Origin: Octopus sinensis
Taxonomy: Eukaryota
Direction of reading: 5' to 3'
Assembly (NCBI RefSeq): GCF_006345805.1
Contig: NC_043000.1
Location: 104,284,001-104,348,000 of the forward strand
Length of the DNA: 64,000 nucleotides
The position numbers and the translations under genes are program-made. A model generated the notes under the pieces. That model saw nothing but the letters and a program-made list of their open reading frames with translations, was not told the DNA's origin and ran no database searches. Shown piece by piece: positions 1-64,000 of this stretch. Positions within the stretch are counted from its first letter, which is position 1. The number at the start of each line of letters is the position of its first letter.

Positions 1-1371
1 AACATATAAAAGGCACATGCCTCTACAATTCAACTTTCAACCTTTATTTAGGGGTTTTTGCCTGAAATTTGGCATTTTTGCTTACCAATTTATTGAATTA
101 CTATAGAAACTGATTTAACAATTTTGCTGTTCTAGTCGGTTCTTCTCATTCTCCTCTTCTTTATCTGTTGTGGCTTTGACATTACTATTATAACTGTCAG
201 TTGTATTGACTGCTAACTTAGTGTAAATTAGAACAATCTTCTCCAACTCTGTCAGTTTATCTGTTGAGCATTTAGTTTGTGCAAATTTGAACACATTTCC
301 AAATGTATTAACAATGTATTGTGTTCATACTCTTTGGAAGATCAAATCTAGGTATGTTTAGCCTAATGATTGAGGTAGATGCCTCAAAAGCACCAAAATT
401 AGGTCCTGAAATGACTGTTTATCACTTTTGCTTTATATATCTTTCCTTCTCCAAATCGTGTGCTTTCCGTTACATTATGGTTTTGCTCCACCCATCCTGG
501 CATGCTAAGTTTAATATTGTGTATTTTAAAGGTGTCCCTCACTCTATGTCTGCAAAAAATAGTTTTGCACCAGAAGCTAGTGTAAGTAAATATTTCCTGT
601 TCTATCGTGAGGACCCTTTTATAGGATCTAGATTGCTCTCCAGAAAGGCATGCCAGTTACTTCATCCCACATTCTTTGCCATAAATCTGATGCTTTGTGC
701 TTATGAAAGAAATAGTTATGGGTGGTTCAAAGTCAAAAGGTGAGTCACTTCCATTTTAGCTTGTAATGTTTATTAAGCCATGGCATCACACTATCTAATT
801 TTCTCCATTATGAATTCCCAGCTTAATGCTACCTTTAAAAATCTTATATTCTTTGGAATATAACTTATTTTTTGAGGGGATGGGGAGTAGGGTTTCCTTT
901 TGTTTTAATTCCTGTTCCCGAATTCCATTTACCTTTTCCCTCTCTCCCCTTTTAATTCTTGTGTTTTTATCATTTTCATGTCTTAAATATATTTAAAAAT
1001 AAACATTCTGTTTTAGTTTTTCTGGATTTCACAAAATTATAAATTTCCTTTTTTATTTGAATTTATGTTAACTAATGAATTTTTTTTTATTTCATACTAA
1101 TTATTTAATATTCCATCCACCAGTCCCATCTAGTTTGGTTTGGGAGATTTGGGCGACAGGGAAATATTGTAATAGCTTATCTTTATATTTCTACATGTCT
1201 TGTATGCCAGTGAAACCACTTGGTTGGAGCTTCCTTCTTTTATACACTCTATAAGGGAGAAAACATACTTAGTAAAGTGTTTGTGTAACATGGTTCTTTT
1301 CTACTCCACTGTTAAGCCTGAGGAGGAAATCATTAGAGAGGCAGGTATTAAACTTGGATAAAGGACTAAAG

Positions 1372-1570
1372 TGGAGGTGCATGGCCTAGAGGTTAGGGTA
1401 TTGGATGCATGCTCATAAGATTGCAATGCACTGTGTTCTTGAGCAAAACACTTTATTTTGCGATGCTCCAGTGCACTCAGCTAGCAAGAGTAATCTTGTG
1501 ACTGACTGGCGTGCCGTCCAGGTAGGGAATATAGGAAGCTAACCTTGTGAGTCTTTGACTTGAGAAGGAT
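1372..1570 (+). mobile_element. tRNA-derived SINE, decayed, in CAD intron
   Basis: tRNA-like head gtggaggtgcatggcctagaggttaggg followed by the core gtgttcttgagcaaaacactttatttt...gctccagtgcactcagct, which also occurs reversed at 3650-3700. Boundaries approximate. Confidence 0.6.
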
Positions 1571-2972
1571 CTTTATCCTTTATTTTTTGTTAAAGAATTA
1601 AAACTCAATACTAAACATAACATAGCTTAACCCCAGCTCAGCCTGATATTTGAAATATGCTTCAGCCATGACCCTCCCTTCTTTTTTCAGACAGTATACC
1701 TAAGTCTGGTTCTTCAAGATGGTAGGGTGTAGCTTAAGGGGATACTTGGCAGCTTTTTCTAGCAGATCTAGTGAATGCATAAAGGCTTCTTTTTGGCTCA
1801 TGTAAGAGATGTGTATCACTGTTTGGAATGTATTCATTTGTATATGGAGTTAGCATCTCTGTCCATTTCCATTTTCACTCTTACCTCTTGGCTTCTCCCA
1901 CATTTATGTAGATAAGCTTAGTTGGGAAGGGGTGAAGTAATAGCTGTTTAGATATCTTTTAATTATCTCAGCCAAACTAGATTGGAGTTCTTAAACTCCA
2001 GGTCATCACTGGTCAAACAGTCCTATATGATCAAAGATGTTTTATTTGGGACTATCTTTTTTTTTTTTTTTTTTTTAGATAGCATACTTGGGATAGTTAT
2101 TCAGTGTATTTTTTGCTTATTTTAAGACAATGGGGTGTAATTTGAGGGTGATTTGGTTGGCATATCTAGTTTATTAGCAACCATGTAGAAGCCCCTGTTA
2201 GAAGATTAGACTTGAGTGATTTTATAAACCTTTGGGTTTATAGAATATGTAAATAGGACGACTTGGAATTAAATTTGAATAAATATGTGTATTATTTTGT
2301 AACAAATTTGAGATTGCTGCTATTTTATGTATTCCAGACATTACTGCATCTTGCTGTTGCTGACATATAATCACTGTGCTGCTATTTTTTTTTTTTTTGT
2401 ACTTTTAGAAATCTTATTTATTACTAATGCTAAAGCAATTGTTACTAACCTATTTTCATTTGATTTTTAAATGCTTTCACTATGATTGGTGCCATTGTAA
2501 ATCCACTGCTAACATTTACTGCATTCCTACAGTCACTCATCCACACCAAGTTATTTTGCCAAGTTTTTGACAAAGTCAAATCACAGTGGCATGGACAGCA
2601 TATTTTAGTCATTTTCTAATAGGCTCATATTAACTGCTTTAGGCCAAGGATCTTGTATGTAAAAGCTTCAAAGCAACTGGTAAGCAGAGGTAATTTCTTA
2701 ATACAAATTTTACAAGGCTGGCTTTCAAATATCTTCTATATTTTCTACCCAAATGATTTTTGCAGTTTTAATTTTAAAATGCTTTGACGTTTTGTGTAAT
2801 GTCTATTCATTTATTTGAACTTGTAACTTTCCATTTCTTGTTTCGCTTTGTCTTGGAAAACTGAAACTAGCAATGGAAAGAAGCTTCATCTTCAAATGAA
2901 TGAATAAGTGTATGTATGATGTATGTCCTTCCAGTGTGTACATAAATTTTTTTATGCTTTTGTTTTTAACAG

Positions 2973-3139
2973 AACCTATCCTTAGAGAGTATACCGGAAG
3001 TGCGTTGCCTTGTAACGATCTTCTGGCCAAGAAGGAACAGGCTGTTGCTCAACCTGCTCCATACTTGTTCACACCCCCTGTTCACTCAGGTTTGACCGGT
3101 CATCATATTCTTAATGTTCAATCATTCCACAAGGAACAG
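2973..3139 (+). CDS. CAD: CAD exon: DHOase-ATCase linker and start of ATCase domain
   Basis: ttttaacAG acceptor and cag|GTAACT donor. Encodes EPILREY...GLTGHHILNVQSFHKEQ, matching CAD GLVGQHILSVQQFTKDQ. Upstream exons were not found in the window. Confidence 0.85.
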
Positions 3140-3439
3140 GTAACTTCTAATTGTTATATAAAATGTTTATAACCTATTGTGACCCCATCTTCATTCTGTG
3201 TCTGACTGTCTCACTTTTCTGACAGTTAAGCTTTCAATTTAACACATTATTTTCTAGAGAAACGACCCCCTTTGAAACTTGGGGTGTAACCAGTTAAGTG
3301 TTGGAAACCAGTATGGAATTTAAGACGGTTTTTATTTAATCATCCTTCACTTTCAGTTTACATTTTTATAACATTCATTAGTGTTGGTCGTTAACAAAAA
3401 TGTTATTTGAATTCTATCATAACACTAGTTACACTTAAT

Positions 3440-3776
3440 CTGGAGCCGGAGACCCCCTTCAGTCATGAATGACCATGGGCTTGCACCTAGAAAGTGCTCC
3501 GAGGCACAAGTCTGGGCAAGGTTGTTTATGGAAGACCAGTAGTCACCCATGCATACCAGCCTCCCCTCTCACACCACCAGTGTTATCCAAGGGAAAAGCA
3601 AAGGCTGATACAGCTTGGCACCAGTGACATCGCAACTCATTTCTACACTGAGTAAACTGGAGCAACGTGAAATATTGTCTTGCTCAAGACCACAACACGC
3701 AGCCCAGTCCAGGATTCGTACTCAGAACCTCATGGTCATAAGTTCAACACTCAAACCACTGAGCCATGCACTTTCA
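3440..3776 (-). mobile_element. tRNA-derived SINE
   Basis: Minus strand begins gtgaaagtgcatggctcagtggtttgag...ttctgagtacgaatcctgg (A/B-box-like head), then the core ttgagcaagacaatatttcacgttgctccag. Confidence 0.7.
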
Positions 3777-4639
3777 CTATTAATAATAATAATAATGATA
3801 ATAATAGATCACCACCCTAGCTATGTTGATCAATTTATTTCTGAAATAAATACTCCAATTTCTCCATTTTATGGTTGGGGAAGTTTAATGTTAGGAAGGA
3901 CGTCTGCACAATTGTCAGCTCAACCTATACTGTTTATTACAAATTCAACTTTAGGTGTGTAGTTTCTAATTCTTAGTAATGTCTTTAAAATAGATTTTTA
4001 TATTCACACACAAGGTCATATTTGTAAGGTATGTTACCAGTATTTGAATTAATCCTATGTGCTGGATGTGTTTTATTGTTTTGGGAGATTTTAAAAGTAA
4101 AACCAACCTCAGAATATAGAGGCATATATCTGGATACACAAAAGCCCTTATCTAACAGCCCAGTGTGTCTACCATTGACTTTATATATATATATATATAT
4201 ATACTATCATTAAACAAATTTTTAACATTAGAATGATATTGTAAACATTTGGAGAAGGTAAACAATTTAATTGTCCCTGACATTTGACCAGTACATATTT
4301 AATCAGTTGTGGAAGATAGAAATATAAAATCATTTAAAATTCCTTAGGGTTTGGACCCACTATACATAGGGACATACCAAAACATATTTTAAATATGTTC
4401 TTAAACATATCTATTTCTGCCATTGGCTGTATAACATATATTTACAGCTTATAGTATAAGATACAGATATATCCTTTGTTAGCTGTCAACTTGAGATTAT
4501 AATTTTGGTGCTTTAAAGTTGTAATATTCCTTCCATTAGTGCCTAGAAGAACCTATTTCAGTTTGTCACTTATAATCTTTTCCTTGCTTCGGGTTTGTAA
4601 GGGAAATAACTATATAAGCATTTTTTAGAGATGTAAAGT

Positions 4640-4936
4640 ATAATAGCCATCTCAATATGGCTAACCACAAAGGGGGGGGGGTGTTACTGTAGCTTTTTAC
4701 GTTCTGAGATTTAATAATACATTTTTAGAGAGTTACTCCCCTTATATATGCCAAAAATGCATTAAAAATGTGAAAAATTGATGGTAAATTTTTTTTTAAA
4801 TCGTAGAAGGGCTCGATATGAATCACGACTATAAGATACCCGGTTTTGGTTAAACTGTACCGCAAAATGTGGGAGTAGTTAGGAATCTAAATCGTTGGAG
4901 ACAGACAGCACACAACCTCACTTTTATATATAAAGA
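4640..4936 (-). mobile_element. Non-autonomous Helitron, 5' fragment
   Basis: Ends on + in cttttatatataaaga|t (minus A|TC start). About 250 bp closely matches 35930-36154, except for a 29-bp deletion with aga microhomology. Confidence 0.75.
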
Positions 4937-4974
4937 TTTTCAGGACTGTAAGCTTTTATTTTGTCTCATTTCAG

Positions 4975-5052
4975 TTGCATCAACTGTTTAATCAGGCTCA
5001 CAATTACCGGATGTCTGTACAGAGAGATAGGGCTCTTGATCATATACTTAAG
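4975..5052 (+). CDS. CAD: CAD exon (ATCase)
   Basis: tttcAG / aag|GTATGT; encodes LHQLFNQAHNYRMSVQRDRALDHILK; phase 0-0. Confidence 0.93.
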
Positions 5053-5815
5053 GTATGTAAACTTTTGTTGTTCAGTCTTTGGTCTCTTATGGTACATTGG
5101 ACCTTGTAATCCAAGACTATCCAATGAAGACCAACTCTTTTTTTACAGGTATAGTGTGATTAAAAATCATCTAACCTGTTAACGTTATCCAGGCTGAAAA
5201 TTTGGTGCAAATGCTTGCAACTAAATAGGCTGTTGCTTAAAGTAGCCAAGGGCCATGTGGTGGTATTCATTAGAGTGACAAGGTTAATATATTGTTAATA
5301 CTAACATCGTGGTAGAAATGTCTTCACCTACTATGTGTAATGATTTTCTTCCTATGTCATTGCATGTTTCAGCATATTCGTTATAGAATGTCTATGTAAG
5401 ACTACATTGGCTTAATGTGTATTTTTAAGTGTCTTTTTCTCTTATAAGACACTTTCAAGTGTGATTTGAAAGAGATTTAGTTACTGTTTCTAACAAATGA
5501 ATGGACTATGCTGAGGCTCCCTCATTAGCTGGTCTATCTTAGGTTGGTATGTCTGTTCATGATTTCAGCACATACAGGCCAATGAAAAACCCTTACACTT
5601 GTATCTTAACTGTATAAAATATAAAAAGGTGCCTTCAGGTATGGTTATTTATAAGCAAATACACATTTAATGATCATCACCACCTATATATTATACAAAA
5701 CTTGATTATGAAATGTTGAATAATAATAGATATGGTTTTGTGGATGTTATTTTGCTCTCCTTTTTTCCTGTGTGTATATGTTTACTTATGTTAATTGATT
5801 CCTTTTAACTCACAG

Positions 5816-6154
5816 GGCAAGGTGATGGCTTCCATGTTCTATGAAGTCAGCACTCGGACCAGCTGTTCCTTTGGTGCCGCCATGCAAAGACTTGGTGGGT
5901 CAGTGATCACATTCAATGAAGCTACTTCATCAGTACAGAAGGGTGAAACTCTTGAAGACACAGTGCAGACCATGTCTGGTTATGCTGATGTTATTGTGTT
6001 ACGACATCCCAAGCCTGGTGCAGTTATGAAAGCTGCTCAGCACTGTCGCAAACCTGTGATCAATGCAGGAGATGGCACTGGAGAGCATCCTACTCAAGCA
6101 CTACTCGATGTTTTTACCATCCGAGAAGAAATTGGTACTGTCAATGGCCTTACT
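5816..6154 (+). CDS. CAD: CAD exon (ATCase carbamoyl-phosphate domain)
   Basis: cacAG / act|GTAAGT; [15 protein letters not shown]...SSVQKGE...VLRH...[10 protein letters not shown], with the STRT and HPTQ catalytic motifs intact. Confidence 0.98.
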
Positions 6155-7174
6155 GTAAGTATACTTTATATTGCAAATACCTTAATCCTGCTTTCTTTGT
6201 TGAAATGGTCAGATATTTTGGGAAGTTTCGTGCATATCCTGACAATTAATCTGACTTGTTTCAGGCATTGTACAAAAAAAAAAAATCATTATTGCCATGG
6301 CATAACAATCAAATAATGTTGTTTAATCCCAGATCAACCTTAATTGATCAAACCTATGATCGAAGGCATTCCTTATTGGCTAGCCAGTTCAATAGTAGCA
6401 ATAAATGTATTGCTTCATTGTATTAAATTCTGATGTGGGTGATGAAATATATAAGTAGTACCATTAACATACTATGGGTGATTCAGTTGACTGACTTTTC
6501 ATCACAGCAAAAATTGTGGGCTGTATTAATGTGAAGAGTCATTAGAATTGTGAGTAGGGGTGGAGGTGATGAAACAAGAGTCCTGGTTTAAATAGTTAAC
6601 CTGTTTTGTTGAATTTACCTGTAATTAGATTTTGAAACAGATTTGGTTAAGAGCCATTTGTTAAATTTTCCAAAAATCATAGTATAATGTTTTAATAAAT
6701 AAAATAAAATTAACTGTTTTATGAAACCAGTCTAAATGCACAATTATTTTAGAATTTAATTGAAACACATAAGGGATGTATTTTGGTTAGAAATGTAGTA
6801 ACAAAAGAGTTAAGTAATAAATAGTAATTGGTTATTGCTAGTTTGCTGTAGTTAGTTGTAGGGGAAATGTCTTCAAAGATAAAGAACACTGGTTATTGAA
6901 TGTGAACCCTTTGTCCTTTAGTCACCCAACCAATATCCCGACATTACTTTCTGAACTTCTTGATACTGTTCGTGTTGCCACACTTGCCACTTAGCTTCAG
7001 TGAAATTACCTGATAAGTATCTAACTGTTCATACTTCATGACTGACTAAATATCAAAAGTTTTTTTTGGGGGGAGGGGGGTGAAACCTGCTCACGTATGA
7101 TACCAAAAGCTGAATCATGCTGTTTCAGTAATCCTTGAATATGTTTTTTTTTTCTTCTTCCCACTTCATTTCAG

Positions 7175-7330
7175 ATTACCATGGTAGGTGATTTACGAAA
7201 TGGCCGTACTGTCCACTCATTAGCTCGAATTTTGACCCTCTACCGTGTCAATCTCTGTTATATTTCTCCACCAACTCTTGAAATGCCAACCGATGTACAA
7301 GAATATGTTAGATCCAAAGGAATCACTCAG
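7175..7330 (+). CDS. CAD: CAD exon (ATCase)
   Basis: ttcAG / cag|GTATAC; [16 protein letters not shown]...KGITQ. Confidence 0.97.
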
Positions 7331-7931
7331 GTATACTTTTTTCTCTTTTTATCATGCCCCATAAAAGTATAGTTTTAGGGAAATTTCATTTCCTCTTACA
7401 TATTTTAAATTCTACTCTAAATAATATCCTGTTTTAGTAATTTGCTCGTGTATATATTTTTTTAAAAATATGGTTGTGAATGACTGTGCTATAGTGGCTT
7501 TTTATTTATATAAAATTTCAAGTAATTAAGCACAAAAAGTAGATGCATTTTTTATTGAAAGTAAAAATTCTATAAAAGAAATAAACTATAGAAATACTAT
7601 GATAAAGAAAATCACTTATCAAAAGTACATGAATATTAAAATTAGATCATAACAAATAACCATTTTTAAAAGAAACAAACTCAATAAGATTCATAGCTGT
7701 TTTTTTTCCAAAATTGAAGCATTGTTTGAATAAAAATTTGTAAGTGAATGTGCCATGAAAGATTGCATAAAATTATGTTGTATAATTTTGAAAAGTTTAT
7801 TATAGAAATATCTGCAGTAAAAGTCAGGAGCATCCCAACAATGTATGGGAAAACGAACGATACAAAACAATTTTTCTTTATTTGTTTAAGCTTCATATCT
7901 GATGTAATTTGCATGTGTTCTCTCATTGCAG

Positions 7932-8033
7932 ACAGCCTTCAATTCTTTAACCGATATAATTGCCGATACAGATGTTCTCTACATTACCCGAATACAGAAG
8001 GAACGTTTCAGTAGCCTTGTAGATTATGAAAAG
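7932..8033 (+). CDS. CAD: CAD exon (ATCase)
   Basis: tgcAG / aag|GTATGT; [34 protein letters not shown]. Confidence 0.96.
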
Positions 8034-9816
8034 GTATGTCACTTTTAATTTTCTTTTGTTAAGTCTGAAGTCTGCTTACATTTAGTCTTAGTATATTTAG
8101 AACATTATCTAATGTAAATTTTTTTAGTGTAGCTTGGAGGGTAATTTAGCTACTGTTTTTAACAAATGAACTGATCCTTTTTGGAGTTTTTTTCTTTGTG
8201 CTGTGCAGAAGTGAACCAGATTTTCAGAGTTTAGTCTTATCTGCCTGTATTTCATCCATATTTTGTTAGGGAGTAAGTTGACTTGAAAACCTTGTATGGG
8301 TGCAAATGGATATTATATAAGGACGCAAACTCTATTAACTTTGTCCCTTCTCCTTCTTCCTAGAAGAATTACCTTGGGCTTGTGTTGTACATTGACAAAT
8401 TTGGTAGAGAAACAGAAAATATTTTGCAGTATTTTTGTTGCATCTGTTTGTTCTGATTTTAGATCCATCTTAGGTTGACTATCTTTTATTATTTTCCTGA
8501 AACTGGTGATTCTGTGCCTTTGACAGAATCGTTTGCTCATCAGACAAACCTGTGTGATATTTCTTAGGTTCTGAGTTCAAATCCCACCAAGATCAAATTT
8601 GTCTTTCATCCTTCCAGGATCATTAAAATAAAGTATTACTCCTTTTCATGTGCCATATTTACAGGTGTTGCCAATCACAGACCCTCTTGCCATGCCTAAG
8701 CCTGAAGATTAGTATTTTTCTTGGGAAAGCTAGAGCAGTGTTTTCCAGTTGCCTTTTACCAGTTTATGTAGTTTATTCTGCAAGTCTTTTGTTCTCCTAA
8801 GCTTACCCTTGAAGTATTTAATCTTTAGGTAGTGGTAACTAAGGAATAACTCTGAATTCTTGTTGTGGATCTGCATCTACAGATGCAGTTTAATCTCTTA
8901 CCCAGCACAATCAAGTCATGGTCTGGGTTTGATATAGTCAGCTATTACATTCCCCAAAATTTCTAGCTTTATACCTCTATCTGAAATTGTAACAACTGGA
9001 GAGATATTGTGCTAGAGAAAACCCTGTCCAATCCCTACAAGCTTGGAAAAGACATTAAAAATGGTGTTGCTGTTGCAAATGGTAAAATATCAGAGTAATA
9101 ATGTTTTTTGAAATATACCATATTTTAACATGTATAAGGGACCATTTTTTTAGGTTAAACAGATATGGGAGTTTCTTATACATGGATAGCATTATAATCC
9201 TTTACAAAACCTTTTTTCCAAATATTAAGCCCCCAAAATTAGGGGGCTCTTTATACACTGTTAAAATATAGTAGCTTAGAGTTGAATTCTGACAAGTTTG
9301 ATCTAGTATGTTGTGTTTTGAGAAAGAGTGATATAAATTAGCTTGTCATATATTACAGTCGTTTTAATTGACTAACGCATTCTAATGATATAATACCTGA
9401 TCTGTATCTTTTCAATTAATTTTCAGCAGCTGTAGACTCAGGCACACTTAACCCCAAATAGTGTGATGGATACAGTCTATTTTTAATTTAGAATTTCTAG
9501 TTATTTATGGCAAAACTTTTAAAATGAAGTTTGGAGTGGGTGGGTGTGATACAGTACAGATGATGGGTGTATTGAGTATTTTGGGTGAGCGTGGTATTCA
9601 GTTTAGAGGAGCAGGAGTTCTAATAATAGTAAAGATAACTAAACTAGAAAGTAGATACTGTGTATAAGTAAATTAGTGATTAGATGTTGAGTGAAGGTTA
9701 GCTAATCTTTTAAAAATCTAATCTAAAATGTTTGCATGTGTGCGATAGTTTCTCCATTCAAGATATAGAAACAAATTGTTTTCCATGATTGAATTTTTCC
9801 TATTTTTCCTTTGTAG

Positions 9817-9911
9817 GCATGTGGACAGATTATTTTGACTCCAGAACTGATGACTAAAGCTAAAAAGAAGATGGTGGTTATGCATCCCTTACCCAGAGTT
9901 AATGAAATCAG
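9817..9911 (+). CDS. CAD: CAD exon (ATCase)
   Basis: tgtAG / ag|GTTAGC; [31 protein letters not shown]; ends in phase 2. Confidence 0.96.
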
Positions 9912-10852
9912 GTTAGCATCGGTTTTGTTTCTTTCCTTTTCTATATAGTCCAGTTACAGTTGGCCATGTGGTTCAGAAGTTCACTTCATTATTACATGGT
10001 TTCATGTGCAGCATTTTGGGCAACTTAGTTTCTACTGTGAGTGATCTGTACAGACAAATTGTGTAGAAGCTTGTTGGATGAACTGTAACTGTTCATACTT
10101 TATCCCATTTCCTGAAATATGCTATGCCACACTCCACCTTGAGAAACGCTACTTCAGATGTCTTCAGAAGAAATTAAAGCTTTCATTGACTTGCTGAACT
10201 CAAATACTACTGTACATTTAGTTTAAAGAGGATCTCACCTAAAGTCAGTAAGACTAATCACCCTTTGATGGATACATGGTTCTAGCAAATTAGCAGAACT
10301 GAGAGGTTAATTTTGGTTGAGTATGTTTTTTAGAGGGCCAAAATATACTGCTGGCAATTCTTTTAAATTACAAAATTCCTGTCAGAGAGCTTTATGGTGT
10401 TGGAGTTTTATAATACCTGCATTTTCTAAGCTAATGATAATTTAGCTAGCTGTATTATTAGATTTAATAAAGTTGCTGATCTTGCTATGGGTATGGACTA
10501 ATTGAGAATGTGTATTGGATTGTGTTGAGTGTACAACTGTTGCATTTTGGTTTACTCTTTATACAAACAGAATTGCCAATAATTATACAAGAACTAGTTC
10601 TTGTCTGGATCAGACTATAGGGTAAAAAACCTGAGCTTCAAAAGTTTGATTGCATGTAGTGGAGTAAGGATAGAGGTGAGTAATTAATGTTTATTCTTAG
10701 GAAGTACCAAATCCAGTCCTGGTGCTTGACAGTATTGACTACTCATCCCTCTTTTCAAAACTACCAGCCTTGTGCCTAAGCTAGAAACAATTGACGTTTA
10801 TTCTTATATAACATTATTGACTTTTAATGTCATCATTCTTGCATTATTTCAG

Positions 10853-10955
10853 TACTGCTCTGGATTCTGACCCTCGTGCTGCATACTTCCGCCAGGCTGA
10901 GAATGGTATGTTTGTTCGGATGGCTCTTCTTGCCATGACACTCGGAAGGGCTTAA
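10853..10955 (+). CDS. CAD: CAD terminal coding exon
   Basis: ttcAG acceptor in phase 2; (S)[33 protein letters not shown]-stop (TAA at 10953-10955). Confidence 0.97.
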
Positions 10956-12449
10956 AACTATTATACATACACACATGCATATATATGAATTTATAAATTA
11001 GAGCTTACAACCATAAAACAAAGTGACCTAACCTGATTTATTTACTGTTATACTACCAAATTAACACTTCTATTTCAAAAGATTAACATTATGGTGATAA
11101 AAAAAAATTATTAAAAAAATTGCATACTGGGATCACTTGTTTCTTGTATTTTTTTTTTTTTTTTTGTTAACAGGTTGAATGTTCCCACACTTTTGCAAAT
11201 TTCATTAAATTTTTTTTATTTATTTATTTGTGCACACTCCCACATATGTTTTACTCCTTTGCTGGTTTGAATCTGTTGGTTGTGGTCATATTATGGTACT
11301 GCTATATATGTACGTATTTTTAAAGATGCTTATACAACTACAGGGTGGTCACCAGAAAAGTGGAAAATTCGCGAAATGCTGATTTATATTTTCACAGGAT
11401 CTATTTTAGGTAAACAGTATCAAATTGATGCCTTGTGATAGTTGAAAAAAAGTTTCATAACACAGCTCCCCAAGTCAGATTTTCACTCTTGAAAATAATT
11501 TGTCTCTGAAAATCTGATAGCTGTTTCTTTCCACGGCTTTCTTCCATGATGTGAGGTTCACTCAGAAGCAAATGATATCAATGCTTGTTATGATTACTCA
11601 CTCATTCAATAACAGAAACAATAAATCAGAAACCACCTATCATCATACAGTTTATTGATGACCTAATTAATGCTTGTTAGTTTTGCCTTCAAATTTTCTA
11701 CTTTTGTAACGACCACCCTGTATATATGGCTTGCTATGAAATGAATGCAACCAATATGGCACCAATTTAAAAGCTGGGCTGATGAACGACAAAGTATAGT
11801 AATGTACCTTGTATCAGTTGGCTTAACCATAATGCCATTATTGCCTTTGTATGCAGAGAAATACTTTCATTCCAAATATACCTTACATTGTTATCTGTGG
11901 TTCAATAGACTTAATATGAGAGAAGACTGTTGAAACATTAACATAAAATAGTTATAGCTAACTGCTTACTTACTAAGGTCAGCAGTTCACATTGGTAAAA
12001 ATACAAGAACATTTTTACCTTGGACAGAATTCACTCTGTTGTATGCATTTGTCTTGCCCATCCACCTGTTCTCCAACAAATATTGGCCCTAGGATAATTG
12101 AGCATCAATCACATCAATCTAGAAGACACTGATAAGATTATGGAGCTTTGCTTCTCATATTCTCTAATAAATTTATTAAAAATAAAACAAACACCTGCAG
12201 ATTTACACAAGTACTTACAGAGCATGTCTTCATGGAAATATTAAATTTAAGATCATAAAAGGGTAACATAGTAAACTTTGGCTTTCAATAGAGATGAATA
12301 AATTGAGTACTGAGCTGATAGTGTTGATATAATTAAAAGCCCAAGACCTTTGAAAAAAATATGCAAAAAAAGTACAGCATGTACTGTAAAAAAGCGGGAA
12401 AATGTGTATAATTGATGCATGATGCTTTATTTGCTTAGAGTACTAAACC

Positions 12450-14250
12450 TAAAATCCTGCAGTAGGTTTAATTAAGAAAATGTTTGAAGTTTGCCTTGTA
12501 GAATTGCTTCACATGAACTTTGTGATTAGTCTTCAGAGATGTTCTAACAGCATCAGTTCTATAAAAGTGAGAATGGACAAAAACAAACACTAACAGCAGA
12601 AATACTTGTTGGACATCATTCTCTTATACCCTCAAAAGTTATCCTTCAGCAGCACATATCAAGAAAACATTAAATCCTGTTAAACATCAGCATGCAACTG
12701 GATGTTGGATGCTACAATTGCTAGGTGTTATTGTCTCTTATTGTAAGCACACATCCCTAACTTTAGCAAAAAGGCTTAAGTATTTCCAGTAATTACAAAA
12801 CTATAAATTCCAAGCTAGATCTACAATGAAGTACTGATCCAATCTCTCTAAAAATAAATAAATAAATGGCCTTCCAACTGCCTAGAATAAAAATGCTTTA
12901 CTGTGGTTCTTTGGAGTTGGCTGGTGATAATCGTACCTGTATTAAGGCCCTATAGTAACCACTACCCAGAATGTCAGTCCTTTGGAATTCCTTTACACAC
13001 TAGTATCTACTGTAACCATTGACTTACAACTATTCAAGAACATAGCTGTGTTCATCTTCCTCCAGGCCAAACCAATGCAAAATATATTGTACTTTTTATC
13101 AAAATTTCAAGTTAGTGTTGCTGTAACTTTATGAAGATATTTCTCAAGTTAAAAGAGGATCTAACTAGATGAAATATTAAATTTAGCGAAGCAGCTACCC
13201 TGGTCACTAGTAATGACTGGTAACCAAAGTTGATCGACCAGTACTGAGGGCATATCATCTCTTACATTGTAGACTGCTCCCTAAGGAAATAAGATGCAAA
13301 AGGATAATCAGGCAATTGTTTATATACTAAGCAGCTACATGTACACAAAACAGTAGTCTCAACTCCATCAAGCAGCACCTTGAAAGCCACATCATTTTAA
13401 AATTAATAAGTAACAAAACATAGACTATAGAAAGCACTGCTTGCAAGCAGATTGCTGGATACATGCCTTATAACTTGGGACTTAGCAGATGCTTTGAAGG
13501 GGATTTTATGCACGTGTATCACAAGAAATGTAATGCTCACAGTGGTCATTACCTCTTTATGGTGTCCAGACTATAACCTAGATAAGGATACACTTTGATC
13601 CAGTAGTAGTCTTGAAAAGGAAGAGACCCACCCATTGGATTATGCTGAAGATATGCAATGCCTGATAGAAGTGTCTTGGAGTGTAATAGATGGTAGTTAA
13701 GTTAGTTTTAGGTTGCATATAATGAATGCTCAACAATTCTTAATTCAAGACCAATTTATTTGTGTGGTAAAATAAAATTCTGGTAATTGTTCACAACAAA
13801 GTTTACACTCTGGAAAAACAATTATGTAGCTCTTGCAAAAGGCTCTGTAATTAAACTGCCATGGTGAGAAAATATACATACTGGGTTCATGTCAGCAAAC
13901 TGTAGCGGCATGTCTAGGTTGAGTGAGAGTTATAATAATGACTGTTAAAAGCAGCAAAATTAATGTTATTTCCTTATGGAGAGAAGTTGTTGGTTGGCTG
14001 GAAACAAGGTGCTAGAGCATGGAATGTGTTCCTTCTGTGTACAACTAAGTGCACTCACAGTATGCAGATAAACTTCAACTTCGGACTTTTGCCATTCTTG
14101 TGGTGGTGGTGGTGGTGGGGTTCTGATGAACAGGAAAAGATTAAAAAAATTCTGGCTGTTAGTGAACTGGGAAGAAAAGGATCCTCTTGACATTGCTGAG
14201 CAGATTTAACTAATTTGAGGAAAATGAAGAAAGGTAAGCTCTTAGTCAAT
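12450..14250 (+). mobile_element. Heavily decayed non-LTR retrotransposon (RT remnants)
   Basis: Broken-frame traces resembling RT motifs: DLADA at about 13485 and PLDYAEDM (YADD-like) at about 13630. No long ORF; boundaries approximate. Confidence 0.35.
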
Positions 14251-15119
14251 AGAAGTCATTGTCATTGTGGTAAGAAACGCATATTGTAGGCTTCTTGCAC
14301 TTCTGACTTGACTTGATTGCTACTATGCAAATTTTTGGATAGTAGCTGAAAATTTATGCAGTAAAGAAAGCTGGTTTTCAGCAACTCCAGTTAGACATTC
14401 TTGAATGGAATAGCAGTAAAACTTATTTGTCTAGAAGGTTAGCAGGACTGTACATAACCATTGTTGCTGTTATATAGAAGTGGTTTACAACTCTGGTCAC
14501 CAATTAGTCGTGATAGCTGGTTGTTGACTTCAATGGGTGCCCAGTACTTGATACATCTACATATTTGTTGTAGGTCACCAGTTGTTGTTATGTGTAGTAG
14601 ATGGGATGGTCGTGGCTGTAGTGCTTTTGATCATATGTCTGCCGTAGCAGAGCTGACCTGGGCTAAACAACAGATCTATCTTCTGCTAGGCATTGACTTG
14701 CTAGAAATAGGAGCCAAACTTCATCAAATCTCATCCTACCATCTTGACAAAAAGATGTATTGAAACATGCAGTCCTTAATATACAAAAGGATGAAATGGG
14801 ATGATGAGTACTAGACTGCTTTTCCAATAAAGATTTGCAAACTCACGAACAATGGAAAGATGTCTGCCTTTTCATCTTTGACAGCATGTAAAAAAATAAT
14901 CAAATGGGCATAGTTGCACATCCTAGAAATAGCAGCTAAATCTTCAAATATCTAATTGTCGACTGCAAAGACCTGACAAATAATGTGAGTTCATGGCTGC
15001 TTCCTGCACCTGTTTCGCATAGCCCCAGCCCATCCAAAGTACCTTGGATTGCAGAACAACCTGCTGTGCTTGAGGAGACCAATTGAGTCAAGTACATCAA
15101 TATCAAATGGAAATTGTAG

Positions 15120-15422
15120 TTGAGATACCTGTGCTGGTGGCATGTAAACAGCACCATCTGAACGTGGCCGATGCCAGTGCCGCCCTGATTGGCTTCTGTG
15201 CCGGTGGCACGTAAAAAGCACCAACTGATCATGGCCGCTGCCAGCCTCAGGTGGCACGTTAAAAGCACTCACAGATTGGTTGGCATTAGGAAAGGCATCC
15301 AGCTGTAGAAACACTGCCAGATTAGACTGGATCCTGGTGCAGCCTCCTTGCTTCCCAGACCCCGGTCGAACCGTCCAACCTGTGCTAGCATGGAAAACAG
15401 ACGTTAAACAATGATGATAATG
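15120..15422 (+). mobile_element. SINE with RTE-like 3' tail
   Basis: Internal repeats ggcacgtaaaaagcac, then ggcatccagctgtagaaac...gctagcatggaaaacagacgttaaac-(atg)n tail. Relatives at 22884-23020 and 24900-25275. Confidence 0.8.
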
Positions 15423-16224
15423 AATATTGGTTAGTTCAGTTTTTAAATCCACTTGTCCCTCAGCTTTTTGGAGTTTTGTGGTTGGTTTCTAAATCTGATT
15501 CCAGCAATATACTTAAAAAGTGTGGATTTGATAACTATATTAGCAAGTCTATGTTGTAAATTCCCATGTTTTTGGATTATGTTGATCAGAGTATGTGAGT
15601 AATAATTCCATCTACTCAGAATATACTGTTGTTATATGTCACACAGCCTGTGAGAAAAACACTCTCTTTGGGTACAGATTAAAGTTGTCTAAAATAGTTC
15701 AATTATGACAGCACTCTTTAGTGAACAGTGGTGTGACCAAGTTCATGTAATATGTTGGCTTCATTTCACTTATATTACTAATGTACTTGGAAAAGACAGG
15801 AACTTCACTGGTAATATATGTATAAGTTCTCTTTATATGGAGTATAAAAAACAATATTTTATGGTTTTGTCTTGATAAGAGATACTACTGATTGCAAATA
15901 GGTAGAAAATACAGAGTAGATATTTTCCAGCCTTATTTCCTTTCAGCTTGAAATAATAATCCTTTCTACTATAGGTACAAGGCCTGAAACTTTAAGGGAA
16001 TGGGGCCCGACCAGCAGAATACAAAAAGTGGAAGAGCAAAATGCTCCAGTTAGGTCAGACAATCATGGATGGAAGCTAATGTGGGCATTCACCACTTCAG
16101 ATAACCTTTCAAGATTCCTCTCAGCTTTTCTTGGTAAGGCAGGCCATTCTGCTCATCTCATCCCTGTTCCTCTTTGGAGATCTGGACCAAACTAGAACCT
16201 TAGCAATTTCATTAGTCTATTTGT

Positions 16225-16422
16225 ACAGAATGGTTTCAAATTTTTACACAAGGTCCAGCAATTTTGAGGGGAGGTGAGTTGATTACATTGCTCCAGTGCT
16301 CAACTGGTACTTTATTTAACTGACTCCAGAAGGATGAAAAGTAGATGGTGGGATTGGAACTCAGAACATAAAGAGCTGGAAGAAAAGCTATTAAGCATTT
16401 TGTCTGGCATACTAATGATTCT
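16225..16422 (-). mobile_element. tRNA-derived SINE
   Basis: Minus strand: gaatcattagtatgccagacaaaatgctt...ttctgagttccaatccc...aagtaccagttgagcactgg...aaatttgaaacca. Confidence 0.7.
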
Positions 16423-18321
16423 AAAACAGGTTTCTTTCTGACTTGACAAAAAGATATGTCTTAGTGCAAGTGTTAATATGTAATTGCATGATACTTGTAC
16501 CTTTTGCAAAAGCAACAAAAGTAAAGTGAACTAACCTCAACTAAGAATTGGAACCAGTTCATCAAGAGTTTTACCTTTTTGTCTCAGGTGTTCTTAAAGA
16601 AATAATTCCTCAGTTTCCTTCATAGCAAAAAAAAAACAAGCAAATCAATCCTAATTTTAGACGTCACCAACTGTAATTACTTTTGGTAAGTAATTATGTT
16701 AACTATAGAAACAGGGCTGTTGGTGTTCCAAATGTGTTAATTTCAACCGTTGGTATTGAATGTTAAGTCATTTGATACCTTATCTTGGCTGAAGGTATTT
16801 TAAACATGTGCTAAAACAGTCTGCTCATAATAAATTCTTACATTCATTCTTTTCACATTGATAGAGATTTATTGCTGCTCTGTATATCACTTCTGTGATA
16901 TCTCGCCATCTCCCTCAACAGCACTAACATACTGACAGGACGGATGGTCAAGACATTTTTACTCGATGGCCAACTGAGAGATAAGTACTTCAAAATAACT
17001 AAACTATAAATAGGTTCTGCAGGGTAGGAACACCACTTACTGCTGAAGGCAGTAGCAACTCTGTAAAATTGTGTGTTGAGTCTAGTCTCACATATGAAAT
17101 ATAGTTTGGAATGGAATGTGCTGATTTATTTCAAATCAACATTTTTTCAGCTTCCATAAGAGGAAGCCAACAAGGTGGGAATTCTTGTGTGCTCAACATG
17201 CCAAACCACTTCCACCATTAATCCCTATTCATAAACAAGGTCAGCAGCTTTACTAAATCTAATATTGCATCTGGCTAGATGCCTGTTAGCTTGTGAAATG
17301 TTATGTATGGCTTTGACCAATGTATGGCTCTGACACAATGTCTTTCTAGTCTTAAAGAGGGGGTGAGGTATATGTGGTCTTCTCAAAACATGCTCAATTA
17401 GCATTATTTCATATAAAATGCTCTCATTTCTTGGGTGCTTCGAAATGCAACTCAAGGGTGTTTGGCATTTATCTCTTCTACAAATGTTTTTGTTATTATC
17501 CAGATCTAGCTCACTACTATAGAAGGGTTTGGTGCAAGATTTGAAACAGTAACTTTATAATTTTAACACTTAAATGAACCAAGTAAAATAAAGTTTGTTT
17601 AGAAATACAACCCAAAAGGTTATGATGTTCACCACAAAACTTTCAGCTAAAACCAGTAAGAGCCTTTTCAAATTATAGACTTAATGATATCTGATGACAT
17701 TTCATGATAACTGCCCATGCATATTTCAAGCTGCAGTTTAGCACAAATTGGGTACCTTATAGGAGATTAGAGAATGCATCATCTCTGAACAACTGTTGAT
17801 CACATAAGATGCAAATTTGCCTAACACTGCTCATGCCTCCAATGGTTCACATCCAAGACACCAACACAAAATTTAATGGGTAAGCAACAACTGTAATATG
17901 GATGGTTTAGGTATACTCTTAGCAGAGAAGTGGGTAAATAGAATGAATGGAATAGCCAAGATCCTACAAGATTGAATTTATGTGACAGAAATTGTGATGA
18001 TTTATTCTGGAGCATAAGCTGGTCCTGAAGTCACTGGGAAAACTATTTGGAAAATTGTTGAACTGTATGTAATTGCATGAGCAGAACTATAATTCAAAAA
18101 GCAGTGGTCTTGCTGTGAGCATCCTGCTTTTTCAGAGACTGCATATCACATAACATTAGTGTGGGTTTATATATATATATATAAATTTGACATGGGCTAT
18201 TCTTTCTTGTCTTGGGATTCATGGTCAAACGGCTGGGTGAAATTGCGCGAAAATCTATACATGTATGTAGAACGATCCGGAGTGATGCTGGGCTTTGTAT
18301 TTTTTTTCATAGCTTCAATGG

Positions 18322-18457
18322 TTACCGAGATAATCTACTATAATCATAATATTGTGTTTATGAATGAGAAAAGAATGTCATATTTTTTTCTTAGCTCCCA
18401 TGTTTACCAAGATAATCTACTACAATTACACTCTTGTGTTTATGAATGAGAAAAGAA
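18322..18457. repeat. Local direct duplication, period about 82 bp
   Basis: ttacc(g/a)agataatctacta...tgtgtttatgaatgagaaaagaa occurs twice. Confidence 0.7.
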
Positions 18458-19063
18458 AGGGTGATACATGAATAAGGAAGGATATGGTGATGTCATACTT
18501 GATAGTATGATGATGAAAATTGTACACTGAAAAAATAAATGAAAATGTTTAAAATTTGTGTGAATGTAAAAAGGGTGGGGTATGTGTGTGTGTGCGTGCA
18601 ATGGAAGTGTGATGGTTAACATTCAATGCTGAAAAGAATAACCAGCATTTCAACTGTGTATTTAGGATGTTTTCCTTGAGTAAAATCTGTTCTCTATAAA
18701 GGTACGTGTCTGTTTTTTGTTGTTATAATTTCTTTGGTATTTCTCGACCAAATTTTATTTAGCATCATTATTATTAAATTTATGCATTTTTAATCAATTT
18801 GGAGATATTTGCTATTGAGTTGCAAATTTTCTACAATGCATTTGATGGTTATTTGCTTTATTTCTCAGGCAAAATTTACAACTTACAATAAAAAAATAAA
18901 ATTATTTCATTCAAAAATTGATTAGCTGTTTTTAGTGATGACTTGAAATTGGAAATATTTTTTCTAACTGTATTTACTTGAAAAAAACATACTTTTCTTT
19001 ATATTTAGCAATTCTTTATACCTACTTTTACGATGCGCCTAAATAAAAACCATCATTATAGAT

Positions 19064-19289
19064 CAGCATTTCTCAACCTTTTTCACAATTCAGCACCCCT
19101 TGGACATTGAAGAATTTATTTCTGCGTCTGTGTTGATGAAAAGTTTAATTCAGATCCCCATGTATCTTAGGTAGACCAGCTGACCCATGAAAAATCTGAC
19201 AAGGGGATGGGGGGAGTCAGGAAATTTTCATACAGCTGGAGGCTCTAATCGAAACAGGGGACCCGAAATGATAAGGTTGAGAAATGCTG
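19064..19289. mobile_element. hAT-type MITE (226 bp)
   Basis: Perfect 17-bp TIR cagcatttctcaacctt / aaggttgagaaatgctg and perfect 8-bp TSD ttatagat (19056-19063, 19290-19297). A partial reversed relative lies at about 41332-41410. Confidence 0.92.
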
Positions 19290-21122
19290 TTATAGATTAT
19301 GCCTAACTGAAAACGATCACAGCCACATCATCCAAACAGACCAGGCTTAGCTGCTAGTATATATATAAAGGTGGCATAGTAAACTTCTGAAACAATGAAA
19401 GACTCAAACACTCATGAAGATAGAAAACACACTTTATGAAAAATATTTAAATTTAAATTATATTTTAAAGACTCCAATTACTGTGTTTTTAGACACAGAT
19501 GTACTTACAGATGCCATTTGAACCAACTGCAATAAAAATTCTTAGCTAAGTCAAACCTGTTTACTTTCATCAATTTGGGCAAGGATAGCATCTTGTACAT
19601 TGGCAGTGTCCTAGATGCTATATAGTCACAATGCCTGAAGGTGAAGGAAATAAAAGGTAACAAATTTCAACATCTAACATATGGCCTTGCTCAACATGCA
19701 GGAATTAATAGGAATTTGATACTATAATTACTACATATAAGCAGGCATAAAATATGCATTTAATTTTAATTAGGAACTAAGATCAGATGTTCTAAATGTA
19801 AAGGCACCAATGAAATAAGATTAAGAAACTTACTATAAGTCTGACTACTCAAACTTAGTTGTTACCTGATATGGCTATAACATGCAAAAATGGACACAGT
19901 GACAGTCAGAGAACTATTAGTTCATTTGGTAAGAAAACAGGTCTTTCTCAATATCTTCATAAGCAGTTGGGTGTAGTAAGTAATGGATGTAGATCTGTAG
20001 CAGGAGAGAAATTAGCCAGTTAGGTTGAGTAATGTTAGTTTGCATAACCAACAATTGTATTCCTTTCCATTAGCAGTCTCAGGAAGTCCTATGTAAATGT
20101 TGTTGGTGCTTCCTCCCACCTCTAAGCTATTCATTAAAGAAAAGAAGTTACACTTCACTTTCTGAAGTATACAATATAAAAAAAAAATCCATTCCAAACA
20201 ACTGATTTTAACAGATGCATCCATCTGGCATTGGAGATAATAAGCTAGAATATATTCTGTTTTAGGGAACAAATAAATGAACAGCTACAAAGAATTCAAG
20301 CATGCATCAATATTCAACTTATGAACATTATCAATATATTTGCTTTAGTAAGGGTACTTCAAAATAATTCTAATTTTGGTGCAACGCCAGCAATCTTAAG
20401 AGGAGTGGGCTAGACAATTATATCTATCTCAGCACTTAACTAGTACTTCATTTTATCAGCCCTGAAAGGATGAATTCTTGAGAATTTGAACATGGAAATG
20501 CAAAGAACTGGAAGAAAAGTTGTCCAACTTACAAATAATATAATGGCTTCAAATTTTGGTACAAGGTCAGCAATTTAAGGGGTTGGAGGTAATTATATCA
20601 GCTATTCAATATCTGGCTTAACTGAATATGGTTTAATGAGGATTCTCTATGTGTGTGTACATTTATATACATAATAAAGTTGGATGGACCATGGACAGTT
20701 CACATGCCACAAATGTTTCAATAGCTTGGTAATTTATTAGCAATCAGGATATTATGTAGGCAAAAGCCACCAGCTATTTCTTTGGTCATTTTAAAACAAT
20801 TCGAATAAAAAAATTTTCCCAAAACTTCAATTTTGAGAAAAAACTCATTGATCCCATCAATCTTCACCACATGGCATATAGCTAATGTTGATGTTGCAGA
20901 ATATTTCAGATCATTAAACAATTGAATTTTACATTTTTCTTATGATCTGATGACAAAAAAGGGATATTAATTTATTAGGTATCCCAACAATGTACACCGC
21001 TAGCCAGTTTCATGCTGAAAATTACCAAGCTAATATGATCAGTAAAATTCAAGCCAAATGATAACTGTTCTATATTAATTTTCCATGCTAACAGGGGTTA
21101 GACATTATTATTAAGTGGACAC

Positions 21123-22094
21123 TCAACAGCCACTGAATGGAGGGCTGGGCATGCTGTGGTTGCTGATGTGCAAACATGTGCTGAGATTGCAGCATCTCCA
21201 GCGTTTCCTTGACAGTGAGCAGGTGTGGTCACTGTAAGAGACTTTTCTGCAGCTTGTCTCTTTGACTGAGCTGCAATCCTGGATTAGGCATAGACCAAGG
21301 CACATGGAGTTCTGTCAAGCGCCCACAGCCTTCTGCCAGGTGGGCAATGCAGTCGGTGGTAGTTCTACTCTAGCGTTCTATAGAGGGCTAGTGGAGGGAA
21401 AGTGCGACGACGTTCTCGGGGAAACTCTGGGCATCAATGAAGATCAACTGACCGGTCTGTTTCGGAGAACTTTCAGGCCTGGGCCTATGGATAATTTCCA
21501 GAAATCCCTTGCTTGGCAGTGCTACTGAGGGGCACTGAAACTTTACAGACACAGAAGTGCCATCAACTGGGCCTGCTCAAGGTACAGCCAGAACAATGAA
21601 ACCATTCTGCATGCCCTAGTATTGCTGACCTGTGAGTTTGTCAAACACCTACTGCCCCACCACCCTCTTTTGGCCGGGAGAGGCAGGCAATTTTTATTTA
21701 TTTTGTGGCTGTAGCAAAAGAGGTAGTATGATGGACCCATTTGAAAGGGCTAAAGACAGAGACTTTCCTCTTTGGGGGGGAAGTGTTGCCTTGTAGCAAA
21801 TTTGTTGTAAGGTGGGCAAATGTTGGAAGAATGGCCAGTGTGAAAGGACCAATTCTGAGCATGCAACAGTAAAAAAAAGAAGGGCTCTTGCCCTGTTGTT
21901 CAGGCACCTGTGGCTTTTGTGGGTTTTTCCACGAGGACCTTAAAGTGCACCCGCTATTGGGAGTTTTTAATTTGTTCAATTTTTATTATATTGTGTACAT
22001 GCGAAAACCTATTGCATCATACTGTTTTTGTGTTTTATGTTGCTGTATGTCTTAATGCTTTGTATGTAAGCCCTTGTGGCTAATAAAAGAATTA
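21123..22094 (+). mobile_element. 5'-truncated Tx1/L1-clade LINE (ORF2 C-terminus plus 3' UTR)
   Basis: GC-richer island; broken frame ...NFQKSLAWQCY...NETILHAL...FVVRWANVGRM (zf-RVT-like); ends ctaataaaagaatta; 16-bp TSD attattaagtggacac at 21107-21122 and 22095-22110. Confidence 0.8.
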
Positions 22095-22883
22095 ATTATT
22101 AAGTGGACACCCATACTATAATTAACTCTGGCTTTTCATTAATAGTAATTAATGGTTTCATTCCACATAACTTTATGTATATCTATTTTCTTTTTATTAC
22201 TTCCAATTTTTTACCTGTAAGCCTGCATTTTGTGCTACATTTTCAAATTTTCATTTGATATGGAAAGAATCTTTATGTCATATGTTAACATTTGCCTGAA
22301 TACCAAAGCTAACAGACAACTTAATGACAGAGAAATAAACAACTGTCACTATTTGTAGTTCAGCAAATTTTCATGCAAAGTGCAAATGTAAGCATTTACA
22401 GACATTGTACCTGGGGAAGTAATAAAACACTTGCTCAAGATGCTGCAGAGTGGGACTGAACCTCCAAATCATAAAGTGGAGAAGCATACTTCTCACCATT
22501 GTTATCTGCACTGTTTCTATCAACCAAATAGAACACTGAACTACTGAAGATACCCTGGGCCAGGCAACAGATTAAGTTTGCTACCAATTTTTTTTTTTTT
22601 TAATTTCTGTCTTAATCATTCACCCACTTAAAATAAGAATATTTTCATTTGAGTGTTTCTGCTTTTGTTTAGCAAGACACTCATCTCGCACTGATCTGGT
22701 TCAACTGCACCTTAGTCATAAAGCTTATTGTTAAATTCTTGAATAACAACTAAGAGTAAATTGAGCTGAGTCAAGGCATTCAGTGAATGCTGTAAATAGA
22801 TAAAAGTACACCTTACAAACAAATAGTTCATAGTTAAAGTGAGAAAGAGATCAGCTTTCTAACATAATAGAATGCTAACAGCA

Positions 22884-23020
22884 TTCATCATCATCATCGT
22901 TTAACGTCCGTTTTCCGTGCTAGCACAGGTTGGACGGTTCAACCAGGGTCTGCTCCAGGCTCCAGTCTGATCTGGCAGAGTTTCTACGGCTGGATGCCCT
23001 TCCTAACGCCAACCACTCCG
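22884..23020 (-). mobile_element. SINE/RTE 3' tail fragment
   Basis: (cat)n-cgtttaacgtccgttttccgtgctagc...ggctggatgcccttcctaacgccaacc is the reverse of the tail at 15290-15420. Confidence 0.8.
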
Positions 23021-23165
23021 CATATATACACATCATCATCATCATATATATATACACACATACAAATAAACATTCACAAATATCAATATACAAACATCAA
23101 ACATATATATATATATATAAATTAAGAAGGATTAGGATTAACTGTTCATTTTGTGTGTGCAGATG

Positions 23166-23200
<35 letters not shown>

Positions 23201-23441
23201 TGAGTATATTTGCGTCCTCTGTGTGTGTTTGTAAAATACCTTAATCGATATTGGAATTAGCAATAAAAGTAGAAATATAAATATCTCGCATGGGTTTCCC
23301 GAATTACCGAAACGAAGAACATTGCTTTTAAATACAAAAACCTTGGATATAGTGAACTGAAAATATTACATTGTCAATTAAAAAGCAGGTTATAATAAAC
23401 AGAATGCAAACACCTGAAAAGATTTAAATCAGATAATCAAA

Positions 23442-23471
23442 TTTATTTACAGTTTCCCCAATGTATTTATT
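23442..23471 (-). terminator. Candidate DNAJB polyadenylation signals
   Basis: Two minus-strand AATAAA hexamers (23442-23447, 23466-23471) about 270-300 nt past the stop codon. AT-rich context limits confidence. Confidence 0.45.
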
Positions 23472-23740
23472 TACAAGTTTCTTTAGGATGCATAGCATCA
23501 ACAGTAAGTTGTCTTCCAGTAATATTGCAGTTGGCAGAAATTACTTGTATCTGATGATTGGATGATATCAGTGGACAACAACTGCCATATAAACTGGAAG
23601 GCAACAAATGTTTCGATTATTGGTTTTTCTGTCCTATTTCAGAAAGATCACATAGCAAAGGACTGTTTTTACAGCCATATCACATAAGACTGGCTGTCAA
23701 GCCCTACATCCCATCCCAAAGTCATTTTTACAACCAGCCT

Positions 23741-23971
23741 TCAAGGTGGCAAACATTCCAGCAAAGTTTGTTTAGCATAAGCACTTAGGCTATCAGGGAA
23801 TTTGACATCAAATTCAACAATTAAGTCCCCTCTGCGCATTGGTTGTTTAGCTAAAGGTAGTCCTTCACCCTGTATTCGTTTCGTTGTTGAAGGTTTGATG
23901 ATTTCTGTGAGACGGAAAGGGATTGTTCGATTACTGATGGTTGGAATTTGAATAGTGGTACCACAAAGAGC
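23741..23971 (-). CDS. DNAJB: DnaJ homolog subfamily B (DNAJB4/5-like) terminal coding exon
   Basis: tttttttAG acceptor; ALCGTTIQIPT...RIQGEGLP...RRGDLIVEFDVKFPDSL...LPP-stop. Joins exon 1 at SLRE|ALCG, as I recall for vertebrate DNAJB1/4/5; total 342 aa. Confidence 0.96.
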   Translation of the reverse strand, partial: ALCGTTIQIPTISNRTIPFRLTEIIKPSTTKRIQGEGLPLAKQPMRRGDLIVEFDVKFPDSLSAYAKQTLLECLPP

Positions 23972-24899
23972 CTAAAAAAAATATAAAGAGTTATTAGATT
24001 ATCTCAATTCACAAAAAAATCTAAACATTGGTTTTTAAAAGGTCAACATTTCAAAATCATGCAAAATACAATGCAACCAAAAGAAATAGTGTGTGTACAC
24101 ACAAATGCACTAAAAGAATGTGTTACAAATCTACATTCCACAATATTTTTGTGCATTAACATTACCAATACTCACATGTATGTGTGAGAGAGTAAGTGTA
24201 TGCATGCATGAACACACGCACTGTTTAATGTTCACTTTTCTATGCAAGCATGGGTCAGATAGAATTTGTTGAGAAATTTCTAACCAGATGCCCTTTCTGA
24301 CACCAACCCTCACCAGTTTCAAAATAAGTTATGAAAAAAAGGCAAGATGTTAGCACTGAGTAGAGTGCTTTACAATATATATTCAGATTCACCCTATTTA
24401 AAATTCTGCCAAAGTAAACTTTGCCTTTCAGAGCAGAATAATTAGAGCAGGTGGGATGCCATGTATTATCTGTACCAGCTCTGTGCATCCCAAGCTTAAA
24501 TCCTGCCTCTTCAACAAGAAAACAGTGACAGTTCTATAAGTTGTGATCAGATAGTATTAGGAATTTGGAAAACCAAAAAAAAATAGTTTCCTTGGTTCAG
24601 TTGGAAGATGATGACTGCCACCACCACCAAAATTGGGTTTAAGGAAACTGAATGAAAGCTCATTGGATGATTGTACCAGTAACTGCCACATCTAGCCTGT
24701 GGGACTTTTCAGCCACTTATACACTACTGTGGTAAATGAACTGCTGAAAATCAGAAATTCTAACCAAGGATTGTAGCTATGTGGTTAAGAAATTTATTTT
24801 CCAACAATATGGTTGGGTTCAGTCACATTGTGCAACACATTGGGCAAGTAGCTCAAGCTCCCAAGTCACTGATTTTGTGCCCTCAAGGATATGTGAAAT

Positions 24900-25275
24900 A
24901 CAAGACCCTCTTTTGAAAAATCACCATCCGAATGTGGCTGATGCCAGTACTCCCCGACTACCATGTCAGTGACATGTAAAAAGCACTATCCAAACGTGGC
25001 TGATGCCAGTACTCACTGACTGGCCCCCGTGCTGGTGGCATGTAAAAAGCACTATCTGAACGTCATCAATGCTAGGCACGCCTGACTGGCTCCTGAGCTG
25101 GTGGCACGTAAAAAGCACCCATAACACTCGGAGTGGTTGGCATTAGAAAGGGTATCCAGCTGTAGCATTGCCAGACCAGATTGGAGCCTGGTGCAGCTAC
25201 TGGCTCTCCAGACCTCAGTCAAACCATCCAATCCATGACAGCATGGAAAATGGATAGTAAACGATGATGATAATG
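24900..25275 (+). mobile_element. SINE with RTE-like tail and internal tandem units
   Basis: Repeated gtggctgatgccagtactc...catgtaaaaagcactatc units, then ...gcatggaaaatggatagtaaacgatgatgat. Confidence 0.75.
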
Positions 25276-25323
25276 AAATAAGGTTAGTATGAAAATGGAC
25301 ACAAAAACAATACATACATACAT

Positions 25324-25362
<39 letters not shown>

Positions 25363-25479
25363 CAAGCATCATTTTGATATCCAATTTTCAATGCTTGCAT
25401 TGGGAAAGTTGGAATTTGTTAATACAGCTTGATTTTTTTTTCCTGTCTCTGACCCTCACGTGTTTCCAAGCAAGGTAAA

Positions 25480-26340
25480 ATTGTCTTATTGCTCAGAAAT
25501 GAACACAATCACTTAAATGATGGTAATTCTCATTGACAACTATTACATGATGTCAAAACGAAACACACACATCTCTGTATGATGAGCGACTTTCAGTTTC
25601 TGTCTCTTAAATCTACTTACTCAAGGATTTGGCTATATAAAATGACATAACCAAGACACCATGCAGAACTGAACCTGAAACAATATGATCGGAAAGCAAA
25701 TTTCCATAACTATAGAGCAATACCGATAACTAAAAATTGATCTTCCCAAGATTTGCAGAGATTTGAAACAAATTCTGCATGACATCCTGCCCAATACTAA
25801 CAACTCTGCCAACTTGTTACCTGTGTGCATGTGCACACATATACAAGAATTTATTACATCTGTAAGATGAAAGAGGTGGTAAGCACAAAATGTGATCATA
25901 AATCAATAGCAAGCCAATAAGCATCACCATGCTTGTTTGTTGTACATTGGTTTGTCCATGCTAGAATAGCTTGGACGAGTACATATGTACTCATGATTAT
26001 GAGTACAACATATTCAGTAATTGTTTTACAGCTGAATGCCTTGTCTGCTAAAGCTTACTTATCCCGAAAAGTATTTTTTTTATTCCACATATTTGAAAGT
26101 GCAGAGCAAGTGAATGATTTATTGACAATGTCAAACTACATACACACACGGGGCATGGTACCTTGGACAAGTGTCTTCTGTTATAGCACTAGGTTATGGG
26201 AATAGATTTGATAGACAGAAACTGAAAGTCGCTCATCATACACAGAGATGTGTGTGTTTTGTCTTGCCATCATGTAATAGTTGTCAATGAGAATTACCAT
26301 CATTTAAGTGATTCTGTTCATTTCTGAACAATGAGACAAT
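25480..26340. repeat. Inverted repeat pair (about 136 bp arms) from two opposed SINE ends in the DNAJB intron
   Basis: 25480-25615 versus the reverse complement of 26203-26340: over 90% identical by eye. Confidence 0.85.
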
Positions 26341-26467
26341 GAGAAAGAAAGAGGTTATGTATGTATGAATGGCTTCAGTGATACACACGCACGCAGATTA
26401 TGTATGTATGTGTGTATATTTATATATATATTTGACCATCCTCACAATGATAAAAGGAAATATAATT

Positions 26468-26638
26468 TATGGCCTACCTCCCCGCCACCACACACTCAGT
26501 GACACTGAAGTGGTCAAAGCTGAAATTCTTAGAACCCCCTTGGAGTCAATATTATGGCCTACCTCCCCACCACCACACACTTAGTGACACTGTGAAGTGG
26601 TTAAAGCTGAAATTCTTAGAACTCCCTTGGAGTCAATA
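26468..26638. repeat. Tandem duplication, unit about 85 bp
   Basis: tatggcctacctcc...agtgacactg...aaagctgaaattcttagaac...cttggagtcaata occurs twice. Confidence 0.85.
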
Positions 26639-26973
26639 CTCTGTCCAGCAGACCAAAAAAATTCTTTCCTTCTTCTTCCCCTCTTTCTCTTTAGCACTCA
26701 CCTCAGATACAAACACACACATACACACATGTTCTCTCTCTCATTTTCTCCTCATCCACCTCACCCTCTTGTACTGTCTTATTCCTCCCCACCACTACGA
26801 AACTCTATAAAATGATTAAAATTTCCCACAAAGGAATCATTTTGATTTGAAAACCCCACTAGAATGGGAGAAAGCGCTAATGATCTAAGTGATATGATAT
26901 ATATATAAAAAATGTAATATATAAATAAATATCTGTAAATATAAACCATCCGATCTTCTGATTATCTCATTTC

Positions 26974-27035
<62 letters not shown>

Positions 27036-27057
27036 AGTGTGTGTGTGTGTGTGTATT

Positions 27058-27561
27058 AAAAATTAGGAAGATTCATGTATTTTTAAATATTTTATACTAA
27101 AAAATAAAATACGGAAAACAGGCACTCGCGAAAATAAACATGTCGGACGATAACTTACTTTTACCAGTCAGATATTGTTAATGATACAAGGGGCCCGACA
27201 ATATCGTCTGCGAATTCTAAGAAGACCGCTTCACAATCTTTTTCTTAAAAGTCAGTTTATAACTAATACATACTATTATGTCAAATTTTGTGCCTGAACG
27301 GGAAATATAACATCATAAAATGGGCGACGATAAAGCGAGTCCACACCACCTAACCCTAAAACTAACCCTAACCAGTGTGCGCAGTAAAAAATCTGATTTA
27401 CAACTATCAAGAATTTGCAAACGTTATTGTCGGGCCCCTCGTATCATTAATAATAACCGACACATCGCTTGACATGTTTGTTTATATTCGCGAGTGCCCG
27501 TTCTCGGTGTTTTATTTTTTAGTATAAAATATTTAAAAATAGATGAATCTTCCTAATTTTT
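27058..27561. mobile_element. Foldback MITE with long TIRs
   Basis: aaaaattaggaagattcat...ggcactcgcgaa...gggcccgacaat mirrored at 27410-27561; telomere-like cctaaccctaa core. TSD unresolved. Confidence 0.75.
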
Positions 27562-27720
27562 GGCATACTTCATTTATTTTGAATATATTTCCCATTTTCA
27601 TAATTTTTTAAAGAAATCAGGCGTCATTTATTTGCAGAGGTGCGCTGCGAAAGAAGTGCCAAGAACCAATTATATATATAATGTCCTTATGTACACTCGT
27701 ACTTGCATATATACTCACAA

Positions 27721-27757
<37 letters not shown>

Positions 27758-27799
27758 AGTATATATGCAAGTACGAGTGTACATAAGGACATTATATAT

Positions 27800-29250
27800 A
27801 CAACAAAACCTTCATAAACTAGAACTTCCTAAAGAAGTATTGCCCTTACCAGAATTAGAATCCCTATATGAAGGTCAATCACGCAATATCCTGTTTGGTA
27901 TAATATATAAAATAAAACCATCATCAACCAAGCAACCATGAATACCCAAACTCTCAGAAGTAGAATTTCAAAAGACAACTCAGAACCACAAGAATCTGGT
28001 AGTGTCAACAGCGTTAAACACTGCCTGGGGATTACTACGATGCAGCGAAACAGTGCAATATGTCCATTACGTCTACACCCGCTTATCGGTACAAATACAA
28101 ACACCGAATATTTAACTTAAATCGTAACATACATATAGCTGTGAAACGCAGAAATTATAACATACATCATAGAAAAGAGATATATCCCCAATATGGACAC
28201 TTACATAAAAAAAATTATGGAACTTAAAAACAGAGATCTTTAAAACAAACCGGCGAATGTATTGAATAAAAGTTATTGAACACATTCAGGGATACACGGA
28301 AAATAGCCCAGATTAATCGAACATTAACCAATATACATTGCTATCCAACAATTTATGACATATTTAAAACACGAACCAAACGTTAACTAGCGTGTGCATG
28401 TATATACACACACACACACACACATTCATGTAATTAGAAGAAATTTAACAAAATTGTATTTGAACACATTGTGCAGACAACATGACGTGAATTAATGAAA
28501 CAAGTAAGATAGATGCTGAGCTCCTTTTAAGATAATTGGCAATAATTTTGTATTGATGAGGAAATATTCAAAACAAATATGTCCTCTTCCACCGACAGCA
28601 CATATTCAAATCACAAGAAAATGATTCACCAACATATAAACAAATTTTTCACTGAATAGCGTATGTTTTCCTCATCCGTTGGGTTTGGGTTTCATAAGTA
28701 ATTACAGAGACAGACGTAATACTGTCTACATTCACATATATGGTAGAGCTGCAGTCACTAGCTAACCAGCTGAAAATAACTCAGGTATATATGCTTGCTT
28801 AGTAGAGAAAGGGTGGAGTGGGTTCACTGGGTGTTGCCACCGACTCCGAACTCTAGACGAAACATAATTTAGCATTGAAATGTACAATGAATAGCAGACA
28901 CACAAAAACAATTGATGACCTGGACATTTAATTCAATACAAGCACACATTAACGTCGTAGGAGAAAATACACTAGCAAAGCGAGTTAAAGACCAAAAAAC
29001 CCATTTCAAGAATTTGTGGCCTATGCTGAATCATTCTAACAACCTGTGGAAGCTATGACGGTACGCAGTAGTTCAAGAAGGGATGCAGTTGTCAGCCACG
29101 AAATTAGGCCATCTGATTTAGAAAGTTGACATTCTGTCAGAATGAGATCAATTAATGTACATCCTTACCTTTCCCTATATGTTACAGACATTAAACTATC
29201 CTAAAATTACATAAATATATAACTGCCAATGAATCAGAGCTACATATACA
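27800..29250 (+). mobile_element. Possible decayed Penelope-like RT remnant
   Basis: Scattered broken-frame traces (NNF..EIFK near 28540, LDI near 28920). No intact ORF. Confidence 0.3.
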
Positions 29251-31401
29251 CACACATCTATTCACAATCTGCATGAGTGCCGATATACGTAACATCTGAG
29301 AGAAGGCGGAATGCCGAAATTATCAATCGCCCACCATAGTATAGTAGTAGTAACAGCAAAATGGCTTTCTAGAACCATCTTACAACCATTATTTTAAAGT
29401 CCAACAGTTGTTATAAATGTATATAGAGACTTATTACAAGATCAGTATCATTTTATCGACACAAGAAATATGTAAACTAACGTAGAAAACCAACAGTATT
29501 TAGTCCGACACCAAGCATTCCTATAGACAAGCGTCGTAAATTATCTAGTGCTCTATAAACCGTAATTAGTTCGGATCTGTATGTTACGAATAAACATCGT
29601 AACTACGATTCTACAAAAAATTAAAATTTTCTTCCATAGAGGTAGATTTTAGCTCCTCCACCATTTATGATTATACAGTGCCTCATTCTTTTTTGGTTGT
29701 GCTTTTAAACAACGTAGATTCTAATTCTTCAAAAAAATATGCGTCACATAAATCCGAAAAAAAAAAAATTCGAAAACCAACACTGGGTGGGGGACCGAAA
29801 TCTCCCTCCCCCACTTTTTTCTTCAGTACCGATATTTCCGATGCTGGAAACAAGCATCTAAAGAAATCACAGCTTTTGGAATAATAGACCACTTACGACG
29901 CTATTCCATAGAAATACCCAGCAGTGTTTCCAGAACACTAAAACAAAAGAAAAAAGTTAACACTTCTCTACGATCTGGAGAAGAGAAACTTCTGGAAAGA
30001 TTCTAGTAGACCAGACTTAGAATGCAGTCGCCATTATCACTAATGAGAAAAGCATGAAAGTCACAATCGTATCCGAAATACCTACACGTGTGTGTGTGTA
30101 TAGACACACACACACACACTATTAAGATTAAACCCACCCACGTACTAATTGCTTCTGTTAAAAGAAGGCCAGCATTCCGATAGTGGTTAGGAATGTGCGA
30201 GAACTTTGCCAGAATAATGCAAACTGTTGTCGAGGAATGCTGTTATATATATATATATTGTAAGCTAAAGACAGAAGCCTAATAATATGCAAACAGTTGG
30301 TAGTTATTTTCTCAAGTATCGGGAAGCATTGTACTTTGCGTGTATTCATATATATATATATATAGATAGATAGATAGACAGATGAGACAGGAAGAAAGAA
30401 CCGTTAAGATATTTACAGAATGTTATCTTTTCAGTTATGTAACTATCGCTACTTCGGCCAGTTTTCAAACATGAATTAACATAAGTATTATGTACACACA
30501 TTGCATTGTCTCAAATACAACATAGAATATATATACTCGTGACTATGAAGAAACAAATATTTAATAAAAAGATTTTAAGACAATATAATTTAGGACAAAA
30601 ATGACCGACAGATTCCATATCGAGATGAATAAGCACTTAGAAAGCAAGGCATACAAGAAAACTGTAGTGGTCCAAATGTAGGCATTGCTTCCATTTACCA
30701 GTAATGGTTACAAACAGAGGTTCGAGAGTGGGGCACTTCCTTTCCAGGCAACCATGAAATAGAAGTGATTTTCCCTGTCTGAAGTAGGAGTTTTCATTCA
30801 AAATTAAAACTGAATGATAGATGGTGGACAGTGCCGGCCTCGACATGCTAGAAACGGCAGTCAAATCTTTTCAAAATCACGTCTTGCCATTTTAAAACCA
30901 GACAGGACAATGCAGACCTATTTATACGTATAATGTAACAGTTTCACTTTTCTTGAGATTTTACCTCCGTAATTTATAAGCTTCCACGTTCTATTCATGA
31001 AAAATATTCTGTAATTTTTTTTTAGTCCTTCATAGCTTTGCTGTTCTATAATATAAAATTAATTCAATTTGGATGCAAGCATTTATCCAAAACTTTTCTT
31101 CATTTATTAAAAATTCTCATTGAGCATTATTACTATTGCCATCAGCCATTTGTACTTGCGAAACTGAAAAGGGTACGTTATACTCCAAGATTGCGCAATA
31201 TAATCCTAAATACAAAAGGTCTGCATAACTGAATGGTCACAATGGGACTGCATTTGAAACACGTCAGCTTTAAAAAAAAACTTTAAAGACTTAAAAATCG
31301 GGCAATCCTATTGTTTATTTTTTTTTTTTTGCCTAAGGACAAAGTTTTGGACATTAAGTAATAATAATTTAAGAAAAAAAACGAGCTCTTGACTGACTCA
31401 C

Positions 31402-32199
31402 CTCTCTCAATGATATTTTAGCTTTATACCGTATATCATTTCCATCACGCGTGAAGACAGGATGCCGTTTGTCTCTGATGACAAACACAACATCTGCAGG
31501 TATATTATAAGGGGTTTGGTCTCCTTCTTTTGGAAATGTGATCTTCGTACCGGCTTTCCAACCGGGTTTGATATCTACTGTTAAGATTTTCTCTTCTCTG
31601 ACTTGTTTGTTCGACTGGACCATTATCGTTCGTGTGATTTTCATTTTCTTCGTGCAACCCGTGCAGATATCCTCAAGACTCACAGGTAGATCCTTGACAA
31701 TCGGTTTGTCTTGTTCCTTTTGTCGCCGGAACGACGGTCCACCCATATTAAAGCCATGTCTACCGAAGTGCGAGAATGGTTCATCTACATCCATATCATC
31801 GCCAACAAAACCGCCAGATTGGTGTTGCGATCTTTGATCACCTGGGAATGAACTAAACATAAACGAATTGAACGGGCCTTCATCCCCGAAAAACATCCTG
31901 AACGTTTCGTGCGGGTCACAGTGGAATGAGTAAGAGAAGTTTGCACCTTGTTCCCCACCCATACCACCGGGAACATTGCCCCTAAGTCCTTCTTCTCCAT
32001 AAGAATCGAATACTTTCCTTTTTTCTTTGTCGGACAGGATTTCATATGCTTCGGCTACCTCTTTGAACTTTTCTTCGGCTCCAGGAGATTTGTTTTTGTC
32101 CGGATGGTATTTCAGAGCCATTTTCCGATAGGCTTTCCTGATGTCATCTTCCGTTGCATTTTTATTGAGACCTAAGATTTTGTAATAATCTTTCCCCAT
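31402..32199 (-). CDS. DNAJB: DnaJ homolog subfamily B (DNAJB4/5-like) first coding exon: J domain, G/F region, CTD-I
   Basis: [10 protein letters not shown]...YHPDKNK...[11 protein letters not shown]...DDMDVDEPF...VSLEDI...KKMKITR...[12 protein letters not shown]; donor gag|GTGAGT at 31401. The exact vertebrate orthologue cannot be assigned. Confidence 0.97.
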
Positions 32200-32253
32200 C
32201 GTTTATATTTTGCGTTTTAAATCAATTTTTAAAACAAAATTCTATCAAGCCTT

Positions 32254-32363
32254 CTATTTATAAAAGAAAAAGGGAGTAATGGGATTGACTGCTTTTTCTC
32301 TCAATGTGTATAGATATATATGCAACAATTAAAGTATATTAAAAAAAATCCTAAATTGTTTAC
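32254..32363 (-). other. Possible 5'-UTR intron of DNAJB
   Basis: Minus strand tag|GTAAAC ... ccctttttcttttataaatAG. No transcript evidence. Confidence 0.4.
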
Positions 32364-32418
32364 CTACAATAGTTAAAAAGTGAAAGCTTCACAATCCAAT
32401 TACACGACATAGCATCGT

Positions 32419-32428
32419 AAAATGGCGG
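32419..32428 (-). promoter_or_regulatory. YY1 motif just downstream of the predicted TSS
   Basis: Minus strand CCGCCATTTT matches the YY1 consensus CCGCCATnTT. Confidence 0.55.
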
Positions 32429-32457
32429 TGTGAAAAGTGTGTAGTAAGACGCCGAGG

Positions 32458-32471
32458 CTATTTATAAATAG
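32458..32471. promoter_or_regulatory. TATA box (palindromic)
   Basis: ctatttataaatag is a perfect 14-bp palindrome, giving TATAAATA on both strands, 13 bp from the HSE. Confidence 0.75.
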
Positions 32472-32484
32472 TCTGTGACGTGTA

Positions 32485-32514
32485 CTTCTAGAACATTCGA
32501 GAACCATCTAGAAA
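32485..32514. promoter_or_regulatory. Heat-shock element, six alternating pentamers
   Basis: cTTCt aGAAc aTTCg aGAAc cATCt aGAAa (one core mismatch), upstream of an Hsp40 gene. Confidence 0.92.
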
Positions 32515-32515
32515 G

Positions 32516-32537
32516 CCAATCAGATCACGCCACGTCA
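32516..32537 (+). promoter_or_regulatory. ERSE (CCAAT-N9-CCACG) overlapping a UPRE (TGACGTGG on minus)
   Basis: CCAAT cagatcacg CCACG tca: exact 9-nt spacing; CCACGTCA at 32530-32537. A second TGACGTGT lies at 32476-32483. Confidence 0.75.
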
Positions 32538-32860
32538 CAGGTGATGTTTGTGTTATTTTATTACGACAGTAGAAACAAAAAAAAAACAATGACAGATAAC
32601 CTCCCTTTAATTAAGTTTAAATGCTGAACAGAAAAGCGGTAATTAGCAGCAAAACTGGTTAATTATCATGTTAATAGTTTCTTATACAAAGGCTGGAAAT
32701 ATCAGATCTAGTGGTGGTGTTGGGAGACATTGCGAGTGGAAAAGAATAAAAATGATTACTGAAAAAATTGCCGGTTCGCCATAAACTGATAAAATATGAA
32801 TTATAACACAACCAACGAATAATAATTTTTTTAACAAGGTATAAAGTATCCTGTGTATCA

Positions 32861-33427
32861 TACTTAAGGTGGATATACGGTAGAAAGCCACATAACTGTG
32901 GTATTCGTCTAGAGAAAGCATCTTATACAGACGTATTGTGCTAAAAAAAAAAGCACAGGAGAACATCAGTAGCAGACGAAAAGCGTCCAGCAGTGGCGGT
33001 GGAATGGCTAAATCTAGATTTCCGGGTATTTGAACGTCATCAATAGCAAGCACTCACTAGCAACCGCATACTTAGACAGATGTAGCTCCTACTGACAGAC
33101 AAAAACAGTATTTAACAAATCATTAACATCAACGAATTTTTACCAAGCCTTGCTGGCTATTGGTGACACAAATGATTTGTTAATCTGTTTTTGTATAGCA
33201 ACAGAAGCTAACTTTGTCAAAGCGTGCGGTTGCTGGTGGTTACTTACCACTGGTGATGTGCAAATACACAGAAATCTAGATTTAGCAATTCTACCACTAC
33301 TACTGGGCGCTTTTCATCTGCTACTGATGTTTTTCTGTGGTTTTTAGCACTATACGTCTATACGAGACTCTTTCTCGGAGCGAATAATGCAATTACGTGA
33401 TTGTTTACAGTTTATCTACGTTGAGTA
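32861..33427. repeat. Diverged inverted repeat (about 205 bp arms, 156 bp spacer)
   Basis: 32861-33068 versus the reverse complement of 33225-33427, roughly 80% identical. Explains the similar ORFs 32682-33053 and 33150-33347. Confidence 0.85.
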
Positions 33428-35310
33428 AGATAGACTGCAATTTTGAACTAATACTGTTTCCGTCACTGATGACGAATTTTTTGACAAAAAGTTTCAGATT
33501 CAATAGTTATGACAACGAATCAACCCATTTTATTCTATAAAACAAAACCGGATCACAAACTTTGTTTTTAGGATATTCCCAACAGGATCCGACTACATTA
33601 TATTTGTTTGCCAAATATTTCCTTTTGTGATATTTTATGCCTTTTCCTGCAGAGATATTAGTGAAATCAGCTGGCTGCTAATGCGAATCGAATACCTGTT
33701 TCTTGACTCGGATAGCAAGGCGTTTACTTTCACTCTACAGCAATCGCTGCCACCATTAGTGATAACAACAGGGTCCTTTACATGATTGCTCGACTTCCTA
33801 CAAATTGTAGCTAATACCATCTCCGCAGCGAACCAATAGTTTTCACATTTCGACTATTTATAATCATCTAATCTAAGCTGTATAATTTTTCATGGTTCAA
33901 GGCCAAATGTAAAGATAACTTTGACCAAGAGATCCAATGGTTTAAAGAAGTTTACTGTCTGGTTTTCTACAGGTTAAGTGTTGAAACTGGAAATATATGT
34001 TTGATGTCCCGTCGTGTACATACCGAAAGCTACAGTTTTTATCCGGGCTAGGCAAATCCGTTGCATCTATTTTTCCCTTGAAAGTTTCTTTACTAATAAG
34101 AAGAATCAAACACAAGCTTGCCCGTGAAATACGAGTGTTGAATGTACTGGTGAGCCCTTACTCTGATGTTGCGGTGGAACGAACAGCATTGTTAAATTCA
34201 CCTTGAAGGACAGGGAGTTTAAGGAAGCGAATGCATACGAAAGAAATTACATCTGAAATTAGAAAATCAGAGAGACTCGGACATTCGTTCCATGCGCGCA
34301 ATTGGAGTTTGTAACAATACAGTATTGTAGTAATGTTCATAGAAGATGAAGCAGGATCAACAGTTACATTACTGACACTAGATACTAGAGAATTAACCTC
34401 GACTATATTATCTGTTAACTCAATTATTTGTTTTACGTTGTCTCTTTTTTAGTAGATGGGGAAATAGCTTAGGCTGATCACGTCGGAGTCACCAATATAA
34501 AATAATATGATTAACAGTTGCAAGTTATAAAATGTGGATGAGGCTGGTTTCTATTCAGGTCACAATTTAAAATAAGAAGTGTGTGTGTGTGTGTGTGTAA
34601 CCAATGAATAAATTCAAATATCAAAATGATATAGAAAGTAAAAAAAAAAAGCAAATGATTAAATCTTCCAGCAATTTAACAAATTAATTTTTCAAATCTA
34701 AATAATGTCCCATACTTAGTCCGATAAAAGAAGGACTTGTACGAACATAATGGTCACGAAAATTTCAGTGCCTGATCCTTGAAGAAAAAATTGATATTGC
34801 AACATTTTTCTTCCTTTTGTAAGAGAAAGGGCATGTTAAATACAATGCGATAGATGAAAAAGAACCAGCACAAAGATTTTCAAAATGTGAATGAGCTCAA
34901 GCATGTGCTAAAAGAGGCAGTCAATTGCATTTTTCCTGTATTTGGTCGATATAAATAACGAATCACTGTAGTACAAGAATAAAGCCATTCTCATGAAAAG
35001 GAATGATAAATGTACTCAATGAGAGAAAAATACGTTTGTGTGTCTAAATTGTTATAGTCCGTCTAACGATAAAGAGAATTCACTCATGACTCCATTCTTC
35101 GCAGTTGTGCTGGCAACAACTGATCCATTTTTAACTGCATGGCACAATGTATTTGACTGGGAAAATTTTGACACCACTTGGCAGTGTCTCTAGCTAATGT
35201 CACGACAAAATAAGCTGACTAAAAGGACAGTCACGTGACTATCGGGTGCATATCACGGTTGAACAGACAAAACATCGTGACTTTGGTGCTGCGTGAACAC
35301 ATATTATAAA

Positions 35311-36154
35311 CTAGCAGAATTGCCCGGCGTTGCTCGGGGCTGAATTGCTTGAAAGTACTGTTAATGATTGCACTGAATTATGATGATTATTCAGGCAAAT
35401 ATTGATATAAGTTTACGGTGGGAGATAAGGACTTAACGATCAAACGTGTGCCATTGCATTGTTTTGGGGAACCAAATTTCTGATGAGCATTATAGGGGCA
35501 CCAACTTTAAGTTTGAGAAAGTGTGGTGGTAGTCCGGGGTGCTCAAAGGAATTGAGTACCTCTATTGGATAGTTGATGACGTCCTCTGGGTCAGGAGTTG
35601 TATCGATAGACTGATATACATAGACTTCCCCAGGAATGAGTTTTAGCATTTCATCATTAATATGGTGAACAGTTTTATTCCTCGGGGCCAGTATAGCCTT
35701 TTTGCCAATCCAATCCATATTCTGATAATTAGCTTGTAGATCTGGGAACACTGCATCTCTGAGATCAGAAGGCGTCTTAACAATGGTACAAATGGAATCG
35801 ATGGCAATATTACCATTTTCATCCCCTGGTATTTTGCCTTCGCCAAGTGCAAGGAGGGTGTGAGGAAATGCTGCTGATGTGATATTACGTCGCATATGAA
35901 CACGCATATTGGTGTGAAGTTTGAGAGTTACTTCCCTTTATTAAAAAATATGCATTAAAATGGAAAAAAATGATGGTAAATTATTTGTAAAATCGTAGAC
36001 TCATCGTAGACGCACGCTAATACCCAGAAGGGCTCGATATGAATCACGACTATAAGATACCCGGTTTTGGTTAAACTGCATCGCAAAATGTGGGAGTAAT
36101 TAGGAATCTAAATCGGAGTAGACAGACACACAACCTTTCTTTTGTATATAAATA
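35311..36154 (-). mobile_element. Internally deleted Helitron carrying a PIF1-helicase fragment
   Basis: 3' CTAG|T with hairpin cccg-N8-cggg; ORF 35907-35440 ...AILAPRN..V..IN...YQSID...LNS...GLPPH.L.LKVGAPIMLIRNL (RepHel helicase); 5' end shared with the 4640-4936 copy. Confidence 0.9.
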
Positions 36155-36157
36155 TTT

Positions 36158-36506
36158 TCGTCCTAAAAAACTTTGTATGGAGTGAATGGTTACCTCTATG
36201 GAAATATATACACACACGTTATACATACATGTGTGCATAGATGAATATATAAATACATTTATATATCTATATACACTTTTGGGCGATCTTTGTGCTACTT
36301 AGAGATAACTTTAGATCTTATTTTCGTCCTAAAAAACTTTGTGCGGAGTGAATGGTTACGTCTATGGAAATATATACACACACATTATACATACATCTGT
36401 GTATAGATGAATATATAAATACATTTAAATATCTATATACACTTTTGGGCGATCTTTCTGCTACTTGGATATACTTTAGATCTTATATTCGTCCTAAAAA
36501 AACTTT
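36158..36506. repeat. Tandem repeat, period 165-166 bp (about 2.1 copies)
   Basis: tcgtcctaaaaaacttt starts at 36158, 36324 and 36489. Confidence 0.9.
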
Positions 36507-36528
36507 CCTGTCACACACTCATACACAT

Positions 36529-36566
<38 letters not shown>

Positions 36567-36890
36567 CCTCACACACACACACACGCACACTCACGCACAC
36601 ACACACACACACACATTAGCTTACAATTTTATTTATATATTTGCGTGTCTATGTGTGTAAAGAGGAAGTGGGAATGCAGAGTGAAAGAGTGAAATGGTAA
36701 AATATTTAGTTTTCTCGAATTTTTTCTGAAATGGGGGTGAAATTGAAAGAAATTTTGTATGCCATGACCGAATAGAAGTACTTTGAAAAATCATAGGTAA
36801 ACTCTAATTGAAGAAATTGTGTGAGGAGTAAATCGTTATGTATTTATTTGTTTCTATTTGCTGTGTTGTTGTTTTTTTGAGTAGTGGTTT

Positions 36891-36954
36891 AAGGTACACT
36901 TCTCTCGTTTTATAAATACTTTAAGGTACACTTCTCTCGTTTTATAAATACTTT
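36891..36954. repeat. Perfect 32-bp tandem duplication
   Basis: aaggtacacttctctcgttttataaatacttt x2. Confidence 0.9.
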
Positions 36955-37028
36955 CACTTTAATGGTTGCACACTTGCAAAGAGACAGGAGGAGAAATTAG
37001 GGTGATAGCATCAGTGAAGCAGTTCGCT

Positions 37029-37075
<47 letters not shown>

Positions 37076-37499
37076 AGCCCACACTAAGAAAAGCACTTCA
37101 CTTACACACTACAATGTGAGTTTTCTCGAAATTTTGCTTAATTGGGGTTGAAATTTTAAAAACTGGACCTGGCACGACCCGATGTATTCTACTCTTAAAA
37201 ATGCTAGGTAAATTGTAATTGAAGAAATCCTATATTGTAGATTTCTATAAGAGACAAAGGGAGGCAGATAAAATCTGCCTTTTATAATAAGAGATACGCG
37301 CAAGTACTAAACACCCTACAAGGCGAGGATATTGCGATGTTGTACGAAGTAGTAAAATTTTTATTTTCATATATAACATAAACATGTACATCTTTTAGAA
37401 CATTGTCAATTTATAAGATTTTGCCGACAAATTTTTAAATTAACATAGACATTTATTTACATGAAAGAAATTTTCCAGAGAACTTTCATCTAATTCTTC

Positions 37500-37777
37500 C
37501 AAATCTTTCCCTTAAAACTGTATTGAAACCATTGGTCTCTTTCCATCACTTTTGTATAACCCCGACAGCTCCAGAACTGAGGGGATATTAATCCGAGCTT
37601 GGGCCTGCTTAATGATTGGGTTTAGCTTGGTGTGACGAGCGAAGCAACCAGTATTTAGGCTGCAAGATAGACCGTGAAGGCTTGTGGGGTCAAGGGGCCT
37701 ACCACAGTGACATCTCAGTCCCCTACAGACGTCAATTCCCACTCTGAGTGCGATAGAGATGCGGAGTTCAACTAGAC
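37500..37777 (-). mobile_element. CRE-like (RLE-type) non-LTR retrotransposon remnant, 3' half
   Basis: ELRISIALRVG...CHCGRPLD...LHGLSC...ARH..LN.IIK.A...IPSVLE..GL...DGKRP (zinc finger plus restriction-like endonuclease region). Confidence 0.7.
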
Positions 37778-38057
37778 CAGTGTTTCCCAAACTTTTCGCG
37801 TCAAATTGCAATATCGCCCACTTATCGACCAAAAATTGCTCCATCGCCCACCTGTGTAAAAAAAAACCCTGATACAACCATCCCCCTAACACTAAATCCC
37901 CTAGAATACCCCCTTGTATAATTTGACACACACACTATATTGTAGACTCATTGCTTGGTTAGTGCCGTTTGGACTAAATATGCAGTTGTTTACAAATTCC
38001 TTATTGTGGGTTTAGTTTTGCTGTTCGCTTGAATAAAATTCTAACGTTAAGTTTAAA

Positions 38058-40254
38058 CCGGGGTTTTCCGAAAATCTGCCCAGGGCTGTTAAACGGAATA
38101 TTCTATTTTACAAAACTATTTTTTTTGCTTAAATAACCGCCCACCTAAAATAAGCCTCCATGGGTAGTAACATGGAAGAAAAATATTTCACCTACGAAAA
38201 ACAAAGGTATTCTCAAAAACCATACTTATTTTATACAATTCCATTGAACTTCTCTCGTTTCAGTTATCAGATACATAGACATAAAGAAGCTGAAACAGCC
38301 TTAAAAGAAGTAGCATATTAAAAAATATTCTGAAGTTAACAATGGATCTATTAGGAAATATTGAAAATTAAACTGTTGCAAACATGAATAGAAGCCTCGT
38401 ATGAACAAATAATGTACTTGGCATTTATGGTAGAATAATAACCGAATATAATAAATCTTAGAGCGAGTTATAAACAGTAGCTGCAACACATCGTGACGTA
38501 TATTTGCCATTTAAATATGGCTAACCCCTAAGGGTGGATGCTACTGTAGTTTGTAGCCCCAAGAGGACACCTCCTCCAGCTGGCTTTAGGCACACTCGTT
38601 TAATAGCACAGAAAGTGTGTCTAAAGCCAGCTGGAGGAGGTGTCTTCCTGGGGCTACAAACTACAGTAGCATCCACCCTTAGGGTTTAGCCATATTTAAA
38701 TGGCAAATATACGTCACAATAACAGAATAGTTTCAAGCTAAATATCACGAATTTCTTCATTTGATGCTTGGCCATAACTCACATCAGAGCAAATTTCACT
38801 TACTTGTATCTCATCTTCTTCAATTTTGTCATTATGTGCATCTAGCACATTTACCTCAAGGCCAGGCAAAACATCCTGTAAGAGTGAGTTTGAGGCTTAG
38901 TTCTACAGTCTGTCCACGATGAGCAATTCCACAACATTCAAAAGCACGCTTTATAGTTACTTTATTTCAAGTGGCAACAGCTTAGGTCACAAAGTTCACT
39001 ATCTCTCGATAAGAAAGTTTTTTGCGATATCCTTTATTTGTATACTCCTTTTTGTCATTTGAAAACCAAATTCTTCCATTCAGCACGAAGGTCTTTCTTG
39101 AAAGGACCAATAATTGATACATCTAACGGCTGCAAGTAAGATGTTGTTTTAGGAGGTATAAGTTTGAGAATTGTATTCCTACGTTTGAACACTTCTAGGA
39201 GCTCTGTTTTCTTGTGCACTGAGCATTCATCCATGAATAACACTGAATTTTGAGCATGGAATAGTTGTGCTGTTCTCTGCCCGAACATTTTGTCAGCCCA
39301 CAGCTGCATGAGTTCATATGTGATCGATCCTTTGTTGGAGACTGTTAAATATTCTTTAGGACCTTGATTTTAGGCATGTTTTTTCAATCCTTTAAGGATA
39401 ATCATTGTTTTCAACACCTTTCCTGCAGCATTAACACACAACACAGCAGTAAATCGAGCTTTGGTAGCATCACAGTGGCTAGCATCTACATTTTTATTGC
39501 CAACAAAGTCTATGGATGTTGAACTCAACATGTCAACGTATACAAGTGTTTCATCCATATTATAAATCTGGTCAGCATCCTTATCTGCTGTTAATACTGG
39601 AATGCTATCTAGATAGTCACTGGCGATTTGTGCCTTTTCTCCAAGTGTTTTATTGTCTGCTTGACCAACATGTGTAATCTTTCTCACAGTCAGTTTATAC
39701 CATTTCATGAAATTGACCATCCAGTTATCAGAACATCTAAAGCTGTTCATTTCAAATCCGAATCTTTTTACCAATTCAAAAGTATATTCCCGTAAACGGC
39801 GATAATTTACAATTATACTGTTTGCACGTTGAACAACAATCCATTGAAAGAGTTCAATCTATCGATCTCTATGTGCTAGTCCTCTACCTCCACCAATTGA
39901 TCTGCGCCTCCTCTTGTCTGACATATTGATTAACTCAGTTTCTTTTGTACATCGATACCTAAGTCTCTTGACGCAGCAGATAAATTACCAGAATGTTTTT
40001 TACTCGTTTAATAGCACTCAATTTTTCACAAATAGTATATGATTGTCGAACAAGTTTTGATATATTTTCTTTCGACTCTATTATCGGGAATAAAAATCCT
40101 TTGAATTTATCTACAGACGTAGAGCAAATGAACGTCTCAACAGAATGCAAACAAGAATACTAACTCTGTTTCAACTTTTAACCACAAATAACCGCCCATC
40201 AAATAAACGCCCATGGGCAATCTAATGGATGGGCGGATTTTCGGAAAACCCCGG
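38058..40254 (-). mobile_element. pogo/Tigger-like transposon, frameshifted transposase
   Basis: TIR ccgggttttccgaaaat(c/t)tgccca / tgggcggattttcggaaaaccccgg with TA on the right; fragments RQSYTICEKL (HTH), QIYNMDET, LFMDECSVH, PPKTTSYLQPLDV (DDE_1). Confidence 0.88.
38493..38717. mobile_element. Near-perfect 225-bp palindrome (MITE-like) inside the pogo element
   Basis: 103-bp arms (38493-38595, 38615-38717), 19-nt loop, about 4 mismatches. Confidence 0.85.
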
Positions 40255-41019
40255 TATTGTACAGACAGATTAACTTTGGTAAACTTGCACTTTCTTTTAC
40301 ACTGATTTTCATTTTCCCCAAATGAATCATTGATCAGAACTACCGATGCAAAAATAATTAATGATTGTATTATAAAGGAAAAGAATACAACTTTTTAATG
40401 AGAGCCATGTGTCTGGTGCGATGCAGCTAGTGCAGATACATTCGGTTTTGTCAACTTTAGCCACAAGTCTCTTCGTTGCATCACATACAATTCAATTCTT
40501 TTATGGGTAAGTAAAGTTCCAACATGACTAAAACCAGATTCAACCAGGTACGAGGTAGGGAAGGCAAGCAAAAGTAATTTCAGATGTTTCCGCAGTTTGG
40601 GGTAGGAATTCAATATACTTTGATGTTACGACAAACCTTTGCCATTACGGCAATATCACATTGTGGCGTCATTGTCATTTTGTAATTCTATCAATTCCTC
40701 CTGAACGCCGTCCTCACAATCGACTGCATCAACCTCAAACGGATTGCTATACCAATTTGGAATATTCAGCGCAATAACATCTTGAAATCACTCCATCATG
40801 TCATTGTGCAAATCGATAAAAGTGCATCCTTATTCTAGGCATGCTTAAATATAAGTAAATGCAGACCGAATTGCTAAAAATTCTTTGTCACCCACAAAAT
40901 CTTCACATCCCCCATCAAAATCTCAAATCGCCCACCATTTTCTAGAAAGTCAACCATCGCCCATCTATATGTTGAAATTGCCCACCAGTGGGCGATATCG
41001 CCCAATTTGCGAAGCTATG

Positions 41020-41230
41020 ATCTAGACTGAGTAGACTTCCAATGTTGGCTACAGGCAGGGCATCAATCCAGTCCCCTGAGAATTTGCACTAGCTGAAAGT
41101 AGGCGACACCTTGTATAAAGGTATCTAAATTATGATGATACTTGTCCAAAAAGAAGTCTACAGTGTGCTCTGCAAGACAAAAATTGTTCATCCAGGTATA
41201 ATTTTTGCCGGTATAGATCACAACCGGTTA
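41020..41230 (-). mobile_element. CRE-like retrotransposon remnant, 5' half
   Basis: ...SGDWIDALPVANIGSLLSLD rejoins ELRISIALR across the hAT TSD. Confidence 0.7.
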
Positions 41231-41576
41231 CTTGGACATTTTTATATTCTTACTAGCAGCTAAACCCGATTTCACCCGGTCTGTTTGAATGATGTGGCTG
41301 TAATCGTTTTCGGTTAGGCATAATCTATAACAGTGTTTCTCAACCTTATCATTTCGAGTCCCGTTTCCATTGGAGCCTCCAGCTGTATGAAAATTTCCTG
41401 ACCCCCCCCCCGTCAGAAAACAGCTTCAGGAGTTGTGAAGAACGAATTTGTACGTAGTCTGTTTCTGAGAGATATTCTATTGAACCTCTGTGCAATCATT
41501 AAAACATTGATTTAATTATGAACATAGAAAGAAATTATACATTAAACCCCATTTTTGTAAGCAGTTGTATCCATAA

Positions 41577-41608
<32 letters not shown>

Positions 41609-41619
41609 GTCTGTGTGTA

Positions 41620-42930
41620 AGAGTGTGTTTGTCCCCTACCACCGCTTGACAATCGCTGTTGGTATTGTTACGGAGGTAAATAAACAGAAAAACATTGTGT
41701 CCCTTGTTCCGTTGGTTGGAGTTGAACCGGCGCTCCAGTTGTTCAGGACGATGGAATCTTCTTTGTCCTGTCAACGACCACAGTAACTAATGAGCTTAGG
41801 AAGTGACACTTGATCCCAACACGGTCACGGAGAGTTGATAAAAAAATAAAAATGCCACCCTCTAAAAAGGCGACGGGCATTGGTGTTAGGAGTTCAGTTG
41901 GGAAGAGACAGTCAGTCGATGCGTGACAGCTAGCCAGAGGTGTGAGAGGAACGGACAAGGGAGATGGTGGAGATGGCGAAAGGCAACGGCAAAGCGAGGA
42001 AGACAGGCAGTGAGTTAGAGATGATGACGGCCAGAGACAGACAGGTGTAGTTTGAGATGACGGGGACGAGAGACGGTCAGTGACAAAGATGACGATTTGT
42101 AGTAGGAGTTGTGAGGTGCAGAAAATGTTGCCGGTAATATTTTGATTTGTGTTTTGAATTCTGATGTTTAGAAAGAGAAAAAGAACTGTAAAATGTGTTA
42201 GAAGAAGTGAGAGAAAAGAAATCTTTGAGAACGAACTCTCTGTGTTAGAAGAAAAAGAACATTGTGTTAGAAGGAGGAGAAAAGGAAAGAGAAAGAGACT
42301 GTTTTTAAAAGAAAGGAAAGAGAAAGACTATTTGTTTTGATTGTTTTCCGAACTCCGTATTGTGTTGCATGTTAATTGATTTGTTTAGAAAAATCGAACA
42401 GTTGTACTATGTTTAAATGTATTTGATTGTTACTCGAATTGTGTTATGTCCAAATGCGATTTGATTGTTTTCCGAACTCTGTGTATGATCTGTCAAATGT
42501 TTGTTAACCTTTGTAGTTAAATGCTTTTGTTTTGAAATGTTTTGATTTTGTGAAGTTAAAAACTGTTAAATTATGCAACTCCCGCTGACTCTCTCTCTCT
42601 TTTGTTGTTGTTGTGTCGGTTTCTGGCTTGCGTTCGCCGCTTTTTATCCACCGTTTTCTGTGGTGGACTTCCGATTTGACTGAGCGTCGTCGTCGCGACT
42701 TAGGGCCCGTGGTAGGAGTCAGGAAGGCCTAGGGTCTTAGGGTCCTGAGTGAGCGCACGGCGTAACAGTATGTTTACGTACCCGTACCTTAGTCGTTCGA
42801 CAAAAAGAATAAGTACCAGGCTTTAAAATAATAAGTGCTGGGGTCGATTCGTTCGACTCAAATTCTTCAAGGCGGTGCCCCAGCATGGCCGCAGTTTAAT
42901 GCCTGAAACAATTAAAAGCTGATATATAGA
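41620..42930 (+). mobile_element. SINE-derived repeat split by a solo LTR
   Basis: ccgcttgacaatcgctgttggtat|gtttacgtaccc...cagcatggccgcag. Uninterrupted relatives at 46540-46710, 62940-63120 and (reversed) 59600-59790. Confidence 0.75.
41666..42767. mobile_element. Solo LTR (1102 bp), probably Gypsy-type
   Basis: TG...CA ends with 7-bp terminal inverted repeat tgttacg/cgtaaca and 4-bp TSD gtat (41662-41665, 42768-42771). Confidence 0.8.
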
Positions 42931-43389
42931 GATATTATATATATGTATGTATGTATGTATGTTGGCATCCTTTTGTCTCGGGAGGCAATGGAGTTGCGCA
43001 TAAACTAATCCCGTCTGGTTTTTACATTTCATGTCCTCTCCAGTTTTGCGCTAGATGTAAGAAAATCCTGAGTAGCCCAATCGTCAGGATTCTTCTCTCG
43101 ACTTTTCTGATGTAGCCCAAAGGAGTGCAGGGCATTACAGTTGGCACCAGTTTGGTTGAAGGGGCTGCCGGAAGAGTGTCGAGTTAAATACTAAACTGCC
43201 TACGGGGCTCCACTCCGGATTTCTCTGAAGGTTGTCTCCTTTCCGTAACCCTGGATATGGATCCATACCGGTTACTGTCAGCCGGAGCCAGCTGAGCCCG
43301 GGACTCGTGTCAGGCAGGGTCGTCACTCCCTGAAGTAGTGAAGAAAATCGCTACCTATGTATGTATGTCTATATATATATACATATATA

Positions 43390-44600
43390 TTGGGTCATCC
43401 CATAAATAATGCGGTTTTCTTTATACTTCTTTTATTTTTTAAAATTAAGATGAACAAAGTTCTTTTTTAATCTAAAATATACTCTTCTATCTTTCTGGTA
43501 GACTTGCAAGGCCCCTCTTCCAAAAGTCACTTGTCCATGATGAAAAATACTCCTCCAGTACTGTTCTGACCTCGTCTACAGAATTCATATTTTTTCCATC
43601 GAAATGATTTTGAAGACTGCGGAATAAATGACAATCAGACGAGGCAGTATCCATTCAAACGGCTCCAGACTTTGGAACGTCATCCTCGCTGTATGTGGTC
43701 AAGTATTATCCTGATGGAAGAACACTTTTCGTTATGAAACCGAAGATGGTCGCTTTTCTTCTAGCGCTGACTTAAGCCGCTCAAGCTGCTCGCAGTAGAT
43801 ATCTTTTGCTATCGTGTGGTTTAGGTTTAAAAGTTCAAAGTGAACTAAACCTTTCATATCTCACCAAACAGATAACAACACCTGATGTGGGTGAAGACTT
43901 TCTTTAGCTTGGGATGCCGCTGTTTCTCTTTTCTCTATCCACTGTCTTCGGCGCTTGACATTTTTATAGAGAACTCATTTCTTGTCACTAGTCACTATTC
44001 GGTCCATTTGTGAGACGTGACAGCAAAGAAGAGTACACATTCACTCTCTGCGCACAATTAGACCCGGGAAGTTTGTGAGGAACTCATTGACTCAATTTGC
44101 TGACTTTTCCGATGGCACGCAGGTGTCAATGAATGATTGAATGAACAAATCCAAGCTTCTATCCTAGTTCCTCAACAGTTTCGATGGAATTGTTTCACCG
44201 GGGTTTGCAGGACGCCCTCGTCAAGCCCTGCAGGACAAGGCTCATCTTCTAGGCAGTAGTTTCCGGCTCAGACTTTCTGAAACCACCGTTGACACTGGCT
44301 TACGCTAATTGTCCGATCCCCATATACTGCATTAATATTCCTCGTACTTGCGTTGCGTTGTTGCCATTATTGAATTCATGAAGCAAAATATGCCGAATAT
44401 GCTCCTTTGTCACTTCCATTATAGCTTCGAAAAAATAACTGTTAAAATCGAACTGCACTCTTCAAAATTTGCACTAAGAATAAGCACAATGTAAAATTAC
44501 TACCTGCTTTTATAGCAAGTTGATGCAGGTCATTTATCCTGACTCTCTCCGATTTTAGTTCATGCAATTAAAAAACCGCATTATTTATGGGATGGCCCAG
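43390..44600 (-). mobile_element. mariner (Mos1/SETMAR-like) element, full length, transposase pseudogenised
   Basis: About 29-bp TIR ttgggtcatcccataaataatgcggtttt / aaaaccgcattatttatgggatggcccag, TA on the left; MEVTKEHIRHILLHEF...INAVYGDRTISVSQCQRWFQK. Confidence 0.9.
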
Positions 44601-44630
44601 CATGTGTGTATGTGTGTGTGTGTATATATA

Positions 44631-44677
<47 letters not shown>

Positions 44678-45469
44678 CATATATATGTATGTATGTATAT
44701 GTATACACAAACATGCATATATGAGTACAGGACGACACCAACAGTAAACAACATGAAATACGAAAACAAATGAGTTCAATACGCAAACAACGAGAGAAAC
44801 AAATGGAAAACAGGACAAGTAACACAAAGAACGACCCTTCATCAGTTGTCAGCTGTCTATCTACTCCTCATTTCGAGCATTGAACGACAATATGAGTCTT
44901 CGAAGACAGTTGCTCCTATAAGTACCAAAATAAAATTTTGGATTTATGGAGGGTCAAAGTTGGGAACAAAATCGGGACAGTGGAGACATACAAGCAAACT
45001 GATCAAAACTAAAAATGGAAGGTCGTTAGACCAGAACGAGGGTAGAATAGCGAACGCTGGAGAAATATTTTCTTTGAAAAGAGAAAAGACAGAAGAGAGA
45101 GATAGAATACGTCCAGTCCTTAGAACAATCCTGAAGGAAAAGAAAGATGATCACGTGAAGAAAAGAAAGATGGATGATGATGGTCACGTGTGAGCAGCGA
45201 GAGAGAAAAAGGGGAAAAGAAAGAGACAGATAGAAAACAGTGATGGGGAGAAAAAGGGAATTAGAGAAAAGGATGGGGGAGATACACACACACACACACA
45301 TACACATGACAGAAGTAAATAGACACATCATAAAACAGCATTTTGTTTATTCTAACTTGTAGACGTATATTTTTTTATTAATTGACATTTTTATGTTTCA
45401 GGTTCTATATGTGACTGTTTAAACATGTCATGTACAAAAGAAGTCTTGGAACTGACTGAATTCTGACTA

Positions 45470-46320
45470 AGGTGGTTTCAAAGAATCATTGTTGTTACGG
45501 GCGTGTTAATGGACCTCTTTCTCAATAATGCTCCATACATAATAGTCCAACGGATTATGATCTGGAGAATTAGGAGGCCAAATGTTAGGGGTTGTGTGAT
45601 CTTGAAAATTTTCAGCTATCCATTCCTGTGTTGCTTGAGCCTTGTGTGATGGTGCAGAGTCTTGCTAAAACACATGGCTTTCCATTGTGTACATTGTCTA
45701 TCCAGAGCTTAACAATTGTTTCCAAGACCTCAATATAGGCAGCAGAGTTAACTCTAAGGCCTTTTGGAAAGAAGTAAGGAGGCATAACATGTCCTTCATT
45801 GCTGACAGCCCTTAAAACCATGACAGTTGCATGGAATTTTGTATGCATAACTCGTGGAACTTTAGAAGGGCCTGCACATAACCATCTGTCATTTCTTATG
45901 TTAACTTTTTGATCTTGGTAGTAGTTTTTCTCGTCTGAGAAAAACCAAATTAAATCTTCTTCTGCTGAATTTTTCAGTTGGTTTAAGGGCCTTTTAGTTC
46001 TGATGCAGTAATTTGTTTTTGCTTTTTCTGACATAAATTAGCCATTCCTCACCATACAAGACTTATATTTAATGTCTTCATTACTGGTTGTTCCTTCTGA
46101 CACACAGAGATCTTTTGCAATTGACTTCATGGATTTTCTTGGATTCTAATCTGTTGAACTTACTGGATGAATTCAGGTGTTCTGATGATTTCAGAGTGTT
46201 TAGAATGCTTTTTGCATTTTGATACTCATGATACGATTCCATTTTCGGTCTCTTACTTCTTAGAAACTTCATAGATGAAAGAACTGGTGACTTTTAAAAA
46301 TCGAGATATTTCTAAATTGC
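45470..46320 (-). mobile_element. Tc1/mariner (maT/DD37D-like) transposase remnant
   Basis: FFSDEK..QDQKVN.RNDRWL...HTKF.ATVMVL.AVSNEGHVMPP.FF..GLRVN. TIRs not resolved. Confidence 0.75.
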
Positions 46321-46854
46321 TATGCTCAGCCTTTATAGCCATGATAACAGCATGCTTCTTCATTTCTTAAGTAAGCTGAGGGTCTGCTTTTATTATTTTC
46401 TGAAACAAAGATTATATAGATTATATAGCGAGCAACAAATGCTGCAGTGATGAAAAAAGGTATGTCCTCAAATACCTTACACACCCTGCATACACTCACA
46501 TGTGCACATGTGTTTCTTTGTGTCTGTGTTTGTCTCCCCATCACCACTTGTGAACCAGTGTTGATGTGCTTGCATCCCCATAACTTAGCAGTTCGGCAAA
46601 AGAGATCGATAGAATAAGTACCAGGGTCAATTCATTCTACTAAAAAAAATTCAAGGTGGTGCCCCAGCTTGGCTGCAGTCTAATGACTGAAACAAGCAAA
46701 AGATAAAAATATAAAAGATATATACATACATACAGACACACACATGTACATACACACACACACACAGTGGATCACAACTGCCCAATGAACGGAAACGTAA
46801 AACTCTGCATAGCAGTTTTTTGTGATGTTTTTGCAGCTTTTATTATAAAGTGTA

Positions 46855-46855
46855 T

Positions 46856-46924
<69 letters not shown>

Positions 46925-46956
46925 ATGTATGTATATATATATATATATTATATATA

Positions 46957-47010
<54 letters not shown>
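46855..47010. repeat. Long (TA)n microsatellite (others at 26978-27030, 44625-44700, 58945-59035; (CTAT)n at 59222-59312)
   Basis: Seen directly in the sequence. Confidence 0.95.
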
Positions 47011-47015
<5 letters not shown>

Positions 47016-47256
47016 GCAGACAGTTAGACAATATAAAAAGGACAGGAAAAACAAGGACGGGTCATTCGGAGCCTACTATCTTCAGTTGAGTTCTAGATCG
47101 TCATTGCAGTTTCAGCCAGTTACACTCAAGAAGAAAATCTAAGCTAAGAGCACTAGATTCTTTGGTAGAAAGCAAGCGAATGTATACAAAAATAATGACA
47201 AAAAAATGAAGAAATGGTACACAATTACAAATACAAACAACAGCGTACACGTTTGG

Positions 47257-47305
<49 letters not shown>

Positions 47306-49094
47306 AATACATATATATATACATACTGTTTGTTTATTGCTATGTTTGATAATTGAATGTAATTAATATGTTTGAGGGTAATCAAATGTATTTGATATCT
47401 AGTAACTTAATTGATTTCTGTCAATAACTTGAGTGTGAAAAACAGTGTTTTATTGCATTTTCAATCATCAGCTGGTGCAGCTGTATTGTATGAAAGCTGC
47501 TTATTAATTAGTTTGGAGTATGTAATTTTTACTAAAAGAAAGCAATTATTAAAGTCTATGCTGCTTACAAAGTTCTTACAAATTCTAATTTTCAAAATAT
47601 TCTCTTTTTATCAAATGTTTTTCAAGTTTCTTCTGTTATTGAAGATTTCAACTACAGAAAATTAATGTAAGTTCACTGTGAGATAGAATTTCCTACTTGT
47701 CTTCTCTGCCTGTAGAAAGTATGCAGCACATCTATGTCTAGTGGTTGTGGTGAGTAAATCTTAACCAGTCAATCAGTTAGCTTTCTTTTGGATGTAATCT
47801 AAAACCTTTGTATGTGTGTGTGAATGAGAGAGAGAGAGAGAGCAGTACCATCTCAGATATGTAAGCAGTACTCCGATGCAGGTTTGAAATTTGCATAAGA
47901 TCAAAATTAACTAGTAGTGCAATATTTTATTGCTCTAAAGAGAAAAGCTATTGATGTATTACAATGTGAAAATGCTTTGCTTCCTCTGACCTGGACATGT
48001 GAACAGCCAAGGTCCATCAGGCCTTGCCTAGGCCCACCTGATCAACTAGCCTTTCTCCTTCTCATCATTCTTATCAGGTCATATTTCTCTTCACTGTAAA
48101 TTTTGCACTAAGCATTTCACTAAACCATTCTTCTCCCGAGCACTCTCCTTGCCTATATTTTCTCTAAACTTCCAAAGTTAAAAAGAGTCTCTATGCATTT
48201 ATTCAACTTGCTAGAAATAGCAACTAAATCTCCCTTAACTCTCACTCTGTCAAAGGTTAACATCTGGCAATATGTAATGAAGTCTTATATGCAGTATACC
48301 TAACTAAAAGAAGGATGGTTATAGTTGGAACACCAACTGTATCCATCTTCCTGATTACAGGACTAATTGATCAAGGCTCACCTGGAGCTAAACATCAACA
48401 ACAAGCCAACAAGGAACCTCTTTTGTTGCATGACCTGCTAGAAAAAAACAGTCAAATTTCCCCCAAATCACACTGAATCTTCAAAGAGGAAGAATACATT
48501 AAATAGTGTAACTCCATAACACAATTTTTTTCCAGCTCAAATGGCCAACAAGGCTGTTGTTCACAAATGTATGGAGTAGATAAAAAAGATAAGGATACAT
48601 TATTCCTATAAAAAAGATTGGATGGTCACAACTAGAATGATTTTGATCACATATTTGCTAACTCAGAATTACTCTGGGTCTAAATAACAACAATTACTTC
48701 ACAGTCTAAGAAAGCCTGAAATGGTTATGATCCAGGTTCTTCTTCCTTAGACCAAAGAATGAAATAAAAATAACCAGGAAACCAACCAATGAAAATAATT
48801 TTTTGGTTAAGGATTGATGTGCCTATAGATTAGCTGTAATAGTAGTAGCAGCAATAATAACAACTCTTTTACGTCATTCATTATCTCCAATTACATAAGT
48901 AATATCCAACAGCTTTACAGCAGCAGTAGTTGTTTTGTACCTGCAGCAGTAAAAGCTAAGCTTTTACTTTCCCCCAAGGAAAAGCTATCATCATTATAGT
49001 AAGATTGCTCATATAGACCTAAACTTAAAATAGGCTATTTGTTAGGTTGGCTACAGTGGCTTAAAAATGTATACATACAAACACACACACACAC

Positions 49095-49265
49095 ACATGC
49101 AGCATGGTTGTGTAGTAAGCAGTTTGCTTTCCAACCACATGCTTCTTGGTTCAGTCCCACTGCATGCCACTTTGGACAGGTGTCTTCTTCTATAACCCCA
49201 GTCTAACTAAAGCCTTGTGAGTGGATTTGGTAGATGGAAACTGAAAGTAGCCTGTTGAGTGTGTG
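49095..49265 (+). mobile_element. tRNA-derived SINE (octopus OK-like)
   Basis: gcagcatggttgtgtagtaagcagtttgctttccaaccac...ttcagtcccactgc...aaagccttgtgagtggatttggtagatggaaactgaaag. Confidence 0.75.
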
Positions 49266-49279
49266 AATATATATATATA

Positions 49280-50080
49280 CTAGCAGCATAGCCTGGTGTT
49301 GCCCGGATATGTAAGAGCCCCTAGTAGGCAATGAATAATCCCAATCTAGTCCTTTCCCTCTAGGGAACGAAGGCACATGTGTAGGTTGCAATATCTTCTC
49401 TTCACTCCCAAATAACTATCAAACAGCTATCAAAATAACTATAATTCAACCCAATCAATTCCTACCAGGAAGAAATTACATTCGAGACTTTACCCCCAAC
49501 ACTTCTGCTAATAGCTGCTGCAGCTGCAAGTTATTCGAATACTCTTTTTGTTTAAACTTTCTTTATAACTACCATCCCAAACGTTTTACCTTAAATTTTT
49601 GACGTACCCTAAGGGTCCTCGGATGCTACTTGCAAATTCTTGGTTTATTATAAACCGCTTTTGTCGTGTGCACCAAAAAACCTTTTCTATTCGTTTGTTC
49701 AGTTTGGTCACTTTTGACTTTTTCGTTGTTGTCACTCACATTGCTGCCCGCTTTTTTGCCGTTTTTGTACATTTTTATACATTTTGGGATACTTACCCCA
49801 CATGTTCCGAGGGTTAAAAAGGTCGAGTTGCGTCCCCTAGACAGTCTGTAGAAAATGTGTTGCTTATAAAAAGCTTAGATTCTCGACCCATGTCGAATTT
49901 ATCGATTTTTTTTCAGAACTGGGGGAACTTTTCAAAATTTTCGCTGCGTTAGTTTTGAATTATGACATTGGGCTATGTGTGTGTCAAGTTTCATCAGAAT
50001 CGGTTGAAAGCCGTGGTCAGGGTGAGGGCACAACCTGACAGACACACAGACAGACAAACTGCCGTTTATATATCGAGAGA
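49280..50080 (-). mobile_element. Non-autonomous Helitron
   Basis: a|CTAG plus subterminal cc(t)gg-tgttg-cccgg hairpin at the left; ends tttatatatcgagaga|t at the right. Confidence 0.75.
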
Positions 50081-51389
50081 TGAATATGGATATCTGTGTG
50101 CGTGTGTGTCTTTGTGTTTATTCCACACTACCACTTGGTTTGTTTTTAAATCCTTGTGACTTGGAGGTTTGGCAAAAAGTCACTGATAGAATAAGTACAA
50201 GGCTTTGGAAAACATAAGTACTGAGCTCAATTTGTTTGACCTTTCAACTGTTTAAGCATTAACCACAAACACAACACAGGGAGACTAGTATAAACCACTG
50301 ACCTCACAATTGGTTGTCCAGTAACCTATCAGTTTGACCATAGACAACACCAATAATATGAAATAAACAGTTGACTTCTCAGTTGGTTACCCACTACCTT
50401 AGTGTTTCAGAAACAACTAAGAACTGTAGATACATTTGTAATTATACAAGAGTTTTAAAAGAGGATTAAAGAGAAACAGAATCAAAATGTGAAAAGACTT
50501 TTTCCACATGAAAGTTAGGGGAAAAAAATCATTATAAATACCTTCAATTTTCTAAGTAAATTTTCTCTTAAAATCTAGACTTTATGGTCTTTGTCTGGTT
50601 GTGATCATTAACATGAATTGAACTACTACATCATCATTGTTTTATGTCCACTTTTCCATGCTTGTATGGGTCAGATGGAGTTCATTGAGGCAAATTTTCT
50701 AGAGCTGGATAACTTTTCTGTCACTAACCCTAACTTGTTTCTATGCAGAGTTATATTTCCTCATTTCCTCAGTACATTGTCATATCTACTACTGATACCA
50801 CTCCCATCTATGTTCATCATTCATTATTTTCAACCCTACATACCTCTGACCTCTGTCTCAATCACTGTGCATCCCTCCTCACTACATGCATTTCACATTA
50901 TCCCATTATTTCTCATCTGTCTACATTTTATTACACCGTTGCTCTCCAGCTCCTTTTTATGCATTGCCATCTATCAACTCCTCTTCTCTAACCCTCTTCT
51001 ATTTCCTTCACCTTCACCCTAAATATTGATATTTACCATTGACCATGCCCTCACCTGTGGTTACCATTCACTGCTTACATACATACAAACTGAAAGAAAC
51101 CTGTTGTATATATATATATATACAACAGGCTTCTTTCAGTTTCCAATTCTCAAATTCATTCACAAGGTTTTGATTGGCTCAGGGCTTAAACACTTTATGG
51201 ACATGAAATCCTAGGTAACACCATAGACCAGCCATAATTATCTTCATCTGACTACTCTACTGCTCTCTAACTTAGTGTGCTTTTCTTTTGGATGTATGAT
51301 TTGCTAATGATATATAAATAGTTGTTAAAGAGGACAACAAACATTCAGGCAAGGCAAACATCTCAAGCTCTATAAAATATTATTATTGT

Positions 51390-51590
51390 ATAGGACTTGA
51401 GGATATGAAGCCAGGAAAAGCCCCTGGCCCATCAGGAATCATCGCTGAGATGCTTAAAACATCTGGTGGTGTGGGCTATGGCCTAGTCACCCATATTGTA
51501 AAACAGTTAGTTCATGATGGAGTCATACCCAATGACTGGCATAACAGCACCATAGACTACTGCTACAAAGATAAAGGTGTTGCTTGTAGG
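51390..51590 (+). mobile_element. RTE-clade LINE ORF2 fragment
   Basis: MKPGKAPGPSGIIAEMLK...IPNDW...YKDKG. Confidence 0.75.
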
Positions 51591-52675
51591 TAAAATTAGT
51601 AGGGGTGCTGCTTCAGAAAATTTTAAGCCACTGTTTTGATATTGTGTAAAAAGAAACAAACATATAAAAAGAAAATTTATACATAAACTTGATCTGTCCG
51701 CATTTTAGCCACTGCTGAGTAGTGTATTTAATTTGTTCACTGAACACCACTACAAATTCCCACTTGTTTTTCAAAAATCCCCTCTAAATCACAAAATAAA
51801 GTGGGGAAATGTGCCCTATTTTTTAAATCCTGGCAGCAACACTGAAGCAGGAAGTAGGATAATAATCTAATCCTACACATTATTATATTCAAGAATATGA
51901 ACACATTTTTAAGCATAACACACATGGGGTCAGTACTGTTGTTCATGCAGTGCTCTCTCTCCCTAGCATGAAGCTTCTTATCTCAGACATGTGAACATGT
52001 GCACAACAGCCAAACACCATGTCACTGGAATTGTGAAATGCACAGTTCTATACAAGGATTTTTGTATTTTTTTCATAAACTAGGGGATGGCTACTAACAT
52101 TAAGCTTAAGGGTTATATAATGTACAAGTATAAAGAAAGAATTAAAGAAAAAAGGACTCATTATATTGAATGTTATCGAAAATATTGAATGGAAATAGGG
52201 GGTGCTGCAGTTGCACAGTGCCAATACATGAGCCGCCACTATCTCTGGCTTAACAGTTTTAGTCAAACCGCCTAAGCCATGCCAGCATGGAAAACAAATG
52301 TTAAATGATGATGATCACACACACACACATGCAAAAAATAAGACAACACTTTCAGAAAAGTGTGACAACAATTCAATGTTAATATCTCTTACACAATATA
52401 AATTACAGTGAGTGACTAATGACACTTAGCAAGCTAAAGAAGAAAGAACAGCTGAGAAATATCAGGATAGATAACTATTTTGATATTATGTGTCCCATTC
52501 AAGTGTGAGCATGCACACACATAAAGATACTGTGCTGACAAATGGAAAGTTTTGATATAAAATTATTAATGCTATTAATTTGACAACCCCCCTTTCTCCA
52601 AACATGTCCGACATAATTCGGATTTTTTAAGAATTCAGAGTTTTATGAATAAAAATTGTTTCTGTAGACTTTTAA

Positions 52676-52906
52676 CCTTTTGCCTGTCCTGTATATCACA
52701 TGTGATACACAGGAAATACTTTCCTGGTGTCTCTGCATCATATATGATACATATTCACAATTTATTGATCATCAGAGTAACTGAGGACTTATGAAAGGAG
52801 ATCTTTATATTACCTACAACATATGAAATAAAGGTTAACTAAAAGTCCGAAAACAAGCATGGACATTTAAGACAAACTTATGAAAATGCTTTGAACAGGC
52901 AAAGGG
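52676..52906. mobile_element. piggyBac-like MITE
   Basis: TTAA on both sides; TIR ccttttgcctgt / acaggcaaaggg. Confidence 0.75.
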
Positions 52907-54069
52907 TTAACAGGGGGAAATTGGGAATTTGAGATGTCCATGGATTTGCCAAGTGTGTTGGTTATTTAAGAGATACAAATTGGTTTTAACTTGGAAGGAA
53001 GAACAATGTTATTGGAAATTTACACAGATGTACAGATTTCTAATTTAGAAATAATTAATATTGATTTTTAACATAGACACAAGGCCCTAAATTTTAAAGG
53101 GAGGGTATAGGTAATTTAGTTTATTCAAATACTTGATTGTTACTTATTTTACTAACTCTAAAAGGATGAAACAAAGTTGATCTCAGCAGAAAAATAAAAG
53201 GACATTTTTTAAATATATATTTTAATCAGAAGAAACGGCAGCGTCCATGACCCTTTGCAGGGCCTCCAAAACTGATGGGAATGGAGAAGAAGGTATTCTC
53301 AAATTTAAGACCTGGCACAAATGCTGACTACAGAATAGATTTTGCTAAAGCCATCTACTGTAGTTCTAGAAAATGGTGTTAAACTGGGTGATAGAATAAG
53401 TCTACATGAAAAAATAACTAGAAATTAACTAATGTTAGCAATGCCTTTGACTGGAATGGTAAGATTGATGCAGATAATGCACAAGTCAACCATCTGAGAG
53501 TTGATATCTGCTGGAAAAAAAAAAAGGGGGCTTGAAAGGGAGCTATGATAATTGCATTATTCTGAATGCTTGCTACAGAATGAAGTCTGCTAAATGCATG
53601 CAATGATTGCATTATGGTGTTAAACTAGATGATGTTTAAACAAATGTCATTCAAAGTTAAGCCTAACCAAATTTAGTGATGCACAATTTAACAAGAGAAC
53701 TTCTATTTATTTGTTTACCATGTATGAAGTGGCACCCACAAAAATTTCTTATCAACAAGCTCCTTACTGTCTTTAAAATAGGAGATTACATTTGAAACTC
53801 TAAATGCTATAACATATAAGCTCTTAATAAACTTAATAAACATAGGATAATTAGAAAACATCATATGAATGTATTTGTTTTCTTTTTGAATAGCTACCTT
53901 CAAACATTTGAAATCCAGAAGAGGTAATAAGGGCTACCCAACAACAAAGGCAACAAAAAATGAGGGGCAGCTCTACTGTCTAGAAATAACACTCAAATTT
54001 CTTTCAATTCACACCATATTGCCTTCAAAAACAGGATGTACTGGAGAATGCAGTCCTAGATATATAAGA

Positions 54070-54371
54070 CTAGCACTATGACCCGGCGCTGTCGGGTCTA
54101 GTGCTAGTCAAGCATATTTGGTCTTTCATGAAAATCCCTCTCTCTCGTCATTCACTTGGCCTAACTCGTTAATTATTCCCTGTATTTCTCAAATCAAAAA
54201 AGCATGCACGTTTGAAAGCCAAAACACATGATAACAACACTTCTTCGCAAAACACAAAAATGCGCAGTCATACAGACTGTCTGCAAATGCACAAGTACAT
54301 CCAGCTGTCAGGTGTAAAATTATCTCCGTCCAATCAAAATACAGACATTTTGCCATTTATAGATATAGAGA
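54070..54371 (-). mobile_element. Short non-autonomous Helitron-like element
   Basis: a|CTAG terminus with gacccg/cgggtc hairpin; ends atttatagatatagaga|t. Confidence 0.7.
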
Positions 54372-54374
54372 TAT

Positions 54375-55827
54375 TTTTTAACGTCATTTTCAACAAAGGC
54401 CACTTAGATGCTGTAGATTCAAAGTATATAAGGATTTATGGGAAAGAATTTTTCTGAGGAGTGGGGAAAAGAGTTTCGGACAATTCACACAATCCAACTT
54501 TTCTCCCGCATAACCTTCAGGAAAATGGTTATATTTAAATGAAATTTTATACAAATACCTTTCAAACGGCATAGATTACGATTATAAAGAAATGTGTGGA
54601 GAAAATTTTTTCCGAAGGTGTGAGGAGAGGAGTTTCGGATTAGGATGACCAATTAAGTTGGAACTACACTGTTTTTTATTTCCTCACAGCCTTCGAAATG
54701 GTCGGGGGGAAGCATCTTTTTATGAAAAAAAGTTTTGAAAATTTTTTCACCTCCATTCTTCACCAGTCCATTCCAGACCGACTTTGGCCATTTTTTAAAA
54801 ATTAAAAACCTTCTAGCACATCCCAAACTACCCTCCGTTTTCACCTCTCAAATGTATTGATGTTTTTCAAATATTTTTCTCCTATTAAACATATTTTATG
54901 GAATGATGATGCCCAAGTTAACAAATGCATGGTCCATTGGTGGGATATAAGCAACAACAACAACAACAACAAAAAATTGTAATTTAAATTTTTACCCCCA
55001 CCTCAATCAAGCGAAGCTGTGTGTATGCGTAAGAAAAAAAAAGGATCTTCTGACCATCAAATTGAAAAGATCCGAAAGAACATTTCCTAACAGAAGAGTG
55101 TGCTATTAATATGAATTATCGTTTACATACCTCTTTTTTAAAAATCACTATGGATAAATACCAGTAATAACCTTCTCAGTCTCTACAATATTTTAAATTA
55201 TAAGCAGAAACAATGACAGGCAAGAAGTGGGGGTTGCAAAAAATTCTTTTTTTTTTATAGCATTTAAAGCGAGGTGGGGGGTTGTCTGAGATGTGTTAGA
55301 AACAACAGCCAAATCTCCTTTAAATAGCTTTTCCTCTGAAAATATTAATTTTTTTAATGTTTTTTTTTATCGAAAAGACTCCTCCCATGGCTTTTAAGTG
55401 CAAAATAGCTGGCCAAAATCAATCCGGAGTGGGATGATGAGGATGAGGGTGGGGGAATTGTAAAAAAAAAAAAAAAAATTCAAAACTTTTTTTTTCATAA
55501 AAAGATATTCCCCCACCCATCATTTCGAATGGTGTGGTTAAATAAAAAATGGGGGAAAAAGTTCCAACCTATTTGGTCTTCCTGATCCGAAACTCATCTC
55601 CTCATCCCCTCGGAAAAAAATTCCTCACAAATTTCTTTATAATTGTAATCTATGCCGTTTGAAAGGTATTTGTATAAAATTTCATTAAAAGATAACCGTT
55701 TTCCTGAAAGTTATGAGCCAGAGCGTGTGAATTTTCTTCTCACCCTTTCGGAAAAATTATTTCCAATAAATAGCTATATACTCTGAATCTACAGCATCTA
55801 AGTAGTATTTGTTTTAAATGTTAAAAA
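54375..55827. mobile_element. Foldback element with about 430-bp diverged arms
   Basis: 54375-54810 mirrors 55390-55827 (e.g. ttttatacaaatacctttcaaacggcatagattac / gtaatctatgccgtttgaaaggtatttgtataaaa). Confidence 0.75.
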
Positions 55828-57254
55828 GTATCCGTTTTCCTGGACGTTATGAGGCAAAATAGTTGTGGGGGAGAGACTACACATCTAGTTATGCCAAGAT
55901 TTTTTGTAAATACGTTGGTCAAGCACTGACCAATAATTTCTTTTATTTATTTGGCGATGTTTCGCTTGTCGTAACACACGTTTCCGTCGATTGTCGATTT
56001 CCGTAAAAAATGTAAACACTGAATCGTCCATACATACATACACACATACATAGATACATACACACACACATACATACACACACACACACATAGATACATA
56101 CACATACACATACATGCAGACATACATATACACATACACCGAGTAAAAAATTTCAGTTATCTCTCTCTTTCACACATTACTCTCTCTGTCTCTTCGCACA
56201 CACTAACAGAAGCACTTCACTTACACAACATACTGTCTGTCTCCCACACCCCATCAAACACACACACGGGGACTTCAAAGAGAAATTTCCTCGTCATAAA
56301 ATCGCTTCCTCTTAGTCTCTTTCGCTCTCATTACTTATGTAAAAAAATAAAAGTTTTTTTCGCCGCAAGGAAAATATCTTCCTCTTACACTAAAAAAACT
56401 GACACTAATGTTTGAAAAAGTGAAACTGGTACGTTAAACTCCAATAACGTCTAGTCCTAAAAACACAGGCGCGAAAAAATAACATTAAAAAGAAACATTA
56501 TGGGTTCAGAAGAATGTTCTCGATTAGAAGTCTTTTCGACCAGAGCTGATCCGGGTTACAAAACAAAACACGTCTTTTAAGTTTAACGAAATTGTTTTCC
56601 TAACAAGAGTTCTCTCCCTTCTATAATATAAGTTCTCGAAATTCTGAGCGGTTCCGGCTGAACGACAATATTAAATTTCTAAAAATGTATTTCTCTTACT
56701 ATTTCTTAAATATGTGTATAAACATTCTTCTTTAGTTCCACTAAATTAAATTGACATTTCGCTCATGACCTATGTCACCGGCGATCGAATGTTAAAACAT
56801 AAGTTTATCAATTTCTGTAAAGTACGTTAACAAAATCATAAATACTTATATATATATATGTAGTTTTAATTTATTCTTAGCAGTGTCAAGCGGTTATTCT
56901 TTATACATTTTCCTCTTGTAATTAAAGGCTAATATTTTGTTAGAACTTATAAACAACAGGAAGTTAGCCCCTTTTAACTTCCTCTTCTCTCCCCTTCATC
57001 CCACTTAATGGTCTCAAAAAATGGGTTGGTGGTGATTAATTTCTGTAAATGATTATGAAAGTGTTCTTTAATAACAGTAAAATATTGTTGCATAAGACAA
57101 AACTATTGGAAATAAAAATTTATAATTGAAAAAATATTAATATTTTAGCAAACAATTGATGGCAATTAATAATAAACAAAAAGCTGATAGCTAACGCCAG
57201 TGAATAATACATTTTAGTATAAGGCTAAATATATGTCAATTTCACTGTATCGGT

Positions 57255-57395
57255 AGCTTTGCGCAGAGGCGGTACCATGGCCAATGAGGTAAATCCGAGG
57301 CGTGGTTATTGCTAGTTGAAAACTATTCCCAATACCCCGCGTATGGCATCCCACGAGGGTGCTGTGCGCAATTTTTGCGCACCTCTACGGAGGTG
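57255..57395 (+). ncRNA. U4: U4 spliceosomal snRNA, variant A (141 nt)
   Basis: AGCTTTGCGCAGAGGCG...CCAATGAGG...CCGAGGCG...TTATTGCTAGTTGAAAACT..TCCCAATACCCCGC matches the U4 5' domain; 13-bp stem-loop; Sm site AATTTTTG (57370-57377); terminal CACCTC-TACG-GAGGTG. Confidence 0.96.
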
Positions 57396-57400
57396 TAGAA

Positions 57401-57417
57401 ATCAATGTAATAATAGA
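57401..57417 (+). promoter_or_regulatory. Candidate snRNA 3' box
   Basis: ATCAATgtAAtAATAGA, 5 nt after U4-A; 14/17 identical to the motif 4 nt after U4-B. Confidence 0.6.
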
Positions 57418-58938
57418 TTGTAATTTTATTTGTAAGTTGCAGAGATGATAACCCAGGTAAACCTATAACTAAGTTGTTCGTTGCTTTTGAATTTGTTTAC
57501 TAGTGTCCCTGCTAATTTACGCATGGTAGATTATGCAGTATTCGCTGTTATATCTAGCACATCGATTAACCACACTGAGGGCCTCTCGATTGTTAAAAAT
57601 GGAATATCATTATTTATTACAATCCAGTGGATCAGTACAATACAGATAAATACATTTCATTAACTGGTAACACACTCCCGTATTTTTATTTCGACTTGCA
57701 GATTATTGCAATACTGATTAATTCGCCTATCCGCAGGAGAAATGCTTTTTAACCTTCATCGGGATTTGAATACGGCGTAAGGTATAGTGTTCGAAGCTTT
57801 ATCAATTCCATCATTCACTGCTGGCTCTCTGGACAATAAGACCAGTCATCTAATTTTGGGTATACTTTACTTTAGCGACTGAAAAACAATTGTCACCCAC
57901 AATTATGACCCTACTATCGATCTATTGCATTTCAATGTTTTAGTGTTAGGGGTGGGGGTAAGGGTATCTTTTTTTCTTCACAAATGTAAATAAACCCAAC
58001 CTGTTTCTTAAACGAAGGACATATTCATAGGGCACAGAATTTTTTTACCTCAATAGACGTCATTGATTGGTTGAAATTGAAGAAAAAACAACAACAAATA
58101 TCTTACAAACCATTGAATCTTCTCAATAAAGCCAAGAGAAAAAGATGTTTTATAAACACATTCAACCAGTATACGAAGTTTAAAAGTGTTTAGTTACGTG
58201 GAAATTATTTTAAAAAACTGCCGTTCAAACTGAAAAGATCCGACATGTCTTTTACCAAATGCTCGTCATTTATTAAGTGTTTCAACCATGATTAGGGATT
58301 CAAATGTAACCATCTAGTCTTTTGTAAGAGTCAACAGTGACCTTTCCATCTTTTTTTTTTTTTTTAAGCCAAATAGGACTAACCTTAACGACGAAAATAT
58401 ATGTATTGAAGATAAATGAAGCTGTTATTTCTAGCATGTTGAACAGCAAGAGTACATAAACATTAACACACATAAGTTTACCACTTGTAATTGTTTTTAG
58501 CTCCAGGTCGGTTCTGATCCAGCAACCTCATGATCCAAATACACGACTACATTATCCAATGCACCTTTTAAATAACAGGGTGTGACATGCGGGAGAATTT
58601 GACTATGTTCTGAATTATTACAATTGGAACGTAAAAACCAGAAATGTAAAAAGGTGGGACTCGCTTTACTAAATAATTCATTACTATTAGAGAACATATT
58701 CATGTGAAGAAAATGTTTCGGAAAATGAAAATATTATTTAATACTATTAATGATAAGTCAATTTTTAAAACAGTTAAATAATGAAATAGGTTGCCTTTCG
58801 TTCAGGGACGTAGAAGTAACGGAAAACGAAAAGAAAGTGTGACGCCGAGATTGTATAAAATTAAACATGGGTATCCCAAAGCGAAACGAATTTGTAAATA
58901 CTTGAAAGTAGTTTTATTAAGCATCAGTTTAATACATC

Positions 58939-58982
<44 letters not shown>

Positions 58983-58983
58983 A

Positions 58984-59077
<94 letters not shown>

Positions 59078-59222
59078 CATACATATATACATACACACAC
59101 AGAGATTTATATGGTCGCCATCCTTAAACCCATTCCAATACAATGGTAAAGGACTAAATAAATAAATAAATGAATGAATGCTGAATAGGAAGGGGGTTAC
59201 CCCTTCTCTGTCAGTCTGTCTG

Positions 59223-59313
<91 letters not shown>

Positions 59314-59599
59314 CCATTGTCATGGAACCTCACCCCAAAAAACAAAAACAATGTTCTCTTCTAAACAACCCGCCACGAAAACAAAAAAAGTTTTATATAA
59401 ATGAACAAGCTGTTAGTACATTCACAAATTTTTATTTGATAAGCTCGAGAAAGGAACGAAAGCGTTAATAATAACGAACTTTTTTCTCAATATTCAATTT
59501 CTGTAAGTCACACCTAACACACTCTATCTCTATATATATACATACATATATATACGTATAGATGTATGTACATATACGTATGTATATATAATTTATATA

Positions 59600-59790
59600 T
59601 ACTTTTACTTGTTTCAGTCATTTGACTGCGGCCATGCTGGAGCACCGTCTTTAGTCGAGCAAATCGCCCACAGGACGTATGCTTTGTAAGCCTAGTACTT
59701 TTTCTATCGGTCTTTTTTGCCGAACCGCTAAGTTACGGGGACGCAAACACACCAGCATCAGTTGTCAAGCGATGCTGGAGAGACAAACAC
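59600..59790 (-). mobile_element. SINE-derived repeat
   Basis: ttttacttgtttcagtcatttgactgcggccatgctggagcaccg...gccgaaccgctaagttacgggg; reverse of 62940-63120. Confidence 0.8.
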
Positions 59791-60272
59791 ACATTTATGT
59801 TGTTTGTAGCTGTTTTGTTAAGAAGCCTGCATCTCAAACGTGGTCTCAGATTTAACCCCACTGCGCGGCATATTGTGCAAGCGTCTTTTGATTTATATAT
59901 TAGTGTGAGTATGTGTCTATCTGAATGTGTAGCTGCCGTTTGACTGCCGGTGCTAGTTTGTTTACGCCCCGGTCCCGCGAAAGAGATCGGACTTGCCCGA
60001 TCCTATCAAACCGTCCATCCCAGCCCTGCAAACACACACACACAAGGTAGGGAGGGAGAGTGTCTCCCTTGTCAGCCGTTAGAAAAGTGCTCTTACGTGG
60101 TTATGAGTTGTTTGATGATATCAAGGCCATTAGACTGACGCATATTTCTTCTGTTTATGTCTGCACAAAGCTATCGGCAGCTCATTCAGAATTTAATACC
60201 CAGTCCTCGTCAAAACTCACACACAAGCACGTATAAGCGCCCACACACGATCACCAAAAGGCTATATTAATG

Positions 60273-60289
60273 TCTATTCTTTAATTGAT
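60273..60289 (-). promoter_or_regulatory. Candidate snRNA 3' box
   Basis: Minus strand ATCAATtaAAgAATAGA, 4 nt after U4-B. Confidence 0.6.
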
Positions 60290-60293
60290 ATTG

Positions 60294-60433
60294 CACCTCC
60301 TCAGAGGTGAGTAAAAATTGCGTTTGCTATCTATTATGGATAGCAACGCGGGGTATTGGGAATAGTTTTCAACTAGCAATAACCACGCCTCGGATTTACC
60401 TCATTGGCCATGGTACCGCCTCTGCGCAAAGCT
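60294..60433 (-). ncRNA. U4: U4 spliceosomal snRNA, variant B (140 nt)
   Basis: nt 1-88 identical to variant A; then the GCGTTGCTATC-loop-GATAGCAAACGC stem, Sm-like AATTTTTAC and terminal CACCTC-TGAG-GAGGTG. Confidence 0.92.
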
Positions 60434-60851
60434 ACCGAAACTGACGCCATTTTTCAACTTAACAGAAAATCAACCCTATACAATCACTGATATTGCTTTT
60501 CACTTTATTGTTATTCATTAATTCCCGTGAATAGTAGCAATAGATTTCTTTAGTGGCTGTGCATCGGTTGTATATACTTAATTGTTTAACTAATACAAGA
60601 ATGCCAAATATGTAGCTTTTATATCATATTTCTGTTTTCATATGTTTGGTATATGACTTCATACAGAAGTGACCTTTGTTTGATGATATCAAGGCCATTA
60701 GACTGACGTTTATTTTTGTTTGTGCCTGCACAAAGCTATCGGCAGCTCATCCAGAATTTGTGCCCCGGTCCTCGACAAAACTCATACACTGACAAACAGA
60801 CATACACACGCATGCATGCATGTACGTACACACGCACACACACACACACAC

Positions 60852-62510
60852 TATTTCTTTATTACCCACTAGGGGCGACACAGAGAAATACATCACAACA
60901 CATTGAGGACATAGAACAATCTAAAATTATGAGAAATTAATTTTAAAATGAAAATGATAAAATGAAAGCGGTGCTGAACGGCCCCATCCGCCAGCACCAC
61001 TTACCTGTCCTTCATCACCCATTTCCAATCACAATTCCTTCCTTTCCCATCACACTCTTCGTTTTCCTTTCATACTTCTCTATCTCTTCATCCTGCATTG
61101 TCACTTTCATCACTTTTATACCCTTTTCCTCACACAACATCACCATTGTGTCCATAATTTCATCTTTCAACACCGCGCAACTCCCGTCTTCACGTTCATG
61201 CCATAAATCTTTATGTATTATTCTCTTTGAGTTCTGGGTGTCCTTCTTCCTCACAACACATAAAAAATAGTGCCTGGGACTTCGTTCGTTCTGTGTGTCT
61301 GCATTTGTTTTTGTTTTTCTTGTAGGCGGGGAGTGGGTGGAATCACTGTTTGCAGAGGAAGGATGGGACTCAGAGGGTGCGGGTGGTGTTGGGGTGGGTT
61401 GGGGTTTCATACTGTTTGCTTTTTTCTTTCTTTTTCTTTTTTTTCTCCCTTCTTCCCACTCTTGCTGGTTCTCCTCTTCTTCAGTTGCTTCCCTTTCTGT
61501 TTGGTTCTCCCTTTCCTTAGTGTCTTCCTTTTTTGGGGGTTCCGTTTCCTTTTCCTTTGGTGGGGGTGGGCAGTTGGCTCTTATGTGGCCTCTCTGGCCA
61601 CACTTATAACATCGTGGGGCTCTGCTCTCCACCCACACTCTCATAATAATGTTCCCTGTTCTTATATTTTCTGTCAACCTTTCTATTGTTTCCGCTTCTG
61701 TCTGTACATTCATGTCCAAGGTGGCACCTCTCACGCCTTCGTATTTCATAGTGGCGTGGAGGATGTCCACCTTTTCCTCGTTTCCCTTAATCACCGCTGC
61801 CGTTATGTATTCACCCTCTAGGTGTGGGGGTATTCCCTCCACCCTAATTCTTGTGGTTCTTCTATTTAGATACGAGGGCAGTAAGTATATCTTCTCCGTT
61901 TTTACCACCTTGGTTGCTATTTTTCTGGCGACGTTCTCACTTCTATATTGAACCGTTACAGTTCCATACTCCATTCCTCTTGTCAGGTAAACAATTTCCT
62001 CTCCAGTCTGTTTCAATGCCTCTTCAATAGCTTCCATATTTACTATTTCAATCCTTCTTCCTCCATTCACGTACACTCTATATTTGATGGTTCTACGGTT
62101 GAACCACTCGCCACGCTTTGCTGGAGGTGACAGCTCGACTTCGCCGTTCTCCTCCTCTTTCATAAAATCCTGGAAGCCTGGTAATTTAGCCAGGTCCACC
62201 TCTTTTTCTTTCGGCCTCATCACTCCTGCATACGTCTTTTCCAGCCTTCTATCCATTTCTTCCACTGCTCTTTCCAACTCCTCCTCCTCAGATGACGATA
62301 ATTCCGACAAACTTTCAAATAAATTCTTCCCGAGGGAGAGGCGGTTCATAATCCTTTGTCTGTCTCACCTCAGACAGACAACGGCCGCCAGAACAGACGC
62401 CGTGTGACGCGAAACCGTATCAACAATTATTCAAATAACAAATATGGCAACTTACGATAGAAATACTCCAGCTCCTCAAAACACGTGCGACCTGAACAAA
62501 ACTTGAGCTA
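60852..62510 (-). mobile_element. ORF1-only (HAL1-like) non-LTR retroposon in a (CA)n tract
   Basis: About 160-nt 5' UTR, intact ORF1, about 163-nt 3' UTR ending gtaataaagaaatag-(tg)n; flanks acacgca(c/t)acacacac are TSD-like; no ORF2. Confidence 0.75.
61015..62349 (-). CDS. Tx1/L1-type ORF1 (gag-like) protein, 444 aa, single CCHC zinc knuckle
   Basis: RRM-like TTRIRVEGIPPHL region; RCYKCGQRGHIRANC (C-X2-C-X4-H-X4-C); low-complexity K/E/P-rich C-terminal half; no stops. Confidence 0.85.
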   Translation of the reverse strand: MNRLSLGKNLFESLSELSSSEEEELERAVEEMDRRLEKTYAGVMRPKEKEVDLAKLPGFQDFMKEEENGEVELSPPAKRGEWFNRRTIKYRVYVNGGRRIEIVNMEAIEEALKQTGEEIVYLTRGMEYGTVTVQYRSENVARKIATKVVKTEKIYLLPSYLNRRTTRIRVEGIPPHLEGEYITAAVIKGNEEKVDILHATMKYEGVRGATLDMNVQTEAETIERLTENIRTGNIIMRVWVESRAPRCYKCGQRGHIRANCPPPPKEKETEPPKKEDTKERENQTEREATEEEENQQEWEEGRKKRKRKKKANSMKPQPTPTPPAPSESHPSSANSDSTHSPPTRKTKTNADTQNERSPRHYFLCVVRKKDTQNSKRIIHKDLWHEREDGSCAVLKDEIMDTMVMLCEEKGIKVMKVTMQDEEIEKYERKTKSVMGKEGIVIGNG

Positions 62511-62939
62511 ACACGCATACACACACTCAATCTCCCACGTAATTTCTGTTTATTCCCGCACAAAGCCATCGGCAGCTAATCCAGAATTTAATTCCCGGCC
62601 CAGGACAAAACTCATAGGCACAAACACTCATACATACGCATGCACGACCGAACCTATGCACATACGTCCACATACGCGTATATACACGGACACACACACA
62701 CATGCGCACCCACGTGATTTCGATGCCTTCTCTTTCTTAAATTTTTAACTAGCTGTCGTTCCTATGCATCATTGCCAAAAAATGACGACGATATGCTTTT
62801 GGGGTAGTTGTTGCTCAATAGAGTGTTACTGAGCTTAATCAATTCTTCGTGGTGGGTATCACGATCGCTACTTATATTCATTGCTCGATGAATATATATA
62901 TATATGTATGTGTGTGTGTGTTTGTGTGTCTGTGTTTGT

Positions 62940-63122
62940 CCCCCTAGCATTGCTTGACAATGCTGGTGTGTTTACGTCCCCGTCACCTAGCGGTTCGGCA
63001 AAAGAGACCGATAGAATAAGTACTGGGCTTACAAAGAATAAGTCCCGGGGTCAATTTGCTCGACTAAAGGCGGTGCTCCAGCATGGCCGCAGTCAAATGA
63101 CTGAAACAAGTAAAAGAGTAAA
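62940..63122 (+). mobile_element. SINE-derived repeat
   Basis: ttgcttgacaatgctggtgtgtttacgtcccc...cagcatggccgcagtcaaatgactgaaacaagtaaaagagtaaa. Confidence 0.8.
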
Positions 63123-64000
63123 AAGAGTATACCGTTTCAACATACTGATTCATTTTTAAATTGCAATTTTTAGTGTTTAGCTATAAAAGAAAATTCAAAT
63201 GTCCGAAGAACAGTTTATTTCTGGATTGGAGTATCATCGCATTCAACTATGTAATGTTAATTCGGACATTAGTGTAAATTAGCTTTAGCACTTTGCATTT
63301 TACCACATAATATGCTGACTTGGACAGAGTATTCAACTATATGAATTTTAAGAAATCAGATGAGCATAGAAAGTTTGAACACTAAGAAAATTTGAACATC
63401 TCACATGCACATTACCGAAGTGACAATTGTCGTTATGATCATAAACGTCTTAGCAAACTGTTGAAAAAAACAAAAACAAAAAAAAAACAGGGCCCATAGA
63501 TGTTTATAAATCACGAGAAACTGCTCTTTGGACATCAAAAGAAAAGGAACAGAAATTGTGTGAAAGCAATTATGTTAATTCGATTTCAATTTAATTACAA
63601 TAGTTCCTTTTTTTATTTTAAACAAATATTTTGATATGTATACCCCTTTATGTATTTTTTGCTTAGCTGCTATTCTTTGACACCTATCACTGTTATGTTT
63701 TAATATTTAGCTATCGAAATAGTAAGTTATAAAATTTTGTATTGGCAGTCGTTCCTATGCATCATGCCAAAAAAATGACGACGATACGCACTAAATGGTC
63801 AATGGGACTCTAAGTTAAGGGAATCATTTAAACAGAGAACGATTGCAATAGGTTTTCCGACTAAAAGGCTATATTAATGTCTATTCTTTAATTGATATTG
63901 CACCATCTAACATGCACTTCACCGCAGTGAAGTGAAAATTGTTGTTATGATTATAAACATCTTAGCAAACTGTTGAAGAAAATTGGATCCATTGGTGTTT

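What the first reader, a model, noticed from the sequence alone, without database searches (positions are those of the whole stretch)
32419..32537. Composite HSE + ERSE/UPRE promoter on a cytosolic Hsp40: possible joint heat-shock and ER-stress switch
Within about 120 bp the sequence shows a YY1 motif, TATA, TGACGTGT, a six-pentamer HSE and, 1 bp later, a perfect ERSE CCAAT-N9-CCACG whose CCACG extends to the UPRE CCACGTCA. Established: ERSE (NF-Y plus ATF6) and UPRE (XBP1s) typify ER chaperone and ERAD genes, YY1 co-operates with ATF6 at the mammalian Grp78 promoter, and cytosolic DNAJB1-type genes are HSF1 targets. This protein has no signal peptide (starts MGKDYY). Inference: one cytosolic chaperone is wired to both stress pathways, with adjacent sites that could co-operate or compete.
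Basis: partly seen in the sequence, partly recalled or inferred. Interest (0 to 1): 0.75.

Follow-up and report, generated by a model that had tools for sequence, protein, structure and literature searches.

The report
Conserved octopus Hsp40 heat-shock promoter
This is the promoter of an octopus cytosolic Hsp40 (DNAJB1-type) gene, in which a bZIP site, an NF-Y CCAAT box and a heat-shock element have kept fixed spacing across octopuses and cuttlefish, but the two bases that make it a textbook ER-stress element vary between species, so the proposed heat plus ER-stress switch is possible but unproven.

Summary
The window is Octopus sinensis, and the gene lies on the minus strand. It is a two-exon DNAJB1/4/5-type J-protein with no signal peptide.

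I aligned eight distinct cephalopod promoters: four octopodids, Argonauta, three Sepia types and one other decapodiform. They show a sharp footprint. TGACGT is invariant at 6/6 positions, TGATTGGCT at 9/9 and the four-pentamer HSE at 17/20, while the spacers have diverged completely. There is no indel between TGACGT and the end of the HSE. TATA and the YY1-like CCGCCAT(T) are also conserved. Sepia transcripts start just downstream of TATA, so the YY1-like motif sits in the 5'UTR.

The ERSE pentamer CCACG is not conserved. It reads CCACG in Octopus and one Sepia type, ACACG in other Sepia, CTACG in Argonauta and AAACG in the other decapodiform.

Verdict: this is a genuine, deeply conserved bZIP/NF-Y/HSF heat-shock promoter module whose bZIP and NF-Y sites sit at ERSE spacing. 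ER-stress input is plausible (about 0.25-0.3) but untested, and the bases that define the ERSE show no detectable constraint. Interest is moderate.

The parts
32530..32537 (-). Distal bZIP site, TGACGTGG on the gene strand (UPRE-type). TGACGT is invariant in all cephalopods examined; positions 7-8 vary (GG, AG, GT, TT).
32516..32534 (+). Literal ERSE match CCAAT-N9-CCACG, in reverse orientation relative to the gene. The 9-nt spacing is conserved everywhere. CCACG is present only in Octopodidae and one Sepia type.
32514..32522 (-). NF-Y-type CCAAT box, TGATTGGCT on the gene strand. It is invariant at 9/9 positions in eight cephalopod promoters, and Haliotis has the same CTGATTGGCTG.
32504..32513 (-). 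The two distal HSE pentamers (TTCtaGAtgg on the gene strand). They are Octopus-specific and abut the CCAAT box. They are not conserved in Argonauta or the decapodiforms.
32484..32503 (-). Conserved core HSE, TTCTCGAATGTTCTAGAAGT (four perfect inverted pentamers). It is invariant at 17/20 positions, and all three variable positions fall in the 'n' positions between the GAA/TTC cores.
32476..32483 (+). Proximal bZIP site TGACGTGT between the HSE and TATA. It is conserved in Octopus and in Argonauta (TGACGTGA). Decapodiforms have GGCGGCGG at this position.
32458..32471 (-). TATA box (TATAAATAG on the gene strand; palindromic CTATTTATAAATAG in Octopus). It is conserved as TATAAATAG in octopods and TATATAAG in decapodiforms.
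32448..32452 (-). Conserved GCGTC block between TATA and the TSS; function unknown.
32419..32428 (+). YY1-like motif AAAATGGCGG (CCGCCATTTT on the gene strand), roughly +10 to +20 in the 5'UTR. CCGCCAT(T) is conserved in all cephalopods; Haliotis has CCGCCAT and Biomphalaria has CGCCATT.
32200..32440 (-). Inferred 5'UTR of about 240 nt. The TSS is placed at about 32436-32442 by its distance from TATA and by homology with the 5' ends of Sepia transcripts. No octopus transcript was available.
   Evidence: inference for Octopus
31399..32199 (-). Coding exon 1 of the DNAJB1/4/5-type gene (aa 1-267: J domain, G/F region, most of the C-terminal domain).
23741..23971 (-). Coding exon 2 (aa 267-342 plus the stop codon), after an intron of about 7.4 kb.

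Best explanation
Window 32419-32537 is the core promoter and proximal enhancer of the Octopus sinensis DNAJB1-type cytosolic Hsp40 gene, which lies on the minus strand. It is a fixed-grammar heat-shock module.

Proposed mechanism:
- HSF trimers bind the conserved four-pentamer HSE, about 20 bp upstream of a TATA box.
- NF-Y binds the invariant TGATTGGCT box 12 bp further upstream.
- A bZIP dimer binds an invariant TGACGT, whose centre sits at exactly the ERSE distance from the CCAAT box.
- By analogy with vertebrate HSP70 promoters, NF-Y would keep the promoter open and support both basal and heat-induced transcription.
- The bZIP factor and a YY1-like factor, acting on a motif just downstream of the TSS, would add basal or accessory input.

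What is shown: motif presence, conservation and rigid spacing across coleoid cephalopods, and TSS placement in Sepia.

What is inferred: which proteins bind, and heat inducibility.

The perfect ERSE/UPRE reading in Octopus rests on two bases (GG) that drift between species. The module is therefore best described as an HSE/NF-Y/bZIP heat-shock promoter with ERSE-like geometry. The identity of the bZIP partner (CREB/ATF1-type or ATF6/XBP1/CREB3-type) is unresolved. A dedicated ER-stress element is not demonstrated.
For: - Motifs and their uniqueness in the window.
- Gene identity and structure. The window is 100% identical to the O. sinensis assembly.
- Phylogenetic footprint in eight distinct promoters: TGACGT 6/6, TGATTGGCT 9/9 and core HSE 17/20 invariant. 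The flanking and spacer segments have 0/16, 0/7, 1/10 and 1/18 invariant positions. There are no gaps from TGACGT to the end of the HSE.
- Upstream of TGACGT the sequence breaks down. Octopodid L017 has a deletion of about 70 bp ending exactly at the site.
- Sepia mRNA contigs are colinear with the genome and begin just after TATA.
- The ERSE pentamer varies: CCACG, CTACG, ACACG, AAACG. It varies even between Sepia types that are 97% identical.
- Literature: CCAAT/NF-Y boxes are basal elements of HSP70 promoters that potentiate HSF1 (PMC3468683; PMC2312324). ATF1/CREB is part of the HSF1 transcription complex (PMC5449623). YY1 motifs are enriched within about 30 bp downstream of human TSSs (PMC11160661). 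Human DNAJB1 is not induced by tunicamycin (PMC3154502).
- Other lophotrochozoan orthologues have an HSE plus TATA, often with a TGACG-type site nearby. None has an ERSE.
Against: - The spacing from the bZIP site to CCAAT is exactly that of the ERSE, which is reported as fixed at 9 nt and conserved from plants to mammals (PMC5499772).
- No lineage has the palindromic CRE (TGACGTCA). The consensus is TGACGTG(G/T), which is the ATF6/XBP1 UPRE type (PMC8301375).
- A literal ERSE occurs in both deep clades, in Octopus and in one Sepia type. The CGTGT variant seen in other Sepia is reported as the bZIP28 site of a functional Arabidopsis ERSE.
- Octopods carry a second TGACGTG site next to TATA.
- All of this fits a UPR-type bZIP at least as well as it fits CREB/ATF1.
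- No binding or expression data exist for any cephalopod, so heat inducibility itself is inferred from the HSE alone.
Confidence: 0.55

Rival explanations
1. A true dual switch. The bZIP site beside NF-Y would be a working ERSE/UPRE bound by ATF6 and/or XBP1s (or a CREB3-like factor). The cytosolic Hsp40 would then be induced by ER stress as well as by heat, with NF-Y as the shared hub between the ATF6-type factor on one side and HSF on the other. The ancestral coleoid site would have been TGACGTG(G/T).
For: - Octopus has a perfect CCAAT-N9-CCACG that extends to TGACGTGG.
- The same perfect ERSE is present in a Sepia type, at the orthologous position only.
- The 9-nt spacing is invariant in eight promoters although the spacer sequence has fully diverged.
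- Position 7 is G in three of the five distinct lineages, and no lineage has the CRE palindrome.
- The CGTGT variant is reported in a functional plant ERSE.
- ATF6 needs NF-Y on CCAAT at fixed spacing.
- Octopods have a second TGACGTG(T/A) site.
Against: - The 'CC' of CCACG is not conserved. Argonauta has CTACG and decapodiform L005 has AAACG, so both lose the CGTG core at this site. Positions 7-8 behave like the neutral spacer.
- Position 8 differs between Sepia types that are 97% identical.
- The invariant half-site is the one distal to NF-Y, the opposite of mammalian ERSEs.
- There is a single copy, whereas ER chaperone genes typically carry several ERSEs (PMC5890977).
- Human DNAJB1 and HSPA1A do not respond to tunicamycin.
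- Hundreds of literal ERSE matches exist in the human genome (535 ERSE-I), so a match alone predicts little.
- There is no cephalopod ER-stress expression data, and I could not check whether octopus BiP or GRP94 use ERSEs.
Confidence: 0.27
2. The ACGTG cores are read by a non-bZIP factor, such as HIF/ARNT (RCGTG), or AhR/ARNT through the XRE-like TGGCGTGA inside the spacer. This would add hypoxia or xenobiotic input to the heat-shock promoter.
For: - GACGTG is present in the distal and proximal Octopus sites and in Sepia.
- TGGCGTGA is present in the O. sinensis spacer.
- That these sequences match the HIF and XRE cores rests on my own knowledge.
Against: - The invariant bases are TGACGT, including the TGA that bHLH-PAS factors do not need.
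- CGTG is lost at the distal site in Argonauta and L005.
- The XRE-like sequence is already broken in octopodid L017 (TGGCGCGA) and absent elsewhere.
Confidence: 0.05
3. The accessory motifs (ERSE, UPRE, YY1) are chance matches with no function. Only the HSE and TATA matter.
For: - Taken singly, TGACGTGK and the YY1 10-mer are not enriched over shuffles in the window.
- Given a conserved TGACGT-N11-ATTGG frame, the GG that completes the ERSE has a prior of about 1/16.
Against: - TGACGT, TGATTGGCT and CCGCCAT(T) are invariant, with fixed spacing, across lineages whose intervening sequence has completely diverged.
- That is the signature of purifying selection on the sites themselves.
Confidence: 0.05

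Closest known systems
Vertebrate HSP70 (HSPA1A) type heat-shock promoter: HSE, CCAAT/NF-Y, GC box and TATA (with an ATF-like site near TATA, from memory)
   Same: - An HSE lies close to a TATA box.
- A CCAAT box lies just upstream of the HSE. In vertebrates it supports both basal and heat-induced activity, and NF-Y pre-sets chromatin for HSF.
- A bZIP or GC-box element sits between the HSE and TATA: TGACGTGT in octopods and GGCGGCGG in decapodiforms.
- ATF1/CREB is a known HSF1 partner.
   Different: - This gene is an Hsp40, not an Hsp70.
- The order and spacing of bZIP, NF-Y and HSE are rigid over a very long time. For the human promoter, my recollection is that rotational alignment was reported as not critical.
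- The bZIP site is TGACGTG(G/T)-type and sits at ERSE distance from CCAAT.
ERSE type I (CCAAT-N9-CCACG; NF-Y plus ATF6/XBP1) of ER chaperone genes such as GRP78, GRP94 and calreticulin
   Same: - Octopus spp. and one Sepia type have an exact consensus match.
- The fixed 9-nt spacing and the NF-Y-quality CCAAT box are conserved in all cephalopods.
   Different: - CCACG is not conserved. The conserved half-site is the distal TGACG rather than the CCAC next to NF-Y.
- It is a single copy.
- It sits on a gene for a cytosolic chaperone.
- It abuts an HSE.
- ER-stress inducibility is untested.
UPRE (TGACGTGG/A; XBP1s-preferred)
   Same: - The distal Octopus site is TGACGTGG.
- The Argonauta proximal site is TGACGTGA.
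- Sepia has GATGACGTGT, which matches the extended XBP1 motif as I recall it.
- The ACGT core is conserved.
   Different: - Positions 7-8 drift: TGACGTAG in Argonauta and TGACGTTT in L005.
- No functional data exist.
YY1 motif as an element downstream of the TSS in human core promoters
   Same: An AAnATGGCGG-type motif lies within about 10-20 nt downstream of the inferred TSS. It is conserved in all cephalopods, and partly in Haliotis and Biomphalaria.
   Different: - On the gene's sense strand it reads CCGCCATTTT. I could not check whether this orientation matches the strand bias seen in human promoters.
- Binding by a molluscan YY1 or Pho homologue is untested.

Membership tests
Heat-shock element (HSF-binding site) | At least three contiguous, alternately inverted nGAAn pentamers | tested here: met
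   TTCtcGAAtgTTCtaGAA gives four perfect pentamers. Octopus has two more, one of them imperfect. Substitutions across eight promoters fall only in the 'n' positions.
Heat-shock element (HSF-binding site) | Located in the proximal promoter of a chaperone gene and conserved in orthologues | tested here: met
   The HSE lies about 20 bp upstream of TATA. It is conserved in octopods and decapodiforms. HSEs are also present upstream of the Biomphalaria, Haliotis, Mizuhopecten and Lingula orthologues.
Heat-shock element (HSF-binding site) | Heat-inducible, HSF-dependent transcription | not testable with these tools
   No cephalopod expression or binding data for this gene were found.
ERSE type I | CCAAT box able to bind NF-Y | tested here: met
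   AGCCAATCA fits the NF-Y flank preferences as I recall them. It is invariant at 9/9 positions.
ERSE type I | Spacer of exactly 9 nt between CCAAT and the bZIP half-site | tested here: met
   The spacing is identical in all eight promoters even though the spacer sequence has diverged (0/7 invariant).
ERSE type I | CCACG pentamer (ATF6/XBP1 contact), maintained by selection | tested here: inconclusive
   CCACG is present in the window, in four Octopodidae and in Sepia type A. Other Sepia have ACACG, Argonauta has CTACG and L005 has AAACG. This pattern is compatible with neutral drift at the two 'CC' positions.
ERSE type I | Multiple copies, on genes of the ER folding or ERAD machinery | tested here: not met
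   There is one copy in the window and one per orthologous locus. The gene product has no signal peptide and is DNAJB1-type.
ERSE type I | Induction by ER stress through ATF6 and NF-Y | not testable with these tools
   This needs tunicamycin or thapsigargin experiments, or binding assays.
UPRE | TGACGTGG/A | tested here: inconclusive
   There is an exact match at 32530-32537 on the minus strand. TGACGT is invariant but positions 7-8 vary between lineages.
Canonical CRE (CREB/ATF1) | Palindrome TGACGTCA, or the half-site TGACG/CGTCA | tested here: inconclusive
   The half-site TGACGT is invariant. No lineage has the full palindrome.
Class B (DNAJB1/4/5-type) cytosolic J-protein | N-terminal J domain with HPD, a G/F-rich linker and a DnaJ_C substrate-binding domain; no zinc finger and no signal peptide | tested here: met
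   - Pfam DnaJ at residues 4-65 and DnaJ_C at 169-325.
- HPD is present in ...KYHPDKN....
- The best solved relatives are DNAJB13 and DNAJB1.
- Sources name it DNAJB4-like or DNAJB5.
- Cytosolic localisation is inferred from the absence of a signal peptide.

The most novel reading that the evidence does not exclude
The ancestral coleoid DNAJB1 promoter would be a genuine integrator of two proteotoxic-stress pathways, built around one NF-Y. An ATF6/XBP1-type bZIP would dock at ERSE spacing on one side, and HSF at a fixed 12-bp spacing on the other. A cytosolic Hsp40 would then be induced directly by ER stress as well as by heat. Lineages that have lost the CGTG core (Argonauta, decapodiform L005) would act as natural loss-of-function variants.
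Probability: 0.22. Interest if true: 0.6.

Novelty: new variant of a known kind. Interest (0 to 1): 0.4.

Why it matters
If only the conservative reading holds, this is a clean example of an enhanceosome-like promoter in a non-model animal. Three sites keep base-exact spacing across the octopus-cuttlefish split while everything between them has diverged. That makes it a useful, compact (about 160 bp) candidate for a stress-inducible promoter for cephalopod transgenesis. It is also a test case for whether NF-Y spacing rules (the 9-nt ERSE rule) apply outside ER-stress genes.

If the ER-stress reading holds, it would show direct transcriptional coupling of the unfolded-protein response to a cytosolic Hsp70 co-chaperone. 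In human cells DNAJB1 does not respond to tunicamycin. Natural sequence variants among cephalopods would then provide a ready-made comparative test.

Tried and rejected
- **5'UTR intron and second TATA.** I considered a splice from GTAAAC to the TATAAATAG|AAGG near 32258, and the second TATAAATAG (32257-32265) as the real TATA box. I rejected both. That second TATA is not conserved in Argonauta, and Sepia transcripts are colinear with the genome from just after the HSE-adjacent TATA to the ATG.
- **Bidirectional promoter shared with TECR, as in Lingula.** tblastx of the Lingula TECR and RAD54 regions against the window found nothing. Upstream of the promoter there are only a foldback repeat and transposon fragments.
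- **More cephalopod promoters from metagenomes.** A scan with the CCAAT-HSE pattern gave 0 hits. I did not use the second scan, because looser patterns would mostly return chance matches.
- **Positive control: do octopus BiP or GRP94 promoters use ERSEs?** Not feasible.
- **Literature.** Takii 2015 (ATF1-HSF1) and Yoshida 2001 (ERSF) are not held. No paper on mollusc GRP78 ERSEs was found. The search for ERSE, HSE and DNAJB1 together returned only two general reviews.
- **O. maya thermal-stress paper.** It reports a 'DNAJB13' transcript that is upregulated at 30 °C, but its ORF is 316 aa. It is probably the true axonemal DNAJB13 rather than this 342-aa gene, so I did not use it as evidence.
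- **XRE-like TGGCGTGA in the spacer.** Rejected as not conserved.
Full report
**1. Observation**

- AAAATGGCGG lies at 32419-32428.
- The palindromic TATA CTATTTATAAATAG lies at 32458-32471.
- TGACGTGT lies at 32476-32483.
- A run of six alternating GAA/TTC pentamers lies at 32486-32513. Five are perfect and one reads ATC.
- One base after the last pentamer, CCAATcagatcacgCCACG lies at 32516-32534. It continues as CCACGTCA, which is TGACGTGG on the minus strand at 32530-32537.

The ERSE pattern and the HSE are each unique in the 64-kb window. The ERSE has 1 match against 0.03 expected, and the HSE has 2 overlapping matches against 0.30 expected. The composite TGACGT-N11-ATTGG is also unique, at 1 match against 0.02 expected. 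Taken singly, TGACGTGK and the YY1-like 10-mer are not above chance.

**2. What the locus is**

The window is 100% identical to Octopus sinensis assembly GCA_006345805.1.

The gene reads on the minus strand, with its ATG at 32199.
- Coding exon 1 spans 32199-31399.
- An intron of about 7.4 kb follows.
- Exon 2 spans 23971-23741.

The 342-aa product is identical to the protein that NCBI calls DNAJB4-like (O. vulgaris) or DNAJB5 (O. sinensis). It has a J domain from residue 4 with an HPD motif, a G/F-rich linker and a DnaJ_C domain. Its closest solved relatives are DNAJB13 and DNAJB1. There is no N-terminal hydrophobic leader, so a cytosolic or nuclear location is inferred.

In gene orientation the promoter reads:

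TGACGTGG - cgtgatc - TGATTGGCT - TTCtaGAtgg - TTCtcGAAtgTTCtaGAAgt - ACACGTCA - cagac - TATTTATAAATAG - ... - GGCGTC - ... - CCGCCATTTT - about 220 nt - ATG.

**3. Comparative test**

Using the homologue search and the contig look-ups, I fetched the orthologous locus from the following sources:
- O. vulgaris and O. bimaculoides;
- a more distant octopodid, L017-20, which is 79-90% identical in the upstream DNA;
- Argonauta hians and Sepia pharaonis;
- two further Sepia-like types, A (L025 and others) and B (L032-34);
- an unidentified, more distant decapodiform, L005.

The eight distinct promoters align without difficulty. Counting invariant columns segment by segment gives a textbook footprint.

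| Segment | Invariant positions |
|---|---|
| 16 nt upstream | 0/16 |
| TGACGT | 6/6 |
| next two bases | 0/2 |
| rest of the spacer | 0/7 |
| TGATTGGCT | 9/9 |
| next 10 nt | 1/10 |
| core HSE TTCTnGAAnGTTCnAGAAGT | 17/20 |
| HSE-to-TATA segment | 1/18 |

- The three variable HSE positions are exactly the 'n' positions.
- There is not a single gap from TGACGT to the end of the HSE.
- Upstream of TGACGT the alignment collapses. L017 has a deletion of about 70 bp that ends precisely at the site.
- TATA, a GCGTC block and CCGCCAT(T) are also conserved.

Ten spliced Sepia mRNA contigs are colinear with the genome from just downstream of TATA to the ATG. This has three consequences:
- the HSE-adjacent TATA is the real core promoter;
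- there is no 5'UTR intron in Sepia;
- the YY1-like motif is transcribed, at roughly +10 to +20.

**4. The ERSE question**

The first, conservation of the 9-nt spacing and of the HSE phase, is passed in every lineage.

The second, conservation of the ERSE itself, is not cleanly passed. The distal bZIP site reads as follows.

| Lineage | bZIP site | ERSE pentamer |
|---|---|---|
| Four Octopodidae | TGACGTGG | CCACG |
| Sepia type A | TGACGTGG | CCACG |
| S. pharaonis and Sepia type B | TGACGTGT | ACACG |
| Argonauta | TGACGTAG | CTACG |
| L005 | TGACGTTT | AAACG |

- The G/T difference at position 8 separates Sepia types A and B, which are 97% identical.
- Positions 7-8 are therefore no better conserved than the neutral spacer.
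- The invariant half of the site (TGACG) is the half distal to NF-Y. The mammalian ERSE conserves the proximal CCACG.

Three points work in the other direction:
- No lineage has the palindromic CRE TGACGTCA.
- G at position 7 is found in three of the five distinct lineages, and the consensus is TGACGTG(G/T). This matches the UPRE/ATF6 type (definitions in PMC8301375).
- The CGTGT variant is reported as the bZIP28 site of a functional Arabidopsis ERSE. The same paper states that the ERSE, with its fixed 9-nt spacing, is conserved between mammals and plants (PMC5499772).

Among the 34 loci fetched, 13 carry the literal ERSE pattern, one match each, and every match falls at this promoter position. 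Octopods, but not decapodiforms, carry a second TGACGTG(T/A) site between the HSE and TATA. Decapodiforms have GGCGGCGG there.

**5. Outside cephalopods**

None of the DNAJB1-type orthologues of Biomphalaria, Mizuhopecten, Haliotis and the brachiopod Lingula has an ERSE within 1 kb. All four have an HSE within about 200 bp of the ATG, and TATA-like sequences lie nearby in three of them.
- Haliotis has CTGATTGGCTG (the Sepia version of the box), a TGACGCG, a four-pentamer HSE, TATTTATA and CCGCCAT.
- Biomphalaria has the Octopus HSE half, TTCTCGAATGTTC, and CGCCATT.
- Lingula has TGACGTAG 5 nt upstream of its HSE.

HSE plus TATA, often with a CCAAT box or a TGACG-type site and a GCCAT motif after the TSS, therefore looks like an old lophotrochozoan theme. 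The rigid bZIP-N11-CCAAT-N12-HSE arrangement is cephalopod-specific in this sample.

**6. Mechanism**

The best-supported reading is a fixed-grammar heat-shock promoter.
- **HSF and heat induction.** HSF binding and heat induction are inferred from the conserved HSE.
- **NF-Y.** NF-Y binding is inferred from the invariant, consensus-quality CCAAT box. In vertebrate HSP70 promoters, CCAAT boxes are needed for both basal and heat-induced activity. NF-Y is described as cooperating with HSF1 and with ATF6 (PMC3468683; PMC2312324).
- **The bZIP partner.** A bZIP dimer is inferred on TGACGT. Candidates are CREB/ATF1, which is part of the HSF1 transcription complex in mammals (PMC5449623), or ATF6, XBP1 or a CREB3-like factor.
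- **The YY1-like motif.** Its position just after the TSS matches where YY1 motifs act in human promoters (PMC11160661). It does not match YY1's co-factor role at the Grp78 ERSE.
- **The two extra Octopus pentamers.** They fill the CCAAT-HSE gap but are not conserved. They probably lie inside the region that NF-Y covers (my inference), so the 'six-pentamer' HSE is a genus-level feature of doubtful importance.

**7. Verdict**

| Item | Verdict |
|---|---|
| Observation | Confirmed |
| 'Joint heat-shock and ER-stress switch' | Partly supported |

- The geometry and the site type fit an ERSE/UPRE. The two bases that make it a literal ERSE are unconstrained.
- There is only one copy.
- Human DNAJB1 does not respond to tunicamycin (PMC3154502).
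- Literal ERSE matches are common in large genomes: 535 ERSE-I in human (PMC5890977).
- No cephalopod ER-stress data exist.

My probabilities are as follows.

| Reading | Probability |
|---|---|
| Conservative reading (HSE/NF-Y/bZIP heat-shock promoter, bZIP partner unresolved) | about 0.55 |
| Real UPR input | about 0.27 |
| Non-bZIP readers of ACGTG | about 0.05 |
| Accessory motifs without function | about 0.05 |

**8. Novelty**

All the parts are known site types. HSE plus CCAAT is classical.

What I did not find described is a bZIP site at ERSE spacing sharing one NF-Y box with an HSE on a cytosolic J-protein gene. The search returned only two general reviews. Nor did I find a description of the base-exact conservation of that arrangement across the Octopodiformes-Decapodiformes split. 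As I recall, that split is dated to a few hundred million years ago; I did not test this.

I rate the finding a new variant of a known kind, of moderate interest. Its value depends on experiments that are straightforward to specify.

Noticed in passing
window 32853-33435: A foldback, MITE-like inverted repeat of about 580 bp lies about 320 bp upstream of the promoter. It has nested arms of 161 nt (79% complementary) and 95 nt (73% complementary). It is also present in O. vulgaris.
   Followed up: partly
window 35440-35907 (-): An ORF fragment with a Pif1 helicase 2B domain (E=2e-11). It is probably a remnant of a Helitron-type transposon.
   Followed up: partly
window 61015-62349 (-): A 444-aa ORF with a CCHC zinc knuckle and a lysine/glutamate-rich tail. 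It looks like a retroelement gag-like gene. The region has the highest G+C in the window (0.42).
   Followed up: partly
window 5795-6316 (+): An exon-like ORF matches the aspartate/ornithine carbamoyltransferase N-terminal domain (E=1e-40), probably the ATCase part of CAD. It is convergent with the DNAJB gene. A weak OTCace hit lies in the same relative position in decapodiform locus L005, which suggests conserved synteny.
   Followed up: partly
window 32257-32265 (-): A second exact TATAAATAG lies about 60 nt upstream of the ATG, inside the inferred 5'UTR. It is present in O. sinensis, O. vulgaris and O. bimaculoides, degraded in L017 (TATAAAAAAG) and absent in Argonauta. It could be an alternative promoter.
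   Followed up: partly
window 32606-32615: A block conserved among octopods contains the palindromic homeodomain-type sequence CTTAATTAA(A/G). In O. sinensis it lies about 70 bp upstream of the distal bZIP site. In L017 it directly abuts TGACGTGG, and in Argonauta it is followed by an extra GACGTCAC.
   Followed up: no
window ~32524-32531 (gene strand TGGCGTGA): An XRE/AhR-like core lies inside the ERSE spacer. It is present in O. sinensis and O. vulgaris, altered in O. bimaculoides (TGGCGTGT) and in L017 (TGGCGCGA), and absent elsewhere.
   Followed up: yes
window ~36350-36660 and ~36970-37150: Dinucleotide (CA/TG) microsatellites are visible as THTHTH and CVCVCV runs in the ORF translations.
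   Followed up: no
L024 (Lingula) 3181-9482 and 14948-21392; L021 (Biomphalaria) 1-5248 and 12178-21038: In Lingula the DNAJB1-type gene lies head-to-head with TECR and is followed by RAD54. In Biomphalaria it lies between a WD40 gene and RAD54. As I recall, DNAJB1 and TECR are also neighbours in human, which supports DNAJB1 orthology. No TECR or RAD54 similarity was found in the octopus window.
   Followed up: partly
L004 9625-9640 and L005 9752-9765: Decapodiform promoters carry a second, upstream CCAAT box (TTATTGGCGA or TTATTGGAGA) 54 bp upstream of the main one. It is absent in octopods.
   Followed up: no

Follow-up and report, generated by a model that had tools for sequence, protein, structure and literature searches.

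Human, chicken and fly already provide examples of linked variants of the U4 snRNA gene. The human genes RNU4-1 and RNU4-2 lie contiguously on chromosome 12 and, like the two Octopus sinensis genes described here (variants A and B), form a closely linked pair of intact U4 genes whose functional core is identical and whose potential for expression is apparently unequal (PMC11338827, PMC13083247). The human genes differ at 4 nt (97.2% identity), whereas the octopus genes show, after nt 88, one indel and 19 differences in 52 aligned positions. The 3′ stem-loop of human U4 tolerates homozygous variants, and in RNU4-2 this element (n.85-117) contains seven of the 14 UK Biobank variants compared and none of the 35 disease variants (PMC13083247).

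In vertebrates more broadly, Lu & Matera (2014, PMC4291461) describe two groups of U4 paralogs, along with chicken U4B/U4X and U4 switching in Xenopus; the variants are distinguished in the second (3′) stem-loop, as are the octopus genes, and developmental switching is reported (citing Korf 1988 and Lund & Dahlberg 1987). The vertebrate groups are separated by two to three nucleotide differences that are conserved in human, mouse, rat and chicken, whereas for octopus conservation is seen for the A-type only. Another protostome, Drosophila, likewise has a small divergent U4 family (U4:38AB, U4:39B and U4:25F), in which one gene takes over as the dominant form in the course of development and another is probably a pseudogene (PMC4291461). 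Both the chicken and the Drosophila precedent had been named in an earlier reading of this DNA (the ‘original prediction’), and both are documented in that source. The fly paralogs differ already within nt 1-47, whereas no difference separates the octopus genes over nt 1-88. Human U4-59P, -82P and -91P resemble the octopus pair in that the 5′ part is identical and divergence then sets in abruptly; those human sequences, however, diverge completely after nt 68 and lack the Sm site and stem-loops (PMC8457000). Oligo(A) is frequent among them and promoters are mostly missing (PMC8457000), whereas octopus variant B keeps the Sm site, the stem-loops and a promoter-like motif. In the literature searched we found no description of U4 variants, or of snRNA promoters, from cephalopods or molluscs, and the octopus pair is a newly documented case.

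Arrangement of the two genes

The window analysed here, meaning the whole stretch of DNA that was examined, spans 64 kb of Octopus sinensis (CM016862.1:104,284,001-104,348,000) and was scanned with Rfam cmscan for matches to the U4 model RF00015. The assignment to this cephalopod is borne out by 100% identity to GCA_006345805.1 over 28,459 bp. Exactly two U4 matches were found, each covering model positions 1-138 of 138, with a gathering score of 46: variant A at 57255-57393 on the forward strand (114.8 bits) and variant B at 60296-60433 on the reverse strand (119.6 bits). The original prediction had proposed two full-length U4 genes placed tail to tail, with a covariance scan as a check, and on both counts the scan bears it out. 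The predicted gene for variant A occupies 57255-57395 (+; 141 nt), as judged from the full-length match, its fold and a positional ortholog in Argonauta; that for variant B occupies 60294-60433 (−; 140 nt), as judged from the full-length match, its fold and counts of preserved base pairs. Both genes are intact, and they are convergent, 2.9 kb apart.

No further U4 copy was present in the 64 kb at the gathering score, at a permissive E<=1 or in a 20-mer search allowing 3 mismatches, and no other snRNA gene was found in the window. The spacer between the gene tails (57396-60293; 2.9 kb) consists of (TA)n, (TCTA)n and (CATA)n simple repeats and dispersed repeat fragments, and neither an RNA family nor a tRNA was found within it. 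A 45-nt copy of the 3′ flank of B at 63860-63904 was considered as a third U4 and rejected, since what lies upstream of this copy is neither U4 nor a match to any Rfam family. The 444-aa gag-like ORF that adjoins B had no homolog at 1e-10 in a protein search, and exact database matches were found neither for this ORF nor for both antisense U4 ORFs or two flanking ORFs.

A U4 gene is present at the syntenic position in Argonauta hians (L012:659-796). The DnaJB ortholog lies 9.2 kb downstream of it, and the gene is in colinear order with two further conserved blocks. Its 3′ domain is A-type, so that the comparison of orthologous loci that the original prediction had suggested recovered this form, in an Argonauta locus that extends 658 nt past the U4 gene. 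The DnaJB-anchored loci of O. sinensis and O. vulgaris end 15 kb short of the U4 pair, which is read in one assembly. A metagenome scan with a 35-nt U4 core pattern returned five invertebrate U4 loci, none of them from a cephalopod, that were used for a cross-taxon profile only; a protein-database search with a spurious antisense ORF running through U4 gave three matches (L006-L009), again with no cephalopod among them.

We believe, with a probability of roughly 0.7, that A and B are two U4 paralogs encoded at the DNA level, of which A is the conserved copy and B is probably functional, in an ordinary U4 snRNP. Each would have its own snRNA-type promoter block and 3′ box.

A shared 5′ domain

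The 5′ ends of the two genes form an inverted repeat of 96 nt (57247-57342 / 60346-60441; 99% identity). Within it, 93 consecutive nucleotides, comprising TCGGT and U4 nt 1-88, are the same in both genes, and A and B first differ at nt 89, which agrees with the 93-nt identity and its abrupt end inside the 3′ stem-loop that had been described at the outset. The upstream TCGGT is part of a TCGKT motif that is present in Argonauta as well. All the known contact sites of U4 for U6, Snu13 and the Sm ring are identical between the two variants; Prp31, too, is assigned to the k-turn domain. The 5′ domain contains, in A and B alike, the U6-pairing stems II and I and a 5′ stem-loop with a k-turn, the internal loop of which (AAUGA / GA) lies in GCCAAUGAGG...CCGAGGC, a sequence identical in A, B and Argonauta. 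When U4 nt 1-70 were cofolded with a metazoan U6 (not the octopus's own), the resulting structure (-43.3 kcal/mol) contained stems II and I on either side of the 5′ stem-loop. In human U4 the k-turn is the Snu13/15.5K site (PMC13083247).

Given the divergence of the 3′ half, the absence of any difference in 88 nt has a probability of ∼4e-18, and the 5′ domain of B is therefore not drifting. The Argonauta gene is identical to A and B over nt 1-88 and likewise diverges from nt 89. This identity is no local peculiarity of the octopus pair: among 10 invertebrate U4s, nt 1-86 are nearly invariant and seven of the ten pairs of the 3′ stem-loop change on both sides. Since the boundary at nt 88 is also seen between orthologs, purifying selection suffices as an explanation, without recourse to gene conversion; the ‘conversion or purifying selection’ originally offered for the 5′ domain thus leans towards its second half. 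What keeps nt 1-88 identical would be strong purifying selection on the U6-pairing domain with its k-turn; conversion from A could also keep the 5′ domain of B identical.

Divergence of the 3′ stem-loop

Beyond nt 88 the two variants are 63% identical (nt 89-141). Folding confirmed the two stems originally proposed for this region, with one amendment. The 3′ stem-loop of A has a 13-bp stem with four G·U pairs and a 5-nt loop, while that of B has an 11-bp, all-Watson-Crick stem with a 7-nt loop, and carries a single bulged A; the Rfam consensus, too, has a bulge. The Sm site, AAUUUUU (the heptad as defined in PMC4756616), is identical in both genes, in the context CGC-AAUUUUU followed by a 6-bp hairpin. 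That terminal hairpin, CACCUC-N4-GAGGUG, folds in both as had been claimed, with different loops (UACG in A, UGAG in B).

Placed in register, the 3′ stems have five of ten pairs unchanged, three with a change on one side and two with double compensatory changes, and each of the three one-sided changes converts a G·U pair in A to a Watson-Crick pair in B. The description of this domain as structure-preserving therefore holds, while ‘rewritten’ is too strong for a stem in which half of the pairs are unchanged. Seven substitutions fall among 14 stem nucleotides and all seven pairs involved remain paired, an outcome with a probability of ∼0.002-0.011 under random substitution. Across the molecule, none of the 26 modelled pairs departs from standard pairing in A, B or Argonauta, and variation is limited to the 3′ stem-loop. 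We envisage a stem-loop in B whose sequence would be free to change while its helix is kept, the route being steps from G·U to Watson-Crick pairs together with the two double compensatory changes.

The perfect stem of B could also have been made in one step, by a replication template switch in which the complement of the 5′ arm was copied into the 3′ arm, a mechanism that is documented for RNA hairpins (PMC8794818). Five of the seven stem substitutions between A and B are in the 3′ arm, and the arms of B form a perfect 8-bp inverted repeat without G·U, where A has four such pairs. At two pairs, however, the series runs C-G (Argonauta), U-G (A) and U-A (B), the classic pattern of stepwise change by way of a wobble pair. 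We regard a template switch as unlikely; it concerns the mechanism only.

Over nt 89-141 the Argonauta gene is 83% identical to A and 65% identical to B. Private changes in the 3′ half number ∼14 for B as compared to ∼2-5 for A or Argonauta, which could reflect relaxed constraint; B might be an older duplicate, or a redundant copy evolving faster. An attempt to date the duplication by informative sites gave no order of duplication and speciation: set beside outgroups, the three sites that A and B have in common but Argonauta does not appear to be ancestral.

The sudden divergence of the octopus pair after an identical 5′ part superficially recalls the human truncated class (PMC8457000), which would make B a 3′-truncated U4 retropseudogene fused to unrelated sequence. 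Variant B nevertheless retains, after nt 88, a 3′ half homologous to that of A, at the 63% identity given above, with a corresponding stem-loop, Sm site and terminal hairpin; it also has promoter and 3′-box motifs and no oligo(A). If the pair were instead an assembly artefact, one would have to account for flanks that differ, for opposite orientations and for a syntenic U4 in an independent genome. Explanations of this type, whether retropseudogene or artefact, appear to us extremely improbable.

Flanking motifs and the status of variant B

In SNAPc-type (Pol II) snRNA genes a proximal sequence element is placed some 50-60 nt before the start, and a 3′ box follows closely after the mature 3′ end. 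Upstream of both octopus genes, at equal distance from +1, lie 45-nt blocks that are identical at 30 of 45 positions, a value reached by none of 2000 shuffles. The putative proximal sequence element of A (57159-57203, +; -96 to -52) contains AATTAAT and ends in CAGTGA at -52, and that of B (60484-60528, −; -95 to -51) is recognised by the similarity of its block to A; within the window this motif occurs at these two sites only. Argonauta shares both cores, AATTAAT and CAGTGA, and there too CAGTGA ends at -52. A TATA-like TAAATAT in A (57226-57232, +; -29 to -23), presumably functional as such, is found at the same position in Argonauta, and its counterpart in B is degenerate (TAAGTTG at -28 to -22). 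The promoter of B, having no TAAATAT, may be weaker or differently regulated.

Downstream, 25-nt blocks of A and B are identical at 18 of 25 positions (reached by 8 of 2000 shuffles). They contain 3′-box-like motifs, ATCAATGTAATAATAGA in A (57401-57417, +; 6-22 nt past the predicted 3′ end) and ATCAATTAAAGAATAGA in B (60273-60289, −; 5-21 nt past the predicted 3′ end), such that ATCAATnnAAnAATAGA is found at +5/6 to +21/22 in both genes; Argonauta has TCAATTAAGATCAGA at the equivalent place. The vertebrate 3′ box has the consensus GTTTN0-3AAARNNAGA, and the octopus candidate resembles this vertebrate sequence in its 3′ half only. The flanks of the two genes had been described as otherwise dissimilar, which holds outside the upstream and downstream blocks but not within them. 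We take these blocks to be candidates for an snRNA promoter and 3′ box.

The loss in B of a TAAATAT conserved at -29 to -23, and its excess of private 3′-half changes (about five times more than in A), would both fit a silent or barely expressed pseudogene whose 5′ 93 nt were matched to A by short-tract gene conversion between inverted copies, as would the orphan copy of its 3′ flank at 63860-63904, a sign of local rearrangement. Yet B outscores A against the U4 model, retains the Sm heptad, the terminal hairpin, the PSE-like block and the 3′ box, and has an all-Watson-Crick 3′ stem that is improbable by chance (∼0.002-0.011, as above); the boundary at nt 88, moreover, also separates orthologs, between which conversion is impossible. 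We find a pseudogene distinctly unlikely. Most likely B is transcribed and assembled into an ordinary U4 snRNP, and we infer that both genes are expressed and would be equivalent in function.

At the other extreme, A and B could be specialised isoforms that are kept apart by selection, regulated by tissue or stage, and sorted into different snRNPs via the 3′ stem-loop. Both genes are intact with a helix preserved through compensatory change, their promoters differ at the -25 element, and, if change were clock-like, the distance of B would place the duplication before the Octopus-Argonauta split; there is also the human precedent, in which RNU4-2 is dominant in brain and RNU4-1 may not fully compensate (PMC11338827, PMC13083247). 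Against this, the differences between A and B fall in the least constrained domain of U4, no difference touches the known binding sites for U6, Snu13 or the Sm ring, and the long branch of B is equally well explained by relaxed constraint. Specialisation of this kind is doubtful. A stricter form of it, in which the B-type would be an ancient isoform older than the Octopus-Argonauta split, kept throughout the cephalopods together with its own 3′ stem-loop and a different promoter, and with expression confined to certain tissues or stages (for example neural versus non-neural), is more doubtful still; if true, it would constitute an independent protostome parallel to the two vertebrate U4 groups, which are also distinguished in the second stem-loop. 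The step from this pair to ‘two distinct U4 snRNPs’, or to two kinds of spliceosome, is not supported, because the differences sit in a freely varying domain of U4 and the Sm site is identical. The pair comprises ordinary snRNA gene variants that differ only where U4 tolerates change in all animals.

Variant snRNA genes are drawing renewed attention, since the behaviour of human RNU4-2 in brain and in disease is not that of RNU4-1. The octopus pair mainly confirms known rules, with the U6- and Snu13-binding half frozen (88 of 88 nucleotides in the paralogs and Argonauta) and the 3′ stem-loop changing in a compensatory manner, and it brings into view, for the first time, octopod candidates for snRNA promoter and 3′-box motifs. 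As a clean invertebrate pair in which the core is identical and the stem-loop has diverged yet still folds, it could serve as a natural experiment on the role of the U4 3′ stem-loop.

Two convergent U4 genes

When the whole window was scanned with Rfam cmscan, precisely two hits passed the gathering score. Each is to U4 (RF00015) and spans model positions 1–138 of 138: variant A at 57255–57393 on the forward strand (114.8 bits) and variant B at 60296–60433 on the reverse strand (119.6 bits). These are the full-length matches that the original prediction had anticipated. Neither a permissive scan (E ≤ 1) nor 20-mer searches allowing up to 3 mismatches found further U4 copies in the window. The genes are convergent, their tails being separated by a 2.9-kb simple-repeat spacer, and a repeat finder identified inverted arms of 96 nt with 99% complementarity at 57247–57342 and 60346–60441. 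By direct reading, A and B are identical over TCGGT and U4 nt 1–88 and first diverge at nt 89. Covariance scanning, repeat finding and folding agree with the earlier description of a tail-to-tail U4 pair with an identical 5′ domain and two different 3′ stems; A and B are two real U4 genes, and that description was accurate.

When cofolded with metazoan U6, U4 nt 1–70 (common to A and B) formed stem II, the 5′ stem-loop and stem I, and the k-turn loop AAUGA/GA is present in the 5′ stem-loop of both variants. The sequence AAUUUUU, which is by definition the U4 Sm site (PMC4756616), is intact at all seven nucleotides in A and B. Folding placed CGC-AAUUUUU, followed by the hairpin CACCUC-N4-GAGGUG, 3′ of the stem-loop in both. 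Variant B is probably functional.

Variant B is bracketed by directly oriented repeat copies (60108–60224 and 60676–60789, forward strand; spacing 565–568 nt, 86–95% alike), with a third copy 1.8 kb further on (62544–62619, forward strand); the repeat is either dispersed or locally duplicated. It contains GATAGCTTTGTGCAGA, whose resemblance to the U4 5′ end (GTAGCTTTGCGCAGA) may be due to chance. A 444-aa ORF with a gag-like CCHC zinc knuckle (61015–62349, reverse strand) lies 0.6 kb upstream of B; a search of 5.8 billion proteins gave no homolog at E ≤ 1e-10, and no exact record of the ORF was found. Long inverted repeats near the pair (59587–59758 / 62960–63131, 172 nt, 89%; nested repeats at 54385–54665 / 55560–55820, 67–109 nt, 84–88%) resemble mobile-element copies or termini. 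Elsewhere in the window, a palindromic AT-rich hairpin at 27677–27796 (both strands) scored 70–77 bits against several miRNA families, below their gathering scores, and in all probability represents a simple inverted repeat, not a miRNA. Candidate features recognized by eye were an aspartate carbamoyltransferase-like exon (5795–6316, forward strand) and, on the reverse strand, apparent fragments of Helitron/PIF1-like (35440–35907), pogo/Tigger-like (39370–39774) and mariner-like (45612–46034) transposase ORFs.

The 3′ stem-loop and its Argonauta counterpart

In folding, the 3′ stem of variant A comprises 13 bp (GCGUAUGGCAUCC/GGGUGCUGUGCGC), four of them G·U, and closes a 5-nt loop; that of variant B comprises 11 bp, all Watson-Crick (GCGUUGCUAUC/GAUAGCAAaCGC), is interrupted by a single bulged A and closes a 7-nt loop. 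In the alignment, one indel and two substitutions separate the 5′ arms, and the 3′ arm holds most of the changes.

A DnaJB4-like gene has its first coding exon in a 276-aa ORF at 31369–32199 on the reverse strand, which matches a protein listed under Octopus vulgaris at 100% identity. The locus of that protein in GCA_006345805.1 (CM016862.1) corresponds to window positions 13741–42199 (100% over 28,459 bp), a region in which the O. vulgaris assembly is 98–99% identical. The window accordingly corresponds to CM016862.1:104,284,001–104,348,000, from Octopus sinensis, and its attribution to a cephalopod holds. The DnaJB ortholog of Argonauta hians (88% protein identity), taken with 10 kb of flank, has a full-length U4 gene at L012:659–796 on the reverse strand (114.2 bits). 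This gene, oriented like variant A, is situated 9.2 kb upstream of DnaJB, and two further small conserved blocks, with counterparts at window positions 48.7–48.9 kb, are colinear with it; we therefore regard the gene as the positional ortholog of A. All three cephalopod genes are identical at 88/88 positions over nt 1–88; over nt 89–141, A and Argonauta agree at 43/52 positions (83%), A and B at 33/52 (63%), and Argonauta and B at 33/51 (65%). The Argonauta Sm site (L012:680–686, reverse strand) reads UAUUUUU, the first position being A in both octopus genes and in all eight other invertebrate U4 genes; either the change is tolerated or the main Argonauta U4 is another copy.

Ten column pairs of the 3′ stem are common to these three genes. 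Five are invariant, three differ between A and B on one side (G·U in A, Watson-Crick in B), and two differ on both sides (G-C/C-G and C-G/U-A). Two pairs display the series C-G, U-G, U-A across the three genes, which is the classic route via a wobble intermediate. Under random substitution (7 changes among 14 stem nucleotides), pairing survived at all 7 pairs in just 0.2–1.1% of trials, indicating that the helix is under selection. The 3′ domain had been described as rewritten but structure-preserving: pairing is indeed preserved, but with 5 of 10 pairs unchanged the stem has been modified, not replaced.

Flanking motifs

The flanks, previously considered otherwise dissimilar, in fact share two blocks. 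An upstream block of 45 nt, ending in CAGTGA at −52 (A) and −51 (B), is identical at 30/45 positions, a value reached by 0 of 2000 shuffles; a 25-nt block just beyond the 3′ end is identical at 18/25, equalled by 8 of 2000. The upstream motif occurs at only two sites in the 64 kb, both at the U4 genes, and the downstream motif ATCAATnnAAnAATAGA at both genes and one orphan site. From their positions we infer that these blocks are a candidate proximal sequence element and a candidate 3′ box. The Argonauta gene has TCGTT before +1, CAGTGA ending at −52 and TCAATTAAGATCAGA downstream; its start-proximal TCGTT indicates that the five identical upstream nucleotides of A and B are part of a conserved motif. 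It also shares TAAATAT at −29 to −23 exactly with variant A (57226–57232), whereas the counterpart in B is degenerate (TAAGTTG, 60455–60461), a difference that could provide a basis for unequal expression.

The stretch from the last 4 nt of variant B through the 3′-box-like motif recurs, as a 45-nt copy with 98% identity, at 63860–63904 on the reverse strand. Upstream of this copy there is no U4 body; an unrelated 8-bp hairpin (CACUUCAC-UGCG-GUGAAGUG), which matched no Rfam family, follows AAUUUU. The copy may be the remnant of a rearranged B-type gene.

Selection, duplication and known U4 variants

With the 3′ half as diverged as it is, the absence of any difference in 88 nt has a probability of about 4e-18, implying active maintenance of the 5′ domain of B, whether through selection on a functioning gene or through conversion from A. 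The original prediction had allowed both for this domain. The same nt-88 boundary separates orthologs of different species, between which conversion is impossible, so purifying selection is sufficient and conversion is not needed to explain the boundary. On the Argonauta comparison, A is the conserved type, with B a derived or older type. Branch lengths among the three taxa were about 5 for A, 4 for Argonauta and 14 for B. At three sites A and B share a nucleotide that differs in Argonauta, and outgroups suggest that the shared state is ancestral; the duplication may therefore predate the species split, or B may simply evolve faster. The altered −25 element and long branch of B leave room for differential expression or decay.

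Linked U4 variants are already established: human RNU4-1 and RNU4-2, linked like octopus A and B, are contiguous, differ by 4 nt and are unequally expressed in brain (PMC11338827). Switching of U4 isoforms has been reported in Xenopus, chicken and Drosophila, and concerted evolution is general in snRNA families, making stable paralog groups rare (PMC4291461). One class of human U4 variants, generated by truncation and retrotransposition, diverges completely after nt 68 (PMC8457000); variant B falls outside this class because it retains a homologous 3′ half, Sm site, hairpins and flanking motifs. No description of cephalopod U4 variants was found in the literature covered. Among invertebrate metagenome contigs, two carry a U6 gene about 500–800 nt upstream of U4 on the same strand (L001:480–1217 and L005:342–1377); a further invertebrate contig has two identical U4 genes separated by 2.8 kb, and tRNA genes lie both in the interval and alongside the pair (L006:7154–10088).

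We aligned 10 U4 genes, two from the window and eight on other invertebrate contigs found by two indirect routes. Across them nt 1–86 are nearly invariant; the 3′ stem-loop has changed on both sides at 7 of 10 pairs, and 91% of its cells are paired. The corresponding human RNU4-2 stem-loop (n.85–117) harbors 7 of 14 UK Biobank variants and 0 of 35 disease variants (PMC13083247). The differences between A and B therefore fall in the single U4 domain whose sequence can vary freely, and the two match at every binding site of U6, Snu13 and the Sm ring. Taken alone, this pattern does not point to two kinds of U4 snRNP; under the general constraints on U4 it is expected of any pair of copies unless they are very recent.
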